Shown one piece after another: positions 1 through 64,000 of a stretch of 64,000 nt of DNA. Each line of letters starts with the position of its first letter. The stretch's first letter is position 1. The position numbers and the translations under genes are program-made. The notes beneath the pieces were generated by a model, which was not told the DNA's origin, did no database searches, and saw nothing but the letters and a program-made list of their open reading frames with translations. The stretch is from Myxococcales bacterium (GTDB taxonomy: Bacteria; Myxococcota_A; Polyangia; Palsa-1104; JAEUJZ01): assembly GCA_016794505.1 (NCBI GenBank), contig JAEUJZ010000023.1:130550-194549 (forward strand), in the 5' to 3' direction.

Positions 1-2510
1 AGCGCATCCTGCCGAAGTTCACCAACGATGAAGAGTCGGTGCGCATGTTCATCGACGAGGCGCGCTTGGTCGCCAAGCTGCACCACCCCAACATCGTGCA
101 GATCTTCGACTTCGACAAAGAGGGCGATCGCTACTACCTAGCGATGGAGCTCATCGAAGGGCGCGATCTGCGCCAGGCGGAAAAGTCGTCGGCGAAAGCG
201 GGTGTTTGGTTCCCTATCTCGCTTTCGATTTACCTCATCGCCGAGGCGCTCAAGGGCTTGCACTATGCCCACACGCGCCTCGATCACGGCAAGCCCCTTG
301 AGATCGTTCACCGCGACGTCTCTCCGCACAACATCCTGATCAGCTTCTCGGGCGACGTGAAGATCTCGGACTTTGGCATCGCCAAGGTCGCCGAGCGCGC
401 ATCCGCGCAGTCGACGGGCACGGTCAAGGGCAAGCTGGCGTACATGAGTCCCGAGCAGATCACCGGGCAGCCGCTCGACGGGCGCACCGATATCTATTCG
501 ATGGGCATCGTGTTCTGGGAACTCTTGACGCGCCACCGCTTGTTCTTCGGCCCCGACGAGCACGACGTGATTCGCCGGGTTCGTGATGGCATCGTCCCAC
601 CGCCCCGTCAGTTCAATCCAGACATCCCAGAAGAGATCGAAAAGATCGTGATGAAGATGCTGGTGGCGAACCGCAGCCAGCGTTATCAGTCGGCCGGCGA
701 GGTCGTGCGCGCTCTGTGTTCGCTGCCGCAGTACAACTATGACGCGCAGGCGCTGGGCGAGTACATGCGCGCTCTTTTTCCCGAAGAGACGCGCAACTGG
801 ACGCAGATGCTGCAGACGCTGTTGGCGACGCCCAACAAGACCGCGCCGCGCGCGGAGCAGTCTGTGTCCATGCAGATCGTCGTCGGGCCAAGCGCCGAGA
901 GCGCAAAGGCCGCGCTGCCGACGGCAGAGCTAAGCGCCCTGACCGAGGTCGCCGAGCCCGCAGGTCCAAGCCCAGCCAAAACGCTGGCTGTGGTTTCCTC
1001 GGGCCCGCCGCCCGCGCCTGCGAAGGGCTCGGATCCGACGAAGCCGCAGTCCGCCCCCAGCCCACCACCGACTTCGGGGCGTCCACCTCCGCCGCCTCAG
1101 CCGACTCGACATCTTACGCAACCCGCAAGCTCAGAAAGCGCGCCGACGACGAGCTCATCGGCGCCAGGGAGCACCATGGCCGGTTCAGAGCAGAAGACCC
1201 AGATCGCAACCGAGATGCCGCCAGAGGTAGCCAGTGCTCTGGCAACGCAAGCCAGCCCCGGAGGAGCCAGCGCCCCCCAGGCTGCCGCGCCTCCTGCGGC
1301 CGGACCTCCACCTGCTGCGGCAGGCGCTGCGGCAGGCGCACGGACCATGATTGCCTCGGCTCCGGCGCTGCCGAGCAGCCCACCACCGCCGGCTTCGCCG
1401 CCTGTTGCCGACGGTGCTGGCGCACGCACCATGCTGGCCACAGCCCCGGCTGTCCCGGCGCTTGGCGGGGGTCAGGCGACCCTGATTGCCGGGCCGGGAG
1501 GCGCTGCTCCCGGAGCGGGTGGAGCACCGCTCAATGCAGCGGCCACGATGTACAACAGCAACAGCAACAGCAACAGCGGGCCTACGTCTTCACCCGGCGG
1601 ACGCTCGTCGCCCCTGCCCTTGCGCCCAGCCAGCGCGGTCTTTGGTGCGGCGCCGGCCAGCACTCATGTCCTTGTCACGGGCAAGTGGGTGATCGGCCCG
1701 GCTCTGGCCTTGGTCGTGATGTTGATGACTGCGGCCATCGCCAACCGCATCTGGCCTCCGGCCACGGGCAGTGGCGGCGGCGGGCCCAGCTTCCTCGCGG
1801 CCAAGCGCGCCATTCAGGTCACCAGCGATCCACCCGGCGCCGAGGTGCAGGTCGACGGCGTAGTTCTGGACGAAAAAACGCCCACGCAGGTCAAGGGCGA
1901 GATTGGCAAGAGCGCCCGCATCCGCATCAGCTTGCCGGGATACGACGCACACGAAGTCACGCTGGCCTTCACGCAAGACGCCCGCCCGCCGTACAAGGTC
2001 AAGCTGTTCAAGGCCGGCACGCGGCAAAAGACGCTGGATCCAAGCGTCTTCGACGAGAAGCCCGACGTATCCAAGAACGACGAGGACGGCGACGACAAGA
2101 AGCCCAGCGGCGACAAGGGCAAAGACGACGGCAAGAAGCCGGCGGCCGACAAGGACGACAAGACCGACAAGACCGACAAGACCGACAAGACCGACAAGAC
2201 CGACAAGAAGGGCGACAAGAAGAAAGACGAGCCAGAAGAGGAAGACGACAGCAAGAAGAAGGGCAAAAAGGGCAAAGAAGGCGACGCGGCCAAGAAAGCC
2301 AAGGCGACGCTGACGGTCTTGGTGCGGCCCTGGGCGATCGTGTACCTCGACGGCAAGAAGCTGCAGCAGACGCCGCTGCGCAACCATCCAATCAGCGCCG
2401 GGGCGCACAAGATCCTCCTCGTCAACGACACCAAGGGCAAGCGCGAGGAGATCAAGCTCAAGGTCACGGCGGGCGAGGCCGTACCCGAGATCAAGCGCAC
2501 CTGGGAATAG
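1..2510 (+). CDS. Hanks-type Ser/Thr protein kinase, 5'-partial. Kinase domain, then Pro/Ala-rich linker, one TM helix and two PEGA-like domains with a DKT-repeat Lys/Asp-rich spacer
   Basis: The reading frame is open to the window edge (codon phase 3). Kinase motifs HRDVSPHNILI and DFG (KISDFGIAK) are present, with APE-like SPEQ. The C-terminal part has a hydrophobic helix and PEGA-like segments (VTSDPPGAEVQVDG...). GC3 is high. Confidence 0.85.
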   Translation, partial: RILPKFTNDEESVRMFIDEARLVAKLHHPNIVQIFDFDKEGDRYYLAMELIEGRDLRQAEKSSAKAGVWFPISLSIYLIAEALKGLHYAHTRLDHGKPLEIVHRDVSPHNILISFSGDVKISDFGIAKVAERASAQSTGTVKGKLAYMSPEQITGQPLDGRTDIYSMGIVFWELLTRHRLFFGPDEHDVIRRVRDGIVPPPRQFNPDIPEEIEKIVMKMLVANRSQRYQSAGEVVRALCSLPQYNYDAQALGEYMRALFPEETRNWTQMLQTLLATPNKTAPRAEQSVSMQIVVGPSAESAKAALPTAELSALTEVAEPAGPSPAKTLAVVSSGPPPAPAKGSDPTKPQSAPSPPPTSGRPPPPPQPTRHLTQPASSESAPTTSSSAPGSTMAGSEQKTQIATEMPPEVASALATQASPGGASAPQAAAPPAAGPPPAAAGAAAGARTMIASAPALPSSPPPPASPPVADGAGARTMLATAPAVPALGGGQATLIAGPGGAAPGAGGAPLNAAATMYNSNSNSNSGPTSSPGGRSSPLPLRPASAVFGAAPASTHVLVTGKWVIGPALALVVMLMTAAIANRIWPPATGSGGGGPSFLAAKRAIQVTSDPPGAEVQVDGVVLDEKTPTQVKGEIGKSARIRISLPGYDAHEVTLAFTQDARPPYKVKLFKAGTRQKTLDPSVFDEKPDVSKNDEDGDDKKPSGDKGKDDGKKPAADKDDKTDKTDKTDKTDKTDKKGDKKKDEPEEEDDSKKKGKKGKEGDAAKKAKATLTVLVRPWAIVYLDGKKLQQTPLRNHPISAGAHKILLVNDTKGKREEIKLKVTAGEAVPEIKRTWE

Positions 2511-2515
2511 TCGGC

Positions 2516-2521
2516 TTGACA
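2516..2521 (+). promoter_or_regulatory. Candidate -35 hexamer TTGACA immediately upstream of the palindromic operator
   Basis: Exact TTGACA sits 4 nt 5' of the 7-1-7 palindrome. A weak -10-like CATGAAT follows at about 17 bp. Confidence 0.35.
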
Positions 2522-2525
2522 CAAA

Positions 2526-2540
2526 TGCAAATGATTTGCA
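2526..2540 (+). promoter_or_regulatory. Perfect 7-1-7 inverted repeat TGCAAAT-G-ATTTGCA; Fur-family (Fur/Zur/PerR-type) box-like operator
   Basis: A perfect palindrome is read directly. Its architecture is identical to the Fur-family 7-1-7 boxes (Fur TGATAAT-N-ATTATCA; Zur TCGTAAT-N-ATTACGA). It is AT-rich in GC-rich DNA and overlaps the promoter of the downstream small membrane protein. Confidence 0.5.
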
Positions 2541-2553
2541 TGAATGGCCGCGC

Positions 2554-2970
2554 ATGGTCTCGTCTGCTGCTTCGCGCCTGCGGTCGCATGTCGCCGCGTT
2601 CTTGCCCGTTCTGTGCTTGATTCACTGCATCGCCACTGCGCTCTTCGCCGCCGCACTGCCGGCGTTTGCACTGTGGCTGCAGAGCGAGTGGATCGAGGCA
2701 GCGCTGACCCTGCTTTCACTTCTGCTCATTGGCGGCCCGCTTGCGCGACGCAGCCCCGACCACGATCGCGAAGGCCTGAGCCTGGCGCTGTTTGCTGCGG
2801 GCGTGGCCCTCATCGCGCTCGGCTGGCTGTATGGGCAAGAGCCGCCGCGGCACCTGGGCCTTCTATTGCTCGTTGCGACGCAGCTTTTCTTTTGGCGCAG
2901 CCGTCGGACACAGCGTGCGTGTGACTGCGCTTCGTCCCCCGAAGACGTGCGCCGCGCAGCCGAATGCTAG
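2554..2970 (+). CDS. Small polytopic membrane protein with a Cys-x3-Cys (CLIHC) motif in TM1; MerC-like / possible metal transporter
   Basis: The ORF has 3-4 predicted hydrophobic helices and high GC3. The ORF-track start at 2536 is a TTG inside the palindrome, so the ATG at 2554 is preferred. Resemblance to the MerC family is weak. Confidence 0.4.
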   Translation: MVSSAASRLRSHVAAFLPVLCLIHCIATALFAAALPAFALWLQSEWIEAALTLLSLLLIGGPLARRSPDHDREGLSLALFAAGVALIALGWLYGQEPPRHLGLLLLVATQLFFWRSRRTQRACDCASSPEDVRRAAEC

Positions 2971-2978
2971 ACGCGAGG

Positions 2979-3596
2979 CTACGAGGCCTTCAAGCGACGG
3001 ATTAGCTCGCGAATGCGACGCGAGCCGCCGCCATCGCGATAGATGAAGCGCAAGCCAACGCCGGTTCCCGCCAGATAGGCGACTCGTCCCGAGAGCGGCA
3101 CGGGCACAGCGCCACCTGGCAAAAGGACATCGACGACCACTTCGCAGTCCAGGCCGGGCAGCGGCGCATCGCAGCGCAGAAGCGCACCGCCCAGCGAGAT
3201 CTCTTCCAGCTCACCGTGCCGCGTGTCCAAGCTGCCGCCGACGCGAAACGTCACCGGCAAGTGAACAGGCAGCCGCGGATGGCGTCGCTTGCGCGCCTGC
3301 ACCTGACCGGACAGCGCTTTCAAGATGAAGCTCTGCTTGTCGCGCTCTTCCGGCAGGAACGCAACGACAGCGCCTGCTCGCACGCGCAGACGCGGCAGCG
3401 CGGGCCGCCACGACTGCACTTCACTGCGCAGCAGCATCTTGTTCGGCAAGCCTTTGCAGAACACCTCGACCACCACTTGATCTCCGACGGTCAGCGGAGT
3501 CGTGGTCGCCACAAACAGCCCCCCATTGGGCAGGTCGGCGTGATACGCCTCGTCAAAGTCCTGTCGATTTTGGAAGCGCGCTTTCAGGATCTGCAT
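2979..3596 (-). CDS. Tandem PilZ-domain protein (c-di-GMP receptor-like)
   Basis: PilZ signature pairs are present: RRHPRLP ... DTRHGELEEISLGG, with a second PilZ-like half at the N-terminus. Confidence 0.6.
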   Translation of the reverse strand: MQILKARFQNRQDFDEAYHADLPNGGLFVATTTPLTVGDQVVVEVFCKGLPNKMLLRSEVQSWRPALPRLRVRAGAVVAFLPEERDKQSFILKALSGQVQARKRRHPRLPVHLPVTFRVGGSLDTRHGELEEISLGGALLRCDAPLPGLDCEVVVDVLLPGGAVPVPLSGRVAYLAGTGVGLRFIYRDGGGSRRIRELIRRLKAS

Positions 3597-3741
3597 CGGA
3601 GCGGGACCATATCACAAACACTTCATCGGGCAAGCACCGCCTCGCAGCCGCGCAGAGCAGAACATGCACGCAAAAACCTCGCTGCTACCGGGCCCGCGCC
3701 TGTCGGCAACGTGGGCTGGGAATTGCGGTAGAGTGCGGCTC

Positions 3742-4509
3742 ATGAAGGTGCTGATCATCATTCCCACCTACAACGAGCGCGAGAATATTGGGTCGCTGAT
3801 TGCCCAGATTCACCAGGCGCTCCCCGTCGCAGATGTGCTCATCGTGGATGATGCATCACCTGATGGAACGGGTCAGCTTGCGGATGAGCTGGCTACAACC
3901 GATCCGCAGCTTCGCGTGCTGCATCGCAGCGGCAAGCTGGGCCTGGGCACGGCGTACTTGGCGGGCTTTCGCTTGGCGCTACAGCAGAGCTACGACTATG
4001 TGTTCGAGATGGACGCCGACTTCAGTCACGATCCGCGCTACCTGCCGATCATGCTGCGCGCCGCAGGTGGCGAGCCCGACAAGAAGGAGGCCGATCCACG
4101 ACACGATGGTGCCGACATCGTGATTGGCTCGCGCCGCATACCCGGCGGAGGCACGGAAAACTGGGGCCTTGTGCGGCGCTTCATTTCGGCCGGCGGCAGC
4201 CTGTACGCCCGCGTGATCCTCGGTGCGCTGCGCCCTGGCACGTTCTTGGGACTGCCGGTCCGCGACATGACCTCGGGCTTTAAGTGTTTTCGTCGACGCG
4301 TACTGGAAGCGCTCGATCTCGAATCGGTTCACTCGGAAGGCTACAGCTTTCAGATCGAGCTTACGTATCGCGCGCTTCTGCGCGGCTTTCGCGTGACGGA
4401 GATCCCCATCATCTTTGTCGATCGTCGCGCCGGTCAGTCCAAGATGTCGTCGCGCATCTTTTTAGAAGCGATGGGCGTGGTGTGGCGCCTGCGCTTGCAG
4501 CATCCGTAA
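3742..4509 (+). CDS. GT2-family polyprenol/dolichol-phosphate mannosyltransferase (Dpm1/Ppm1-like)
   Basis: Motifs IIIPTYNERENI, VDDASPDG and DADFSHDP match the Dpm1/Ppm1 family. The start is moved to MKVL because the upstream part of the ORF has poor codon usage. Confidence 0.75.
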   Translation: MKVLIIIPTYNERENIGSLIAQIHQALPVADVLIVDDASPDGTGQLADELATTDPQLRVLHRSGKLGLGTAYLAGFRLALQQSYDYVFEMDADFSHDPRYLPIMLRAAGGEPDKKEADPRHDGADIVIGSRRIPGGGTENWGLVRRFISAGGSLYARVILGALRPGTFLGLPVRDMTSGFKCFRRRVLEALDLESVHSEGYSFQIELTYRALLRGFRVTEIPIIFVDRRAGQSKMSSRIFLEAMGVVWRLRLQHP

Positions 4510-4575
4510 GCGTGTCGAGCAGCGAAGCAGCCTGCCGCAACTCGCCGCCGCTTCCGGCGTGGCTTGGTTGTCTGG

Positions 4576-5730
4576 CTAGCGCGGTCGTCGACGCGCCGCA
4601 ACGCAGATCTCTTGTCGATTGCTCGGAAGCTGCGTGGCGCGCACTTCGTCAAAGCCCATGGCCTGCACCTGGGACAAAAAGCGCGGCACCTGCTCGGCCA
4701 TGCTCCAGTCGTTCAGCTTCAGCGTCAGAAGTGCGCCGCGCAGCGTCGGGCGCAGCGTGCTGACGATCCGCCGAAGCTGATGCAGGGCGACCTGCGGCGC
4801 CAGATTGACATCCAGAAGCAACCAGTCCACGCGATAGGGCAGCTGTTCCCGTCGCAGCTCGCCCAGCGTCATCTGCAGATGGGTAAAGCGCGGGCTGCTT
4901 AGCACGCGCGCATCCATCGCGCCGGGATCAACCCCGACAACCTGCAGGCCACGCGACAAAAGCGCCCAGCTAGCGCCGCCTGGTGCGCTGCCAATCTCGA
5001 CGGCAACATCGCCAGCGGATAGCGGCAAGCGGCTAAAAGCCAGGCCCTCTTCTAGCTTCAGCCAGGCCCGCGATGGCGCCTCGGCCGGCATGCGCAGCGG
5101 CGGTCGAGCGCCGGCATGGGGCGAGTGTCCCGGACCCTGGCGATGCAGGCCAACCAGCCACGGCTCCGTCGCGCCGTACGAAGTGCCAGGCGATGCCAAA
5201 CCGGACATATCGGGAGGCAGCACGACATCCAGCACCCACTCGCCGTTTTTTTGCGCCGCGCCGACTTGCCAGATGCTCTCTTTGGCGGCCGCCCGGATCG
5301 CTTCGGTTGTTGCGTCGATGCGGCGGCGCACTTCTGCTTCGTCTGGGTCTGCCTCGCCCGGCTTGTGGGCATCGCGTGCAAAGACATGCAAGCGCCAAGG
5401 TCCGCGTATGCCATGCGTCTGCAGCGTCGGCAAAAGTGCCGCCAGCTCGGCCGCCGAGCGCACCGAACCCAGCGAAGCGCCATATGCCCGCGCAAACACC
5501 GACGGCAAGACCTCGTGCGGCACGAACGCCGGCTCGCACTTCCACGTCACAAGTCCCGGACGCATAAACGCCGGTCGATAGCCCGGTCGGGCGCGAGCTA
5601 GCTCGGCCTTGACCGCGCGCTCGGCCCCGATCTGACAGACGGCAAACGCAAATGGAAAGCCGGCCTGCGTCGGGGCATCCGGCGTAAACAGCGAAGAAAC
5701 AGGTTCCTGCAAAGCAGAGGAAGAAGTCAC
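4576..5730 (-). CDS. rlmM: RlmM-like rRNA 2'-O-methyltransferase (THUMP-like N-domain plus FtsJ-like SAM methyltransferase)
   Basis: The C-terminal half carries the SAM motif VEIGSAPGGASWALLSRG...VVGVDPG. The N-terminal half is a THUMP-like fold. Total length is about 380 aa. Confidence 0.5.
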   Translation of the reverse strand: MTSSSALQEPVSSLFTPDAPTQAGFPFAFAVCQIGAERAVKAELARARPGYRPAFMRPGLVTWKCEPAFVPHEVLPSVFARAYGASLGSVRSAAELAALLPTLQTHGIRGPWRLHVFARDAHKPGEADPDEAEVRRRIDATTEAIRAAAKESIWQVGAAQKNGEWVLDVVLPPDMSGLASPGTSYGATEPWLVGLHRQGPGHSPHAGARPPLRMPAEAPSRAWLKLEEGLAFSRLPLSAGDVAVEIGSAPGGASWALLSRGLQVVGVDPGAMDARVLSSPRFTHLQMTLGELRREQLPYRVDWLLLDVNLAPQVALHQLRRIVSTLRPTLRGALLTLKLNDWSMAEQVPRFLSQVQAMGFDEVRATQLPSNRQEICVAARRRPR

Positions 5731-5796
5731 AGAAGTGGGCCGTTCTTATCACAAGGCCGCGCCGCCGCTTCCTGGGTCAGGTATAAAACGAACATC

Positions 5797-7164
5797 ATGC
5801 ATCCTTCGCTTGCTCGCTTGCTGCTGTCTGTGCTGCCGCGTGCCCCGCTTCGGATGGGGGCGTTGGGACTTTTGGCTGGGCTTCTTTTGTGGCCCCTGCC
5901 AGCGCTGGCAGGCTTCGACGGAGTCGAGACCGATCTTGGTCAGAAGCTCGCCGCTTCCTTGTCGGCGGGTCAGACCGGTGTGTGGGCCTATGTCTTGGCG
6001 TTTCTCGCCGGCTTTTTCACCAGCCTCACGCCGTGTGTCTATCCGCTGATTCCGATCACCGTCAGCCTGTTTGGTGCCCACAGCAAAGAGGCCTCGCGCC
6101 GCACGGCGCTTTTGCTTGCGGCCTGTTACGTCGGCGGCATTGCATGCATGTACAGCAGCCTCGGGATCTTGGTCGGTCTGACCGGCGCCAAGTTCGGCAC
6201 GTTCATGACCAGCAAGGTGGTCATGATCCCGGTCATCTTGTTCTTCTTGACGATGGCGACCTCGATGTTCGGTGCGTTCGAGCTGACGCTGCCTTCCGAG
6301 CTCAACACGCGCCTGTCGCAAGTCGGTGGCAAGGGCTTTATCGGCGCGTTTTTGATGGGCTTGGTCGCAGGGCTGATCGCTGCGCCGTGCACAGGACCGC
6401 CGCTCGCCGCGCTGCTTTTGTTCGTCGGAACGCAGCAGTCTGTGGTGCTCGGAGGCTCGCTGCTGTTTGTCTATGCGCTGGGCATGGGGCTCTTGTTTTT
6501 TGCCATCGCAGGCTTTGCGCTAACGCTGCCCAAGTCCGGTGCGTGGATGGACGCCATCAAGCACATGTTTGGCGTCATCATGCTGGTCGCCGCGCTGTAC
6601 TTCGCGCGCAACCTGCTCGCGCCGCTGCGTGAATACGGCAAGTCGAACCTGACGTTCTTGGGCATCCATGGCGCGCTGATGGCGGCCGGCATCGCCTTCG
6701 GCGGCCTGCGCTTGGCATTTTCCGGGGGAGTTTCGTCCGCAGCGCGCAAGAGCTTGGGCATCTTGCTTCTAACGATCGGTCTGTTCGGTAGCGTGTCGTG
6801 GTTCTTGGCGCCGCGTGAAGTCGGCATCACCTGGCTGCGCGACGAAAGCCAAGCTCTGGCGCAGGCGCAGCGCGAGCGCAAGCCGCTTCTTGTCGACTTC
6901 AGTGCCGAGTGGTGCCTGCCCTGCAAAGAGATGGAGCGTCGCACCTTTGCCGATCCGACCGTGCAGCGCGAGCTGGCGCGCTTCGTCTTGGTGCGCATCG
7001 ACTGCACCGAAGGCACCGAGCAGAGCGACGCACTGCAAAAGAAGTACGAGTCCGAGACCCTGCCTTCGGTGATCTTGTTCAACCGCCGCGGCGAAAAGAC
7101 GGCCAAGCTCAGCGAGTTCACTCCACCCGATAAGCTGCTTCCCATCCTGCAGCAAATTCAGTAA
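5797..7164 (+). CDS. dsbD: DsbD/DipZ-family thiol:disulfide interchange protein (CcdA-like TM core plus C-terminal thioredoxin WCLPC)
   Basis: There is a signal peptide and TM-core cysteines (LTPCVYPL, AAPCTGP). The C-terminal thioredoxin domain has EWCLPCK. Confidence 0.75.
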   Translation: MHPSLARLLLSVLPRAPLRMGALGLLAGLLLWPLPALAGFDGVETDLGQKLAASLSAGQTGVWAYVLAFLAGFFTSLTPCVYPLIPITVSLFGAHSKEASRRTALLLAACYVGGIACMYSSLGILVGLTGAKFGTFMTSKVVMIPVILFFLTMATSMFGAFELTLPSELNTRLSQVGGKGFIGAFLMGLVAGLIAAPCTGPPLAALLLFVGTQQSVVLGGSLLFVYALGMGLLFFAIAGFALTLPKSGAWMDAIKHMFGVIMLVAALYFARNLLAPLREYGKSNLTFLGIHGALMAAGIAFGGLRLAFSGGVSSAARKSLGILLLTIGLFGSVSWFLAPREVGITWLRDESQALAQAQRERKPLLVDFSAEWCLPCKEMERRTFADPTVQRELARFVLVRIDCTEGTEQSDALQKKYESETLPSVILFNRRGEKTAKLSEFTPPDKLLPILQQIQ

Positions 7165-7176
7165 AAGCAGCCGCCG

Positions 7177-7776
7177 ATGGCTAGTCGTGCCCAACCTGCA
7201 GCGCGAGGGGTCGCTCGCTTTCTGGCCAAACCCAAGGCCAAGCCAGCGGCAAAGAGCGCGCAGAAAAACCTGTTGGCACCGTCGGTATCCGGCGATGCAG
7301 TCGGCGAGCCAAGCAAGGCCGCCCCCTCGCTGAAGATCCCTGAGCTACTCGCCGAACTAGAAGAGCTGTTCAAGCAGCTTGGCGTGCGCCTGACCTATGA
7401 AGCGCTCGGCGGTGAGCTGGGTTCAGGTGGGCTGTGCAAAGTCAGAGGCCAGTTCCGCATCATCATCGATCGCCGCACCACACCCGGCGAGCGCGTCGCG
7501 ATGCTGCTGCCGCTGCTTCTGCGATTTGAGATCGACGCACTGCCGCAGTCCGCCACGCTGCGCGATCTGCTCGGCCGCTTGCGTCCTGCCCCGATCCCGG
7601 AAGTCGAGACCGCAGCGGCAAGCGAAGGCAACGCAGATTCGACCGACGCAGACGTGGCAGAGCATGTCCGCGTAGATTTCGATGCGGCACACGGCCTGCT
7701 TGCAGAGCAAGCTGCCGAAAATCATGCGGCAAATGGCGAGGAATCCGAGGATTCGCAGGCGAAAGCGGACGCATGA
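7177..7776 (+). CDS. Hypothetical protein with Lys/Ala-rich basic N-terminus and acidic C-terminus; translationally coupled to the helicase gene
   Basis: GC3 is high. The stop overlaps the uvrD start in an ATGA arrangement. No domain was recognised. Confidence 0.5.
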   Translation: MASRAQPAARGVARFLAKPKAKPAAKSAQKNLLAPSVSGDAVGEPSKAAPSLKIPELLAELEELFKQLGVRLTYEALGGELGSGGLCKVRGQFRIIIDRRTTPGERVAMLLPLLLRFEIDALPQSATLRDLLGRLRPAPIPEVETAAASEGNADSTDADVAEHVRVDFDAAHGLLAEQAAENHAANGEESEDSQAKADA

Positions 7777-9857
7777 AGGACGCCGACCGGTCCAAGGATC
7801 CGCTGCTTGCAGGCCTGTCTGATGAGCAAGCGGCCGTCGTGCTGTCGCCTCCCGCGCCGCTTTTGGTCTTGGCTGGCGCAGGCAGTGGCAAGACCCGCGC
7901 GCTGACGCATCGAGTGGCCTATTTTCTTTCGCACGGCGTCGCGCCCGAGCGCGTTCTTTTGGTGACGTTCACCAACCAGGCCGCGCGTAGCTTGCTCGCT
8001 CGCTTGTCCGCGCTGGGATGCGGTCGTGCTCTGGCCGATCGCGAGTCGCTGTGGGTCGGAACGTTTCACCACTTGGCGCTGCGTGTACTGCGTGTGCATG
8101 GCTATCGCATGGGTCTGCCCGAGCGCTTCGTGGTCCTGGACCGCAGCGAATCGAGCGATCTTTTGACCAGTTGCATGGAAGACGTGCAGCCGCCGCGCTC
8201 GTCGCTGCGCGAGCGTCCCTGGCCGCGCCCTGGTCAGCTGCAGTCGCTGCTTTCGCTGTCGCTAAACGCCGAACAGACCCTGGAACAGACGCTGTCCAGT
8301 CACGCGCCCGAGCTTCTGGAATCGGTCTCGCAGCTCTCGCAAGTCTATGATCGATACACTGCGCGCAAGCTGCGCATGGGGCTGTGCGACTTCGATGATC
8401 TCTTGCTGGGTTGGCGACTTTTGCTGTGCGATCAGCCTGCCGTTCGCGACGAGCAGCGCGGTCGCTTTCAGCACCTGTTTGTCGACGAATTCCAAGACAC
8501 CAGCCGCATTCAGTCCGCGATCGTTGAAGACATCGCGCAGGGCTATCGCAGCGTGACCGCTGTCGGAGACGACGCGCAGTCGATCTATGGCTTTCGTGGT
8601 GCGCACGTTGGCAACATCCAAGGCTTTGCCAGCCGCTGGCCCGATGCGCGTGTGTTGTATCTGTCGACCAACTACCGCTCAGCGCCCGAGATCGTCTCGC
8701 TTTCGAATCAGTCGGTGGCCCGCCATGCCGCGGCCTTTGCTCCGCGTCCGCCGATGCGCTCGGGACGCGATGACGCGCTCAAGCTGTCGCCGGCCTTGGT
8801 GGCGCTGCCCGATGTGCGCCTGCAAGCGCGCTTTGTCGTACAGCGAATTGTCGAGCGCATCGCTGCGGGCGTGCCGGCTCGCGACATCGCCATCTTGTAT
8901 CGCAGCCATCGCCACGCACGCGAGCTTCAAGTCGAGCTTCTGCGCTGTCAGCTTCCCTTCGTCGTGCGCTCGGGTCAGCGCGTCAGCGAACAGGCCCACG
9001 TGCGCGATGCGCTGTCGTTCCTGCGCCTGTGCCACAACCCACACGATCGCATCGCATGGACGCGCATCCTGCGTCAGGTCGCGGGCCTTGGCGACACCGG
9101 TCGCGCTCGCATTCTGGCCGAGCTAGACGAGCAGCTTGCGGCGGGTGTCCCGATCCCGGATGTAAGCGATCGCCTGCTGCGATCCGTTCGCGGGGACAGC
9201 AAGCGCGCTCTTCTGCGCATGTTCGCGCTCTTGGCGGAGCTTCGCGAGCTTTCCCGTCGCAGCCAGCCCAGCGATCAGCTGCCAGCGCGCCTGCTTGCGC
9301 ATGTCATCGAGCGCCACTATCACGACTATGCCCAGCGCGCGTTCGCCGATGCCGAGCAGCGCATCACCGATCTAGAAGGGCTGTGTCGCACGTCGAACGA
9401 ACGCGCTACCGGATCGAGCGGATCGAACGCGCAGCAGGCCGCGCTGCCGCTTGGACCCAGCGATGTCTTGTCGGCATTTTTGGCCAGCACGACGCTCGGC
9501 GAGGCGCGCGATCCTGGAGCGCGCGACGATCGGGATGCCGTGGTTCTTTCAACCGTTCACCAGGCCAAGGGGCTTGAGTGGCGCTTGGTCTTTGTGATCT
9601 GGCTCTGCGACGGTCACTTTCCGGCCGCACCGGCCTTGCCCGATCCGCGACGCGCCAGCGATGCCGCGGGACTCGCCGAAGAGCGCCGCCTGTTTTATGT
9701 CGCCATCACGCGAGCCCGCGACGAGCTTTACCTGTGCTATCCGCAGACCAGCGGGCAGAGTGGCCTGCTGCGTCGCTCGCGATTCCTCGACGATCTCGAC
9801 GATCCCACGGCGCCGCTTGAGCGCTGGCGGATCGAAGTAGAACAGCCCGGCGCCTAG
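7773..9857 (+). CDS. uvrD: UvrD/PcrA/Rep-family ATP-dependent DNA helicase (superfamily 1)
   Basis: Walker A is LAGAGSGKT. Motif III VDEFQDT is present, and other SF1 motifs run through to the C-terminus. Confidence 0.8.
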   Translation: MKDADRSKDPLLAGLSDEQAAVVLSPPAPLLVLAGAGSGKTRALTHRVAYFLSHGVAPERVLLVTFTNQAARSLLARLSALGCGRALADRESLWVGTFHHLALRVLRVHGYRMGLPERFVVLDRSESSDLLTSCMEDVQPPRSSLRERPWPRPGQLQSLLSLSLNAEQTLEQTLSSHAPELLESVSQLSQVYDRYTARKLRMGLCDFDDLLLGWRLLLCDQPAVRDEQRGRFQHLFVDEFQDTSRIQSAIVEDIAQGYRSVTAVGDDAQSIYGFRGAHVGNIQGFASRWPDARVLYLSTNYRSAPEIVSLSNQSVARHAAAFAPRPPMRSGRDDALKLSPALVALPDVRLQARFVVQRIVERIAAGVPARDIAILYRSHRHARELQVELLRCQLPFVVRSGQRVSEQAHVRDALSFLRLCHNPHDRIAWTRILRQVAGLGDTGRARILAELDEQLAAGVPIPDVSDRLLRSVRGDSKRALLRMFALLAELRELSRRSQPSDQLPARLLAHVIERHYHDYAQRAFADAEQRITDLEGLCRTSNERATGSSGSNAQQAALPLGPSDVLSAFLASTTLGEARDPGARDDRDAVVLSTVHQAKGLEWRLVFVIWLCDGHFPAAPALPDPRRASDAAGLAEERRLFYVAITRARDELYLCYPQTSGQSGLLRRSRFLDDLDDPTAPLERWRIEVEQPGA

Positions 9858-10004
9858 GACGCATTCGCCCGGCCCGCGGAGCAACAAACGAAAAAAATCG
9901 CTTGACCCCTAAGCCCGCGTTTTGATACCTGTTACAGCCGCCTGGACGCGCTGTAGCGACTGAACTTTGTAGCGACACACCGTCCCCAGCCTGTAACGAA
10001 GCAA

Positions 10005-10076
10005 GGGCGTATAGCTCAGTGGTAGAGCATCGGCCTTACAAGCCGGGGGTCACAGGTTCAAGCCCTGTTGCGCCCA
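10005..10076 (+). tRNA. tRNA-Val (anticodon TAC)
   Basis: The cloverleaf was folded by hand: 7-bp acceptor GGGCGTA/TGCGCCC, D-arm GCTC..GAGC, anticodon loop CTTACAA, T-arm ACAGG TTCAAGC CCTGT, discriminator A. Confidence 0.85.
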
Positions 10077-10118
10077 CCCAGGAAGTTCTTTCAAAACTCA
10101 CGCAGTACGTCCCCATTT

Positions 10119-10195
<77 letters not shown>

Positions 10196-10202
10196 ACAGT
10201 GA

Positions 10203-10245
10203 AAAGCCTCTCTTCTCGCCGAAGAGAGGCTTTTTGCTTTTGCCC
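10203..10245 (+). terminator. Rho-independent terminator after the tRNA pair
   Basis: A 13-bp perfect stem AAGCCTCTCTTC..GAAGAGAGGCTT is followed by TTTTGCTTTTG. Confidence 0.8.
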
Positions 10246-10329
10246 TTGAAGGGAAGCCCGGCGCTCAATCGGGGGGCGCAACGCGGGGCTCTGTCCCTTT
10301 TTTGTCACCCGCTGCCGGACTTGCCCGGC

Positions 10330-10995
10330 TTACCACTGGGCGGGTTTATGGATCGGGCCTGCGAGCGTTTGGGGCAACGGGCGGCGCGCAAGCAGGTTGT
10401 CACGGATGGGCTTTTGGAACGTGGCCACGGCCATCCGTTCCTGACTGGCGCGCCGGCCGGACCGTGAGATCGGCAAGATGACTCCGACCGGCAGCTTCCG
10501 TTCATGGCGGACCAGCTCGATCGGCGTCTTTAGGTCAGAGTCATTCGAGAGGATGACGGCCTGCTCAGAGTCGGCCTTGAATGCATCGAGCAGGAGAGAG
10601 GCGGCGATGTTGACAGCGGAGGCCTTCTCTTCGCTCTTTAGCACTCGCACCATGGGCGAACCCGAAGGGGGCGGCACGGCCAGCGGCATCCTGACGGCGT
10701 GCAACAGGTCGTGTCCCAGATGGAAGCGGACGCCTGGCAAGGTCTGGATGGCCCGCAGATAGGCTTCCTGCCGAGCTGGTTGTGCAGGGTCGAACGGGCG
10801 TGCGCTGACCTTGGCGGTGAAATAGCGGATGCGGTTGATCCGGTGGCCTGGAAGCAAGCCCTCGCAAAGCGCCCGAATGTCGAGCGTGTCTTTTGCCTCA
10901 GACGAAACGCGGTCCACCAAGGCGGGTCTTCGGGGCGCAAGGAGAGCAGGCGACGCGTCCCGTGACCCGGCAGGCGTGATACAACCGTCGGCCAT
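10330..10995 (-). CDS. NYN/LabA-like domain protein (predicted RNase fold)
   Basis: The NYN-like core reads VILSNDSDLKTPIELV. The N-terminal boundary is uncertain. Confidence 0.45.
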   Translation of the reverse strand: MADGCITPAGSRDASPALLAPRRPALVDRVSSEAKDTLDIRALCEGLLPGHRINRIRYFTAKVSARPFDPAQPARQEAYLRAIQTLPGVRFHLGHDLLHAVRMPLAVPPPSGSPMVRVLKSEEKASAVNIAASLLLDAFKADSEQAVILSNDSDLKTPIELVRHERKLPVGVILPISRSGRRASQERMAVATFQKPIRDNLLARRPLPQTLAGPIHKPAQW

Positions 10996-13333
10996 GGCAG
11001 CGTGGCTGCGGGTGACCTATGTGATGGCCAAGCGCGAGCTTTGGGCGTATGCGCTCTCGCCGGTCACGTACGTCTTAGCGACGCTGTTCTTGCTGTCCCA
11101 GGGCTATTCGTTTTGGCTGCTGTCGCACAGCTTGAGCGCGCGGCAAGCGAGCCTAAGCACGCTGCTGGCCTATTTCTTTGGCGGCACGTTTCTGTACTGG
11201 TTCTTTCTGCTGTTTCTGATCGCGGTGCTGACCATGCGCCTGTTTGCCCCGTCGCAAGAGGGGGGCGTGCGGCGCAGCCCGCGCGAGCTGCTTTTGTCAA
11301 CAGCTGCGCCCGAGGGCGCACTGGTGCTGGGCAAGCACATCGGTGCCACGCTGCTTTATTGCGCGCTGTGGGCCCCGACGGCGACGTTGCTGCTGCTCTT
11401 GCAGCGATACGGCGGACAGGCTGCGACGCTGCCCGGCGTATCGATTTTGTGCGGATATCTGGGCGTCTTTCTAACCGGCCAAAGCGCGCTGGCGCTGGGC
11501 CTTTTGGTGTCGGTGCTGGCGCCAAGTCAGCTGCTGTCGGCAGCCGCGAGCTTTGTGACGCTGAGCCTGCTGCTCTTGGCAGGTCTTGCTGCGGATGTGC
11601 AGAACGCCACGCCGTGGTTGCAGGCCTTGCTCGCTTCCATAAACCCGCTGTTCCACATGGACGAGTTCGCTCGCGGCATCGTCGACTCGCGACGCGTGGT
11701 CTATCACCTGGGGACCGCGAGTTTGTATCTTTTCGCAGCGGCTTGGCTGTTGCGCGTGCGGCCAGGGAACTGGCGTGGGCTGCGTCGCGCTTGGCTGCGC
11801 ATCGCGCTTTCGGCAACGATCTGCGTCGGCGTCAACGTGGTGGCGGCCCGGCATCCGCTGCGCAGTGATCTGACGCAAGCGCGCGAATACCGCCTTGCGC
11901 CCGAGCTTGTAGACACCCTGCGCAGCCTGCCCCAGGTCGTACAGATCATCGATCTGTCGGCGGGCCGCGATATGAGCGACCGCGATGAGCTCGATGTTCG
12001 CTGGCGCGAGACGCTGCTGCGTGCTGAGCACACCGCAAAGGATCGCTTGAGCGTCCTGCGCGTGGATCTCGATCGCCAGCGCGAACACGTGCGCCTCTTG
12101 GCCGAGCGCTATCGCGTCGATCGCGATGAGCTACGCCAGGGAGTCATCGTCGTCCACGGCGAGGCAGAACACCGAGCAGGCGACCCGCGAACGCCGGGTG
12201 ATCCAGGATTCGGGCGCAGCGCAATCATTCGCCGCGATCAGCTTGCCGACTTTGAGCGCAGCGACGCACAAAGCAGCACTGCCGCGGCAAGCAGCGAGCC
12301 AATTCTGATGCGCTATCACGGCGATGCCGTGCTGGAACAAGCGCTGCGCACAGTGACCAGTCGGCGTACGCCCAGCGTCTGTTTTACGCGCGGGCATGGC
12401 GAGTCCGAACACGACAGCCTGACCGCGTCGGGTGGCAGCGAGCTGACTTCTGCGCTGCTTCATGAAAATCTGACGGTCCGCGCCTTGGGATCGCCGCAAG
12501 AGCTTGCCGCGCTGACCGCGCAGGACGGCAAAACGACCTGTGATGTGGTGGTCGTAAGCGGTCCCGAGCGGCCGTTTCTGCCCGAGGAAGTCACGGCCCT
12601 TTCCGCATTTCTGGATCACGGCGGGCGCTTGCTGGTGCTCACCGGAGCCTTGATGGACCGCGAGCTGTCGCGCTTTCTCGACACAGGCCTAGAGGACCTG
12701 CTTTCGCAGCGCGGCATCGCAGTGGGCCAGGCCGTGGTCTTGGATCCGCCGCAGCGGCTCGGCGACAGCTTGGCTTTTGTCGTCGAGCAAGGCTATGCCG
12801 CGCATGCGGTGACCTTGCCGCTGCTCGGCCGCCGGACGCTGTGGCCACTGGCCCGCCCGGTGTCGGTGCAGCAAAGCCGCTTGCCGAGTTGGCAGGCGCA
12901 GGTCCTGATCCACACCAGCGAACAGGGGCTGGCAGAGTCAAACCTGGCGCGTCTGCGTGTCGCCCGCAGCCAAGCGGCACCGACGGATGTCGACGCGATC
13001 AAGACGGCCCTTGCGGCGGGTGTGCAGCCCTTGGCCGTGGTCAGCGAGGCGCAGCGTGGAGGGCGAGCCGCACGCGTGGTCGTGCTGGGCTCTTCGCAGC
13101 TCGCGTGGAACGACACGCTGGTGCTGTACAACCGCGATTTGCTGGTGTCCTCGATCAAGTGGCTGGTCGACGCGCCAATCCGTCGTACCGGCGCCGCCAA
13201 GCAGCCAGGGCAGGTCCGCTTGGTGCTGACGTCTGCTCAGCAGCAGCGCATCTTCGTCTTTTCCGTCGTGGGCCTGCCGTTTCTGGTTCTGTTGCTGGGT
13301 CTGGGCGTTCGCTGGCTGCGCCACGCACCATGA
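10994..13333 (+). CDS. Fusion of ABC-2-type permease (GldF-like) and GldG-like auxiliary/periplasmic component
   Basis: The N-terminal 300 aa have six hydrophobic helices typical of ABC-2 permeases. The long C-terminal domain ends with a TM anchor, as in GldG. The start is moved to MAAWL. Confidence 0.5.
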   Translation: MAAWLRVTYVMAKRELWAYALSPVTYVLATLFLLSQGYSFWLLSHSLSARQASLSTLLAYFFGGTFLYWFFLLFLIAVLTMRLFAPSQEGGVRRSPRELLLSTAAPEGALVLGKHIGATLLYCALWAPTATLLLLLQRYGGQAATLPGVSILCGYLGVFLTGQSALALGLLVSVLAPSQLLSAAASFVTLSLLLLAGLAADVQNATPWLQALLASINPLFHMDEFARGIVDSRRVVYHLGTASLYLFAAAWLLRVRPGNWRGLRRAWLRIALSATICVGVNVVAARHPLRSDLTQAREYRLAPELVDTLRSLPQVVQIIDLSAGRDMSDRDELDVRWRETLLRAEHTAKDRLSVLRVDLDRQREHVRLLAERYRVDRDELRQGVIVVHGEAEHRAGDPRTPGDPGFGRSAIIRRDQLADFERSDAQSSTAAASSEPILMRYHGDAVLEQALRTVTSRRTPSVCFTRGHGESEHDSLTASGGSELTSALLHENLTVRALGSPQELAALTAQDGKTTCDVVVVSGPERPFLPEEVTALSAFLDHGGRLLVLTGALMDRELSRFLDTGLEDLLSQRGIAVGQAVVLDPPQRLGDSLAFVVEQGYAAHAVTLPLLGRRTLWPLARPVSVQQSRLPSWQAQVLIHTSEQGLAESNLARLRVARSQAAPTDVDAIKTALAAGVQPLAVVSEAQRGGRAARVVVLGSSQLAWNDTLVLYNRDLLVSSIKWLVDAPIRRTGAAKQPGQVRLVLTSAQQQRIFVFSVVGLPFLVLLLGLGVRWLRHAP

Positions 13334-14859
13334 TGCCGAACGCGTCCTTGTCGCCCCCTGCGCAGGCCATCTGCGACCTGCGTCGCCGCGTGACGGTGGC
13401 CTTGAGCCTGCTTCTTTTGATGCTCTATCCGCACAGCGGTGCCTTGGGCTTGGGCTCCGCGCCGCTGTTTCTGGCGTGCGTGTATGCCTTTTTCCGCATG
13501 GGCTCGACGCTGCGGATTCAGCCTGCGTCCTCGCTGGGCTTTTCGCAGGACGCTCTGGGCGAGCGTCCACTGCTTCGCACGCTTGTGATCGTGCTTGCCG
13601 TGCTGCAGGTGTTGCGACTGCCCGGCGATGCGCTGCACGCTGAAACCTCGCGGCTGCCGCACAGCCTGCTTGCCATCTGGCTTGCGGGCGTTGGGCTGTG
13701 GGCGACGCGACGAGAACGCGCGGCCTCGCCGGCTGCTTCGCGGGCTCTGGCTGCTGTCTGCGTGCTTTCGGCAGGCACGGTCTTCGCCTATCTGTTGCTT
13801 CACGCGCCAAGCCCGCGCATCGATGTGTTTGAGCTGCAGCAGCGTGGCGCCGCGCTCGTGTGGAGCGGCCAGAATCCGTACAGCGCGCTCTATCCCAACC
13901 CGTATGATCCCGTCGAGACAACCGCTTTTTTTGGCCACTACTCCGCCACGCTGGATCATTATCCGTATCCGCCGCTGTCTTTGCTGCTGACCGCGCTCGC
14001 GCATCGCCTGACCCATGATGTGCGCTGGTTGTTTCTGCTGTCTCATCTGCTGATTGGCTGGGCGCTGCATCGGCTTTCACAGCGGGTTCAAAAAGCGCAG
14101 CCGTCGAGCTTCGATCGCGGGCTTGTGCTTCTGTGCATTCATCTTCTGCATCCGCGCGGCTTTCTGGTGATCGAACAAGCCTGGACCGAGCCGCTTGTGG
14201 CGGGAGCCATCTCGCTGTGGGCCCTTTTTCGCGCGCAGCTCAGCCAGCGTTTAGAACCCGAAGCGCCGCGGCTCGCCTCGCGCGTTTGGGTCGTCGCAGA
14301 CAGCCTGCTTTTGGGGCTGGCCATCGCGTGCAAGCAGTACGGGCTGCTGTTGCTTGTGCCCTTCCTGTTTCCGTCGCTGTTCGCGTGGACCTCGCCAGCC
14401 TGGCTGTCGGCGCAGCGACGGCGCGCGTTCCTGCTTGCTCTGCTGCCGCTTGTCGTCAGCTATCTAGCGTTTGCCGTCGTGCAGCCAGCCGACTTCGTCG
14501 AAGATGTCTTGCTCTTTCAGATCAAGCAGCCGTTTCGCAGCGATGCCTTGTCACTGCCCGCGCTGTTTTATGCGGTCAGCGATGTAAAGCTTCCCGGAGC
14601 CGTCGCCGCCATCGGCATTTTGCTGCCGCTTTCGCTCGTGTGGCGCAAGCGTCCACCGGGTCTGCCCGCGGGTCTGCCCGGTCAGCTCGTGCTGGCTAGC
14701 TTGCTTTTGTTTGGCTTTTTTGCGACGGCGAAGCAGGCGTTCTGCAACTACTACTACTTGGTGGGGGTGTTGCTGCTCTTGACGCTGGCGCAGCTCGACG
14801 AGGCAGCGGATGCAGAGGCTAGTGATACGCCAAGCCGACGTCCGCCGCTTGCTTCTTGA
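13330..14859 (+). CDS. Polytopic membrane protein, putative GT-C-type glycosyltransferase (GT87/DUF2029-like)
   Basis: It has about 12 hydrophobic helices and an ATGA overlap with the upstream gene. The GT-C assignment is weak. Confidence 0.35.
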   Translation: MMPNASLSPPAQAICDLRRRVTVALSLLLLMLYPHSGALGLGSAPLFLACVYAFFRMGSTLRIQPASSLGFSQDALGERPLLRTLVIVLAVLQVLRLPGDALHAETSRLPHSLLAIWLAGVGLWATRRERAASPAASRALAAVCVLSAGTVFAYLLLHAPSPRIDVFELQQRGAALVWSGQNPYSALYPNPYDPVETTAFFGHYSATLDHYPYPPLSLLLTALAHRLTHDVRWLFLLSHLLIGWALHRLSQRVQKAQPSSFDRGLVLLCIHLLHPRGFLVIEQAWTEPLVAGAISLWALFRAQLSQRLEPEAPRLASRVWVVADSLLLGLAIACKQYGLLLLVPFLFPSLFAWTSPAWLSAQRRRAFLLALLPLVVSYLAFAVVQPADFVEDVLLFQIKQPFRSDALSLPALFYAVSDVKLPGAVAAIGILLPLSLVWRKRPPGLPAGLPGQLVLASLLLFGFFATAKQAFCNYYYLVGVLLLLTLAQLDEAADAEASDTPSRRPPLAS

Positions 14860-16312
14860 CCGTCGCGCGAATGCTGCCATCAAAGCTCTTGGCGGGGGCC
14901 GCCGCTGCTTTGCTGCGCAAGAACGCATCGCGCTTGGCCGAGACGCTGTTGATCTCGTTCAAGATGGCGCTGCGATCGCTCTTCTTTTTCTCTAGCGCCG
15001 CCTGACGCTCGGCGGCGGGCAGCGCGGCCAGATCTTCGGGCAGCTCGCTTCCCGATACGCGGTTTAGATCGACGCGCTTGTTTGCCACATCGTCCAAAAG
15101 ATCACCCTCGCTGACGGCGGCGGCTCGTCCGCGCGAGCCCATCAGACCAAACCAGCCCGCGCGCTCGGCTTGGGCTGCCGCGGGTGCTTCTAGGCTGTGC
15201 TTGGCTTTGCTGGCGACGCTGGCGCGCTTGTCGGCGCTGCCATATGGAACGGCCGTCTCGGTCAGCGCGCGGTTCAGGCGGGCGAGCTCGCCATCGTACG
15301 GAGTGCTGGTCTCGACCATGCCGCCGCTTTGTTCCACGCTGCTGAATTCACCGCCGGCCCGGTTGGCGATGTCCAGCCAAGCGACGCGCGTGGTCTCGTC
15401 GCTGCCGCAGCGGACGGTGTTGATGCGAATGCCGCGCGCCCGCGCGTGCTCGGCGATGGCGCGGTGATTGAAGCCGTCGTTGTAATCGGTGTGCGGCGGA
15501 GCGTCACCGACCAGATAGACCAGCTTGAGGGCGTTCTTGTTGCTCGACCAGTTGGCGCGAAAGACGGCATCGTGCAGGGCCTTGGCGACGTGCTCGGGTG
15601 TGTCGCCGCCGCCGCCGGCATGAAACGACGACAGGTTCTGATACACCGCGTCCAAGTCGTCGCTGAGGTCGAAGAACTTGGTGATGTACTCATCGCCGAC
15701 GTCGCGATACGCTACCAAGCCGATGCGCAGCTCGGGTGCGGGCTGACCTTGCGCGATGAAGCGTGCGATTTCCCAGATCTTGCGCTTGGCACCATCGATC
15801 AGCGCGCTCATCGAGCCGGTGGTATCGAGCACGAACACGACATCAACCTGCGGCCGAGCCGCGCTGGGCATCAGCACCTGCGGCGGCTTCGGAGGCTCGG
15901 GCGGTGGCGTGCTGCCGCTGGGGGGACGCGGCAACAGAGCCAGCGAAGCCCACAGCGCCAGGCCTCCGGCGCCGCCCACGATGGCATACGTCAGCAGCGG
16001 ACGCGGCGAGCGAGGACTGGCCGCACTCGCTGACGCAGGCGGCGTCGAAGCGGCGGGGCCGGGCGCAGCAGCGCTGGCTTCTGCTTTTGGTTTGGCGCTG
16101 GCCTCAGCCGACGGAGCGCTTTCCGTGGGCTTCGTCGCGGGGGCTGACGACGACGCATCCGCGGACGGGGCACTTGTGCTCGGCGATGTGGCGTGGCTGT
16201 CGCTCGGACCGGGACCCTGGCTCTGCATGGCGGCTCTCCTAAACCTGCGCTGATCGGCAGCGGGGGGTGATTGCTCGCTATCAACGAGCCCGCCGCCGAA
16301 ACGATCTGACAT
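14819..16312 (-). CDS. von Willebrand factor A (vWA) domain protein with Pro/Ala/Ser-rich N-terminus and TM segment
   Basis: A MIDAS-like motif VDVVFVLDTTGSMS is followed by a vWA fold. The N-terminus is low-complexity. The N-terminal boundary is uncertain. Confidence 0.6.
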   Translation of the reverse strand: MSDRFGGGLVDSEQSPPAADQRRFRRAAMQSQGPGPSDSHATSPSTSAPSADASSSAPATKPTESAPSAEASAKPKAEASAAAPGPAASTPPASASAASPRSPRPLLTYAIVGGAGGLALWASLALLPRPPSGSTPPPEPPKPPQVLMPSAARPQVDVVFVLDTTGSMSALIDGAKRKIWEIARFIAQGQPAPELRIGLVAYRDVGDEYITKFFDLSDDLDAVYQNLSSFHAGGGGDTPEHVAKALHDAVFRANWSSNKNALKLVYLVGDAPPHTDYNDGFNHRAIAEHARARGIRINTVRCGSDETTRVAWLDIANRAGGEFSSVEQSGGMVETSTPYDGELARLNRALTETAVPYGSADKRASVASKAKHSLEAPAAAQAERAGWFGLMGSRGRAAAVSEGDLLDDVANKRVDLNRVSGSELPEDLAALPAAERQAALEKKKSDRSAILNEINSVSAKRDAFLRSKAAAAPAKSFDGSIRATVKKQAADVGLAYH

Positions 16313-16392
16313 CGCGCGCTGGGCGAGATTTTCGCACAGGCAAGCTGGTCAGCCACCGACGACAACACGCGATCGCGCAGGCGCGCGAAAGC

Positions 16393-16857
16393 TCAGGGTT
16401 CTTTCAGGAACGACAGCAGGCGCAGGCGCACCGGTTCGGGAAGCTGTTCAAAGCGTACGCCCGTGGCCCGCACGGTTGAGCCATCGGGCGCGGCTCGTTC
16501 AAAGGCCACTTCGCCCGCGACTTCCAGCACGTCGCCATCGTTGGGAAGCTGAAAGGCCAGGCGCAGCGGCGTGTGCTGCGGCAGCACGGGATCCGCGGCG
16601 TCGCAGCGACGCCACAGGAGCATTCCACCCAGCCCCAGATCGGAAGACTGCGCCAGATGAAGCTCGGCGGGATGTTCCGGCGTGGCCAGGATCTCTTGCC
16701 GGACCGCCACCGACAGAGGCTGGCGCGGCGATCGGCGCCGATCGGCTCCGCGCGTTCGCCGATCGCTGCTGCGTCGCTCGTGGCCAAGGCCATGGCTCGA
16801 CGAGGAAGCTCGCTCTGACAGATCCCGCGGGGGCGGCGAAGGAGTCATGTAGGCCAT
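16393..16857 (-). CDS. PilZ-domain protein
   Basis: RRSPRQP and DLGLGGM motifs are present. A start at MAYMT is preferred. Confidence 0.55.
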   Translation of the reverse strand: MAYMTPSPPPRDLSERASSSSHGLGHERRSSDRRTRGADRRRSPRQPLSVAVRQEILATPEHPAELHLAQSSDLGLGGMLLWRRCDAADPVLPQHTPLRLAFQLPNDGDVLEVAGEVAFERAAPDGSTVRATGVRFEQLPEPVRLRLLSFLKEP

Positions 16858-16906
16858 GGTAGGACATTCGGCGCGGCGAGCCAATTCCTTCTTCGCTTCG
16901 CCGGCT

Positions 16907-18022
16907 CTACTTCAGCGCGCGAACGGCCGCTTCGATCTCGTCCTCGCCATGGACGCCGTGAAACACCCGCCGCACGACGCCGCTCTTGTCGACCAGCACC
17001 AAGTGCGGAATCGATGTGACGTGGAAGGGCGCTGCGGCTTCGCCGTTGTCCATGCCCACCGGCAGCCCCAGGCCAAAGCGCGCGACAAAGGCGCGGGCAC
17101 CCATGACATCGCCGCTGGTCTCGACGGCGATCGCGCGCACGCCGTCCGCCTGCAGGCGCTTATAGACGCGATCGACGATGGGCAGCGACTGCTTGCAGGG
17201 ACCACACCACGTCGCCCAGAAGTCGATCAGCACGGCATGCCCGCGCTGCGCCGACAGATTGAACTCTCCGTCGTTGTTGAGCAGCGGCACGACCAAGCTG
17301 GGCGCTTGCTTGCCGGCTTTGGTGGTCTGGGCGCGCTTGCTGAGCAGCCATGCGCCGTCATACACGGCCAGCGAAAAAAGAGCGGCCAAGAACACACCAC
17401 CACCGACGGAAAATCGCGTCTTGGGACGCGGCGAGGGCTGCGCATCACCGGCAACGAGCTGCAGCGACTCGGGCGCCGCTTGACTCGCTGTGCCGACGGC
17501 AGGCGCGGAAGGAAGCTGCGACAAGACCTGACGCAGTGAAAAGAAGCCGATCAGCCAGTACAGGCCCCAGGCGGCAAACGCCGTCGCCGAGATCGCGCTT
17601 TGCACGCTGGGGCTGGGGGCGTACTGCAGGATCGCGCAGACCAGCGCAGCGACGGTCTGCACCGACAGCCAAGCCAGCCAGCCGTTCGCGCTGACATCTG
17701 CAGTCAGGCCGGACCGCAGGGTGCGCTCACGCGAGCCGAGGGCGAGCGACAGGACGACGCCGCCCAAAAAGATCCCCAGAAGATCGATCGACAGCGCCTG
17801 CATCAGCCCTAGAAGCAGCGAGCGGGTGTCGTCGCGGATGAACAGCGGCGCCTCACCGGTCAGCAAGCGCAGTGGAAACAGCCACAGCACATCGCCCAGA
17901 CCTCCCGCCGCGCCGGCAGCCAGGGCTCGGGTCGCTTGCCTGGGGGAAAGCAGGGCTCGCCCCAGTCGACCCAAGAAGCCCAGGTCAAGGACGCTGGGCA
18001 GCGAAACAGCAGAGGAGGACAT
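16907..18022 (-). CDS. Membrane-anchored TlpA/ResA-like thiol-disulfide oxidoreductase
   Basis: The N-terminal part is a multi-TM domain. The C-terminal thioredoxin fold has WATWCGPC. The start could be 18067. Confidence 0.6.
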   Translation of the reverse strand: MSSSAVSLPSVLDLGFLGRLGRALLSPRQATRALAAGAAGGLGDVLWLFPLRLLTGEAPLFIRDDTRSLLLGLMQALSIDLLGIFLGGVVLSLALGSRERTLRSGLTADVSANGWLAWLSVQTVAALVCAILQYAPSPSVQSAISATAFAAWGLYWLIGFFSLRQVLSQLPSAPAVGTASQAAPESLQLVAGDAQPSPRPKTRFSVGGGVFLAALFSLAVYDGAWLLSKRAQTTKAGKQAPSLVVPLLNNDGEFNLSAQRGHAVLIDFWATWCGPCKQSLPIVDRVYKRLQADGVRAIAVETSGDVMGARAFVARFGLGLPVGMDNGEAAAPFHVTSIPHLVLVDKSGVVRRVFHGVHGEDEIEAAVRALK

Positions 18023-18032
18023 GCGCGTTAGT

Positions 18033-18944
18033 CTAGCCTCGCACGTTGCGTCGACGCTCGCGCTCAAAGATGATGCGCAGGCCGGTCAGCGTGAGAAGCT
18101 CGTCGATGTCTTCGATGGTGCGGCTGTCACGAGCGATGAGCGGAGCCAAGCCGCCTGTGGCAATGACGCGCAGCGGGAAGTCGACCTCGGCGCGCATGCG
18201 CTCGACGATGCCATCGACCAAGCCGACGTAGCCATAGACCAAGCCGGACTGCATGCTGGTCACGGTGTTGCGGCCGATGACCGTACGTGGACGAACCAGA
18301 TCGACGCGAGGCAGCTTGGCAGCGGCGTGAAACAAGGCATCGGCGCTGATGCCAATGCCCGGAGCAATCGCGCCGCCCAAGTACTCGCCTTTGGGCGTCA
18401 CCACATCGAAGGTGGTAGCGGTCCCAAAGTCGACGACCAAGCAGCCGCTGCGATAGCGCTCGTACGCGGCCACGGCGTTGATGATGCGGTCGGCGCCGAC
18501 TTCACGCGGGTTGTCATAGAGCACAGGCATCCCAGTGCGCGTACCGGGCCCGACGATCACGGGATCGATGCCGAGATAGCGCACGAACAGCGAGTGAAAC
18601 GCTCGCAGCACGGGCGGAACCACGGTGGCAAGGACGCCGGCCGTGATGCCTCGCTCGATCTTGGTTCGCGACTCGGGCATGACCAGCGCTGACGGAATAC
18701 TCGCCGCGCTGCGCAGGCCGCTGGTCTCTTCGACGCCGATGTGAATCGGGCCGCTGATCGGCGCATCGGGAACGCCGGCCTGAAACGACAGACCGTGAAG
18801 CTGAAACAGCCCGCTTAGCAGCGCGGCGTATTCGTCTTCAGTGCGGGCTTTGCGCGTCTCAACGCGGAAGTGAAACAGCAGGGCGTCGCCCTCAAAGACT
18901 CCGAACACAATGTTGCTGTTGCCGATGTCGACAGCCAGAAGCAT
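18033..18944 (-). CDS. coaX: Type III pantothenate kinase
   Basis: The N-terminus MLLAVDIGNSNIVFGVF matches the CoaX/Bvg accessory factor family throughout. Confidence 0.8.
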   Translation of the reverse strand: MLLAVDIGNSNIVFGVFEGDALLFHFRVETRKARTEDEYAALLSGLFQLHGLSFQAGVPDAPISGPIHIGVEETSGLRSAASIPSALVMPESRTKIERGITAGVLATVVPPVLRAFHSLFVRYLGIDPVIVGPGTRTGMPVLYDNPREVGADRIINAVAAYERYRSGCLVVDFGTATTFDVVTPKGEYLGGAIAPGIGISADALFHAAAKLPRVDLVRPRTVIGRNTVTSMQSGLVYGYVGLVDGIVERMRAEVDFPLRVIATGGLAPLIARDSRTIEDIDELLTLTGLRIIFERERRRNVRG

Positions 18945-18990
18945 GGGCGTACTCTATCCGAGTCGAGACGCTCCCGTCATCTGGCGCAAG

Positions 18991-20031
18991 CTACGGAAGC
19001 GAGACAGGCCCCTGTCGCAGCACAACGCCTCGGGGAGGTTGGACGGGATACTGCGACAGATTGCCACCTACAGCCCAGCGCTGGTCTTGCAATCCGAAGG
19101 CGGCGTGCAGATCCAAGGAAGTCACGGGCTCAGCGACGGTGAAGGCGGATCCGAGTGGCTCGCTACGGCGTCGCCAGGCCACCAGGCCCTGCTGCCCGGT
19201 GATCAGAAGCTCTGCGCCATGGCTGTAGACGCCGGCAAGTCCGCTGAGCTCGGCCACCGCTTCATCGCTGCGCCAGGCCTGGCCATCAAACACAAGCAGG
19301 CGGGCGCGACCTAGGCCACCGACGGCATACACACGCTGATCATCGTCGCCCCAAGCGGTTAGCAGGCGGTCGCGTACCGGCGAGGGGTCACGCTGCCAGG
19401 CCGCACTTGCCCCCGGACCCAACCGACGCAGCAGAGCGCCATCTTGACCGACGGCAAACAGGGCATCTGGGCTGCTGGCAAACAGCTTGTACAAGGTCGC
19501 GCTTGCCGGAGCGCTGCGATCCGGGCTCAGCCCGCTGCGTCCGCCATGCAAAAGGACCCCCTGCCCTGTCGGCTCGCCGCCTACGGCCCAGACATCGTCG
19601 TCGGAAAACGCCCAGATTCCGTACAGCGTGGCGCGGCTGCCCGTCGGAATCGCCTGCAGCGTGCCGGCGCCAAGTGGCTCATAGCGCAGCACGCTGCCCT
19701 GTTCCCCACACAGCCACGCGACACCCTGACTCGGCAGCGCATGAACCCACCACAGCATGCCGGGCTGTGGGCTTTCGAGCACGGCATACTCGCCCGCGCC
19801 TGCACCCTGGTTCGAGCGAACCAGCAAGCGCCCCCGACCCGCTTGACTGGGCGTTGGCCCTGGCTGCCCCCCAGCGACGAGCAAGCGGCCTTGTAGCTCG
19901 CTGACGGCGAGCAGCCAGTTCTGTTCGTCGCTGCGATCCACCGTCCACGGCGCGGACTGCGTACAACCCAGCAAACAGGCAAGCAGAGCCCACAATGGCC
20001 ACGACCGCTGCGCGTGCAGCGCCCGACGCAT
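18991..20031 (-). CDS. Lipoprotein with repeated WAVGG/YAVGG/FAVGQ beta-propeller-like blades
   Basis: A signal peptide with lipobox LLGC is followed by about six repeats spaced roughly 45 aa apart. Confidence 0.5.
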   Translation of the reverse strand: MRRALHAQRSWPLWALLACLLGCTQSAPWTVDRSDEQNWLLAVSELQGRLLVAGGQPGPTPSQAGRGRLLVRSNQGAGAGEYAVLESPQPGMLWWVHALPSQGVAWLCGEQGSVLRYEPLGAGTLQAIPTGSRATLYGIWAFSDDDVWAVGGEPTGQGVLLHGGRSGLSPDRSAPASATLYKLFASSPDALFAVGQDGALLRRLGPGASAAWQRDPSPVRDRLLTAWGDDDQRVYAVGGLGRARLLVFDGQAWRSDEAVAELSGLAGVYSHGAELLITGQQGLVAWRRRSEPLGSAFTVAEPVTSLDLHAAFGLQDQRWAVGGNLSQYPVQPPRGVVLRQGPVSLP

Positions 20032-20040
20032 GCGCAGCCG

Positions 20041-20649
20041 CTACATCAGCTCGACGCCGGTCGCAACCAGAGCGTACGTCTTCTGAGGCTCGGTGACTTT
20101 CTGTACCGGCGCGCCTTCTTTGGCGGCGTCTTCGGCATAGTGCTGCGCCTCGGCCACCGACATCGTCGAGACCTTGAAGTGGCCTTCGACAACGGCCTTT
20201 TTGCCCAGGCAGTCCTTGGGCACGAAGAAGCCATAGTCCTTAAACGAGACGCGAACCGTCTGAGCGCCCGCCTCGCCGGTTCCGATGGTCATCCAGCAGC
20301 CTTTTTTCTGACAGGCAGCGCTGACCGTCCCCGTGACTTTGACGTCTTTGTCGTCGTACTTCTTGGCGTCAGCCAACACGGCCGAGACCGCCACCGTCGG
20401 AGCCGAAGAGAGCGGAGCCCCGAACTTGCCAGTCCCCGCAGCGGCGGGCGCAGCGGCGGGCTGTGCCTCGATCGGGGCTGCCGCCGCAGCGTGGGTTGGT
20501 GCTACGGCGGCAACGGCTGGTGGCGCCGCCGCGGACGGCACAGCGACCGGTTCCGAAGTGGGCACGGCCGCCGGCTGTTTGTTGCAGGCCGCAGACAGAA
20601 GGACCACTCCACAGAGCAGGGTGAATGTGTTTCGCATAGCCGAAAGCAA
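20041..20649 (-). CDS. DUF4920-like lipoprotein (Ala/Pro-rich linker plus C-terminal Cys-containing domain)
   Basis: Lipobox is LSAAC. The C-terminal motif is CQKKGCWMTI. Confidence 0.45.
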   Translation of the reverse strand: MLSAMRNTFTLLCGVVLLSAACNKQPAAVPTSEPVAVPSAAAPPAVAAVAPTHAAAAAPIEAQPAAAPAAAGTGKFGAPLSSAPTVAVSAVLADAKKYDDKDVKVTGTVSAACQKKGCWMTIGTGEAGAQTVRVSFKDYGFFVPKDCLGKKAVVEGHFKVSTMSVAEAQHYAEDAAKEGAPVQKVTEPQKTYALVATGVELM

Positions 20650-20746
20650 GCCCTGCTTTCAGCCGCCTGTCAACAGCCGAGCTCGGATGGACCGAGCGAC
20701 GGTACAGCCGCGGTGACGCCGGTTGGCTTTTGCGGTGGCGCCGCCC

Positions 20747-21793
20747 TTACGGCCGGACCGGACGTGCAAACGTGTACAGACGAAACGAGGTCGGGGCGGC
20801 TCTGACCAGCGTCGCCTGCAGCGAAAACGGGCTGTGGTCTCCAGCGGGCAGATTCCGCTGGCCGACAAAGCCATCGACCAGGCCGACGATCGTGTGCTTG
20901 GCATCCAGCAGCAGCGCCGCCAGATGCACGAACTGCACTTCCTGCGTATCGGCATTGCGAACGCTGCCGCGCAGTCGATAGGAACCAAACAGCGCCGGCT
21001 CTAGCTTGGGCGTCTCGACCGTCAGCTTGAAGCGCGCTGGCGTGCCGAAGCGAACCGCCTCGGGAGCCACGTGATAGCTAGCCGACTCGTACGCAGGTGC
21101 GTGCTGCACCAAGATCTTCACCGGCACTTCTTCCCCTGGCAGCAGGTTGCCAAACGGGGCAAAGCCCGCCGCCACGGCTAGCTTCTGCTTCTTGCCGTCC
21201 CACAGCGTGACTTCAACCCGCGGATGATCGATGGCGGCTTCTCCGGTGTTCTTGTAGATCCCGACGAAATAGACGTTTCCGATGCGATCGGGCAGGGCCA
21301 CGGCGTCTGTAAACGAGGCGCGCACGACCTTGGGAGCGACCACGGCTTCGCTGCCATATTCGACGGGGCGGCTGGGCTGGGTGTCCGATGGTGTGCCGCT
21401 GGAATTCGCGCCCACTGCAAGGGGCCCACCGCTGCCCGCCAAGCGACCGCTTGTGATCTCTTGGACGTGCAGCGGCTTTGTGCCCATGCGTGACTCGATG
21501 CTGCGGGCGATGTCGCGCTGCAGGGCGCGCTGTCGTCGCTCGTCGCGCAGGCGCTCTTGACGTTGTGCTCTCAGCGACACCGCCCCGATCAACAGGCCCA
21601 GCATCAACACCACCATCCCAGCCGTGTAAAGCGGGCTTTTCTTTTCGCGGGCGCCGGGCTTCACCACTTCGATCTTCAGGGCGGGTGCCGCCTGGACATG
21701 CATTCGGGACTTGCAGTGGTTGCAGCGGTACTCGCCTTCGGCCAAGCGGGTGAGGTCCGTGCTGGAGCACTGGTCGCAGCGCAGCGTCTTCAT
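20747..21793 (-). CDS. Zinc-ribbon (CxxC..CxxC) N-terminal, single-pass membrane protein with large C-terminal domain
   Basis: The N-terminus is MKTLRCDQCSS...CNHCKS, followed by a TM helix. GC3 collapses upstream of 21793, so the ORF-track start at 22003 is rejected. Confidence 0.55.
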   Translation of the reverse strand: MKTLRCDQCSSTDLTRLAEGEYRCNHCKSRMHVQAAPALKIEVVKPGAREKKSPLYTAGMVVLMLGLLIGAVSLRAQRQERLRDERRQRALQRDIARSIESRMGTKPLHVQEITSGRLAGSGGPLAVGANSSGTPSDTQPSRPVEYGSEAVVAPKVVRASFTDAVALPDRIGNVYFVGIYKNTGEAAIDHPRVEVTLWDGKKQKLAVAAGFAPFGNLLPGEEVPVKILVQHAPAYESASYHVAPEAVRFGTPARFKLTVETPKLEPALFGSYRLRGSVRNADTQEVQFVHLAALLLDAKHTIVGLVDGFVGQRNLPAGDHSPFSLQATLVRAAPTSFRLYTFARPVRP

Positions 21794-21854
21794 TTCGCTA
21801 TCGTATCGCGATGCCGCTGTGTCGATCGGCCGCGAAAAGCCGGTGCGTCGTGGT

Positions 21855-21886
21855 CGGTATCGGTATCGGTATCGGTATCGGTATCG
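21855..21886. repeat. Hexanucleotide microsatellite (CGGTAT)x5.3 in the 5' leader/promoter of the zinc-ribbon membrane protein gene
   Basis: A perfect tandem repeat is read directly. It lies about 60-95 bp upstream of the preferred start at 21793. Confidence 0.9.
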
Positions 21887-21962
21887 AGGGGAGACGGGAC
21901 GAGCAGAAAACGGCAGCACCCGCGTGGCACACGCCACGGGGTGGAATGCAGGCAGTGCCAGC

Positions 21963-23723
<1,761 letters not shown>

Positions 23724-23783
23724 GGTGACTACCCCTTGGTCCTAAACGCAGGTCCTGTTGTGGGTCGAAAAGTTCGCGATCCG

Positions 23784-26700
23784 TTATAAGCGAGCGACGT
23801 TGTCATCGCCTTGTCGCTTGATGCCAATGCGCAGAAGTCCCTTTGCTGGTTCCAGCGTCGCGCCCGTCGGAGCAAAGCGCGCCGCATACTCCGCGACCTT
23901 CTTTTTTACTTCTTCGATCTGCCGCGCCAGCGACTCGTCTTGTTGCTTGCGCTCTTCAAGCTGCTTCTGCTTCAGCTGCAAAAGCTGCAAGCGTTTCTCT
24001 TCGATCTTTAGCTGCAGCTCGTTCTTTTTCTTGGCGATGTCTTCCAGTCGCTCTTCATGCAGCTTCAAGCTGTGGGCATATGTCTTGACGCGAATCTTGA
24101 TCGAGCCGCCCGGCTTGTTCGCGTCGATGTCGTGCAGCGCCGAATACGGGGTGGCGCTGGTGCCGATCACCGAATCGATCAGGCCATAGGTCGGCGCGTC
24201 GTGACCGCACTTGAACGACGACAAGTCGAGCACGACGACGTTCGGATGTCGCGCGGCAAACTTCGCGGCCCACACCTTCTGCACGCTGTTTGCTGAATAG
24301 TTCTCGGGCCACACATCGTTGACTTCGAGCGGCCCGTCGATGAGGCCCTTGTCGATGTCTTCTTTGTAAAAGCGATACAGCCAGCGCGGATCCTTGGGGA
24401 TCGAGCGCATCGACACGATCGGATAGCCCAGAGCCTGGAACTCTTCGAGCACGCCGTGGTTCAGGCCGGGGTCGCTGTGATACGGGCGACCGATCAGCAT
24501 CACCGCGACGCGATTTTCTTCCTCGACGACTTCCAGAATCGCTTTGCCGCGCTCTTGGATTTCTTTGTCAAAGACATCCATCGCGCGCATGCCTTGCTCG
24601 ACGGCGTAATCGTTCTCGTCTTCGGTGACATCGAGCAGCGGACCGAACGTCTCAAACAGCACGCGGCGAAGCAGCGCCGGCTCAACAAAGGTCAGCGCCG
24701 GGTCGACGTACTTGATGCCGCGCGTCGCGAAGAAGTCGACCTCTTTGGTGAAGGCCGCCTTCATGACCTCGGGCGCCCCCGCGACGATCGGACACGACGC
24801 TGTGTCCATCACCTTGTGCAAACCCGGCGGAATGTGCGTGATGCAGGGGAAGAAGATCGCCGACAGCTTTTTCTTTTCGCTGTGGTGATGGAACAGCAGG
24901 TTGTGGATGTGCGCTTGCGCCACTTTCGACGGATAGCAGGGATCGATCGACCCGTACTTGCCGCCCTCTTGCCACATCTCTTCGCTGGTGTCGTCGGAAA
25001 ACACGACGTTCTGGCGCTGGATGCCGAGCGTCTCTAGATACGTGCGAAGGAAGGGGGCGATGGTCCAGATGTTGAGGACCTTGGGAATGCCGATGCGCGT
25101 GCTGGCGCGCTTCTTTGCCGACGCGTCGCTGCTGCGCTGAAACAGGCGCCGAATCGGCACTCGCTTGACGCCCCCAAGCAGCGTCTTTTTCACCTCGATG
25201 TCGTCGATCATCGAGTCGGCGGTGGGCATCGGCGGCGGATCGTAAAAGTGACGGAACAGCTGCTTGGACTCGTAATCGACCAAGTTGGGAAACTGCTTCA
25301 TCAGCTTCTTGCGCGCCTTGGTCAAATCCAGCATCGCTTCTTCGGACTCGACGGTGCCCTTCTCGCACGAGAAGCCGGCGATGTAACGGCTGGTGTCGCC
25401 GTCGGGTGTCTCGGTGTCGATGAAGGTGCGAGCGCAGTTGTTCGGGCAGAAGTGGCAGCGCGTCGACTCGTCGTTTTTCGACGTGTATTTCAGGTCGATG
25501 GCGGCGTCGATGCCGATGAAGGTCGACTGCCCGCGGCGCTTGACGACGCGCAGCGTCTCCATAGCCGCCCCGATGGCGCCAGCCTCGCCCGTGTGCGGAT
25601 GGACATAGACCTCGCAGCCTGGCACGCGATCTTTGATGTAATCGACCTGCGCTTTGACCGCGGCCAGGTTGTGCTGCGTGCCACCCTGCAGAACGAACTT
25701 GCGACCCAGGCTGGCCATGCGCGGGATCTGCACGACGTACTGCCACACGTTCTTCGGCAGCACCTGCGCCAAGCCCGACAAGAGCTCTTCTTTCGAATAG
25801 CCTTCCTTCTGGAAGTTGACGCGGTCGCTGTCGAGGAACACGGCGCAGCCATAGCTGAACTTCGGCGATAGATCGGCATCAAACGCCACGTCCGCGTACT
25901 TGGTGATCGGCACGCCAAACTGATCGGCCATGGCCTGCAGCAGCATGCCGTTTCCCGCCGAGCACTGATTCGACAGACGGAAGTTCTTGATGTCGCCGTT
26001 TTCCATGAACAGGACCTTGATGTCCTGTCCACCGATGTCGCAGATGACATCGACATCGCCGAAGAAATGGACGGCCGACATCATGTGCGCGACCGTCTCG
26101 ACGATGTTCACGTCCGACTTGACCGACTTTTCCAGCACGTCCGCGGCATAGCCCGTCGCGCCAAAGCCCATAAGCTGCAGCGTCGCGCCCTGCTCGGTGA
26201 CATAGCTCTTGATGCGAGCCAGGATCTCCTTGGTATCAGCGATCGGGTTGCCTTTCGAGAGCTGATATTCCTTGGTCAAGATCTCGGCTGTGTCGTAGTC
26301 GATGAGCACGGCCTTGCTGCTCGTCGATCCGCCGTCCATGCCGATGACGGCGCGCACGATCTGACCGGGTTCAAGTGGCTTCTTCTCGAACCGAGGAATC
26401 TTGTACTGCTGACGGAACTCCTCTAGCTCATCGCGCTTTTCCTCGACGGCCTTGGCGCGCAGCAGCGGTGGGCCCGCGGTGTCACCCAGGCGCGCTTTGC
26501 GGCCGTGCAGGATGAACTCGGACAGGCCCTCGCTGCCTTTGTAACGACCGATGTCTTTGGCTTCGTACGTGCCGTACATCACAGCGCCGTACGCGGCGTA
26601 GTACTGCGCGTTGTTGGGGACGAGGATCAGCTCTTCGATGGCGACGTCACGCGGATAGTCAAAGCCGCGATCGCGCCAGGTCTCGGGGATGCGCTTGCGC

Positions 26701-27404
26701 CAGCAGTCGCGCAGAAACGGCAGATACGTGTTCGGCCCGCCGAGCAAGAGCACCTTGGGCTTGAGCGTATTGCCGCGCGTCAGCACCGACAGGTTCTGCA
26801 TGACGATGGCATCGGCCAGCGAGTTCATGATCTCGATCGATGGGATGCCCGACTTCACCAAGTTGACGATGTCGGTCTCGGCGAAGACACCACACTTGGC
26901 CGCGACGTGATGCAGCTTGCTGTCGTCGAACGCGATCTTGACGACTTCTTCGTTGGGCAGGCCGACCTTGAGCACGCACTTGTCGATGGTGGCGCCCGTC
27001 CCGCTGGCGCACTTGTCGTTCATCGACGTCGAAGCCTGCTTGTCGCCGGTCTTGTCGTTCTTCTTGAAGATGATGATCTTGGCGTCCTGCCCGCCTAGCT
27101 CGCACACCGAAAGGACATCGGGATGCAACGTCTCGACGGCCAGCGTGACGGCGTTGACCTCTTGCACGAACTTGGCGCCGATGTGCGGCACGATCGGCGA
27201 TGCGCCCGAGCCGGTCATAAAGATGCGCGCGGCATCCTGCGGCAGACGGGGAAAGTCGGCGGCGATGCGCTGCAAAAAGTCGAGCACGAACTCGGCCTGC
27301 TTGGTCTGGTGCCGCAGGTAGTCGCTCCACAAGATCTGCTTGCTCTGCGGGTCGACCACGACCGCCTTGACCGTCGTCGAGCCGACATCGATGCCGATCA
27401 TCAC
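23784..27404 (-). CDS. Fusion of two BadF/BadG/BcrA/BcrD-type (HgdC-like) activase ATPase domains with 2-hydroxyglutaryl-CoA dehydratase D-component-like domains
   Basis: There are two actin-fold ATPase N-termini (MIGIDVGSTTVKAVVVD and VIGMDGGSTSSKAVLID) and a Cys pattern CHFCPNNC. The start could be as far upstream as 27557. Confidence 0.6.
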   Translation of the reverse strand: MMIGIDVGSTTVKAVVVDPQSKQILWSDYLRHQTKQAEFVLDFLQRIAADFPRLPQDAARIFMTGSGASPIVPHIGAKFVQEVNAVTLAVETLHPDVLSVCELGGQDAKIIIFKKNDKTGDKQASTSMNDKCASGTGATIDKCVLKVGLPNEEVVKIAFDDSKLHHVAAKCGVFAETDIVNLVKSGIPSIEIMNSLADAIVMQNLSVLTRGNTLKPKVLLLGGPNTYLPFLRDCWRKRIPETWRDRGFDYPRDVAIEELILVPNNAQYYAAYGAVMYGTYEAKDIGRYKGSEGLSEFILHGRKARLGDTAGPPLLRAKAVEEKRDELEEFRQQYKIPRFEKKPLEPGQIVRAVIGMDGGSTSSKAVLIDYDTAEILTKEYQLSKGNPIADTKEILARIKSYVTEQGATLQLMGFGATGYAADVLEKSVKSDVNIVETVAHMMSAVHFFGDVDVICDIGGQDIKVLFMENGDIKNFRLSNQCSAGNGMLLQAMADQFGVPITKYADVAFDADLSPKFSYGCAVFLDSDRVNFQKEGYSKEELLSGLAQVLPKNVWQYVVQIPRMASLGRKFVLQGGTQHNLAAVKAQVDYIKDRVPGCEVYVHPHTGEAGAIGAAMETLRVVKRRGQSTFIGIDAAIDLKYTSKNDESTRCHFCPNNCARTFIDTETPDGDTSRYIAGFSCEKGTVESEEAMLDLTKARKKLMKQFPNLVDYESKQLFRHFYDPPPMPTADSMIDDIEVKKTLLGGVKRVPIRRLFQRSSDASAKKRASTRIGIPKVLNIWTIAPFLRTYLETLGIQRQNVVFSDDTSEEMWQEGGKYGSIDPCYPSKVAQAHIHNLLFHHHSEKKKLSAIFFPCITHIPPGLHKVMDTASCPIVAGAPEVMKAAFTKEVDFFATRGIKYVDPALTFVEPALLRRVLFETFGPLLDVTEDENDYAVEQGMRAMDVFDKEIQERGKAILEVVEEENRVAVMLIGRPYHSDPGLNHGVLEEFQALGYPIVSMRSIPKDPRWLYRFYKEDIDKGLIDGPLEVNDVWPENYSANSVQKVWAAKFAARHPNVVVLDLSSFKCGHDAPTYGLIDSVIGTSATPYSALHDIDANKPGGSIKIRVKTYAHSLKLHEERLEDIAKKKNELQLKIEEKRLQLLQLKQKQLEERKQQDESLARQIEEVKKKVAEYAARFAPTGATLEPAKGLLRIGIKRQGDDNVARL

Positions 27405-27847
27405 CGGCTCTTTGCGATCCCGACACTCTGGCGAGACGAACAAGTTCATTCCCGTGACTCCGTTCTTGACGAACCAGCACCGCAGCGAGGGGCAGCGGGG
27501 ATGCAATGAACAAACGCTAGACTGACGGTTCAGTCTATGGGGACACACTACGGGCACCGCGCGTTGGGGTCAACAGAAAATCTAGGCCACCTGCTGCGTG
27601 CGTATCGCCGGCTTTCCGTCGGGAACATGGCAAATGGCCGGGCCGCGCATGGCTGGGTCGGATGTCGTGCCCGTTCCGCGAGAGCTGGCTGGGTGGGTCT
27701 TCTGGCCGGGTCCGTTTGTCGATACAGTGAAACGAGGGTCCGTCTGTGGGCCGATCGCCTGAACGTGCAAAGGACAGGACGGGGGACGATGGCGGCGAAG
27801 GGGCGAGCGCCGGGCTCCCACGGGTCGTGAGGTCAGCAGAGGTTCCC

Positions 27848-29752
27848 ATGTCATCCGTCCCCAGCACCGAGCCAGGACGAAAGGTCGCCTTGGCGCCCGC
27901 CGAGCGCAGTCAGCCAAGCAGCGAGACCGAGGTCGCGACGCTCTTGCGGCGGCGCATGCGCGTTGCCTTTGCGCTCATCGTCGCCTACAGCGTCCTCAAC
28001 ATCGCTCGCGAGCTGACCCGTGGTGCCATCGACAGCGCGTACGCCCGCAGCGTGGTCGGCGGCAACATCGGACTTGGGCTGATCATGTCGGCCCTGACCT
28101 GGCTTTTGTGGAGCAAGCGCCGTCTGTCGCTGGTCCAGCTTCGCCGCATCGAGATTCTTGGCATCGCTCTCGCCGCCTTGCTGGTCTGCGTCGCGCAACA
28201 CCTTTGGTACACACACGGCCGACCCTTTCCGCCCGGCCTGTGGTCCGGCAGCGATCAGCTGCCTTGGAACCGCCACTGGTTCTATCAGCTTTCAGCGAGC
28301 GGCCCTGGCCATCACAGCATGATCTTGTCCTGGTCCGACGCCAGCTTGGTCTTGGGCTATGGCTACTGCCTGAACTGGGTGATCGGCATCTCGCTGTACG
28401 GCGTCTTCTTTCCCAATACGCTTCGTCGAGGCTGCTTCGTCATTGGCGGCATCATCGGCGCGGCACTTTTCAACCTGCTTCTGATCGCGCTGCGCAGCGA
28501 GCCCGCTGTGCGGAGCTGGTATCTGGGCCCGGTGCTTCTGCAGGTGACCGCGACCTTGGGCATTGGCGCGGTGACCGGCCTGATGGCGACGTATAAGCTG
28601 ACAGAGCTGCGCCAAGCCGTCGCCGCAGTCCGTCGCCTGGGACAGTACCGTCTGTTCGATCGGATCGGCACGGGCGGTATGGGCGAGGTCTATCGCGCGC
28701 AGCACATGTTTTTGCGTCGGCCGTGTGCCATCAAGCTGATCCGCGAAGACAGCCAAGACATCTCGCGCAGCTTGCAGCGCTTCGAGCGCGAAGTGCAGGC
28801 CACAGCCAGCCTGCGCCACCCCAACATCGTCGACGTGTACGACTATGGCCGCGCCGAAGACGGGACGTTCTATTACGTCATGGAATTTCTAGATGGCCTG
28901 TCGCTGGAACAGCTGGTGCGGCGCCATGGACCGCTTTCACCAGGGCGCACGGTGTATCTTCTGCGCCAAGTCTGCCACGCGTTGGCGGAAGCACACACCG
29001 TCGGGCTGATTCACCGTGATATCAAGCCCAGCAACCTGTTTGTCTGTTCGCGCGGTACGCAGCACGACGTGATCAAGCTCTTGGATTTTGGGCTCGTGCA
29101 GCAGAGCGATGCCGCGGCTAAGACCGGCGATGACACCCCGCCCGTCCTCTTGTCGGCGCTGCCCTCGGTCTCGCTGCCGCCTGGAATGCCGTCGCTGCCC
29201 TCGTCATTTCGCACACTGCCGGGCAGCATCTTGGGCACGCCGTCGTTCATGTCGCCTGAGCAGATTCGCGCTGCGACGTCCCTGGATGCACGCAGCGACC
29301 TATACAGCATCGGGGTGGTGGCATTTTATCTGCTGACGGGTCATCCGCCGTTTCGTGGTGCCACCAATATGGATGTCTTGGCGGCACATCTGACGACGCC
29401 TGCTCCGTCGCTGCGTACAGTTGTGTCGGATCTGCCTGCCGATTTGGATGCGGTGGTCGCTCACTGCCTGGCGAAAGAGCCAAAGGACCGCCCGGCCTCA
29501 GCCAGCGAGCTAGAGGATGCGCTGGCCAGCTGTACCTGTGCCAGCCACTGGAGCGCGCGGTCAGCGGCGGCTTGGTGGCAGCGCCACAGCAACGATTCCG
29601 CCGAGGAAGCCAAGCCCGGCGCTGCGCTGCTGCCGACAGCGACAGCCGCCGAGCAAGGCGAAACGGCCACGGCTCCCGCCATGAGTACCGATCGCGGCGA
29701 TCCCTCGGCTGCAGCCATTCCCACCGTCGAACGGCGGAACCAAACATCCTAG
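27848..29752 (+). CDS. Ser/Thr protein kinase with N-terminal polytopic (about 7 TM) sensor domain
   Basis: An SD-like GAGGT precedes the ATG. The Gly-loop is GTGGMGEV, with AIK, HRDIKPSN and DFG present. The N-terminal 250 aa are hydrophobic helices. Confidence 0.8.
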   Translation: MSSVPSTEPGRKVALAPAERSQPSSETEVATLLRRRMRVAFALIVAYSVLNIARELTRGAIDSAYARSVVGGNIGLGLIMSALTWLLWSKRRLSLVQLRRIEILGIALAALLVCVAQHLWYTHGRPFPPGLWSGSDQLPWNRHWFYQLSASGPGHHSMILSWSDASLVLGYGYCLNWVIGISLYGVFFPNTLRRGCFVIGGIIGAALFNLLLIALRSEPAVRSWYLGPVLLQVTATLGIGAVTGLMATYKLTELRQAVAAVRRLGQYRLFDRIGTGGMGEVYRAQHMFLRRPCAIKLIREDSQDISRSLQRFEREVQATASLRHPNIVDVYDYGRAEDGTFYYVMEFLDGLSLEQLVRRHGPLSPGRTVYLLRQVCHALAEAHTVGLIHRDIKPSNLFVCSRGTQHDVIKLLDFGLVQQSDAAAKTGDDTPPVLLSALPSVSLPPGMPSLPSSFRTLPGSILGTPSFMSPEQIRAATSLDARSDLYSIGVVAFYLLTGHPPFRGATNMDVLAAHLTTPAPSLRTVVSDLPADLDAVVAHCLAKEPKDRPASASELEDALASCTCASHWSARSAAAWWQRHSNDSAEEAKPGAALLPTATAAEQGETATAPAMSTDRGDPSAAAIPTVERRNQTS

Positions 29753-29927
29753 GTGACTGTTGGCGTAGTCGCCCTCCGGCGGCTGCGCAGGACGGGTCCG
29801 GCTCGGCTTACGTCCTCGCTTCCTCGGGCGCCGTACTTCCAGTACGGCTTGGTCGGTCGCTGCGGGCGCGCTCTCGCCTGACTCAGTCCTGCTTGTCCTC
29901 GTCACGGGCGATTACGCCAACAGCCTC

Positions 29928-30938
29928 CTAGCCGACGACGTGCAGGGCGCTGCGTGTACGGACCTGTTTTTCCAAGGCGACCAGTTTCTGCTGCGCCTGC
30001 GCGAGCCGTTCCGCGTTGTCCGAGAGCTCGGCTTCGGCGGAAAGGAGAAGCTGAAGCTGCTCGGTCACATGGCGCGCTTCGGTCAGCTCGGCTGCATCCA
30101 AGGCATCCTGCACTTCGACGAGCAAGCGCTCGGCAAGCTGAGCATCGGCCTGCCACGCAGCGCGAGCATGCTCGGCGGCTCGGCTCGGGCAGGCTCGGGC
30201 GGCAAGCAACAGGCGACTGGAGCGCAGCGGCCCATGCCATGTCGCTGCCGCCGCCTGCAAGGCCGCATGCTCGGCGCCCGTGGGCTGACCTGCGGCTTGG
30301 TACAGCGCAGCCAGAAGCCCCCACGCCGGCCCAGCCAGCGGATCAAGGATCACGGCCTGTTTCAGCGCCGCCAGTGCCGCGTCGACATCGCCCTCTTCGT
30401 ACGCGATCTCGGCCTGCTCGAACCAGGGCAGCGCGGCGCCGGGATCCTCGCGCTTGCCACACGCTACCCGCTTCTTGCGCACGCTCAGCTCTAGCTCGTC
30501 GTCTCCGACGAAGACATCGCGGAATTCACCGTGGCGATCCACGATCAGGGCTTCGCGGGCCAAGGTCGCATCGATGAAGGCTTCGATGTGGCTACCGACG
30601 ACAATCGGGTCCGGTGCACTCGCGTCCACAAGGGAGATGCGGCCGGATGCATCCAGCCAGAGCGCTCCGTCAGCGCAATCGCCGATATGCAGATACGAGC
30701 GCCCTTCTGGAGTGCCATCGACGGGCTGAATGCTGTCGCAGGAAAACAAGCTCTGTGCTTCGAGAAACAGCGTCACACCGTCAAACGATCGCAGAAAGTC
30801 GAGATACTCCGCCGGCAACGGCCAGGCGGCACGTTTCGTTAGAGCATCCAGCGATGTCAACGTGGCAGGTGCGCCGAGAAAATGGACAAACGCGGCATAA
30901 CGGCCAGCAGCCGCTCGCAGCGCCTCGAAGAAGGCCAT
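29928..30938 (-). CDS. SMI1/KNR4 (SUKH)-like N-domain protein with TPR-like helical C-terminus
   Basis: LPAEYLDFLRSFDGVTLF matches the SUKH-1 signature. The start is moved to MAFFEAL. Confidence 0.45.
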   Translation of the reverse strand: MAFFEALRAAAGRYAAFVHFLGAPATLTSLDALTKRAAWPLPAEYLDFLRSFDGVTLFLEAQSLFSCDSIQPVDGTPEGRSYLHIGDCADGALWLDASGRISLVDASAPDPIVVGSHIEAFIDATLAREALIVDRHGEFRDVFVGDDELELSVRKKRVACGKREDPGAALPWFEQAEIAYEEGDVDAALAALKQAVILDPLAGPAWGLLAALYQAAGQPTGAEHAALQAAAATWHGPLRSSRLLLAARACPSRAAEHARAAWQADAQLAERLLVEVQDALDAAELTEARHVTEQLQLLLSAEAELSDNAERLAQAQQKLVALEKQVRTRSALHVVG

Positions 30939-30945
30939 GTTGGGT

Positions 30946-32376
30946 TTACTTGACGGTGCAGGGGTTAGAGAGGCGGGCGCGCTTTTCAGCGTCGCGGAGC
31001 GTCTTGATCGTGCTCGCGCCCGGCTTCTGGTTGGCCGGCGCAACGCGGAAGGCATAGCACAGCACTTCTGCGCTATCGCGGTACTTCTTGGACTTGAAGT
31101 AGTCCTCGCCAGCCGCGATCAGCTTGGTGCGCAGCTTATCGGCAAACTCTTGGCGGTACGCGCTATCAGGAGACATCTGGTCGTAGATACGAACGGCCGC
31201 GGCAATGCCATCCGGCGTGCCTTTGTCTAGCTCGACGCTGCCGGCCTTGTACTTGCCTTCGTCTTCTGCGGCGCGTGCGGACTGCGCTCGCAAGCGGACC
31301 GCTTCCAGGCTGACTGGATCGATCTCAAGCGCGGCTTCTGCCGCATCTTTGGCTTTCTGCCATTCCTGCTTGTTGAATGCTTCCTTCGCGATCCGCACCT
31401 GGTTTTCGGCTTCCTGGATCTTCGCGGCGATCGCTTGCTCGACGGCGCCCTTGGGAGGACCCGAGGGAACGATCAGCTTGATGATCCAAATCAGCCAGAC
31501 CAAGGCCGTCACACCTGCAAGCCCAAGGAACGCCTTCTTTACGTTCGGCGAGATCGGCGGTCCCATCAGGTTGGCGATCGCCTGCGACGCTTTGGCTCCG
31601 CCCGATCCGCCGCTTCCGTCGAGACGGAACATCAGCTCACCAAACCGAACCGTGTCACCTGGGCCGGCCTGTGCGCTTGTAATCTTGCGCCCGTTTACGT
31701 AGGTCCCGTTGGCCGAGTTCAGATCCTCGACTTCAATCCGGCCCCCACCGATGCGTCGCATCTTTGAGTGCTTGCGCGACATCGAGGGATCGTCGAGGAC
31801 GAGGTCGTTGCCAACGCCGCGCCCGACGGTAATCTCGGCCATTCCAGGTAGATCGAAGACGCGACCGCTGTACTGGCCGCCTTCGGCAATCAGGCGAACC
31901 AAGTCGGTTGGCCCCCCCGCTGTGGGGGGCATTCCGCTCTGCGGCAAGGCGGCCCCTGGCAGCACGGCCGACGGCATCTGCGGCAACGGCTGCGGCGGCA
32001 TCATGCCTGGCATCATGGGCGGTGCAGCCATCGGTGGTGCAGCCATCGGCGGTGCGGCCATCGGCGGCGGCGCCATGCCCACCTGTTCCACGAGCAGACG
32101 GAACTCCGCGATCTCAACCCGCGTGTTCGGTGGAATGGGGGTCATCGTATTGGCAGGGATGCGAGCGCCGTTGATCACGATGCCGTTGGCGCTGCCGTCA
32201 TCGATGATCGAGACGCCGGTCGGTTCGATGCGCACCCGGCAGTGGCGACGGGAAACACTGGGCGATGCGAGGACCATCTGACGATCCTGATCGCGGCCAA
32301 TCGTAAACTCGCCCGCGTCCATTTCTTTACGCGCGAGTTCCCGTCCATCCTTATCTGTGGCGATTACTCTCCACAC
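30946..32376 (-). CDS. Double FHA-domain membrane protein (FHA - PMAAP repeat linker - FHA - TM - coiled-coil C-domain)
   Basis: Two FHA cores are present (TIGRD...SRRHCRV and TVGRG...SRKHS...NGTYVNG). A (MAAPP)3 linker is encoded by a 15-bp DNA repeat. There is one TM helix. Confidence 0.7.
   Translation of the reverse strand: MWRVIATDKDGRELARKEMDAGEFTIGRDQDRQMVLASPSVSRRHCRVRIEPTGVSIIDDGSANGIVINGARIPANTMTPIPPNTRVEIAEFRLLVEQVGMAPPPMAAPPMAAPPMAAPPMMPGMMPPQPLPQMPSAVLPGAALPQSGMPPTAGGPTDLVRLIAEGGQYSGRVFDLPGMAEITVGRGVGNDLVLDDPSMSRKHSKMRRIGGGRIEVEDLNSANGTYVNGRKITSAQAGPGDTVRFGELMFRLDGSGGSGGAKASQAIANLMGPPISPNVKKAFLGLAGVTALVWLIWIIKLIVPSGPPKGAVEQAIAAKIQEAENQVRIAKEAFNKQEWQKAKDAAEAALEIDPVSLEAVRLRAQSARAAEDEGKYKAGSVELDKGTPDGIAAAVRIYDQMSPDSAYRQEFADKLRTKLIAAGEDYFKSKKYRDSAEVLCYAFRVAPANQKPGASTIKTLRDAEKRARLSNPCTVK
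32021..32080. repeat. 15-bp imperfect tandem repeat (x4) inside the double-FHA gene, encoding PMAAP repeats
   Basis: GGTGCAGCCATCGGY units are read directly. Confidence 0.8.
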
Positions 32377-32419
32377 AGAAGCTCCACCTGACTCTCAGTT
32401 AGGGTTCCACGAAGCCTCG

Positions 32420-34699
32420 TTATCCCGCAAAGGCTGGGACGTGACCAGTGGCCACGAACTGCCCATCGCCTCCTTCTGGCTTGAAAGAGAACACCGGCAG
32501 AAGCTCGATGCCGCCTTCTTCGCTCAGAATGACTTCCGAGATCTCCATGACACGATAGGCGCCGCCAGCTGTCCGGCCCACGTGGACCGCCAAATTCAGG
32601 CTCTGCGCTAGCTCTTCGCGCAAGGCTTTGCGCGACGGGGATTCATTGGACAAGCGTGCGAGCGACTCCAGACGGCCCACCGCTTCGCGTGACGAGGCTG
32701 CGTCGGCCCCGACGACGACGCCTTGGCCTCCACAGAGAGCAGCGGCAACGTCGAGGGCTTCGGGGCCTCGGACATCGGTGATGATGAGGTGATCTGGATG
32801 CATGCGAACCGCGTGACCGATCAGACTGCGCATTTCCAAGCCGCGTCCGATCAGCCCAATCCATGCCGCATGCGTCGCCGAAAGGTCAAGCTCACTAACA
32901 GGCTCGACGGTGACAACGCGCGCACCAGCGGCTGTGGCCCCACCAAGCGCCCCCAGCATGACCCCACGGCCATAGCCAGAAACGATGAGGTTGCGGCGCT
33001 CGCGCATGCAGACTTCGAGGAATTCGGACATCGCTGCCGAGAGCACGCCTTGATTGACGAGATCTTGCAGCCGGCCACCGGTTTTGCGCGCTCGGCGCAG
33101 CACCAGCGACGGAACTCGCGCCAGTGGCGGCAAGGCTGCCTGCAACAGGGCGCCACTGTCCAGTCGAATCTCTTGGATGCCGGTGTCCAGACGGCCTCCG
33201 GCCCGCGTGACCATGCGGTGGATGGCTCGATACACGGCCGCAGGTGACGTAAAGACGCGCTCGTACAAGCTCTGCCCGCTGCCGCGATCGACGAAAATGC
33301 GATCGGGGCCCGCCACGGCAACCTCATGGACGCTCTCGTCGGCCAAGAGCTCATCGAGAGGCCCGCAGCCTGTTAGCTCAGCCAGGGCCATCTTTGCCAA
33401 GGCATCGCTTTCAAGCCCCAGGGGCAGCGGAAAGATCTTGTCTGCGATGTCGCGCGTGGCCTTGTCTAGCTTGGCCTCTGCGTCGCTGAGCTGATCGGGT
33501 GTGGCCTGGGCGAGGCCTAGCTGATCCACGGCCTTGGTGACCACCTGCGTGAGCGCTTCTATGTAGCGTCGTCGCTGTGGATCTTCGATCGCAGCAGCCA
33601 CACTGCCCACGGCGGGTCGACTTGCGGGGCCGATGGCAGGTGTCGCCGAGCGTGTTACTGGTCGACTGGCAGGTGCCACTGATGGCGTCGTCGATGGCGT
33701 CGAGCGAGCCAGCGGGGGGCGGGCCGTGGGGGGCGCGACCGGTGGCGGTACCACAGCCGGCGGTGGCGCACCAACGGGCGGAGCCGCCAAGGCCGATGAA
33801 GGCGGCGGACTCGAAGGGGGTGCCGCGATCGCCATCGGAGGCGGTGTCACTGCCACCGGAGGCGGTTGCGCTGCTGGCGGCGCGAGTGAAACCGGCGGCG
33901 GCGCCGAGGGCGGACTGATCGGCGTCAGCGATTGCAGCGTCGGAGGCGGTACCGGAACCGGGCCAGGTAGAGGGACGCTAAGCGGCGATGGAATGCGGGG
34001 CGCATCGCCGGCCATCATCGTCGCTTTGTCCGAGATCCGATCCGCCGGCATGATGGGTCGATCCAGCGACGCCATCTCTGCACTTGCACTGCCGGGGATC
34101 GGCGGCTTTGTGCTGATGCGCAGCGGTGGTGGAGGCGCTGCTGGCGGCGGCGGTGCAGAAACCGGCGGCGCTGCTGGCGGCGACGGTGGCGGGGTTGGCC
34201 GCGTCGCCCTGGCATCAGGAACAGGCGACTTTGCCGACTCATCAGGCTCATCCAGCTCGTCTTCCATGCCGGCGGCGACGTCCATCGAGGTCGGCTCGGC
34301 CCGGATGGCGGGCACCGTCGCAATCGGCGGACGCCCCCCAGGACGAGGAGGAGGCGGCGGCGGACGGCCCGCGCTCTCCAGATCGGCCGTCGAGCTCGTC
34401 GATGGCCCGGAGCCTTCCTCGATGTTCATGATGAAGTCACCGATGTAGATCTTGTCGGTGCCCTTCACCACCAGCGGCGCCGTGATCTTGCGGCCATTGA
34501 CATACGTGCCGTTGGTGCTCTTTAGGTCGACGATGATGTACTTGCCGTCTTTGAAAACGATGCGCGAGTGACGCTTGGATACGTTCCCCTTCGGGAGGAC
34601 GATGTCGTTGCCTTGCACTCGACCAATTGTGATCTCGGGTCGGTCGAACTCTAGACGCTTCGTCTCACCACCTTTTTCGGAGATCAGGATGGAGAACAT
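32420..34699 (-). CDS. FHA domain - Pro-rich linker - CpaF/TadA/VirB11-like secretion-ATPase domain with degenerate catalytic motifs (predicted pseudo-ATPase)
   Basis: The N-terminal FHA is ITIGRV...SKRHSRI...NGTYVNG. The C-terminal domain is colinear with CpaF, but Walker A reads GYGRGVML (no Lys/Thr), the Walker-B Glu reads TDVRG, and the His-box reads GADAAS. Confidence 0.65.
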   Translation of the reverse strand: MFSILISEKGGETKRLEFDRPEITIGRVQGNDIVLPKGNVSKRHSRIVFKDGKYIIVDLKSTNGTYVNGRKITAPLVVKGTDKIYIGDFIMNIEEGSGPSTSSTADLESAGRPPPPPPRPGGRPPIATVPAIRAEPTSMDVAAGMEDELDEPDESAKSPVPDARATRPTPPPSPPAAPPVSAPPPPAAPPPPLRISTKPPIPGSASAEMASLDRPIMPADRISDKATMMAGDAPRIPSPLSVPLPGPVPVPPPTLQSLTPISPPSAPPPVSLAPPAAQPPPVAVTPPPMAIAAPPSSPPPSSALAAPPVGAPPPAVVPPPVAPPTARPPLARSTPSTTPSVAPASRPVTRSATPAIGPASRPAVGSVAAAIEDPQRRRYIEALTQVVTKAVDQLGLAQATPDQLSDAEAKLDKATRDIADKIFPLPLGLESDALAKMALAELTGCGPLDELLADESVHEVAVAGPDRIFVDRGSGQSLYERVFTSPAAVYRAIHRMVTRAGGRLDTGIQEIRLDSGALLQAALPPLARVPSLVLRRARKTGGRLQDLVNQGVLSAAMSEFLEVCMRERRNLIVSGYGRGVMLGALGGATAAGARVVTVEPVSELDLSATHAAWIGLIGRGLEMRSLIGHAVRMHPDHLIITDVRGPEALDVAAALCGGQGVVVGADAASSREAVGRLESLARLSNESPSRKALREELAQSLNLAVHVGRTAGGAYRVMEISEVILSEEGGIELLPVFSFKPEGGDGQFVATGHVPAFAG

Positions 34700-35026
34700 A
34701 TCTGGTCATGCTCCTTTGCGTGCCATATGGGCACGGTTGCCGTCGGCAAAAACCAGGCTGTGATTGCGGCCTACCTTACGATGCCCGTCGATTTAGGGTC
34801 AAGCGCTTTGGCAGAGGACCAGCGTGGCTGGGCGTGCTTGGGCGCTGCAGACCCTGACAATCTATTTTTTCGACGATATCAAAAAGCTGACTCGGCGGGA
34901 ACAGTTAGTTACGAAGCGGGCAGGTCCCGATCGCTCGACAGCCCGCCTGAGAGTGAGCTACCAAGCCAACCGATGGGTATCAAATTTGTAATTCAAAAAA
35001 CTAATTTATTTGTATAGTTACTCGGT

Positions 35027-35794
35027 ATGTCCAGATCAACTCGCTCGCTTAGGGGGCCAGAGGGCGGTCTCTGGCTGCATCGTCGGGATGTTCTTTGGGC
35101 CATTCCACTCGCTCTGCTTCTGCCTCGCCTTGCCGAGGCTGGGCCGCGTTACTACCTGCGCTTGCGTGGTGTCGAGATGGCTCCGACGGCGCTGGTAGGG
35201 GCGGAGTCCGTCCATGCGGCTCCCGCCACGTCACCCGCAGCAGGAAGCTTGCCCGACGGCGGAGCTGCGCCTTCTGTGGCGGCTGCACCAGCGCGCAGCC
35301 CGGCGGATGCCGTCATCGAGATGGCGCGTGAGAACCTGGTCACAGAGCTTCGCAAGCGCCCTGAAGTTGTTCTAGAGCTCGACGGAGTGCCGGCAGATGC
35401 CCCGCCCGCGCGCATCAAGGAAGAGCTGCAGCGACGGGGACTACGCGGCTACGAGGTGACTCTTCGCCTGCTCAAGGTCGAACGAGCTCTGCGACCGGCT
35501 CCGACGGGACGACGCTTCCGTCTGCTGGAACAGAGCGTGAAGCTCTCTTTGGTCGGCACGCTGTACCCTGGTGACCCCCAGCTAGCGCTGGGAGGCGATG
35601 GAGAATCCGCTGTGCAGATCGAAGTCGGTGCGCAGATCAGCCAGAATCAAGAACGTGATGCGCTGACGGAAGCCGTCAAGGACGCCGTCAGTCAGGCCGT
35701 TGCACAAGGGCTGCGCAAGCTGAGCGCAGGGCCGACCAAGCCACCGAAGGACCCCCCACGGCGTCGTGTCCCAGCCAAGCCACCGGCAAAGTAG
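35027..35794 (+). CDS. Hypothetical exported protein (Tat-like RRDVLWAIPLALLL signal)
   Basis: It has an N-terminal signal peptide and high GC3. No domain was recognised. Confidence 0.45.
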   Translation: MSRSTRSLRGPEGGLWLHRRDVLWAIPLALLLPRLAEAGPRYYLRLRGVEMAPTALVGAESVHAAPATSPAAGSLPDGGAAPSVAAAPARSPADAVIEMARENLVTELRKRPEVVLELDGVPADAPPARIKEELQRRGLRGYEVTLRLLKVERALRPAPTGRRFRLLEQSVKLSLVGTLYPGDPQLALGGDGESAVQIEVGAQISQNQERDALTEAVKDAVSQAVAQGLRKLSAGPTKPPKDPPRRRVPAKPPAK

Positions 35795-35826
35795 CCCACG
35801 TCGCCGCAGCGGCATAGAATGCCGGC

Positions 35827-36372
35827 ATGTCACGTGTGGATGCTAGCTCTGCCGAGTGCTTGGTCTTTACCTTCAAGGAAGGGTTGCTTGCCGCTGTCGC
35901 ACACGACCTGAAGCTGCGAGTGACGCGGTTTACGGTCGATGTGACCGACGGCGGGGTAAGCGCCGAGTTCGCTGCGGACTCGCTGCGCGTCATGCACGCG
36001 ATGCGCGACGGACGAGAGGATGCCGCGGCGCTTTCCGATGCCGATCGCCGCAAGATCGAACGGAACATCGTCGAAGAGGTCTTGGCCGCAGGGCGCTACC
36101 CGACGATACGCTTTAGCAGCACACGCGTCGTGAAGAACCCCGTCGGTTTCGAGGTCAGCGGCGAGCTGGCTCTGCATGGCCAGCGTCGTCCCTTGCGAGT
36201 GGACGTGAAAGCGGTTGGGTCGCGGTTCGTTGCCGAAGTTGTGCTGCATCAACCGGACTTCGGCATCAAGCCCTACACGGCCATGCTCGGGGCCTTGCGC
36301 ATTCGCCCCGATGTGCGCATTGAGCTCTCGGTTCCGAGTGCGGTATCTGAGAACGCCGAGCAGAAGTCCTAA
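35827..36372 (+). CDS. YceI-like family protein
   Basis: Length is about 180 aa with an ELALHGQRRPL motif, consistent with the YceI lipid/polyisoprenoid-binding family. Confidence 0.55.
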   Translation: MSRVDASSAECLVFTFKEGLLAAVAHDLKLRVTRFTVDVTDGGVSAEFAADSLRVMHAMRDGREDAAALSDADRRKIERNIVEEVLAAGRYPTIRFSSTRVVKNPVGFEVSGELALHGQRRPLRVDVKAVGSRFVAEVVLHQPDFGIKPYTAMLGALRIRPDVRIELSVPSAVSENAEQKS

Positions 36373-36414
36373 GCTAGCGAGAGGAAGAAGCTAGCGAGAG
36401 GAAGAAGCTAGCGA
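36373..36414. repeat. 17-bp tandem repeat (GCTAGCGAGAGGAAGAA x2.4) containing three palindromic GCTAGC sites, between convergent genes
   Basis: Read directly. It overlaps the stop codon of the ECF sigma gene. It could form a hairpin as a bidirectional terminator. Confidence 0.8.
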
Positions 36415-36956
36415 TCGCCGCGATCTTTGAGCGTCGTGCGCAGCATGCGGTGAGCCCGCAGACGACGGGTGCGTACGCCGCCGATGGTGATACCCAGCGT
36501 GGCAGCAACCACCTCGATCGGCTTTTCAGCAAGATCGCACTGCTCGACGACAGCGCGATAGCGCTCGGGTAGCTTTTCGATGGCCCAGCGCAGAAGCTCG
36601 GCGTTCTGTGCCTCTTCAAGCTGCGCGTGCGGTTGCGTAGAGCTACGCGCGCCGTGCAGCCAGCAGGAATCTCCGGGCAAGCTAGTGAGTGCGCGCTGGG
36701 TGCGATCTCCGGCGCGACGCTGACGACGCAACGACATCAGGACGGCGTTGGCGCTGACACGATACAGCCATGTACCCAGCTGGGAATCGCCGCGGAAGCA
36801 GTCGATGTGATGCAGCGCCGCAAGGAGTGCATCTTGCGTCGCGTCCTCGGCACCTTCAGAGCCGCGCAGCATGCGGCGAGCTTGGCGCAGCATGACGGGC
36901 CGGCTATCTGCGATCGCTTCGGCGAGAGTTTTCTTGGCGGGAGTCATCGTCGGCAT
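36408..36956 (-). CDS. ECF (sigma-70 group IV) RNA polymerase sigma factor
   Basis: Region 2 and region 4 motifs are present (DATQDALLAALHHIDCFRG...TWLYRVSANAV; LPERYRAVVEQCDLAEKPIEVVAATLGITIGGVRTR). The start is chosen at the ATG preceded by the AAGGAG SD. Confidence 0.75.
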   Translation of the reverse strand: MPTMTPAKKTLAEAIADSRPVMLRQARRMLRGSEGAEDATQDALLAALHHIDCFRGDSQLGTWLYRVSANAVLMSLRRQRRAGDRTQRALTSLPGDSCWLHGARSSTQPHAQLEEAQNAELLRWAIEKLPERYRAVVEQCDLAEKPIEVVAATLGITIGGVRTRRLRAHRMLRTTLKDRGDR

Positions 36957-37070
36957 GGGGGCTGGCTCCTTTGGCATCGTGAGCAGGTGAGATGGCCGTT
37001 TGTTGGCGGACCGCGACGGCAGCGTGCGAACCGTTTTTTGCCTGACTTGCAGCGTCAAACAAACAATGAA

Positions 37071-37108
37071 CAAACCATATACAATCCATCATGGTTTGTC
37101 AAACGTTT
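37071..37108. promoter_or_regulatory. Operator-like inverted repeats in the divergent ECF-sigma / CarH-like intergenic region: ACAAACCAT-N12-ATGGTTTGT and the 10-bp palindrome CAAACGTTTG
   Basis: Read directly. TTGACA (37175-37180) and TTGACC (37189-37194) hexamers lie downstream, facing the regulator gene. Confidence 0.45.
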
Positions 37109-37209
37109 GATCCACCCACGAAGCACCCCGTCGACAAAGTGATCTTTTGCATAGACCAATCTTTATACAAAGCATTGACAAAGCCGTCTTGACCGCGCAA
37201 GCTGAGTGT

Positions 37210-38124
37210 GTGAGCAAGTATCGGATTCGCACGGTCTCGCAGATGACTGGCTTGTCACCCGCCCTAATCCGCGCTTGGGAGGCGCGCTATCGCTTGGTGG
37301 TGCCTGAGAGGACGACAGCTGGCTATCGTCTGTATTCCGACGAAGATGTCGCGCTTCTGGTCGGCGCCCAGAGGCTGGTGCAGCGCGGCATCGCACCGAT
37401 GGAGGTCGCTCAGCTACCGCGCACGCACTTGCGCGAAGCAGGCGGCACCGCGATCCATGAACCTCCGGCGCCGGTTTCGGGTCTGACGAGCTACGGCGAT
37501 CACGTCGAGAGACTCGTGGCGGCCTTCGCCCGCTTTGACCAGCACCAGGCCGAGAGCCTGCTTTCGCGTCCGCTTTCGATGATGCCGCCCCTCGAAGCGT
37601 GCCGACAGATCCTGGTCCCGCTGATGCGTGAGCTAGGAGATCGCTGGCATCGCGGTGAAATCTCCGTCGCGGTCGAGCACTTTGGCACCAGCCTGGTGCG
37701 AGCCAAGCTGGTGATGCTCTTAGAGACGCTGCGTCACCGCAACAGCAACAAGACCGTTCTGTGCGCCTGTCCCCCAGGCGACCTGCACGAAGGCGGGCTC
37801 TTGCTGTTCGCGATCGAGGCGGTGGAGCAGGGCTGGCAGCCCGTCTATCTGGGGCCAGACTTGCCGATCGCTGCACTGGCGGCAGCAGCGCGACAGGCGG
37901 CCCCACTTCTCGTCGCGCTTTCGATCGTGCTGCGCCGCGAGCCGAGCGAGCTACAGCGTTTGCTGAGCAGCCTGCACGAGGCACTGGGCGACCGCTGTCC
38001 GATCCTTTTGGGTGGCTCTGGAATTGCCGGGCAGGAAGAGCTCATCGTGCGCTGTGGCTGCCGACTGCTGCCGCCATCGGGCAAACTCGATGAGCTACTG
38101 AGCGCCTCGCGCCATCGTCGGTAA
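37210..38124 (+). CDS. MerR-family transcriptional regulator with C-terminal cobalamin (B12)-binding domain (CarH/LitR-like photoregulator candidate)
   Basis: The N-terminal MerR HTH is YRIRTVSQMTGLSPALIRAWEARY. The C-terminal domain has the B12-binding DxHxxG motif (GDLHEGG) and GG..G loops. The ORF-track TTG start is in an AT-rich non-coding leader, so a GTG start at 37210 is preferred. Confidence 0.6.
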   Translation: MSKYRIRTVSQMTGLSPALIRAWEARYRLVVPERTTAGYRLYSDEDVALLVGAQRLVQRGIAPMEVAQLPRTHLREAGGTAIHEPPAPVSGLTSYGDHVERLVAAFARFDQHQAESLLSRPLSMMPPLEACRQILVPLMRELGDRWHRGEISVAVEHFGTSLVRAKLVMLLETLRHRNSNKTVLCACPPGDLHEGGLLLFAIEAVEQGWQPVYLGPDLPIAALAAAARQAAPLLVALSIVLRREPSELQRLLSSLHEALGDRCPILLGGSGIAGQEELIVRCGCRLLPPSGKLDELLSASRHRR

Positions 38125-38170
38125 GGCAACGCCCTCGACGCTGCGAGCTCAGCAAGGCCGCACTGTAAGC

Positions 38171-39184
38171 CTATCGCAGAAGCGCGAAGGCCAAGAGGCC
38201 CGCTGCAGCCAGCAGGAACACGCCAAGCAAGACCCACGGCAGAATTGGCTTGGACACTGGCTTTAGGGCTGCATTCGACGCGGCCAACGCAGGGGGCGGA
38301 GTCATGGCCGCCGCTCCGCTCAGCGACGGTGTTGTCGCAGGTGCGTCGGGGCGAACAGGCGTCAGCTTCGGCTGTGAGCTGGCTGCTACTCCATGGGTCG
38401 ACAGCTTGCCTGGCCCTGGACTCGCTTTCGGCGGTGTGGTTACGCCGTTGCCCTGAAACTGGCTGGCTGGCTGGGGCGCGCTACTTGTCCCATTCGATCC
38501 CGGCGGAGTCTTCTGCGTCGGCGTCCGATTCACGGGCGACACCGACGAAGGCGGCTGGCTCGTTGGCGTTCCACTTGGCGCAGTCGAGGCCGGGGGCAGG
38601 CTTCCCCCTGTGACCCGTGGCTTCATCTGCCGCCCTGCATCACCAGCCGCTGCGATCTCGCGCAGCGTGTTTTCGAAGCTGGGATCGCCATAGATCTTCT
38701 TTGCGTTGTTGAGGAAGGCAAAGAAGGACTCCTCCATCTCGTCGAAGTCCATGACACCGTCGCACTCGTCGCAGCGACAGGTGGGAGCCTTCGAGATCGG
38801 CGCGCTCTTCGCCAGGTCGCGCGCCTCTAGGCGCAGCAGCTTTTCCTTCTTACAGCGCGGACAGAAGTACGGAGCGTAGAAGCTCTTGACGATGCCGTTG
38901 GCTGTGAAGTTGTTCACCAGATTGATCTGCGAAACGATCGCAGGCGAACAGTTCACAAAGACCAGACGGGCGCCGTTCTTCTCGATACGGCCGAGCCAGT
39001 TCACCCAGTCGCGCACGCCGCACGAGTTGATGCGCTCGATCTCGCCCAGGTCCAGCACCATTGGGCCGTTACCAAGCTGACTCTCAAGGGGCACAAGCTC
39101 GTTGTCCTCATCGATCACACCCGCGATCTTCAGGGTACAGACCCCATCGCGACTGTTCACTTCTGAGCGGAACTTAGAGCCCAT
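38171..39184 (-). CDS. STAS-domain (anti-sigma-factor-antagonist fold) protein with Cys4 zinc-ribbon, Pro/Ser/Thr-rich linker and C-terminal TM anchor
   Basis: A STAS-like N-domain (VCTLKIAGVIDEDN...LDLGEIERINSCGV) is followed by CPRCKK...CRCDECDG. A hydrophobic tail forms the C-terminus. The start is MGSKF. Confidence 0.5.
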   Translation of the reverse strand: MGSKFRSEVNSRDGVCTLKIAGVIDEDNELVPLESQLGNGPMVLDLGEIERINSCGVRDWVNWLGRIEKNGARLVFVNCSPAIVSQINLVNNFTANGIVKSFYAPYFCPRCKKEKLLRLEARDLAKSAPISKAPTCRCDECDGVMDFDEMEESFFAFLNNAKKIYGDPSFENTLREIAAAGDAGRQMKPRVTGGSLPPASTAPSGTPTSQPPSSVSPVNRTPTQKTPPGSNGTSSAPQPASQFQGNGVTTPPKASPGPGKLSTHGVAASSQPKLTPVRPDAPATTPSLSGAAAMTPPPALAASNAALKPVSKPILPWVLLGVFLLAAAGLLAFALLR

Positions 39185-39265
39185 GCCTTGCCTGGTCCCT
39201 CTACCTTGAGCGTCGGAGGACAACACCGACTGCCAGGAGGAAGAATAGCCTTTTGTTTGCCGTGA

Positions 39266-42200
39266 TTACAAGCGTGATGTGTCGCGGATCGCGGACAGCA
39301 GCTCGTGATACCTGTCGGATACGTAGTACCGTGCGAGCTCAGTGCCTCCCGGTACTTGGCCCAGCAGGATTCCGCCGTCGAGACCATCCGGGCTTTGCTG
39401 GCTGCGACTTGTGCCTGGTTCGTCGCTGGGTCGGGGCTTCAGGCCGTGCAAGCGCATCAGGATGCGCAGCGCCGCCGTCAAATCGTCACAGAAGATCAGG
39501 CCTGCCCGGTCGGCGAGCATCGGCAGCACCGTCAAGAACGCCTGCGGATCTCGCATCGCCAAAGGAACCGAGCCAGGAGCCGTTGTGGCGGCCGCCTGTT
39601 CCAGGGCATAGGCCAAGCGGGTCTGCGCGCTTTCGGAAAGCTGCTGCATCAGCTCAGTCGTCGTGGTGTCTCGCTGCGCCGCCGAAGCCAGAAGGCCTGT
39701 CATCAGGCGCAGCCATTGCTGCTGTTCGTTGACCGAAAGGCGAAGCAAGAACGCGTACTGTGAGCGCAGCGACTCCATCGCGCGGCCGAGCAGAAAGCGG
39801 CGCTCTCCGTCGGAACACTGCATGATCGATGTGTCCAGGACGATGATCGGGCGGGCTCCCGGCTGTGGGGCCTCTAGCGCGAGGACATAGCCCGGCAACC
39901 CAGCGACGAAGAACACGTCCACTTCGATCCCGAACAAGCGCTGTGCGTCGGCGATCGCCATCTTGAACGCGGGATCCCACAAGCGGTTGGCTGGCTGCGG
40001 CTCGCGATCGGCATCAAGCGAAAGCGGCCACGGGCTGGGGAACAGACGCGACAAGACCGGCCCTTCGGCCAGCGCGGCGAGGACTTCGAAGTGCGGTGTG
40101 TTGAGCAGCCGCGAGGACCACAGAAGTCGGCCTCGCTGTTCGTCGCTGATCGGCTGACGGATGGCCAGCAAGCGGGGCGGCGGTTTGCGCTCGGCAGCGG
40201 TGCCGTATCCAAGCAGGCTGGCCACGGTTCGCACGCGCTCGACGCGGATCGGTTGACCGAGCTGTTCATACACATCCGTCAGCACGGGATAGGCGGCCAT
40301 GTTCCGCAGATCGCGCGCCAAGACCCGCATGATCTCGACGCGCGCTGCGTTCGGATCGCGCTGTCGCTGCAAAAGCAGCTCAGCCAGCGCCACGCGATCA
40401 TCCAGGGTTTCCCAGGCTGCCCGTGGCTCGTCTCCATCATCGAGAAGAGCTTGCGAGATCAACGACTCGGGCGGCACCTGCTGGGTCGCCAAGGCAATGA
40501 TTTGACGATACGAATCGATCGCCTGGTTTGCATCAATGCTGGCGAACAAGCGGCTGATCGTTCGTCGCAGCTGCAGGTTCTCTTCGCGTGCTTCCCCATC
40601 GGTTCGAGCAGTGGGAGCAGAGACTTGAGTCAACGCATCACGCAGCAGAAGCTCTGCCTGCGCTCGCTCGCCCTGTTGCAGAGCCCGACGTGCGAGAGCC
40701 ACCACAGACATGGAAAACGTCGGCACCAAGTCGATGGCTCGACGGTACGCTCGTTGCGACGCCGCATCCTCGCCCTGCGTTTCGCGAATGCGACCCAGAT
40801 AGTGGTGATAGCGAGCGAGCTCTTCGCTGCCCGCAGCCATGCGCAGCTCTTGTTCGTTCGGCTGCAGCACCGCATCCGCGTTGTATTCCGCCGTCGGCGT
40901 TCCACTGGAGTCGCGAATCAGTGACTCCATCGCCGCTCCGGCATCGGCATAGCGTCCAAGCACGAACAGCTCTTGCGCGATACGGAAGCGGGCATCACGC
41001 AAGAGCGCTGGTGGCGGAAATGGCTCACCTTGGATCAGACTCTGCAAAACACCGAGCGCTTGTTCGGTGTTCATCAGCGAAACGCTGAGAATCTCAGAGA
41101 GTCGCAGAAGCGCCCGCGCCCGCAGCTCGGCTCGCTGGTTCTCATCGAGGATCTGCGTCGCATGGGCAAGCTGAGCCACGAACTGTTCAAGCACGCTGCG
41201 CGCATCATCGAAGCGTCGCAAGCGCTCACAGAACGTCGCCAAGGACTGCGCTGGAAGCAGATCATGTGGCGCTGCACGCACGGCTTCTTGCAGCAGCGCT
41301 TCGACTCCTTCGAGATCATTTGCCTGCTGCATCAACGCGGCTTGCGCGCACAGCACGCGAGCCAGGCAGTGTGGCAGATCACGTCGACGGTACTGCTTTT
41401 CTAGCTCACGGCACAGCGGTGCAAAGTCATAGGGCAGTTGTCGCCGGCCAGCCAAGCTGGCCAAGAGCTCTAGCGCGCTTAGGCTTTCGGGATAGACATC
41501 CAGCGCGGCCGAGATGCTGTCGCAGGCCATGCGCACTTGGCTCAGTCGCAGAGCCACGATGGCCCGCTTGCGATGGAACTCACAGCGCTCGCTCGGCTCT
41601 CCTTCGCGGCTGGCTTTCTGCAGCAGCACTTGGCTGGCCGCCAACGCGCGTTCCCAATCGCCGCGCTGAAAGTACATGGCGAACAGCGCGCGGTTGGCCG
41701 GCATGCTGTCTTTATCGACGCTGAGAGCCTGTTCAAAAAACTCGATGGCGCGCGATGCATTGCCGAGACGATCCAAGAAGATCTGCCCGATATGGGCCAA
41801 GATGCCGGCGCGCTCTTTTTCTTCCGTCCACAGCTTCGATTCCAGCTCTAGCGTCTGCGTGACGCGGGTCCAGTCTTCGCGGCGAATGTAGATATCGCGC
41901 AGGCTGTGCAACGCTGGCAAACAGGCAGCCGACGTGCGTACCGCGGCTTCGTAATAGCGAATGGCGTCGTCTTCTTTACCGAACTTTGCCTCGGTGACCG
42001 AGCCACACTTGAAGTACAGAAGCGCCTTTTGCGCGCGATCGGTGACCAAGCGAATCTGCCTGCGCGTGACGTCGATCAGCTCGGCCCAGCGCTCATTGGC
42101 TTCAAACAATCGCGCCATGGCATCGAGCGCTTCGCGATGCGTGGGTTGCACTTCGATGACGTGCCGATAGGCCTGGATTGCGCGGTCGTGATCACGCAGG

Positions 42201-45200
42201 CCTTCTTCGCACAGCGTGCCGATGCGCATGTTCAGCGCGATGATCTGCTGCTCGTCAACGGAAAGCGCGACTCGCGTAGCGAGCAGGTTGTATAGCTTCT
42301 CGTTGTCGCGGCTGCGCTCGTAGTGGCTCTCAAGGGCATCGAGTGCATCGGGATCCGTGGGATCCACCGCGTGCAGCTTTTCATAGAAGCGCACAGCTTC
42401 GTTGATATCGCGCAGCTTGGCGGTGGCGACCTTGGCCGCACGTCGCAAAATCTCGACGCGCTTGATGTCTTCACGCACCAGCGATGCGCGCTTTTCATAC
42501 ACGCTCAAGAGCTCGCGCCACTGGTTGCGATTGGCATAAATGCCTTCCAGTGTTGTCTGCGTATTGTCGTTTTCGGCGTCGCTTTCTAGCGCCCGCAGAT
42601 AGCAAAGCAGCGCCTCGTCCGGCTGCTGCAAGTACGTCAGCAGCACTTGCCCGCGCCGCACATGCAGATCAGCGGGTCGATAGGATCGCGTCTTTTGGGT
42701 CTCAATGAGCTTGAGCGCCGCGTCATACATGCGGATCGCTTCTGGCCACTGCTTGCGCAAGTAACACAGGCGCTCGTACGAAGTGAACGCCGGCCGATTC
42801 GCCGGGTCCATAAAGAATGCCTGCCCGAAGTATCGAAATGCTTCGTCGATGTTGTTCTGTTTTTCTTCGAGCTCGCCGAGCTGCTGCAGCACGCGCGAGC
42901 GCTCGCTTCCTTCTGCCGCAATTTCCAGCAACAGGCCCAGGATGCGTCGCTGATCGGCCAGCTTTTCTGGCGTCGCCGCCGTCGTCGAGATCGCCGCCGA
43001 ACCACCGTACAAGCTGATCAAGGCGCGCAGTGCGGTCGGCTCCTTGGGCCACTCGCGCAGCACGTGTTCAAACGTCGCGGTGGCTTGCGCGGTCGCTCCC
43101 AAGAAGTCGCGCTGCACATCGCCCAGGCGCAGCAGCAGCGCGCGACGTCGCTCGCGCAGCTCAAGTAACTGCTCGCTGCTAGCCCCTTGCTGCTGTGCTT
43201 GCTCACTGTTCAAGCGCTCGATCGCTCGCCCCAGCAGCGCCGCTTGTTCTGCATGGCGACCGCTTTGCCCGTATCGCTTTTCCAAAGCCAGAAGCGCTGG
43301 CACATGATCCGCCAGCTCGTCTGGCGCCAGCTCATACAAGCGCTCCCAGGCACGCGCTTCATCGTCGCTGCGCTGCAGGCGCTGATACAGCTCAGCGAGC
43401 GTCCGCGTGATCTGAGCGATGCGCGGTCGCGGAATATCCGCCGCCACCACCAGCAGCGCCAGTTGTTCTTCCAACACGGCAGCCAGCGCCTGCGGATCGC
43501 CGAGCTCGCCATACGCCAGCTCAAGCGCGGACAACACCTCTTCCGTGTGTGGCAGTGGCTTGAGGACATCAACCAAAAGTGTGTGGCGCCGCAAGCGACG
43601 ACACATCTCGACGAAGTGACCGAGTGCGTCGGTGTGGCTGGGCTGCAGGACCAGCGCTTGGCTGTACGCGCGCAGCGCCTGTTCGCTGTACGAAAGCGCC
43701 TGCGCATCCTGATCCCCCGTCGGTGTGACGTCGCTTTGGTGCGGCGCAGCGGCTTCGCTCGTGGCCACTGCGCCGATTTCCAAGAGCAGACTCAGGCGCT
43801 GTCCATCATCGCGCAAGAGGGGCAGCAGGCGATCCATGGCCGACAGAAGCTCACGCGGGCGACCCATCGTGCGATACAGCGTGACCAGCGCACGGGCCGC
43901 TGTCCGGCAGCGTGGATCGCGACGAAGCGCTTCGCTGTAACACGCCAGCGCTTGATCGATCGCGCCGGTCTGCTCGCTCTGCATATCGGCCAGGTGCTCG
44001 TACAGCGTGCCCAGCTCACAACACAGAAGCGCCGCGGCCTGCGCTCCAACCGCTTGCTGGCTGTCGGTGGGACCCGTGCTGGAAAGTCGCCCAGGCAGGC
44101 TCTCAGACAGTGCCTGCAAAGACGGCGGCAGCGGCACCAGCGGGTCTTGCCCTGACTGCAGCGCGGCTTCAACGGCTTGTTGCAGCAACAGCACAGCGCG
44201 CTCGGGTTGATCGCGCTGCTGCGCCAAGCGCGCCAGAGCATGCAGCGCCATCACATCGCGTGGTCGACGCTGCAAGACCTGCTGATACGTCCGTTCTGCC
44301 AGCGCCATGTCTGCCGCGATCTCGCTGGCAAAATGCCCAAGCTGGCGCAGCAGGTGAGCTTGCGTGTCGGGGTTGCGCACGCGCACAAGAAGCGCGTTCA
44401 AGGCCTCGGTCACTTGCGTCGTTGCTTGTCCATCGACACCCTGACGCTGCTGCAGCAAAAACCGCGTGGCATCGGCCAGCAAGCTGCTGCCCGACTCGAT
44501 CTTGCGAGGCTCAGACGCGCCTTTGCCCGCTGCGGACGTCCAGCTGTCGGCCTGCGCTTGCAGAGCCAAAAGCCCCGCGTCGACGTACAGATCGTCGGTT
44601 AGGTTCAGCGCCAAGGCAACGGCTGCTGTGCTGAAGACGGCTGCTGCCGTGGCATCGGCCGTCGAGCCATCGGCCGCTCCGCCGGCCGGCTGCAACGACC
44701 GCGCGGGCACTTGGCCGAGCTTTTTGTAGATCGAGACCAGCTCGGGATGGTTTCCTCGTCGACGGCTGTGCCGCGCCAGTGCCAGCAGATCGCGGCGCGT
44801 CGCCGGCACAGGTGGCAGCGACGACAGCTCACCCAGCGAAAGCTCATAGGCATCACCGCCGGGAATGCGCAGCGCTTCGGATGCGCGAGCCGCTCGTGCC
44901 CATAGGCGCAGCGTGTACGCCTCATCGCCGCGCGGCGTAGCCTGCTCGGCCAAACGAACCAGCGCCGATATCGCTTCGGCTTGACCATCGTGCCCGCTGG
45001 TCAGCAAGGTGCGCAGGCGACGCAGGACCAGCGTCTCATGCCAGCAGCCAAACTCAGCGACGCGGCCGAGCAAAGCGGCCGAGCGCAGGGCGCTTGCGGT
45101 GTCGCGTCCGTCGCGTTCGAGCAGCTCAGCGGCCCGGCCAAAGTACGAAAGGGCCGAGGTCAGCGCACGTCGATCGAGCAGCGTTGCCGTCGCTGTCTCT

Positions 45201-46525
45201 CCATCCGCTGCGCCGCTGGTCAGGCTCTGCGCGGCACTGCGTCCGCCCGACAGATCGACCAAGAAATACGCCAGCGTCTGATATCGCTCGGCGGCAGCGG
45301 CAGCCTCGCCACGCCGCAGGTGCAGGCGCGCTGACGAGAGCTGCGCCAGGTACCGCCCAACCCCCGCACTGAGCTCGCGATGGCGCGAACAGAAAGTGGC
45401 GACACCGTCGAAAAGAGCCATCGCCTCGGATTCACTTCCGCGGTCGCTCTGCTCCGTCAGAAGCGCTGCTAGCTCTAGCGCGGTTCCCAGAAGTTCGACG
45501 CGGTTTGAGGGGCGTCCTTGAGCCAGCGTGACCTCGCTAGCTGTCTCGGTCATCGCAGACAGGCCGCCGAGGTATTCGAACTTTCGCCGCACGAATTCTG
45601 GGCGACGGGCCACAAGACCGTTGCGCGGATCGTGAGCCAAGCACAGCAGGCGCTCTAGTGCCGACAGCGTGGCAAACGCCGCCGCCACGCTTCTCGCTGT
45701 CACGGCCTCTGCAGCGAGCGCATCACCGCCCCCAGCAACGGCCACACTTTCCAATAGGCCGAGTGCGACCTGACTTGGCCCGACTTCACTACGGCCGACG
45801 GAAAACAGGCCTGGCTGCCCGAGCAAGAGCAGATCCGCTGCCCACAGACGGTCGTTCAGGTCGTCGCTGGACTCAAGCGTCGCAGCAGCAGCGGCTGGTT
45901 TGCCCTGCAGCGTCAAGGACAGGGCGCGCATGCGTGGCTCGCCGCCCTTGGCCAAGAGCTCAGAGGCCAGCGCGTAGGTATCCAGCACCGACGCAGCCCC
46001 AGCGGTGTCGTGCGCCGCGGCAAACAAAAGAAGCTCGCCCAGCTCGGCTAGATCCTGGGGCCCGGCGCTGTTGCGCAGCTTTTCTGCCAGCGCTCGCAGT
46101 GCCGCGTCCGGTTGCGCATCGTCGATCGCGGCCTGCAAGCGCAGAGCGTGCGCGACGGGGTGGTCGCCCGCGCGATCCTTGAGCAGCGGCAGTGCAACAT
46201 CCGGCCGACCCAGCCCATCCCACACCAGAAGCGCAAGCTGCGTCGCCAGCGCCGGAGCCTCGGCATCCGTCGGAGAGCGGTCATGAAGCTCGCGCCCCAG
46301 CAGCAAGATCAGCTCGTGCAGCACCGAGGGGCGCCCGCTGTCATCGCTGTCGCCGCCGTCGGGGCCGCTCTGCTGGCCCAAGGAAAACAGGCGCTCTAGT
46401 CGAACCTTGGGCGGGGGGGAAACAGAAGACAGCTCAGGTACGGACAGAGCCGCCACTTCGTCGGTAGAGCCCGGTGTCGCAGCTGGGCTCAGAGACACTT
46501 CGGGCGCGATCGTACGATCCGACAT
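39266..46525 (-). CDS. Giant (2419 aa) tetratricopeptide-repeat protein with about 330-aa non-TPR C-terminal domain
   Basis: Over 40 TPR-like 34-aa helical repeats (W/LG/Y-A-F-P patterns) run along the continuous ORF. GC3 is high throughout. Confidence 0.7.
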   Translation of the reverse strand: MSDRTIAPEVSLSPAATPGSTDEVAALSVPELSSVSPPPKVRLERLFSLGQQSGPDGGDSDDSGRPSVLHELILLLGRELHDRSPTDAEAPALATQLALLVWDGLGRPDVALPLLKDRAGDHPVAHALRLQAAIDDAQPDAALRALAEKLRNSAGPQDLAELGELLLFAAAHDTAGAASVLDTYALASELLAKGGEPRMRALSLTLQGKPAAAAATLESSDDLNDRLWAADLLLLGQPGLFSVGRSEVGPSQVALGLLESVAVAGGGDALAAEAVTARSVAAAFATLSALERLLCLAHDPRNGLVARRPEFVRRKFEYLGGLSAMTETASEVTLAQGRPSNRVELLGTALELAALLTEQSDRGSESEAMALFDGVATFCSRHRELSAGVGRYLAQLSSARLHLRRGEAAAAAERYQTLAYFLVDLSGGRSAAQSLTSGAADGETATATLLDRRALTSALSYFGRAAELLERDGRDTASALRSAALLGRVAEFGCWHETLVLRRLRTLLTSGHDGQAEAISALVRLAEQATPRGDEAYTLRLWARAARASEALRIPGGDAYELSLGELSSLPPVPATRRDLLALARHSRRRGNHPELVSIYKKLGQVPARSLQPAGGAADGSTADATAAAVFSTAAVALALNLTDDLYVDAGLLALQAQADSWTSAAGKGASEPRKIESGSSLLADATRFLLQQRQGVDGQATTQVTEALNALLVRVRNPDTQAHLLRQLGHFASEIAADMALAERTYQQVLQRRPRDVMALHALARLAQQRDQPERAVLLLQQAVEAALQSGQDPLVPLPPSLQALSESLPGRLSSTGPTDSQQAVGAQAAALLCCELGTLYEHLADMQSEQTGAIDQALACYSEALRRDPRCRTAARALVTLYRTMGRPRELLSAMDRLLPLLRDDGQRLSLLLEIGAVATSEAAAPHQSDVTPTGDQDAQALSYSEQALRAYSQALVLQPSHTDALGHFVEMCRRLRRHTLLVDVLKPLPHTEEVLSALELAYGELGDPQALAAVLEEQLALLVVAADIPRPRIAQITRTLAELYQRLQRSDDEARAWERLYELAPDELADHVPALLALEKRYGQSGRHAEQAALLGRAIERLNSEQAQQQGASSEQLLELRERRRALLLRLGDVQRDFLGATAQATATFEHVLREWPKEPTALRALISLYGGSAAISTTAATPEKLADQRRILGLLLEIAAEGSERSRVLQQLGELEEKQNNIDEAFRYFGQAFFMDPANRPAFTSYERLCYLRKQWPEAIRMYDAALKLIETQKTRSYRPADLHVRRGQVLLTYLQQPDEALLCYLRALESDAENDNTQTTLEGIYANRNQWRELLSVYEKRASLVREDIKRVEILRRAAKVATAKLRDINEAVRFYEKLHAVDPTDPDALDALESHYERSRDNEKLYNLLATRVALSVDEQQIIALNMRIGTLCEEGLRDHDRAIQAYRHVIEVQPTHREALDAMARLFEANERWAELIDVTRRQIRLVTDRAQKALLYFKCGSVTEAKFGKEDDAIRYYEAAVRTSAACLPALHSLRDIYIRREDWTRVTQTLELESKLWTEEKERAGILAHIGQIFLDRLGNASRAIEFFEQALSVDKDSMPANRALFAMYFQRGDWERALAASQVLLQKASREGEPSERCEFHRKRAIVALRLSQVRMACDSISAALDVYPESLSALELLASLAGRRQLPYDFAPLCRELEKQYRRRDLPHCLARVLCAQAALMQQANDLEGVEALLQEAVRAAPHDLLPAQSLATFCERLRRFDDARSVLEQFVAQLAHATQILDENQRAELRARALLRLSEILSVSLMNTEQALGVLQSLIQGEPFPPPALLRDARFRIAQELFVLGRYADAGAAMESLIRDSSGTPTAEYNADAVLQPNEQELRMAAGSEELARYHHYLGRIRETQGEDAASQRAYRRAIDLVPTFSMSVVALARRALQQGERAQAELLLRDALTQVSAPTARTDGEAREENLQLRRTISRLFASIDANQAIDSYRQIIALATQQVPPESLISQALLDDGDEPRAAWETLDDRVALAELLLQRQRDPNAARVEIMRVLARDLRNMAAYPVLTDVYEQLGQPIRVERVRTVASLLGYGTAAERKPPPRLLAIRQPISDEQRGRLLWSSRLLNTPHFEVLAALAEGPVLSRLFPSPWPLSLDADREPQPANRLWDPAFKMAIADAQRLFGIEVDVFFVAGLPGYVLALEAPQPGARPIIVLDTSIMQCSDGERRFLLGRAMESLRSQYAFLLRLSVNEQQQWLRLMTGLLASAAQRDTTTTELMQQLSESAQTRLAYALEQAAATTAPGSVPLAMRDPQAFLTVLPMLADRAGLIFCDDLTAALRILMRLHGLKPRPSDEPGTSRSQQSPDGLDGGILLGQVPGGTELARYYVSDRYHELLSAIRDTSRL

Positions 46526-46662
46526 GAGACTTGGAAGTCTAACATATCGTCGCTGAAAAGGATTGCACTGCAGCGACGCTGTTCAGGTCGAGCGTGCGCG
46601 TTTTGCTGAGGATGCGGCCGACGAGGCCGGCAGGGAACGACGAAGAGCGCGGGGATGGGCGT

Positions 46663-48357
46663 CTAGACGGTCAGCTTGGCTGCGCCCGATGCGACGACAA
46701 ACTCGGGATCGACGGTGACGTTGACGCAGGCGACGTCGGGGTGATCGATGGCCTTTTGCAGCGTCGGCAAGAGCGCATCGGGATCGTCGACGTGGAAGCC
46801 GACTCCGCCGAATGCTTCGACGACGCGGTCATAGCGTACCGGCGCCAGCTTGGTGGCTGGCGAGCGCTCGTTGCCAAACAGCATGACCTGCGGGCCGCGA
46901 ATCTGTCCCCACGCCGCATCGTTGCCGACGACCACCGTGACCTTCATGCCGAAGCGAACGCAGGTCTCGAAGTCGAAGCCATTTAGGCCAAAGCTGCCGT
47001 CGCCAGACAGCACGACAACACGCTGTTTGTTTTCGCGATCGAGCGCTTTGGCCGCGAGGGCAAACGGCGCTCCGACACCCAGACAGCCGAGAGGGCCGGG
47101 ATCCATCCACTGACCGGGGCGGCGCAGCGGCAGCACTTTGCTGCCCAAACCAACGACATCCCCACCGTCGCCGATCAGGACAGCATCGTCGGCAATCGCG
47201 CTGCGTCCCTGCTTAGCAGCCCCCAGCGCCTGCGCCAGGGCCGACGACAGCTGGTAGTGGTTGATGGGCCGGCCGCGTGCCGCAATGTGGGCGTCGATCT
47301 GCGCTTGCCCCTTGGTTTCTTCCGCGCCTAGCTCGGCCAGCCAGGGCTGGATGCGTTCGCGAAGCTGCGCCGCGGCCTGACCCGAAAGCGCTGTAGTCAG
47401 CTGATCGATCACGCGATCCGAGCTACCGGACAGGCAGAACTCTGCGACGCGGTTTTTGTTGAACTGCGTTGGGTCGCGGTCGATGTGAATGATCTGCGCC
47501 TTGGGGCTGATGCCGGCGCCAAAGCCGATGCGAAAGTCGAGCGGCGTACCGATCAGCACCACCAAGTCGGTGCCGCGCAGCGCTCGCTTGCGCGCGTGGT
47601 TCAGAGCCTGCGGATGATCGGCGGGCAGCGTGCCGCGTCCCATGCCATTCATCACCACTGGAATGTTCGTCGCTTGACACAGGCGGGCCAGCGCCTCGTG
47701 CGCGCTCTCCCAATACACCTGCGAGCCGGCGAAGATCACGGGGCGCTCGGCCTTTTCGATGAGCGCAGCGGCGATGGCGATGCTCTGCGGATCGGCCTGC
47801 GTACGCGGCCAAGCAGGCAGCGGCGGCGGCACGATGAGCTCGCTGTGATCGACCTGCGCCATCAGGATGTCAAAGGGCAGCTCAAGAAACACCGGGCCTG
47901 GCGTACCGGCCATCGACATGCGCAGCGCCGTCTGGACCATCTCGCGCAGGCGCCGCGGGTCGGTGCAGGTCGCCGACCACTTGGTGATCGATCGCAGCAC
48001 GGGGAGCTGTTCCATCTCTTGCAGCGCGCCGCGTCCGACCGAGCGAACCTCGGCAGCGCCGCCAAGAAGCACCAGCGGCGACTGCGCTTGGTACGCATTG
48101 GCGACGCCGGTCACGGCATCTGTCACGCCCGGTCCCGCCGTCACCAGCGCGACGCCGGGTCCACGCGTCAAGCGAGCATAGCCATCGCCGGCATGCGCGG
48201 CGGCTTGCTCGTGTCGCGTGTCGATCATGCGGATGCCAAAGCGCAGGCAGCCGTCGTAGATCGGCGCGATGTGACCGCCGCACAGCGTAAACAGGTCGCG
48301 CACGCCCGCGCGATGAAGCTCTTCTGCAACCAGATGACCACCGATAGAAAACGCCAT
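46663..48357 (-). CDS. Thiamine-pyrophosphate-dependent enzyme (acetolactate synthase large subunit / oxalyl-CoA decarboxylase family)
   Basis: It has the three-domain TPP-enzyme layout with a GDGSF TPP motif near the C-terminus. Confidence 0.7.
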   Translation of the reverse strand: MAFSIGGHLVAEELHRAGVRDLFTLCGGHIAPIYDGCLRFGIRMIDTRHEQAAAHAGDGYARLTRGPGVALVTAGPGVTDAVTGVANAYQAQSPLVLLGGAAEVRSVGRGALQEMEQLPVLRSITKWSATCTDPRRLREMVQTALRMSMAGTPGPVFLELPFDILMAQVDHSELIVPPPLPAWPRTQADPQSIAIAAALIEKAERPVIFAGSQVYWESAHEALARLCQATNIPVVMNGMGRGTLPADHPQALNHARKRALRGTDLVVLIGTPLDFRIGFGAGISPKAQIIHIDRDPTQFNKNRVAEFCLSGSSDRVIDQLTTALSGQAAAQLRERIQPWLAELGAEETKGQAQIDAHIAARGRPINHYQLSSALAQALGAAKQGRSAIADDAVLIGDGGDVVGLGSKVLPLRRPGQWMDPGPLGCLGVGAPFALAAKALDRENKQRVVVLSGDGSFGLNGFDFETCVRFGMKVTVVVGNDAAWGQIRGPQVMLFGNERSPATKLAPVRYDRVVEAFGGVGFHVDDPDALLPTLQKAIDHPDVACVNVTVDPEFVVASGAAKLTV

Positions 48358-48429
48358 GTCGCCGACGCTATCAGCTACGCGAGCACGCGGTCAACAGCAC
48401 CGGCACCCGCTGCGCGGTCGCGCGCCCGT

Positions 48430-48545
48430 GGCGCTGTTTCCCATGTGGCAGTTATGTATGATTTCATATAACAATAGTAATCGATCAATTATGGGCATTG
48501 TGATTTGATGGGTAAAATTAATAGTTAATTAACCTTTCACAATGA
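48430..48545. other. AT-rich island (about 115 bp, roughly 75% AT) in GC-rich DNA, upstream of the TPP-enzyme gene
   Basis: Read directly. It contains a TTAATTAA palindrome and runs of TAAT/ATTA. Confidence 0.8.
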
Positions 48546-48551
48546 ACCGGC

Positions 48552-49442
48552 TTAGGCGAGGGGGATCCGTTGGATATCGGCCAGGACCGCGAAGTGATCC
48601 GAAGGAAAGACGCCCTCGGCATCGGGCTGGTCCAAGACCACGCGGCAGCGCTGCACCAAGCCGCGCCCATCGCGACTGGCTTGGCCGACATAGATGTAGT
48701 CGATGCGGCGATCCATCTCTAAGAAGCGCAGCTTGTGGATCGCCGGGTTGCGACGAGCCCAGGTGGCGCCGGCTCCGGGCTGGCGGTGGCTGAGATCGCC
48801 GTCTGCGTCTTGGCACAGGAACGCATCTTGATAAAACGTGCGGCGCCCGCCGAGCGTGTGCAGGCCGCGCAGGAAGCGCATCTCGTCGGTGTCGGGGGCC
48901 GCATTGAAGTCGCCCATCAGCGCCGTGACAACCGGCTTGTAAAGCGCGATCAGATCGCGGGCGGCTTGATCGATCGCCAGCACCTGATCTTCGCGCTGGA
49001 TGCCATGCGTCATGCGATAGGTCAGGTGGGTTGATCCGATGAAAGCCGGGCCTGCCCCCGTGTCGATAAGGGCCCACAGAAAGATGCGCTCGTCGGCAAG
49101 CTCAGGCATGGGGTGGGGCAGGGGCACGTGGCCCGACGCGATGACGGGAAAGCGCGACAGGATGGCGAGGCCCTCGTCTCCACCGCCCCAGGCCACGGTC
49201 TTTTGAAAGACGCAGTGCATCGAAAGCGCGGCCGCCAAGGCGTGCGCGGTGTTGGGGACGCTGCCTTCGACCTGCCGAACCTCTTGCAGCGCGATGACAT
49301 CTGGCTCAAGTCCACGCAGCCCTTCCGCACACAGTTCAAGGCGGCGCTGAAGCGGTGGCTGCTCGCCCCACAGGTTGAGCGAGATGGCGCGCAATATCGG
49401 TCGCTCAGCGACGGCAAGTAAGGGGGGTTCGGGCATCGGCAT
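48552..49442 (-). CDS. Endonuclease/exonuclease/phosphatase (EEP) family protein
   Basis: ISLNLWG is near the N-terminus and the SDHFAV motif is at the C-terminus. Confidence 0.65.
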   Translation of the reverse strand: MPMPEPPLLAVAERPILRAISLNLWGEQPPLQRRLELCAEGLRGLEPDVIALQEVRQVEGSVPNTAHALAAALSMHCVFQKTVAWGGGDEGLAILSRFPVIASGHVPLPHPMPELADERIFLWALIDTGAGPAFIGSTHLTYRMTHGIQREDQVLAIDQAARDLIALYKPVVTALMGDFNAAPDTDEMRFLRGLHTLGGRRTFYQDAFLCQDADGDLSHRQPGAGATWARRNPAIHKLRFLEMDRRIDYIYVGQASRDGRGLVQRCRVVLDQPDAEGVFPSDHFAVLADIQRIPLA

Positions 49443-49569
49443 GGCACGACCACTCGACACCATAACTTGTTGAATTGCCAACATTTTTTGGCGGGGGTGT
49501 CAGGGCCCTATGTTAAGGTCCCGTCCGCTCGAACGGTGCAGCAGAAAGCTGCTCAGAGAGGGGAACGTC

Positions 49570-51921
49570 ATGAGAACCAAAGTTCGCAAGTCCGTATTCA
49601 CAAGCTGGCTCGGAAGCCGCCCGGCCACTCCGATTGCTGGCGCTGCGCTCTTGTTCTGCGGGCTGCACTCGGCCTGCGGTCCGCAAGAGGAGAGCGCACT
49701 TCTGCAGCTCGATCTGGATGCACCGTTCGTGATGGTGCCGCGCACGGTCTCGGCTGAGACCAAGGCCCTGCGGGCCCGTGCGCTGCGCACATCGGCGGTG
49801 GTCGATCAGGCGGGCCTGGACCCCGACTTCTATCTGGCGATCAACAAGAAGGAACTGGGCACGGCCACCAAGTGGTTTTTGTCCTCGTACCTGCGCCAGA
49901 ATCACCCGGCTGGCGTGTACAACTCGGCGGCGATCTCGCTGGGCACGCGCGTTGTGTCGTTCAAGCAGCAGAACGGCCGCCTGTACGTGTTCGACACGGA
50001 CAGCCGCAAGCAGACCAGCGACATCTTCAACCCCGAGCTTCTGGTCGACGCCTATCAGCAGGTCGCGTACCCGCCGTTTGATCGTCTGCCGGGCTCGTCG
50101 CAGTTCGTGCTGTTCGATCCATCGGCTGGTCTGAACCGCTTTAACGTCATCGGCGATGCCTACGCAGGGGGCACGGGCGCGGACCGCGTCAAGGTCGAGC
50201 TGGCTTTCAGCCAGAAGTACCGCGAGACGGCAAGCAAGGACGGCATCACGTACGAGATGGTCTTTGCCGGCTATGGCGAGAAGCCCGATCCGAACAACAG
50301 CGGCCTGGGCGAGGACAACCTGTTCCGCGTCGCTGGCACGCTGGGCATCGGCCTGCGTCGCTACAGCGAGACCATGGGCTTCAAAGAGGCTCCGGTTTCG
50401 CAGATCGACGGGCAAGATCTGTACTTCCGCGCGCAGAACCGCTTGATCAACAACGAGGCGGCATTCGCGCTGCGCTCGATCAAGTGGGGCGTGTCGGCGA
50501 TGAAGCCGATCGAGTTCGTGGTTAGCGACACGATCGACAAGATCCAGGCCGACCCGCGCTTCATGGGCTATGACCTGTTTGGCGCCATCTCGAAGGGCGT
50601 GACGAACTGGAACGCCGTGTTCGGCTTCGACGCTCTCAAGGTCCGCAAGGCGACCAAGGACGACGACTTCGGGCAGGACGACAAGAACTTCATCATCGTC
50701 GACACCGACCCGAACTTCGGCGCGGCCTTCGCCAACTGGCGCACCAACCCCAACTCGGGTGAGATCCGCGGTGCGAGCATCTATTTCAGCCCGATCTTCA
50801 TCGAGATCGGCGACATCATCTTCGACGACGATCCGCCGATGCCGCTGACCTTGGGCACCGTCGAGAAGCCGAAGACGCCGATGCTGACCTGGGATCCGAT
50901 GGGCAACACGCCGATGAAGGACAACTGCGTGCTGTGGGCGCCGATCTACAAGAACTCGCGACCAGGCGTGCGCGGCGAGGCGGAGCGCCTGATTCCGCGT
51001 CCGCGCGACGGAGCGGCCTTCCTGACGAAGAAGCAGAAGGTCGAGCAGTACGTCACGCACACGATCCTGCACGAAGTCGGCCACACCCTCGGCCTGCGTC
51101 ACAACTTCAAGGGCTCGCTGGCCTTCGACGACGCCAAGAAGATCTACACCTCCTCGGTCATGGAGTACGTGGATGACTTCGACGCGATCTACGCCGACAA
51201 GCCGCAGAGCTATGACATCGACGCCGTCAAGTATCTGTACGGTCTGTCGACGACGCGGCCCAGCGCCAAGTTCTGCAACGACAGCGCGGTCAACACCGAC
51301 GTCGACTGCACGCCGTTCGATCGCCTAGACGACCCCTATACCAAGGTCGCTCTCGACGATTACTTGTTCATCATGAAGGACTATATGGATGGCAAGAGCA
51401 CGGTGTCGCCGAACTCGACGCTGAACGCGATGCTGACCTATGTGCGCGCCTCGCGCTCGTCGGCGGCACGCGCCAAGGCGCTGAGCGACCTGTGGAACAC
51501 GATGGGCTATGCGCTGCGCAGCGGTCAGCTCGATGCGATGAAGCTGGCGATGCTGCCGGGCTATGGCTCGCGCGCGGATGTGATCATGCAGCGCGTCTTC
51601 CAGCGCCTGCTGATCGACCAGCCGGCAGCCGGCACCCGCTTCAGCACCGTCGCTCTTGATAGCGCGACGATCAGCGCTCTCACGGCCGAGGCCTACAAGC
51701 AGGTGAAGAACGAAGACAAGGTTCGCAGCGTCGACACGCGCCGCATGCTGGCGGGTTACATGAAGAAGCTGCAGACCATTGACGCGTACAAGGCGCTGGC
51801 CGCTGGCGCGTCGCAGCTTGATGCGGAAATCCGCGCGGGCATCGCCGATCCAATCGAGGCGATCAAGGCGGAAGACACGCTGAAGTACATGGACAAGCTG
51901 CTGAACCCGTACTTCAACTAG
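49570..51921 (+). CDS. Secreted metzincin-type zinc metalloprotease (HEVGHTLGLRH plus Met-turn SVMEY)
   Basis: The RBS GAGAGGGG is followed by an ATG at 49570. A signal peptide is present, with the extended zinc motif HExxHxxGxxH and a downstream Met-turn. Confidence 0.7.
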   Translation: MRTKVRKSVFTSWLGSRPATPIAGAALLFCGLHSACGPQEESALLQLDLDAPFVMVPRTVSAETKALRARALRTSAVVDQAGLDPDFYLAINKKELGTATKWFLSSYLRQNHPAGVYNSAAISLGTRVVSFKQQNGRLYVFDTDSRKQTSDIFNPELLVDAYQQVAYPPFDRLPGSSQFVLFDPSAGLNRFNVIGDAYAGGTGADRVKVELAFSQKYRETASKDGITYEMVFAGYGEKPDPNNSGLGEDNLFRVAGTLGIGLRRYSETMGFKEAPVSQIDGQDLYFRAQNRLINNEAAFALRSIKWGVSAMKPIEFVVSDTIDKIQADPRFMGYDLFGAISKGVTNWNAVFGFDALKVRKATKDDDFGQDDKNFIIVDTDPNFGAAFANWRTNPNSGEIRGASIYFSPIFIEIGDIIFDDDPPMPLTLGTVEKPKTPMLTWDPMGNTPMKDNCVLWAPIYKNSRPGVRGEAERLIPRPRDGAAFLTKKQKVEQYVTHTILHEVGHTLGLRHNFKGSLAFDDAKKIYTSSVMEYVDDFDAIYADKPQSYDIDAVKYLYGLSTTRPSAKFCNDSAVNTDVDCTPFDRLDDPYTKVALDDYLFIMKDYMDGKSTVSPNSTLNAMLTYVRASRSSAARAKALSDLWNTMGYALRSGQLDAMKLAMLPGYGSRADVIMQRVFQRLLIDQPAAGTRFSTVALDSATISALTAEAYKQVKNEDKVRSVDTRRMLAGYMKKLQTIDAYKALAAGASQLDAEIRAGIADPIEAIKAEDTLKYMDKLLNPYFN

Positions 51922-51933
51922 TCTCGACGGAAG

Positions 51934-51990
51934 GAGAGCTCAACTGAGCTCTTCTTTCGCGTCGGATGCTTCCTTGTCCGACGCAGAAGC
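51934..51990 (+). terminator. Two consecutive hairpins after the metalloprotease gene (AGAGCTC-AACT-GAGCTCT then CGTCGGA-N10-TCCGACG)
   Basis: Read directly. The first hairpin is followed by TCTTTCG. Confidence 0.45.
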
Positions 51991-52095
51991 CCCCCAGGAC
52001 CTGCGGCATGCCGCGCGGCTCTGGGGGGTTTTTCTTTGCCCGCGCAGCGAAGCCACCTGCCGACGTGCGGCTGCGACGGTGGGCCGCCGCGGGCT

Positions 52096-53235
52096 CTATT
52101 CCCAAAGCAGCAGCGAGTCTCGGGGCGACGCCTTGCGCAGGCCGCGCAGGTACTCGCGCGCGTGCTTGACGCGATAGACAAACGCATCCAGCTCGTCTTC
52201 CGTCAGGACCGGATGCAGCTCTTTCAAAAGTGGATCTAGATCCAGCTCGAACAGCTTGCTCGCGATCTCGCGCGGGAAGCGCTCGACCTGTTTTAGCGTG
52301 CGCAGCGCGGCACGTGAGCGACGGTGATGACGCTCGGGACCGAAGCCCGCACCCTGGTCGATAAACACCATCTGACCGTCCGATTCGTGCGTATTGCCGC
52401 CCGACCAGCGATCGTGGTTGAGGATCAGATAGTCAAAGAGGAACAGCGTGCTGATCTCCAACACGCGTCGACGCTTGCTAGCTGGCAGCGGCTGGCCGTG
52501 TTGCAGCATCGGCCGCCACCAGTCGAACTCTTCCAAGCGCAGGCCGTGCAGATGCGGCACCCACGCGATGACCGCAGTGGCAACCATGCCGTCGGGCCCC
52601 ACGTTGAGCTCGGTCTGCATACGCTCGACCAAGGACTTGGGCATGTTGGTCGTCAGCTGATCGAACGGAATACGGCGCACGCACGAGGGGGGCACCATGT
52701 CCAAGCCCAGCGCACGCGACACACGATAGGCTGCGACTTCGGACTGATAGCGCGTGATGCGAACCTGGTCCGGCTTCACGGCGGCCTGCGCTCCACCCTC
52801 GAAGATGGCGCGCAGCGAGATCGATGAGCCGCCTCCAAGCGGCTTCAGCGTCTTAATCGGCAAGTTGCAGATGCGAGACAGGATCTCGTCGTCGGGCTGC
52901 CCCAGGAAATGGGGAATGTGACGCAGCGCGGCTGGCGGCGGCTCCTCACCCGCGGGAGGCGGCTCAAACGGCGGGATCTCACTCGGCGGGGGCAGCCAGA
53001 TCTCGCGTCGATTGCGGACGGCGCTGACTAAAGAGGCTTCGCTTCGTGTGCCAAGCTGTAGCCCAGCGATGCGCTCGCTCCACTGCGGCGGGCTCGTCGG
53101 TGCCGCGGGGCCTCCTGCGCCTGGGCGCTCGCTCGTCCCAAGATATGCCGTTCGTGTCCCCGGCGACGAAGTCGAGCGGCCGACCAAGCTCAGCGTGGAC
53201 AAGAGAACGACCGAGAGCAGACGAAGATGTCGCAT
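52096..53235 (-). CDS. Secreted protein with kinase-like catalytic motif (DYLILNHDRWSGGN; FAM20/PI3-4K/HipA-type DxxxxNxDR phosphotransferase signature)
   Basis: A signal peptide is at MRHLRLLSVVLL. The HRD-like/asparagine motif and a downstream IDQG metal-binding-like motif are present. Confidence 0.4.
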   Translation of the reverse strand: MRHLRLLSVVLLSTLSLVGRSTSSPGTRTAYLGTSERPGAGGPAAPTSPPQWSERIAGLQLGTRSEASLVSAVRNRREIWLPPPSEIPPFEPPPAGEEPPPAALRHIPHFLGQPDDEILSRICNLPIKTLKPLGGGSSISLRAIFEGGAQAAVKPDQVRITRYQSEVAAYRVSRALGLDMVPPSCVRRIPFDQLTTNMPKSLVERMQTELNVGPDGMVATAVIAWVPHLHGLRLEEFDWWRPMLQHGQPLPASKRRRVLEISTLFLFDYLILNHDRWSGGNTHESDGQMVFIDQGAGFGPERHHRRSRAALRTLKQVERFPREIASKLFELDLDPLLKELHPVLTEDELDAFVYRVKHAREYLRGLRKASPRDSLLLWE

Positions 53236-53399
53236 GGCGCCGCGCAGCCTCCCGATCAGCGATTGCGGTCGCGGCGGGAAGGCGCAGCACATCGAGCCGC
53301 CGCGGCTGGCTGGTGCTGTATGCGGTATGTATCTGTTTTACACATAGCGTAGGGGGAACACCCCGAAGTCAAGGCAAGGCACTATGGAACGAGATTGTA

Positions 53400-53640
53400 G
53401 CTCGATTTGCACAATTAACACAGGGATAAAAACGGCTGCGCGACGATACATGGCGCCAAATCACTCGATAATGACAACCTCCGACATACAGCACCGAGTG
53501 CCCACAGATCGCTACATTCAATAGCTATAAATTCATCGAAATAAACATATAGATTATGAATGGTTACGTAACGATGACCCACGCCACCTAGGGGGCTAAG
53601 CGGTAGGTGACAGCCGGCATGAATCGGAGTATGAGGGAGC
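53400..53640. other. AT-rich intergenic island (about 240 bp) between divergent secreted-protein genes
   Basis: Read directly. It contains TTACGTAA and an ATTCAT-N21-ATGAAT inverted repeat. Confidence 0.75.
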
Positions 53641-53641
53641 C

Positions 53642-55366
53642 ATGCGCACACCTACCCGATTACTGGCTTCGGTTCGTTCCGGTCTGTTCTGCGGTGATTG
53701 GCTCTGCTCGCTGCCTGTCTTGGCGCTGCTGTGCGGGGTCTGTGCGCTCGGGCAGGTGTCCTGCAATCCCAACAGCCGCTTGCTCGACTGGGATGACTCT
53801 TTCGAGGACGGCGTCGACATGGCCACGCCGCCCCCCTCGTGCGAAAAGGGGCGTCTGCGCTGCAGTGCCAACCGCGACGCGACCGAGCAGTGCGACGGCA
53901 AGTCCTGGCAGCGCAAGTCCGACTGCGACACCAAGGCCGGTGACACGTGCGTCGAAGGAGTCTGCCGCACGCAGTGCGATCTGGTCTCGCGCGGGAACGT
54001 CGGCTGCAGCTTTTATCCCGTCAACCTGTGGTCGACCTCCACCGTCGGAGATCTGGGCATCGTGGTCACCAACACCAGCGATACCTTCTCTGCGGACGTG
54101 ACTTTGGAAGGTCCAGTACGGCCGATGCCAGGCAAGCAGCAGACGGTGCCGCCCGGCGCAGCGGTCATCTTTCGCATCCCGCACAACGACGCCAAGCTGA
54201 CCAAGACCGAGCAGTCGCTAAAGGGTATGCACCTTACGTCGACGGCGCCCGTGGCGGTGTACCAGTTCCATCCGATCGATGCCGCGACGGTGTTTTCAGG
54301 CTCAGCGACGCTGCTTCTGCCCGAGCACGTCATGGCCAAGGACTACTTCGTCATGTCGTACACCTACAACGCCGAGCTGATCACCATGCCCGAGCAGGGT
54401 CAGGGGCTGCTCGCGGTCGTGGCGATGCGCGACAACACGCAGGTCGAGGTCAAAGTTCCCGTCGAGACGATGCCCGGACCCGGCGTTCCCGGCTTGAAGC
54501 CAGGCCAGAGCATGATGCGCACGCTGAATCGCTTGGAAGTCCTGGAAGTGGCGCAGCTTAAGTCGCGCGAAGACATCTCGGGTGCGACGGTGAAAGCAAG
54601 CGCGCCCGTGGTGGTCTATGGCGGCGCAGGCGGTGTCTCGATTCCGTCGAGCGCCGTCGGAGGCAACCACCTGGGTGTGCAGATGTTCCCGCTTGAGACC
54701 TGGGGCAAGCGCTACATGGCGGCCAAGGTAAAGCAGCGCAACGCGACGGATCGCGACTATTACCGCATCGTCGCCAGCGTCAACAACACGACGATTACGC
54801 TCAAGGGCGGCGCTGGTTTGCCCATGACGGTGCCGACGCTGAGCAGCGGCCAGACCTTTGAGTTCTCGACGGCAGCGGACTTCGTAATCGAAGCCAGTCA
54901 GCCAATCCTGGCGTTCCAGTACATGCCAGCGTGGGGCAACTTGTCGGGCACCTATGACACGACGCAGTTCCCCGACGGACTGCCGGCCGAGTGCCCACCG
55001 GGGACGCGATCCGGGCCCGATAACGTGAAGTGCTTGGGCGACGCCAACATCACGCCGCTGATCCCGATCGAGCAGTTCCGCAGCGACTACATCTTCTATG
55101 TGCCGCGAACGTACAAATACAACTACGTCAATGTCTATGCGCCGACCGATGCCAAGCTGCTTCTTGACGGCAGCCCGATCAGCGAGCCGCTAAAGCCGAT
55201 CGATGACACGATGGGGCGCGCCATCCTGCGCATCCGCGAAGACGGGCAGAACCATCGCCTGACCGGCGACAAGCCCTTTGGCATCATTGGCTATGGCTAT
55301 GCGTACGCGACGTCGTACTCGTATGCCGGCGGGCTGAACCTCGCGAAGATCAACCCGATTGAATAG
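53642..55366 (+). CDS. Secreted Cys-rich protein with IgGFc-binding-protein-N-terminal-like beta-rich domain
   Basis: A signal/lipobox-like N-terminus is followed by an EGF-like Cys cluster and a C-terminal GYGYAYATSYSYAGG motif. Confidence 0.4.
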   Translation: MRTPTRLLASVRSGLFCGDWLCSLPVLALLCGVCALGQVSCNPNSRLLDWDDSFEDGVDMATPPPSCEKGRLRCSANRDATEQCDGKSWQRKSDCDTKAGDTCVEGVCRTQCDLVSRGNVGCSFYPVNLWSTSTVGDLGIVVTNTSDTFSADVTLEGPVRPMPGKQQTVPPGAAVIFRIPHNDAKLTKTEQSLKGMHLTSTAPVAVYQFHPIDAATVFSGSATLLLPEHVMAKDYFVMSYTYNAELITMPEQGQGLLAVVAMRDNTQVEVKVPVETMPGPGVPGLKPGQSMMRTLNRLEVLEVAQLKSREDISGATVKASAPVVVYGGAGGVSIPSSAVGGNHLGVQMFPLETWGKRYMAAKVKQRNATDRDYYRIVASVNNTTITLKGGAGLPMTVPTLSSGQTFEFSTAADFVIEASQPILAFQYMPAWGNLSGTYDTTQFPDGLPAECPPGTRSGPDNVKCLGDANITPLIPIEQFRSDYIFYVPRTYKYNYVNVYAPTDAKLLLDGSPISEPLKPIDDTMGRAILRIREDGQNHRLTGDKPFGIIGYGYAYATSYSYAGGLNLAKINPIE

Positions 55367-56513
55367 CGGCGCTCACTGCGATCTCAGCGGCGGCAAAGCG
55401 ATCGAGCCCCAAGCGCGTCAACATGCGCGACCAGGAAACACGTGACAGATCCGGCAGCGGAGGAGGCTCTGGTTCGTCGCGAGCTGGGCAGGGAAGCTCG
55501 GCGGCAAAGGCGGCAACCACGGCGCCAGGCAAGAGCTCGGCAGGGCAGGCCACCGAGCACGCGCCACAGCGTGTGCAGCCCGCGGTCGCAGCGAGAAGCT
55601 GCGGCGTCAAGTGCTGCGAGACGCCTTGGCCAAGCGCCCGCATCAGCAGGTGAGGCCGGGTCCCCGCGTCGGCGGTGGGACACAGATCGCTGCAGAGCGT
55701 GCAGCCCAGGCAGGCATTCGCGGCGCGCTGACGCAGGCCCGGCGATGCGCGATGACGACGAATCAGCTCGTGGCTGGCCGGCAAGATGTACAACACCGAC
55801 GGGGTCATACCGACGGATGCGGCGGGAATTGGGCGGTCTGCTTCCCAGATGCATCCATGGATCGGATCGGCCAGAAGCGGCACCCAGGCTGCTGTCGTTG
55901 CGCCACCACTGCGGTCGACGAGCTGACGCGGCGTGATCAGCTCGTCGGGCAGCGGTAGGACGGCCGGACGTTGCACGGCTCCGACGATGGAGATCAGCGC
56001 GGCTGTTCGTGGGGCGGGGTCAGGCTCAGCCAAGACATCCGCCACAGCGACAAGCTGCTCGGCCGAAAGCGCAAAGGCGCGGCCAGCATCGCCCAAAAGA
56101 ACGCGGGTGGGCTGCGAGGGAAACGAGCTGGGAGCATGCAGCTCAGCAATCGCGGACGAAGAAGGCGTCGCAGGCGTCTCGGGCACGCGGGGCTGGGCAG
56201 GCAGCCAAAACGCCAAGCGCGGCGCGGCCAGCGCGAGCCCCACCGCCACCAAGCCCTGTTGGAGCCGCTCGCGCTTCTGCATCCACAGTGCGCGACGAGT
56301 TGCTGCGAGCGGAGCATCGACGCAGTCGGCCAAGAGCAGCTGCAACAGGCCGGGCCGAGCATCGATCCATGTGGGCCAGCGCAGCCCGCTCTGCCACAGC
56401 AGGTCGCGCAGCGGGCGGGCTAGCGCAGCGCGCTCTGGACCAAGCTGCTGCGCGGCGTACGCCGACAGCAGAGGTGCAGCCGATATCGATGATTCCGGCG
56501 CGACAGGCTTCAT
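55350..56513 (-). CDS. Protein with C-terminal 2x[4Fe-4S] ferredoxin-type motifs (RnfC C-terminal-like)
   Basis: Motifs CLGCTLCSDLCP and CTRCGACSVACP are present. It overlaps the GNAT gene by 4 bp (ATGA). Confidence 0.45.
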   Translation of the reverse strand: MKPVAPESSISAAPLLSAYAAQQLGPERAALARPLRDLLWQSGLRWPTWIDARPGLLQLLLADCVDAPLAATRRALWMQKRERLQQGLVAVGLALAAPRLAFWLPAQPRVPETPATPSSSAIAELHAPSSFPSQPTRVLLGDAGRAFALSAEQLVAVADVLAEPDPAPRTAALISIVGAVQRPAVLPLPDELITPRQLVDRSGGATTAAWVPLLADPIHGCIWEADRPIPAASVGMTPSVLYILPASHELIRRHRASPGLRQRAANACLGCTLCSDLCPTADAGTRPHLLMRALGQGVSQHLTPQLLAATAGCTRCGACSVACPAELLPGAVVAAFAAELPCPARDEPEPPPLPDLSRVSWSRMLTRLGLDRFAAAEIAVSAAIQSG

Positions 56514-57040
56514 GCCGCGTCGAGATGCAAGCGCTTGTAGTACGTGTACAGGTCATCCCCCGGCTTGTAGAAATCGGGGATGCGCGCGATGTTTTGATAG
56601 CCACAGCGATCGTAAAAGCTGCGCGCTGCGCTATAGCCGCCCGTGCCGCTGGTCTCGACGCGCACGTGTTCGATTCCTTCCTTTGCAAGCGCTGCTTCCA
56701 TGGTCGCGATCAACTGTCGCGCGATGCCAAAGCGGCGATGCTGCGGATGGGTGGCCAGCCAGTACAGATCGCTGGCGGCTCGCGTAAACGGCGTGCGCGC
56801 ATAACAGGCATACCCAGCCACCTGATCACTGCCCACCTGCTGCGCCAAGACGATCTGGTAGTTGTCGAGGGCGGGTCGCTGCAACGCTTGGTCAATGATC
56901 TCCTGCGCGGTGGCGATCTCTTCGGCTGAAAAGACGCCGGCTGCCTCGACGAGCTGGCACAGCGCGTCGCGATCAGCCTTCTTCGCCGGACGAATAAGGT
57001 AACCGGCTGCCTGATTCTCGCTGGGCGTTTCGGCGGGCAT
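56510..57040 (-). CDS. GNAT-family N-acetyltransferase
   Basis: The acetyl-CoA-binding motif is HRRFGIARQLI...G..GY. Length is about 175 aa. Confidence 0.7.
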   Translation of the reverse strand: MPAETPSENQAAGYLIRPAKKADRDALCQLVEAAGVFSAEEIATAQEIIDQALQRPALDNYQIVLAQQVGSDQVAGYACYARTPFTRAASDLYWLATHPQHRRFGIARQLIATMEAALAKEGIEHVRVETSGTGGYSAARSFYDRCGYQNIARIPDFYKPGDDLYTYYKRLHLDAA

Positions 57041-58124
57041 GTTCGGTCCTTTGCAGCGCAGAGAGCGCGATCTGTTCGATCAGCTGGTCATACGGAAGAC
57101 CGGCCAGAGCTGCAGCGCGAGCGTAGCCCGCGTCCTCGGACAGATCGCAGTTGTCATTCACATCGATGATGTGGGGCGTGCCGTTTTCAGAAAGGCGGAC
57201 ATCGCATCGCGCGTAGTCACGCACCTCAAGCAGGTTGAACGCCCGCCGCACCATGTCTTCGACGCGCGCCTTGACCGTCGGATGCAGCGGGCCCACCGCC
57301 ACAGAAGAGACCGCGGCATAGTCCAGCGACTGCGGCTGCCACTTGGCGTCTTCGGTGACGATGTGCGGGACCCCCGGTGGCAGCTTCGAGAAGTCGAGCT
57401 CTTGCAGCGGCAGCAACAGCCGGGGTGAGTTGCCCAGCATCGAGACATAGAGCTCTCGACCCGCAATGAAGCGCTCCGCCAACACGGGCGAGCGATAGGT
57501 CTGCCGCAAGACGTCGAGCTGCCGCAGCAGCTCTTCATCGGTCTGCACCACCGAGCGATGGCTGATCCCAATCGAGCCATTCGACTCGGCGAGCTTGAGA
57601 AACAGCGGATAGCCGATGGCTTGCACGGCTTGCAGGTCTTCGCTGCGTGGGCGCGGAAGCGCGGGCAGGAGCACCGAAAGCGGCGTAGAAATCCCGGCAC
57701 TGCGCAGAAGCGGCGTCATCATGTGCTTACGCAGAGTAAGGCTGTAAACAAACGCCGCCGAGCCGGTGTACGGGATGCCTTGCAGATCCAGAAGCGCTGG
57801 GATCGTGGCGGCATGCCGATCATCCGAGAGCAGCGACTCGACCAAGTTAAAGACGAGATCGGGAGGATCCTTGCGCAGGCGCAGCAGAAGATCGGGCAGA
57901 TCGTCGCGATCGATGCCTTGCACTTCCGCGAAGTGACCGCGCGCCGCAAGGGCACGCGCCACGCTGCGAGCCGCGTTGGCGACATCCGCACGAGCATTGG
58001 CGTCGGCAGAAAGCGAAGACGCGCCGTCCTCGCTGGGCACAAGCTCGAAGTCATGGTTGTGCAGCACGAGCACGCGCAGCTCACGCGCTGGGACGTCACC
58101 GGGGGCGATGCGATCTGAATCCAT
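56973..58124 (-). CDS. D-alanine--D-alanine ligase-family ATP-grasp enzyme (Ddl paralogue)
   Basis: The Ddl-like N-domain has YTGS. The ATP-grasp segment is GYPLFLKLAESNGSIGIS. The C-terminal motif is IIDVNDNCDL. Confidence 0.6.
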   Translation of the reverse strand: MDSDRIAPGDVPARELRVLVLHNHDFELVPSEDGASSLSADANARADVANAARSVARALAARGHFAEVQGIDRDDLPDLLLRLRKDPPDLVFNLVESLLSDDRHAATIPALLDLQGIPYTGSAAFVYSLTLRKHMMTPLLRSAGISTPLSVLLPALPRPRSEDLQAVQAIGYPLFLKLAESNGSIGISHRSVVQTDEELLRQLDVLRQTYRSPVLAERFIAGRELYVSMLGNSPRLLLPLQELDFSKLPPGVPHIVTEDAKWQPQSLDYAAVSSVAVGPLHPTVKARVEDMVRRAFNLLEVRDYARCDVRLSENGTPHIIDVNDNCDLSEDAGYARAAALAGLPYDQLIEQIALSALQRTEHARRNAQRESGSRLPYSSGEEG

Positions 58125-58164
58125 CGGGGCAGACTCTCCGCGACAAGGCACGGAAACGAGGGGG

Positions 58165-58902
58165 CTATTCTACAAGGAGCGACTGTGAAAGCAACGCGAC
58201 AGACGTGGCCTCGGCGACGCGTGGTGCTTGGTGCGCACGATGAAGCAGCAGCGGCAGCAAGCGCTCGGCCGCTGACTCGACGGACAGCGCGCTGGGCTCA
58301 GGCCGCAGGGATGTCAGGGTGGGATCGGTCGTGCCGTCGTCCTTTTGGGTCTGGGCTTCTTCGATGCTGATGGCGCGTCCCTGAGGGTTGCCGCAGGGCA
58401 CAAACCAGCGCTGAGCGAAGGGTAGGGTGGCTTCCCGCAGGATGTTGATGGCCATGCCGTGGATGGTGACACGGCGCGAGACGTGTACACCGATCGCCGC
58501 CAGCTTGCGTGATCCCAGCCACACACCAACCTGTTCGCGATCGAAGTGAGCAGACAGGCCATAGCTCTTCGCAAGCTCGATGGCAGCTGCGGCCAGCCAC
58601 GTGACGTGCGCGACAATTCCGCGCTGCAAACGGACGATGGGGTACACCACAAGCTGGCCTGGACCGTGATACGTCACCTGACCGCCGCGGCTGCTGCGAT
58701 GCACTTCGACCCCATGCGATGACAACAGATCGCGACCGGCCAGGATGTCGGCTTCCGTCGCGCTTCGTCCCAGCGTCAAGACCGGGCTGTGCTCACACAA
58801 AAGGATCGCCTCGGGGCCGCCTTGCAGCACGCGCGCACGCAAGCGCTCTTGCAGATCCCAGGTCGCTTGGTACGGCGCACGGCCCAGGAAATAGACTTCC
58901 AT
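58165..58902 (-). CDS. lipB: Octanoyltransferase LipB with about 50-aa C-terminal extension
   Basis: HSPVLTLGR...HRSSRGGQVTYHGPGQLVVYPI...KLAAIGV are LipB catalytic-core motifs. Confidence 0.75.
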   Translation of the reverse strand: MEVYFLGRAPYQATWDLQERLRARVLQGGPEAILLCEHSPVLTLGRSATEADILAGRDLLSSHGVEVHRSSRGGQVTYHGPGQLVVYPIVRLQRGIVAHVTWLAAAAIELAKSYGLSAHFDREQVGVWLGSRKLAAIGVHVSRRVTIHGMAINILREATLPFAQRWFVPCGNPQGRAISIEEAQTQKDDGTTDPTLTSLRPEPSALSVESAAERLLPLLLHRAHQAPRVAEATSVALLSQSLLVE

Positions 58903-58917
58903 GGGCGGGGTCGCGCT

Positions 58918-60756
58918 CTAGGATGCGTCGGTCAGCTCGTTGAACAGCTCTCCGTCGAGGTACTCGATCGGCAGCAGCATGCGACGCACGCCAACCTGGT
59001 GGCGAATCAGAAGCTCGGTCAGCGCATCTTGGTCGTATACATCGATGCCCGGAAGGGCGTTGGCTTCGGCCAAGGCTGCCGCCGATAAGCGAGCGCTGGC
59101 CAGAAGCAGCCCCTCGTCAAAGCCGCGCATGCGGATGCCAGCCCGCAGCTCGCCGATCGCCTCGCGCGGGATCTCGCTATCACCGGGCCGGATCGCCACC
59201 AGCAGGCGAATCTGCCGAGTGCCGCGCAAAAGCGTGCCGCCGAAATACGCTACGCCGTCGCCGCGCTTGATCAGATCGGGAGAAACCATGCCCATTCGTT
59301 CGAGCACGAGGCGCATCAAGAGCTCAAACGGTCCCGCAGCCATGCTGCGCAGCCGTCGTCGCAGAGCAACGCGTGTTGCTTCGCGGGTTCGGCTCAGGCG
59401 ATCCATCAGATCGCGCTCGGCTGTATAGAGCTCTGGCTCTAGCTTGCGCTCGCCGAGTGCATATTGTCCGGGCCCGGTGGTGCGCATACGCGGGCGCAGA
59501 CCTTCGCTGTCTCGCTGCCGTTGCTCGCGCACCAGCGCACCACGCAAGGCTCGCGCAATGTCGTTTAGCTCGCCACGCACCAAGCGACGCTTCAGGGCGA
59601 TCTCGGCAATCTGTCGGCCAGCGAGTGGTCGACCGTCTGACGATCCGCGCAGGACGTCATACGCCGCATCGGCCAAGGTCATCAGGCGCGGGCCGGCTGG
59701 CTGCGGCGTGCCCCCTGGGGCTGCACCCGGCTGAGTCGGCTTTTCGGCTGCGCTGGGCATGGGGGTTGAACCGCTGGGCGCAGCCGCTGGGCGCGGTGAC
59801 TGTGCGGACGGCGCCAAAGCCGGCGTGGATAGAGGCGCAGCGACGGCTGGCGGTGCAACAGGCGGCGCAGCTACCGCCGCCTCTGCGGTGGCTCCGCGGC
59901 TGGGCAGCGGCGGGGCGGCGGGCTCACGAGTCACTGCTGTGACGCGGCTCGGGGCGGGCTCTGGCGCGAGTGGTGCGGCAGGAACGGCGAGCGGCACAGC
60001 CTCTGCGGTTGCTGTCTTCGTCGGTTCGCTGGGGCTTGCGGACGCGGCTGCAGCTGGCGCCGAAGGAGGCTCCGGCGGCTTGCTCGCGACGTCCTCGTTC
60101 GGTTCTGTGACTGTCGATGGCAACGCCGGAACAACCGCTGCTGGGCTTGCAGGAACAGCGCCTGGAACACCGCGGCCACTATCGGTGGCCGCTGCCCGCT
60201 GTTCGTCACGCGACCGTCGGCTTCCCCGTCGATGTGAATCGCGCGGTGGATGCGCACTGCTGGCTGCCGCTGGCTTTTCGTCGGTCTCAGCTGACTTGGC
60301 CGGGGCTTCGCGCCGCGATTCAGCGCTCGCTGGGGCCTCGCTGGCTGCTTCGTGTCGCTGCGGGCTGGTCTTGCCAGATCCGCCCCGCCGCCTGCGAGAA
60401 GAACCAGACTCAGCGGTCGGCGCTGTGTTGCTGCCGCCGTCGTTGGATTTTGCGGCCGTATTCTCGTCCACCGTTTCCTCCGTCGTCGCCGTTCCTTCTG
60501 CTGCTGGCCGGCCTTTGCTGGCCCGCAGTGGCATGTTGCGCAGGCCGAATACCCCAGGACTCACACGCAAAAGATCGGTTGCAGGCCGACGCGCTTCGGC
60601 CTGCAGTCGAGACTGCATCATCTCTTCTGGGTCGCGGCCGACGACCGAGAGCAGCTCATACTTCAGCGCCAAGCGAGTCAACTCCTTGAAGTGAAGTGGC
60701 CTGCCTTCCCGTCGCAGAACCTCGAACGCAGCTTCCAGAAACGTCATCCTTATCAA
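58918..60756 (-). CDS. Protein with two HARE-HTH-like winged-helix modules, a long Pro/Ala-rich linker and a C-terminal Mrr-like restriction-endonuclease-fold domain
   Basis: MTFLEAAFEVLRREGRPLHFKEL and LMTLADAAYDVLRGSSDGRPLAGRQI are RNAP-delta/HARE-HTH-like. The C-terminal region is Mrr_cat-like. Confidence 0.4.
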   Translation of the reverse strand: MIRMTFLEAAFEVLRREGRPLHFKELTRLALKYELLSVVGRDPEEMMQSRLQAEARRPATDLLRVSPGVFGLRNMPLRASKGRPAAEGTATTEETVDENTAAKSNDGGSNTAPTAESGSSRRRRGGSGKTSPQRHEAASEAPASAESRREAPAKSAETDEKPAAASSAHPPRDSHRRGSRRSRDEQRAAATDSGRGVPGAVPASPAAVVPALPSTVTEPNEDVASKPPEPPSAPAAAASASPSEPTKTATAEAVPLAVPAAPLAPEPAPSRVTAVTREPAAPPLPSRGATAEAAVAAPPVAPPAVAAPLSTPALAPSAQSPRPAAAPSGSTPMPSAAEKPTQPGAAPGGTPQPAGPRLMTLADAAYDVLRGSSDGRPLAGRQIAEIALKRRLVRGELNDIARALRGALVREQRQRDSEGLRPRMRTTGPGQYALGERKLEPELYTAERDLMDRLSRTREATRVALRRRLRSMAAGPFELLMRLVLERMGMVSPDLIKRGDGVAYFGGTLLRGTRQIRLLVAIRPGDSEIPREAIGELRAGIRMRGFDEGLLLASARLSAAALAEANALPGIDVYDQDALTELLIRHQVGVRRMLLPIEYLDGELFNELTDAS

Positions 60757-61126
60757 ACCCCGTGGAGCGTCTGCCCCAGATCAGTTCACCGTCGGTCACC
60801 AAGCATCGCGTACTTGCAGAAAACAGCGTGTTGGTGTCATTAGGATTGCTGGCTCGCCTTCCTCGTCGAACCACGCAGAGCCTTCGCGATTCACAACAGC
60901 CCACGCAGCGCGCGATCTACCAGCCTCTGGCAGCGCCTGGCGAGCACGGCCAGGGAGTGTTACCGCCGTCGTCGCGGACGTGTCAAGAGGCAAGTAGCGA
61001 GGGCTAGGGAATTTAAGCGCTCCATCCTAAGCCGAGGGCCCGAGAGCCTGCAGACCTAGGGCCCTTATGCTTCCTGTGCGCGGTGCTTGGTTGCCGATAG
61101 CGTGTGTGATAGCGTTCGAGCCTGTC

Positions 61127-61969
61127 ATGTCAGTCACCCCTGATCGCACGCTTGCCGGAAAGACCCTGTTTATTACCGGCGCCAGCCGTGGCATTGGCTT
61201 GGCGATCGCTCTTCGCGCGGCCCGCGACGGAGCCAACATCGTCGTCGCGGCCAAGACCAAGGATCCGCACCCCAAGCTGCCGGGCACGATTTACACGGCA
61301 GCGGAGGAGATCGAAAAAGCAGGCGGACGGGCTCTGCCCTGCGTCTGTGACATTCGCGATGAAGTGCAGATCCACGCTGCGGTCAACGAAGCGGTCAAGA
61401 CCTTTGGCGGTATCGATATCCTGGTTAATAACGCCAGTGCGATCGGCTTGACGCCGACGCTGGCTACGCCGATGAAGCGCTTTGATCTGATGCATCAGAT
61501 CAACATGCGCGGCACGTATGCCTGTACGCAGGCCTGCATTCCACACCTGGCCAAGGCACAGAATCCGCACGTGCTGACGTTGTCTCCGCCGCTTTCGATT
61601 ACTGGCAATCCGTCGTGGTGGGGGCCACATGTTGCGTACACCATGGCCAAGTACGGCATGACGCTGTGTGTGCTCGGACACGCCGAAGAGCTTCGTTCCG
61701 AGGGCATTGCCGTCAACGCGCTGTGGCCACGGACCATCATCGCCACTGCAGCCGTACAGAACCTGCTCGGCGGAGACGCGACCATCCGCGGCAGTCGCAA
61801 GCCCGAGATCGTGGCGGACGCCGCGCACTACGTCCTTTCGCAGCCCAGTCGCAGCTTTACCGGGCGCTTCTGCATTGATGAAGACGTCCTGCGTGCTGCG
61901 GGTGTGACGGACTTTTCATCGTATGCTGTGGATCCCACGGCAGCGTTGATTACAGATCTCTTTGTCTAA
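61127..61969 (+). CDS. SDR-family oxidoreductase (HSDL2-like)
   Basis: The Rossmann motif is TGASRGIG. The catalytic YxxxK is YTMAK, with an NNAS motif. Confidence 0.75.
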   Translation: MSVTPDRTLAGKTLFITGASRGIGLAIALRAARDGANIVVAAKTKDPHPKLPGTIYTAAEEIEKAGGRALPCVCDIRDEVQIHAAVNEAVKTFGGIDILVNNASAIGLTPTLATPMKRFDLMHQINMRGTYACTQACIPHLAKAQNPHVLTLSPPLSITGNPSWWGPHVAYTMAKYGMTLCVLGHAEELRSEGIAVNALWPRTIIATAAVQNLLGGDATIRGSRKPEIVADAAHYVLSQPSRSFTGRFCIDEDVLRAAGVTDFSSYAVDPTAALITDLFV

Positions 61970-62182
61970 AGGTCGTAATAAAGACTTGCGGTGGCCTTTA
62001 TTGTTCGTCGAAGCAAGATCGGCCACATGGGCATCTATAAGAACTGCGAATGCAGTCCGTGAGACGTGCCCAAGCCCCCAATCCTCATGAGCGGCCGACG
62101 CAGACCATCGCCATCGCACGCATCACGCCGCACTGCAGCCTCCGCTGGCTGGCCGCCTAGCGGAAACACAGAGGGCACCCTG

Positions 62183-63109
62183 ATGACCATCCAAACGCAA
62201 GCTCTGCCACAGTCTGAAATCAAAGACCCGCTTGAGGAACACTTACAGCAGCTTCTGCCCAGCACCGACAGTGCGCCGCAGGCTCTGCATCGCGCCATGT
62301 GGCACGCGGTGTTTCCTTCTGGAAAGCGGGTGCGGCCTCGTCTGCTGCTGACGGTGGCTGAAGCCTGCGCGGCGGACACGGCAGAAAAAGATCTGGCGAT
62401 GCATGCCGCCTGCGCCATTGAGCTGATCCACTCGGCCTCGCTGGTGCATGACGATCTGCCGTGCTTCGACGATGCCAGCATGCGGCGCGGTCATCCGACA
62501 GTACACAAGGTCTATGGCGAGGCGATGGCGGTCTTGGCGGGGGATGCGCTGCTGACGCGTGCCTTTGAGATCCTGGCCGATGCACCACCGCGACTGGCTC
62601 GTCGGGCGCTGCGTATTGTGCGGCTGCTGGCACAGGCCACGGGCTCGCAAGATGGAATCATCGGCGGCCAGAGCCTTGAGCAAGTGCCGGCGCGTGGCAG
62701 CAAGGCACCGACGCTGCCGATGGCTCCAGAGCTCTTGGGTCGTTATCACGCAATGAAGACGGCCGCGCTGTTCCGCGTGGCGGCTGCCGCAGGTGCAACC
62801 GCCGCGGGTGCCACCGACGCCGATGCCTGGGGGGAAGTGGGCCAGAACCTGGGCCTGGCCTTCCAGCTTGCCGATGATCTGTGCGATGCGTTTGGCCGTG
62901 CCGATGTCGCGGGCAAACCGGTGCGTCGTGATGTCGCGCTGGGCCGACCCAATGCCGCGGCGCTGGTTGGCGAGCGCAGCTCACGCGCCCGCATGAACGA
63001 GCTCTTGTCGCATGCACTGGAACAGACGCGCGCTCTGGCCGTCGATCCAACGCCGCTCGTTCGACTGATCGATGACCTAAGCGGTCACTTCCTAAAGACC
63101 ACGAAATAG
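62183..63109 (+). CDS. Polyprenyl diphosphate synthase (GGPP/FPP synthase, CrtE/IspA-like)
   Basis: The FARM-like motif is LVHDDLPCFDD and the SARM is FQLADDLCD. The start is moved to MTIQTQ. Confidence 0.7.
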   Translation: MTIQTQALPQSEIKDPLEEHLQQLLPSTDSAPQALHRAMWHAVFPSGKRVRPRLLLTVAEACAADTAEKDLAMHAACAIELIHSASLVHDDLPCFDDASMRRGHPTVHKVYGEAMAVLAGDALLTRAFEILADAPPRLARRALRIVRLLAQATGSQDGIIGGQSLEQVPARGSKAPTLPMAPELLGRYHAMKTAALFRVAAAAGATAAGATDADAWGEVGQNLGLAFQLADDLCDAFGRADVAGKPVRRDVALGRPNAAALVGERSSRARMNELLSHALEQTRALAVDPTPLVRLIDDLSGHFLKTTK

Positions 63110-63147
63110 CGACGGGCAGCCGGCAGCATCAAGCGGGCTTAAGGGCG

Positions 63148-64000
63148 CTATTTTTCCGACGACATCGGCAGCTCGTCGAGGTTGTCAAACCAGCCAAAGA
63201 ACGTCTTGAGTTTCTCTTTGCGCGGCGGCTCCAAGTAATCAAAGTTGGTGCCGCGATCGACGATCTCCCAGAAGTCCTTGCTGTGTACGGCCAGAAGCTC
63301 ATCGCGGATCGACAGCAAGCGCTCGGGGCGCTCGTGCTGCATGTCGAGATAGATGCGGTGCGCCGCAAGCTCGTTGCCCATCTCGATGTACGCCGTCGCC
63401 AGCTTGATCTGCGCTTTGCGCACACCGCGCAGCGTGACTTCTTGCGCCTCGGTCTCGGCCGCTTGGTCGATCGACAGCAGGCAGCCCAGCATTGCGTCGT
63501 GCGCGGGCGAGTGGCGCTTCGCCGCCTCTTCACACAGCGCGGCCAGATCGTACGCCAGCGTCTCGGTGACAAAGCCCAGGTGCAGGTTCAGCGCAGTCTG
63601 CGCGTAATAGCGCAAGTGCTCGGCCACTTCGCACAGGATCTCGGGCTGCTCGAACGCGATCAGCTTTTCGGCAAGCTGTCGATACTGATGCAGCACGTTG
63701 TACGCGCTTCGCACCTTCTGCGTGTTCAGCGCGATGCGAATAAATGTGTTGAAGAACTTGATGCACACACGCAGCGAGGCGCGATCGTTCGTCTCAAGCG
63801 CGGCCTCGCCCAAGTAGCGCGCATCGATGGCGATCAGGTGGCCAATATCTGGAAGCTCGGCGATGGCCACCGAGTACACGTTTAAGAGCTGTCGCAGGAT
63901 CTTCCACTCGACCCACGTGCCGTCTGAGTTCAAGGCAGCCAGCGACTCTTTGGCCATCGAAACGAAGTCGGGGCTGGTGCGCACATCCCGACCGAGCTGA
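63148..64000 (-). CDS. Hypothetical protein, 5'-partial (ORF open to the window edge)
   Basis: GC3 is high. The ORF-track start at 63984 is a GTG inside an ORF that remains open upstream. Confidence 0.4.
   Translation of the reverse strand, partial: QLGRDVRTSPDFVSMAKESLAALNSDGTWVEWKILRQLLNVYSVAIAELPDIGHLIAIDARYLGEAALETNDRASLRVCIKFFNTFIRIALNTQKVRSAYNVLHQYRQLAEKLIAFEQPEILCEVAEHLRYYAQTALNLHLGFVTETLAYDLAALCEEAAKRHSPAHDAMLGCLLSIDQAAETEAQEVTLRGVRKAQIKLATAYIEMGNELAAHRIYLDMQHERPERLLSIRDELLAVHSKDFWEIVDRGTNFDYLEPPRKEKLKTFFGWFDNLDELPMSSEK

Follow-up and report, generated by a model that had tools for sequence, protein, structure and literature searches.

The locus described here raises the question of whether an FHA-CpaF fusion protein, which databases continue to annotate as an active pilus ATPase, is still a motor and, if not, what it has become. 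An initial annotation of the 64-kb stretch of myxobacterial DNA analysed (hereafter referred to as the window) had described the protein as a catalytically dead ATPase of the CpaF/VirB11 type, encoded in a module organised with an adjacent Ser/Thr kinase. All four of the ORFs that it listed were recovered with identical coordinates (Table 1). The three minus-strand genes are separated by 43 and 7 bp (the smaller gap had been given as 8 bp), with the SUKH-TPR gene starting 7 bp past the stop codon of the 2xFHA gene, and the convergent kinase gene lies 175 bp away.

Table 1. Features of the locus, with positions in the window.
Feature	Position	Strand	Details
Hanks-type Ser/Thr kinase gene	27746/27848..29752	+	convergent; Pfam Pkinase, E 4e-44
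SUKH (SMI1/KNR4) + TPR protein gene	29928..30938	-	336 aa; cytoplasmic; Pfam
KilD-like 2xFHA membrane protein gene	30946..32376	-	476 aa; Pfam, two FHA domains, E 1.6e-34
FHA-IDR-pseudo-CpaF gene	32420..34699	-	759 aa
CpaF-like three-helix bundle + NTD + degenerate C-terminal ATPase domain	32423..33595	-	residues 369-759
Walker B + His-box remnants, ITDVRGPEA...GGQGVVVGADAAS	32693..32782	-	E357->D, H374->Q, H382->D
Walker A remnant SGYGRGVM	32957..32980	-	residues 574-581; alignments + AF2 model
Pro/Ala-rich disordered linker	33596..34399	-	residues 101-368; conservation map
FHA domain	34439..34633	-	residues 23-87; Pfam E 4e-17
Divergent intergenic region	34700..35026	.	327 bp; separates the pseudo-ATPase operon from the exported-protein gene
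Exported protein gene	35027..35794	+	255 aa; divergently transcribed; fourth module member

The assignment of the C-terminal part of the protein to the CpaF/VirB11 superfamily was borne out by each method applied. The T2SSE profile (PF00437) matched residues 443-703 with a score of 56.3 bits, well above the Pfam cut-off of 24.9 bits, and the top match among solved structures was Caulobacter CpaF (8rkd/9e24, E 3e-33; phmmer against the PDB). The AF2 model of the CpaF-like part (pLDDT 89.5) retrieved CpaF as its top Foldseek matches (9e24/8rjf/8rkd, E 4e-30), followed by FlaI, archaeal GspE and VirB11. This part is fused, as proposed, to an FHA domain in which the phospho-threonine-binding residues are unbroken and, in the conservation map, invariant (G25-R26, S41-x-x-H44, N63-G64); the same GR/SxxH/NG signature is retained in all three FHA domains, this one and the two of the 2xFHA protein. 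The Pro-rich linker between the two parts is also present, but spans 268 aa rather than the 250 aa first estimated, and the conservation map identifies within it two conserved Thr-bearing motifs, EPTSMD (nt 34280-34297) and DRISDKATMMA (nt 34010-34042).

The catalytic motifs were compared with those of CpaF structures by HMMER, MAFFT and hmmalign (residue numbers are those of CpaF; PMC12019362), and the three methods concurred with the initial annotation that Walker A, Walker B and the His box are all degenerate. The P-loop, ISGGTGSGKTT in CpaF, reads VSG---YGRGVM, with a three-residue deletion and the changes K287->R and T288->G; in the AF2 model, the strand LIVSG leads through a two-residue turn into a helix, in place of the eight-residue P-loop. 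The Walker B motif GEVRG reads TDVRG (E357->D), a substitution that is not diagnostic by itself, because it is also present in an alphaproteobacterial CpaF (L023) that is canonical apart from that. In the His box, TGHDG...LHANS is replaced by GGQGV...ADAAS, with the loss of both histidines. Further losses, absent from the initial list, affect the NTD Arg finger (R223->L), the Asp box (D309->P) and the pore loop, which is six residues shorter. With its phosphate-binding loop and catalytic residues gone and its pore loop partly lost, the protein most probably does not bind ATP canonically or drive a platform protein. The 3HB-NTD-CAD fold is nonetheless kept, together with the residues of the subunit interface (R217, R347 and, with a conservative change to Glu, D215), and E312 is retained.

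An artefact of alignment, with a whole P-loop placed wrongly, or simple decay, with a pseudogene drifting once the pilus system had been lost, can be rejected as wholly improbable. The misalignment considered in the initial annotation was ruled out by the agreement of the three aligners and the structure model on the deletion, and the aligned CpaF-like domain contains no GK[ST] at the Walker A position or in its vicinity. The survey of other genomes that had been suggested found the degenerate motifs to be near-invariant across about 21 species-level Polyangia MAGs, and SG-YGR[GL] was invariant in all 20 clade loci covering the Walker A region. The 759-codon ORF is unbroken wherever a locus contains the whole gene. 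Among pairs with unsaturated dS, dN/dS for the dead CAD was mostly 0.01-0.04, as low as for the FHA domain (0.00-0.02 in most pairs), and reached 0.11 for L006/L019; values for the linker were mostly 0.11-0.21, about 5-10 times those of the folded domains. The pseudo-CpaF is maintained by strong purifying selection and is not a decaying pseudogene. Its best-conserved part is the FHA domain, which is 77-85% identical over nearly all of the degenerate clade, identity in the ATPase-like part falling to 36-48%.

The window protein is not unique. Degenerate forms account for 46 of the best 150 representatives and form a single group in a neighbour-joining tree; this grouping could result from long-branch attraction, but the shared synteny of these forms argues against it. 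A sister clade has a full-length Walker A motif in which the sole change is K->R (GSGRS/T). Within the large, graded and unstudied FHA-pseudo-CpaF clade, the sequence comparisons place the window protein at the most degenerate end.

In P-loop NTPases, the Walker A K->R change typically spares binding and blocks hydrolysis. The sister-clade motif is therefore consistent with a pocket that acts as a ligand-binding switch: it would not hydrolyse but would sense phosphate, a nucleotide or a second messenger, making the protein a sensor instead of a passive scaffold. The same Arg remains invariant even in the window clade, as do the other pocket remnants (G-x-G-R, the Asp-box glutamates E599/E603, D642-V-R-G-P-E-A and R632), so the pocket may still bind some ligand, in which case “pure scaffold” would be too simple a description. 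However, the P-loop of the window clade is a two-residue strand-helix turn, the Mg2+-binding Thr is replaced by Gly and R223 is lost, making canonical nucleotide binding implausible in this clade, and the conservation of the pocket residues may reflect mere core packing. We consider the sensor interpretation decidedly unlikely.

The initial annotation considered the architecture to be undescribed, but FHA-linker-CpaF proteins are known, both as class III CpaF (PMC12019362) and as Myxococcus KilF (PMC8460266). In the available text of the study reporting the Caulobacter CpaF cryo-EM structures, class III is defined as FHA-IDR-3HB-NTD-CAD and comprises orthologous Tad-pilus motors, mostly from Betaproteobacteria (PMC12019362). 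The window protein has an identical domain order, and its top sequence and structure matches are Caulobacter CpaF; unlike the window protein, class III members are described in that text with no mention of catalytic degeneration. Novelty is limited to the dead version of the FHA-IDR-CpaF architecture: no description of a pseudo-ATPase of the CpaF family was found in the literature searched.

The kinship with Kil had been overlooked. The Kil system of Myxococcus xanthus, a member of the same phylum, is a Tad-like contact-killing machine in which KilF-KilD correspond to MXAN_3107-3108; gene order (kilC-kilF-kilD) and domain content are given in supplementary file 18 of PMC8460266. KilF, which has canonical motifs, is an essential and active motor; its gene lies beside those for a secretin and a prepilin peptidase, and a second cluster contains the platform and pilin genes (PMC8460266). 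In both systems, an FHA-linker-CpaF protein is directly followed by an FHA/TPR multidomain protein. As a proxy for KilF and KilD, the comparison used a metagenomic locus of the same gene order (L027: secretin, FHA-CpaF, 2xFHA protein). The FHA domain of its active KilF-like ATPase (P0048) is 73% identical to that of the window protein, and the 2xFHA protein downstream is homologous end-to-end with that of the window (residues 1-455, E 3e-27). From these alignments, the pseudo-CpaF/2xFHA pair is judged to be a paralogue of kilF-kilD. Relative to KilF, the window protein has lost the P-loop, the catalytic Glu and the His box, as well as one Arg finger and a section of the pore loop. Unlike Kil loci, the module has no secretin, platform, pilin or peptidase gene nearby; its SUKH-TPR protein and exported CsgG/LptE-fold protein are additions.

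The conserved unit consists of four genes, encoding this exported protein, the pseudo-ATPase, the KilD-like 2xFHA membrane protein and the SUKH-TPR protein. The gene set first reported was therefore incomplete, the divergent gene for the periplasmic protein lying beyond the interval considered. The four-gene core is kept at identities as low as 44%, and the core without the 2xFHA gene persists to 36-39% identity (L024). The exported protein has a twin-Arg-type signal peptide (cleavage site AEA|G) and a conserved core of about 135 aa, which adopts a CsgG/LptE/PelC/PqiC-like fold; its basic tail (KPPKDPPRRR) is conserved as well. In the 2xFHA protein, a Pro/Met-rich linker and a single TM segment (285-303) are accompanied by a TPR-like extracytoplasmic domain of about 170 aa with two invariant cysteines (C440 and C473). 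The SUKH-TPR gene is syntenic in each locus long enough to show it; its product contains TPRs and has a weak SUKH match of its own (E 2.5e-3, Pfam), but the SUKH assignment is firm, because 13 of 14 orthologues match PF09346 (best E 2.3e-8). The promoters of both divergent units are presumably located in the intergenic region, in which a sigma-70 consensus scan gave no match.

Active relatives are encoded in full Tad/Kil loci, such as L025, where two T2SSF genes accompany a peptidase A24, RcpC and a secretin. Neither the window nor the immediate surroundings of distant clade members yielded a Tad, pilin, platform or secretin gene. These data bear on a possible role of the pseudo-CpaF in regulating an active Tad/Kil motor encoded at an unlinked locus, either by forming mixed hexamers with a real KilF/CpaF (as a “poison” or “prozyme” subunit) or through its FHA domain, in which case competition for one phospho-threonine docking site would gate assembly of the pilus or killing machine. 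The retained subunit-interface residues and the KilD homologue encoded next door are consistent with such a role, and the 73% identity of the FHA domains suggests that the pseudo-CpaF and the active P0048 may read the same ligand. Regulation of an active partner by a dead paralogue is a known theme (PMC5201418). Nevertheless, Tad/Kil genes never adjoin the module in about 25 loci reaching past the gene pair, and the module has exported and SUKH partners of its own. Mixed rings and platform engagement are also made less likely by the low identity of the CAD to active relatives (34-37%) and by the shortened pore loop. Overall, regulation of an unlinked motor appears somewhat unlikely.

The kinase was central to the initial annotation. 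A dedicated module in which this membrane Ser/Thr kinase is the writer and the three FHA-bearing gene products are the readers would fit its convergent position close to the cluster, its N-terminal multi-TM sensor domain, its whole catalytic motifs (HRD, DFG and the AIK lysine) and the conserved Thr motifs of the linker. The same arrangement is seen in the two closest genomes (L001 and L005), and sister-clade loci have an FHA protein, PP2C, FHA-trypsin and STK beside the core, with STK and PP2C within about 10 kb. However, this kinase is absent from that position in the remaining clade loci, in which STK matches are only 28-35% identical and variable in position. Hanks kinases are very numerous in myxobacterial genomes, and the adjacency could therefore easily be due to chance. 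The kinase is a lineage-specific neighbour outside the conserved core, and the organisation around it first proposed is unlikely.

The interpretation we favour, with a little more confidence than doubt, is that the module is a paralogous, motor-dead derivative of a kilF-kilD-type FHA-CpaF/2xFHA pair, acting as a phospho-threonine-recruited scaffold. The loss of the ATP-binding loop and catalytic residues, with retention of the phospho-threonine-binding domain, suggests a pilus-motor ATPase repurposed for signalling, yet one that carries an active-ATPase label in databases. We infer that the pseudo-CpaF would be a scaffold, probably oligomeric, at the cytoplasmic face of the membrane, where FHA-phospho-threonine contacts would recruit it. 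It would be partnered by the KilD-like 2xFHA-TM-TPR protein spanning into the periplasm, the cytoplasmic SUKH-TPR adaptor and, on the periplasmic side, the exported protein, in a putative complex across the inner membrane that may control a cellular process. The phosphorylation state would be set by Hanks-type kinases, perhaps including the adjacent one, and PP2C phosphatases. Against this, the window clade has neither a conserved phosphatase nor a dedicated kinase that accompanies it.

Related arrangements are known. The Kil authors cite the T6SS Fha1/TagH-PpkA-PppA threonine-phosphorylation pathway as an analogy (PMC8460266); in that pathway, a membrane Hanks kinase recruits an FHA scaffold protein, switching on assembly of an envelope machine. 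The window has no T6SS genes, its TagH-type FHA matches are weak and under the NCBIfam cut-off, the fusion partner of its FHA domain is a dead secretion ATPase and not a TagH C-domain, and the kinase and phosphatase are not conserved neighbours. Mycobacterial FhaA (PMC11898655) is a non-enzymatic scaffold of the cell-envelope machinery that reads phospho-threonine marks from membrane Hanks kinases and joins a globular domain to an FHA domain through a disordered Pro/Ala-rich linker of about 300 aa. The resemblance is functional only: the window protein has the reverse domain order, an unrelated globular domain and no homology to FhaA beyond the FHA domain, and belongs to a different phylum.

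Secretion and filament machines elsewhere have also retained catalytically impaired NTPase folds in structural or regulatory roles, as with Rickettsiales RvhB4-II, which lacks Walker motifs, and the archaeal ArlI partner ArlH/FlaH, which binds ATP without hydrolysing it. Unlike the window protein, these belong to the VirB4 and KaiC/RecA-like families, are encoded inside the locus of their own machine and have no FHA fusion. Every member of the pseudo-CpaF clade comes from uncultured bacteria.

All four ORFs named in the initial annotation were present in the region. The product of one of them (hereafter referred to as pseudo-CpaF) has an FHA domain, a Pro-rich linker and a CpaF-like domain, in the order originally described, as judged from Pfam matches and a conservation map. 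Assignment of the C-terminal domain to the CpaF/VirB11 superfamily was upheld: the PF00437 profile scored 56.3 bits (Pfam cut-off 24.9), and the best matches in a search of all PDB sequences were structures of Caulobacter CpaF (8rkd, 8rjf and 9e24; E 3e-33), with archaeal GspE, FlaI and VirB11 ranking next. An AlphaFold (AF2) model based on 29 sequences had a mean pLDDT of 89.5 and matched CpaF in Foldseek (9e24, 8rjf and 8rkd; E 4e-30, about 400 aligned columns), with the same succession of three-helix bundle (3HB), NTD and C-terminal ATPase domain (CAD). No NCBIfam equivalog scored above its cut-off (TIGR03819, 155 vs 373); the sub-threshold matches were to TadA, TrbB and VirB11 for the C-terminal domain, and to the generic families FhaB, TagH, GltG and OdhI for the FHA part.

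Motifs were scored with the residue roles reported in the CpaF cryo-EM study (PMC12019362). In alignments with CpaF, the Walker A lysine, the Walker B glutamate and the histidines of the His box were all replaced, as first read by eye (by R, D and Q/D, respectively), and further positions were also altered (see table). Misalignment, with an intact P-loop hidden by an indel, was ruled out, because three aligners (HMMER, MAFFT and hmmalign) and the AF2 model agreed on the deletion. In the model, the LIVSG strand passes into the helix through a two-residue turn in place of the eight-residue phosphate-binding loop, in a region with a pLDDT >90. The Walker B E-to-D change is also present in an otherwise canonical alphaproteobacterial CpaF (L023); it is therefore weak alone and proves nothing, and it is the combination of changes that counts. 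Genes for a platform (TadB/C), pilin, secretin or peptidase were found neither in the window nor beside relatives; active relatives do have them. In the 64-kb window and next to L022 and L024, the search for Tad, type IV pilus and secretion genes was negative. As the fold and profile are those of CpaF, but Walker A, the Walker B glutamate, the His box and the genomic context are not, we file this protein as a pseudo-enzyme derivative rather than as a CpaF. Automatic annotations of such proteins read “pilus assembly protein CpaF”, “TadA”, “ATPase, T2SS/T4P/T4SS family” or “FHA domain-containing protein”, and labels of the CpaF, TadA or T2SS ATPase type would thus lead to the false prediction of Tad pili in carrier genomes.

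Features of the window, state of the diagnostic positions of pseudo-CpaF (residue numbers of Caulobacter CpaF) and dN/dS values
Feature	Position	Strand	Description
Pseudo-CpaF gene	32420-34699	-	759 aa; FHA domain, residues 23-87 (Pfam E 4e-17); T2SSE domain (PF00437), residues 443-703
Pro/Ala-rich linker	about residues 101-368 of pseudo-CpaF		
Linker motif EPTSMD	34280-34297	-	pTxxD-type
Linker motif DRISDKATMMA	34010-34042	-	
Walker A			ISGGTGSGK287T288 in CpaF, VSG---YGRG here; three residues deleted, Lys to Arg, Thr to Gly; GxxGxGK[ST] absent
Asp box			E308 and E312 equivalents retained; D309 to Pro
Walker B catalytic Glu			E357 to Asp (ITDVRG)
His box			H374 to Gln, H382 to Asp; neither His present
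NTD arginine finger			R223 to Leu
R217 and inter-chain finger R347			retained
D215			Glu (conservative swap)
Extended pore loop, beta9-alpha9			shortened by 6 residues
2xFHA-TM gene	30946-32376	-	two FHA domains, TM helix 285-303, helical, weakly TPR-like C-terminal domain
SUKH-TPR gene	29928-30938	-	TPR and weak SUKH match
Exported-protein gene	35027-35794	+	
Hanks kinase gene	27746/27848-29752	+	several N-terminal TM segments, then kinase domain
dN/dS, dead C-terminal ATPase domain			0.01-0.04 (most pairs)
dN/dS, FHA domain			0.00-0.02 (most pairs)
dN/dS, linker			0.11-0.21 (most pairs)
PEGA-domain Ser/Thr kinase gene	3-2510	+	cut by window edge
PilZ-domain gene	2979-3596	-	stand-alone
PilZ-domain gene	16393-16884	-	stand-alone
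Activase-type fusion gene	23784-27557	-	1257 aa; two BcrAD/BadFG ATPase domains and DUF2229 (CoA-enzyme activase type)
Regulatory gene set	35827-38124		YceI-like gene and the two genes below
ECF sigma factor gene	36408-37073	-	
CarH-type regulator gene	37147-38124	+	MerR and B12-binding
STAS-domain gene	38171-39226		
TPR-repeat ORF	39266-46525	-	2419 aa
Fam20C-like ORF	52096-53292	-	398 aa; sub-threshold match (Golgi casein kinase-like), E 6e-5
IgGFc_binding gene	53642-55366	+	strong match, E 3e-63
HARE-HTH/Mrr_cat gene	58918-60756	-	612 aa; restriction-endonuclease-like

A scan covering a single genome for each GTDB species identified 22 loci in Polyangia/“Myxococcales” MAGs, mostly bioreactor or sludge-type assemblies, together with a Kofleriaceae locus (L024) and the ordinary alphaproteobacterial CpaF of L023. 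One locus, L001, and the window represent essentially a single species (protein identity of 96-99%). All clade members come from uncultured bacteria, and the searches gave metagenomic or MAG sequences alone, with no cultured or named carrier of the family. The ORF was intact in every locus holding the whole pseudo-CpaF gene. Among the loci of members with a deleted P-loop (hereafter referred to as the window clade), the degenerate motifs were essentially invariant (SG-YGR[GL].., VEPVSE[LI]DL, I[TS]DVRGPEA and G[GS]QGVVV[GS]xDA[AS]S). The dN/dS ratio, estimated by the Nei-Gojobori method for pairs with unsaturated dS, was low for the dead ATPase domain and the FHA domain in most pairs; in the most divergent pair (L006/L019), all three regions gave higher values (0.11 for the ATPase domain, 0.13 for FHA and 0.75 for the linker). 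Intact ORFs and dN/dS values mostly of 0.01-0.04 rule out a decaying pseudogene.

The degenerate proteins form a graded series. When the family profile was searched exhaustively with HMMER against 1.84 billion representatives and motifs were then extracted, 46 of the best 150 representatives proved to be degenerate, mostly FHA-fused proteins of 600-770 aa: the Walker A lysine was replaced by arginine in 22, the position held neither lysine nor arginine in seven, and the lysine was kept but H382 was missing in 17. His-box loss was counted on the H382 column, and the states of H374 and R217 were taken from the HMMER and MAFFT alignments. In a neighbour-joining tree, in which long-branch attraction is possible, the degenerate members clustered in one block with nested states. 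In the outer members, for example L024, Walker A reads GSGK[ST], the E-to-D change is present, the His box is lost and the pore loop is full-length. In the inner ones, Walker A reads GSGR[ST] (those with this arginine are hereafter referred to as the sister clade), R223 is lost and the pore loop has 9-10 residues rather than 18. In the window clade, deletion of the P-loop and the D-to-P change in the Asp box come on top of these losses. The SUKH-TPR and exported-protein neighbours common to L022, L024 and loci of the P0010 type (a metagenomic relative) support common descent. The series, running from an active Kil-type motor through loss of the His box, then Walker A Lys-to-Arg replacement with a shortened pore loop, to deletion of the P-loop, serves as a natural experiment on the motifs that can be lost, and on the order of their loss.

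The FHA domain was 77-85% identical in nearly all clade members, whereas identity in the ATPase-like part fell to 36-48%. The residues predicted to bind phosphothreonine (G-R, S-x-x-H and N-G) are kept in all three FHA domains of the module and are invariant across orthologues. Since the FHA domain is conserved better than any other part and occurs in both active and dead forms, the ligand it binds is probably the key regulatory input in either case. Within the fast-evolving linker, the EPTSMD and DRISDKATMMA threonine motifs are nevertheless conserved across the window clade, and neither was found in sister-clade linkers; they are candidate phospho-acceptor or FHA-docking sites.

The conserved neighbourhood consists of four genes. 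In tblastn searches of all loci with the window proteins, the arrangement was identical wherever the contig allowed, even in L022 (42-44% identity): a divergent homologue of the exported-protein gene, followed by the genes for FHA-pseudo-CpaF, the 2xFHA protein and the SUKH-TPR protein. The same core was evident from gene calls in four more metagenomic relatives (P0010, P0011, P0210 and P0213), and L024 lacks the 2xFHA gene. In loci with a GC content of 69-74%, synteny was based on tblastn and the gene calls supplied with the encoding contigs. The neighbourhood initially outlined was thus retained for the minus-strand trio, with the addition of a divergent gene that had not been listed, but not for the kinase gene, which adjoins the core in L001 and L005 only. 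The minus-strand genes are separated by 43 and 7 bp, with a convergent gap of 175 bp to the kinase gene, and scans of 27400-35900 for promoter and terminator consensus sequences detected nothing exceeding the shuffled background. The SUKH match of the window protein was sub-threshold (18.9 vs 25.4 bits), but the assignment is solid, because 13 of 14 orthologues match PF09346 (best E 2.3e-8). The exported protein has 31 homologues, all unnamed, and no Pfam or NCBIfam match; the homologues share a signal peptide that contains RR and has an A-x-A site, as well as a conserved PRYY[IL]RLR strand, an Ala/Pro spacer that varies and a core of about 135 aa followed by a basic KPPKDPPRRR tail. Two invariant cysteines (C440 and C473) in the C-terminal domain of the 2xFHA protein fit an extracytoplasmic location for this domain, for which a PDB sequence search yielded only designed or generic TPR proteins. 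These features indicate that the module has cytoplasmic, inner-membrane and periplasmic parts. A known anti-phage defence system was ruled out, as PADLOC matched none of the four core proteins and hit only the STK, with generic kinase-domain models.

The adjacent kinase had initially been counted as part of the module, and this view did not survive the synteny analysis. Beyond L001 and L005, kinase matches were only 28-35% identical and at variable distances, or absent, which rules out this kinase as a core member. In myxobacteria, which are rich in kinases, this pattern is indistinguishable from chance. The core of the sister clade (P0010, P0210 and P0213 loci and L026) has a VWA protein on one flank and, on the other, two unannotated genes of about 400-430 aa, an FHA (or DZR zinc-ribbon and FHA) protein, a PP2C, an FHA-trypsin protein and an STK. 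A general link to Ser/Thr phospho-signalling is therefore plausible, with no specific kinase tied to the module. The FHA and VWA pairing of the sister clade resembles that of the archaeal archaellum regulators ArnA/ArnB (PMC4858521).

The architecture of pseudo-CpaF was originally presented as undescribed, a claim that is too broad: fusions of FHA, a disordered region and CpaF are known as class III CpaF (PMC12019362) and as KilF (PMC8460266), and pseudo-CpaF shares with them an N-terminal FHA domain, disordered linker and CpaF core. The nearest active relatives lie in true pilus loci. P0012, a 36% identical protein with canonical motifs (locus L025), has prepilin peptidase, Flp-sized ORFs, RcpC and a secretin on one flank, two T2SSF platform genes on the opposite flank and an STK nearby; this complete Tad locus also carries a second, shorter T2SSE-family gene (14918-16051, +; 377 aa) a few genes downstream. 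P0048 (locus L027), with canonical motifs and 73% identity to the window protein in the FHA domain, lies between a secretin gene and a gene for a 700-aa 2xFHA protein. This is the kilC-kilF-kilD order of Myxococcus xanthus, in which KilF combines FHA and ATPase domains and KilD combines FHA and TPR (PMC8460266, text and supplementary file 18). Residues 1-455 of the window 2xFHA-TM protein aligned with the KilD-like protein of L027 (E 3e-27), over the MWRxIA N-terminus, both FHA domains, the hydrophobic segment and the helical region. In the window, a KilD-type FHA/TPR gene follows pseudo-CpaF as kilD follows kilF, the comparator being this metagenomic kilC-kilF-kilD-type locus rather than M. 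xanthus KilD itself. The pseudo-CpaF and 2xFHA genes are therefore, as a pair, paralogous to a kilF-kilD-type pair and have been split from the rest of the machine. The hydrophobic segment of the L027 protein (12144-14246, +; about residues 262-284) aligns with the window TM helix, whereas KilD is listed as a cytoplasmic multidomain protein (PMC8460266), so the topology of KilD-type proteins may merit a second look.

The CpaF body of pseudo-CpaF keeps the fold and the residues packing the NTD on the neighbouring CAD, but has lost phosphate-binding and catalytic residues and part of those of the pore loop. Together with the constraint on the FHA domain, this favours a non-motor, probably oligomeric scaffold. 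Such a scaffold would be recruited by threonine phosphorylation, read by the FHA domain, and its partners would be the KilD-like membrane protein, the adaptor with SUKH and TPR domains and, in the periplasm, the exported protein, which has a CsgG/LptE-like fold. Alternatively, the remnant pocket, the residues of which are invariant, may still sense a ligand, or pseudo-CpaF may modulate an unlinked active Kil/Tad motor, through mixed rings or competition for the same FHA ligand. A broader proposal can be made, albeit with low confidence: the FHA-fused pseudo-CpaFs of Polyangia might be an unrecognised radiation in which a Tad/Kil motor was converted stepwise into a pilus-independent, ring-forming hub of phosphothreonine signalling, forming a new type of trans-envelope signalling complex with the KilD-like, SUKH-TPR and CsgG/LptE-fold proteins. 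The His box would have been lost first, followed by Lys-to-Arg replacement, loss of the arginine finger and shortening of the pore loop, and then by deletion of the P-loop.

ATPases of the PilT/VirB11 family are regarded as obligate motors, be it of pili, of archaella or of type II and type IV secretion systems. A conserved and strongly selected member unable to act as a motor would indicate that this fold can be reused for non-catalytic ends. A literature search, conducted mostly outside subscription journals, found no catalytically dead PilT/VirB11 member under strong selection and, within the same scope, neither a graded series leading to a dead form nor a four-gene pilus-free module. The case is strong at the sequence level, and should be moderately surprising for specialists in pili, secretion and pseudoenzymes. 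It also bears on an open question concerning the Kil system of Myxococcus, namely the role of the many FHA proteins around KilF.

Several other features of the window were recorded. The activase-type fusion gene adjoins the kinase gene, and its product is 97-99% identical in L001 and L005. The YceI-like, ECF sigma factor and CarH-type genes, which look like a set for light/B12-responsive regulation, are syntenic with the module in the closest genomes only (L001-L005). The two PilZ-domain proteins and the PEGA-domain protein, a second Ser/Thr kinase, have no accompanying pilus genes. The HARE-HTH and Mrr_cat protein has a long central part without a domain match. The weakly Fam20C-like ORF is a neighbour of the IgGFc_binding gene, and the TPR-repeat ORF, a single frame made up almost entirely of TPR-type repeats, lies immediately downstream of the STAS-domain gene.
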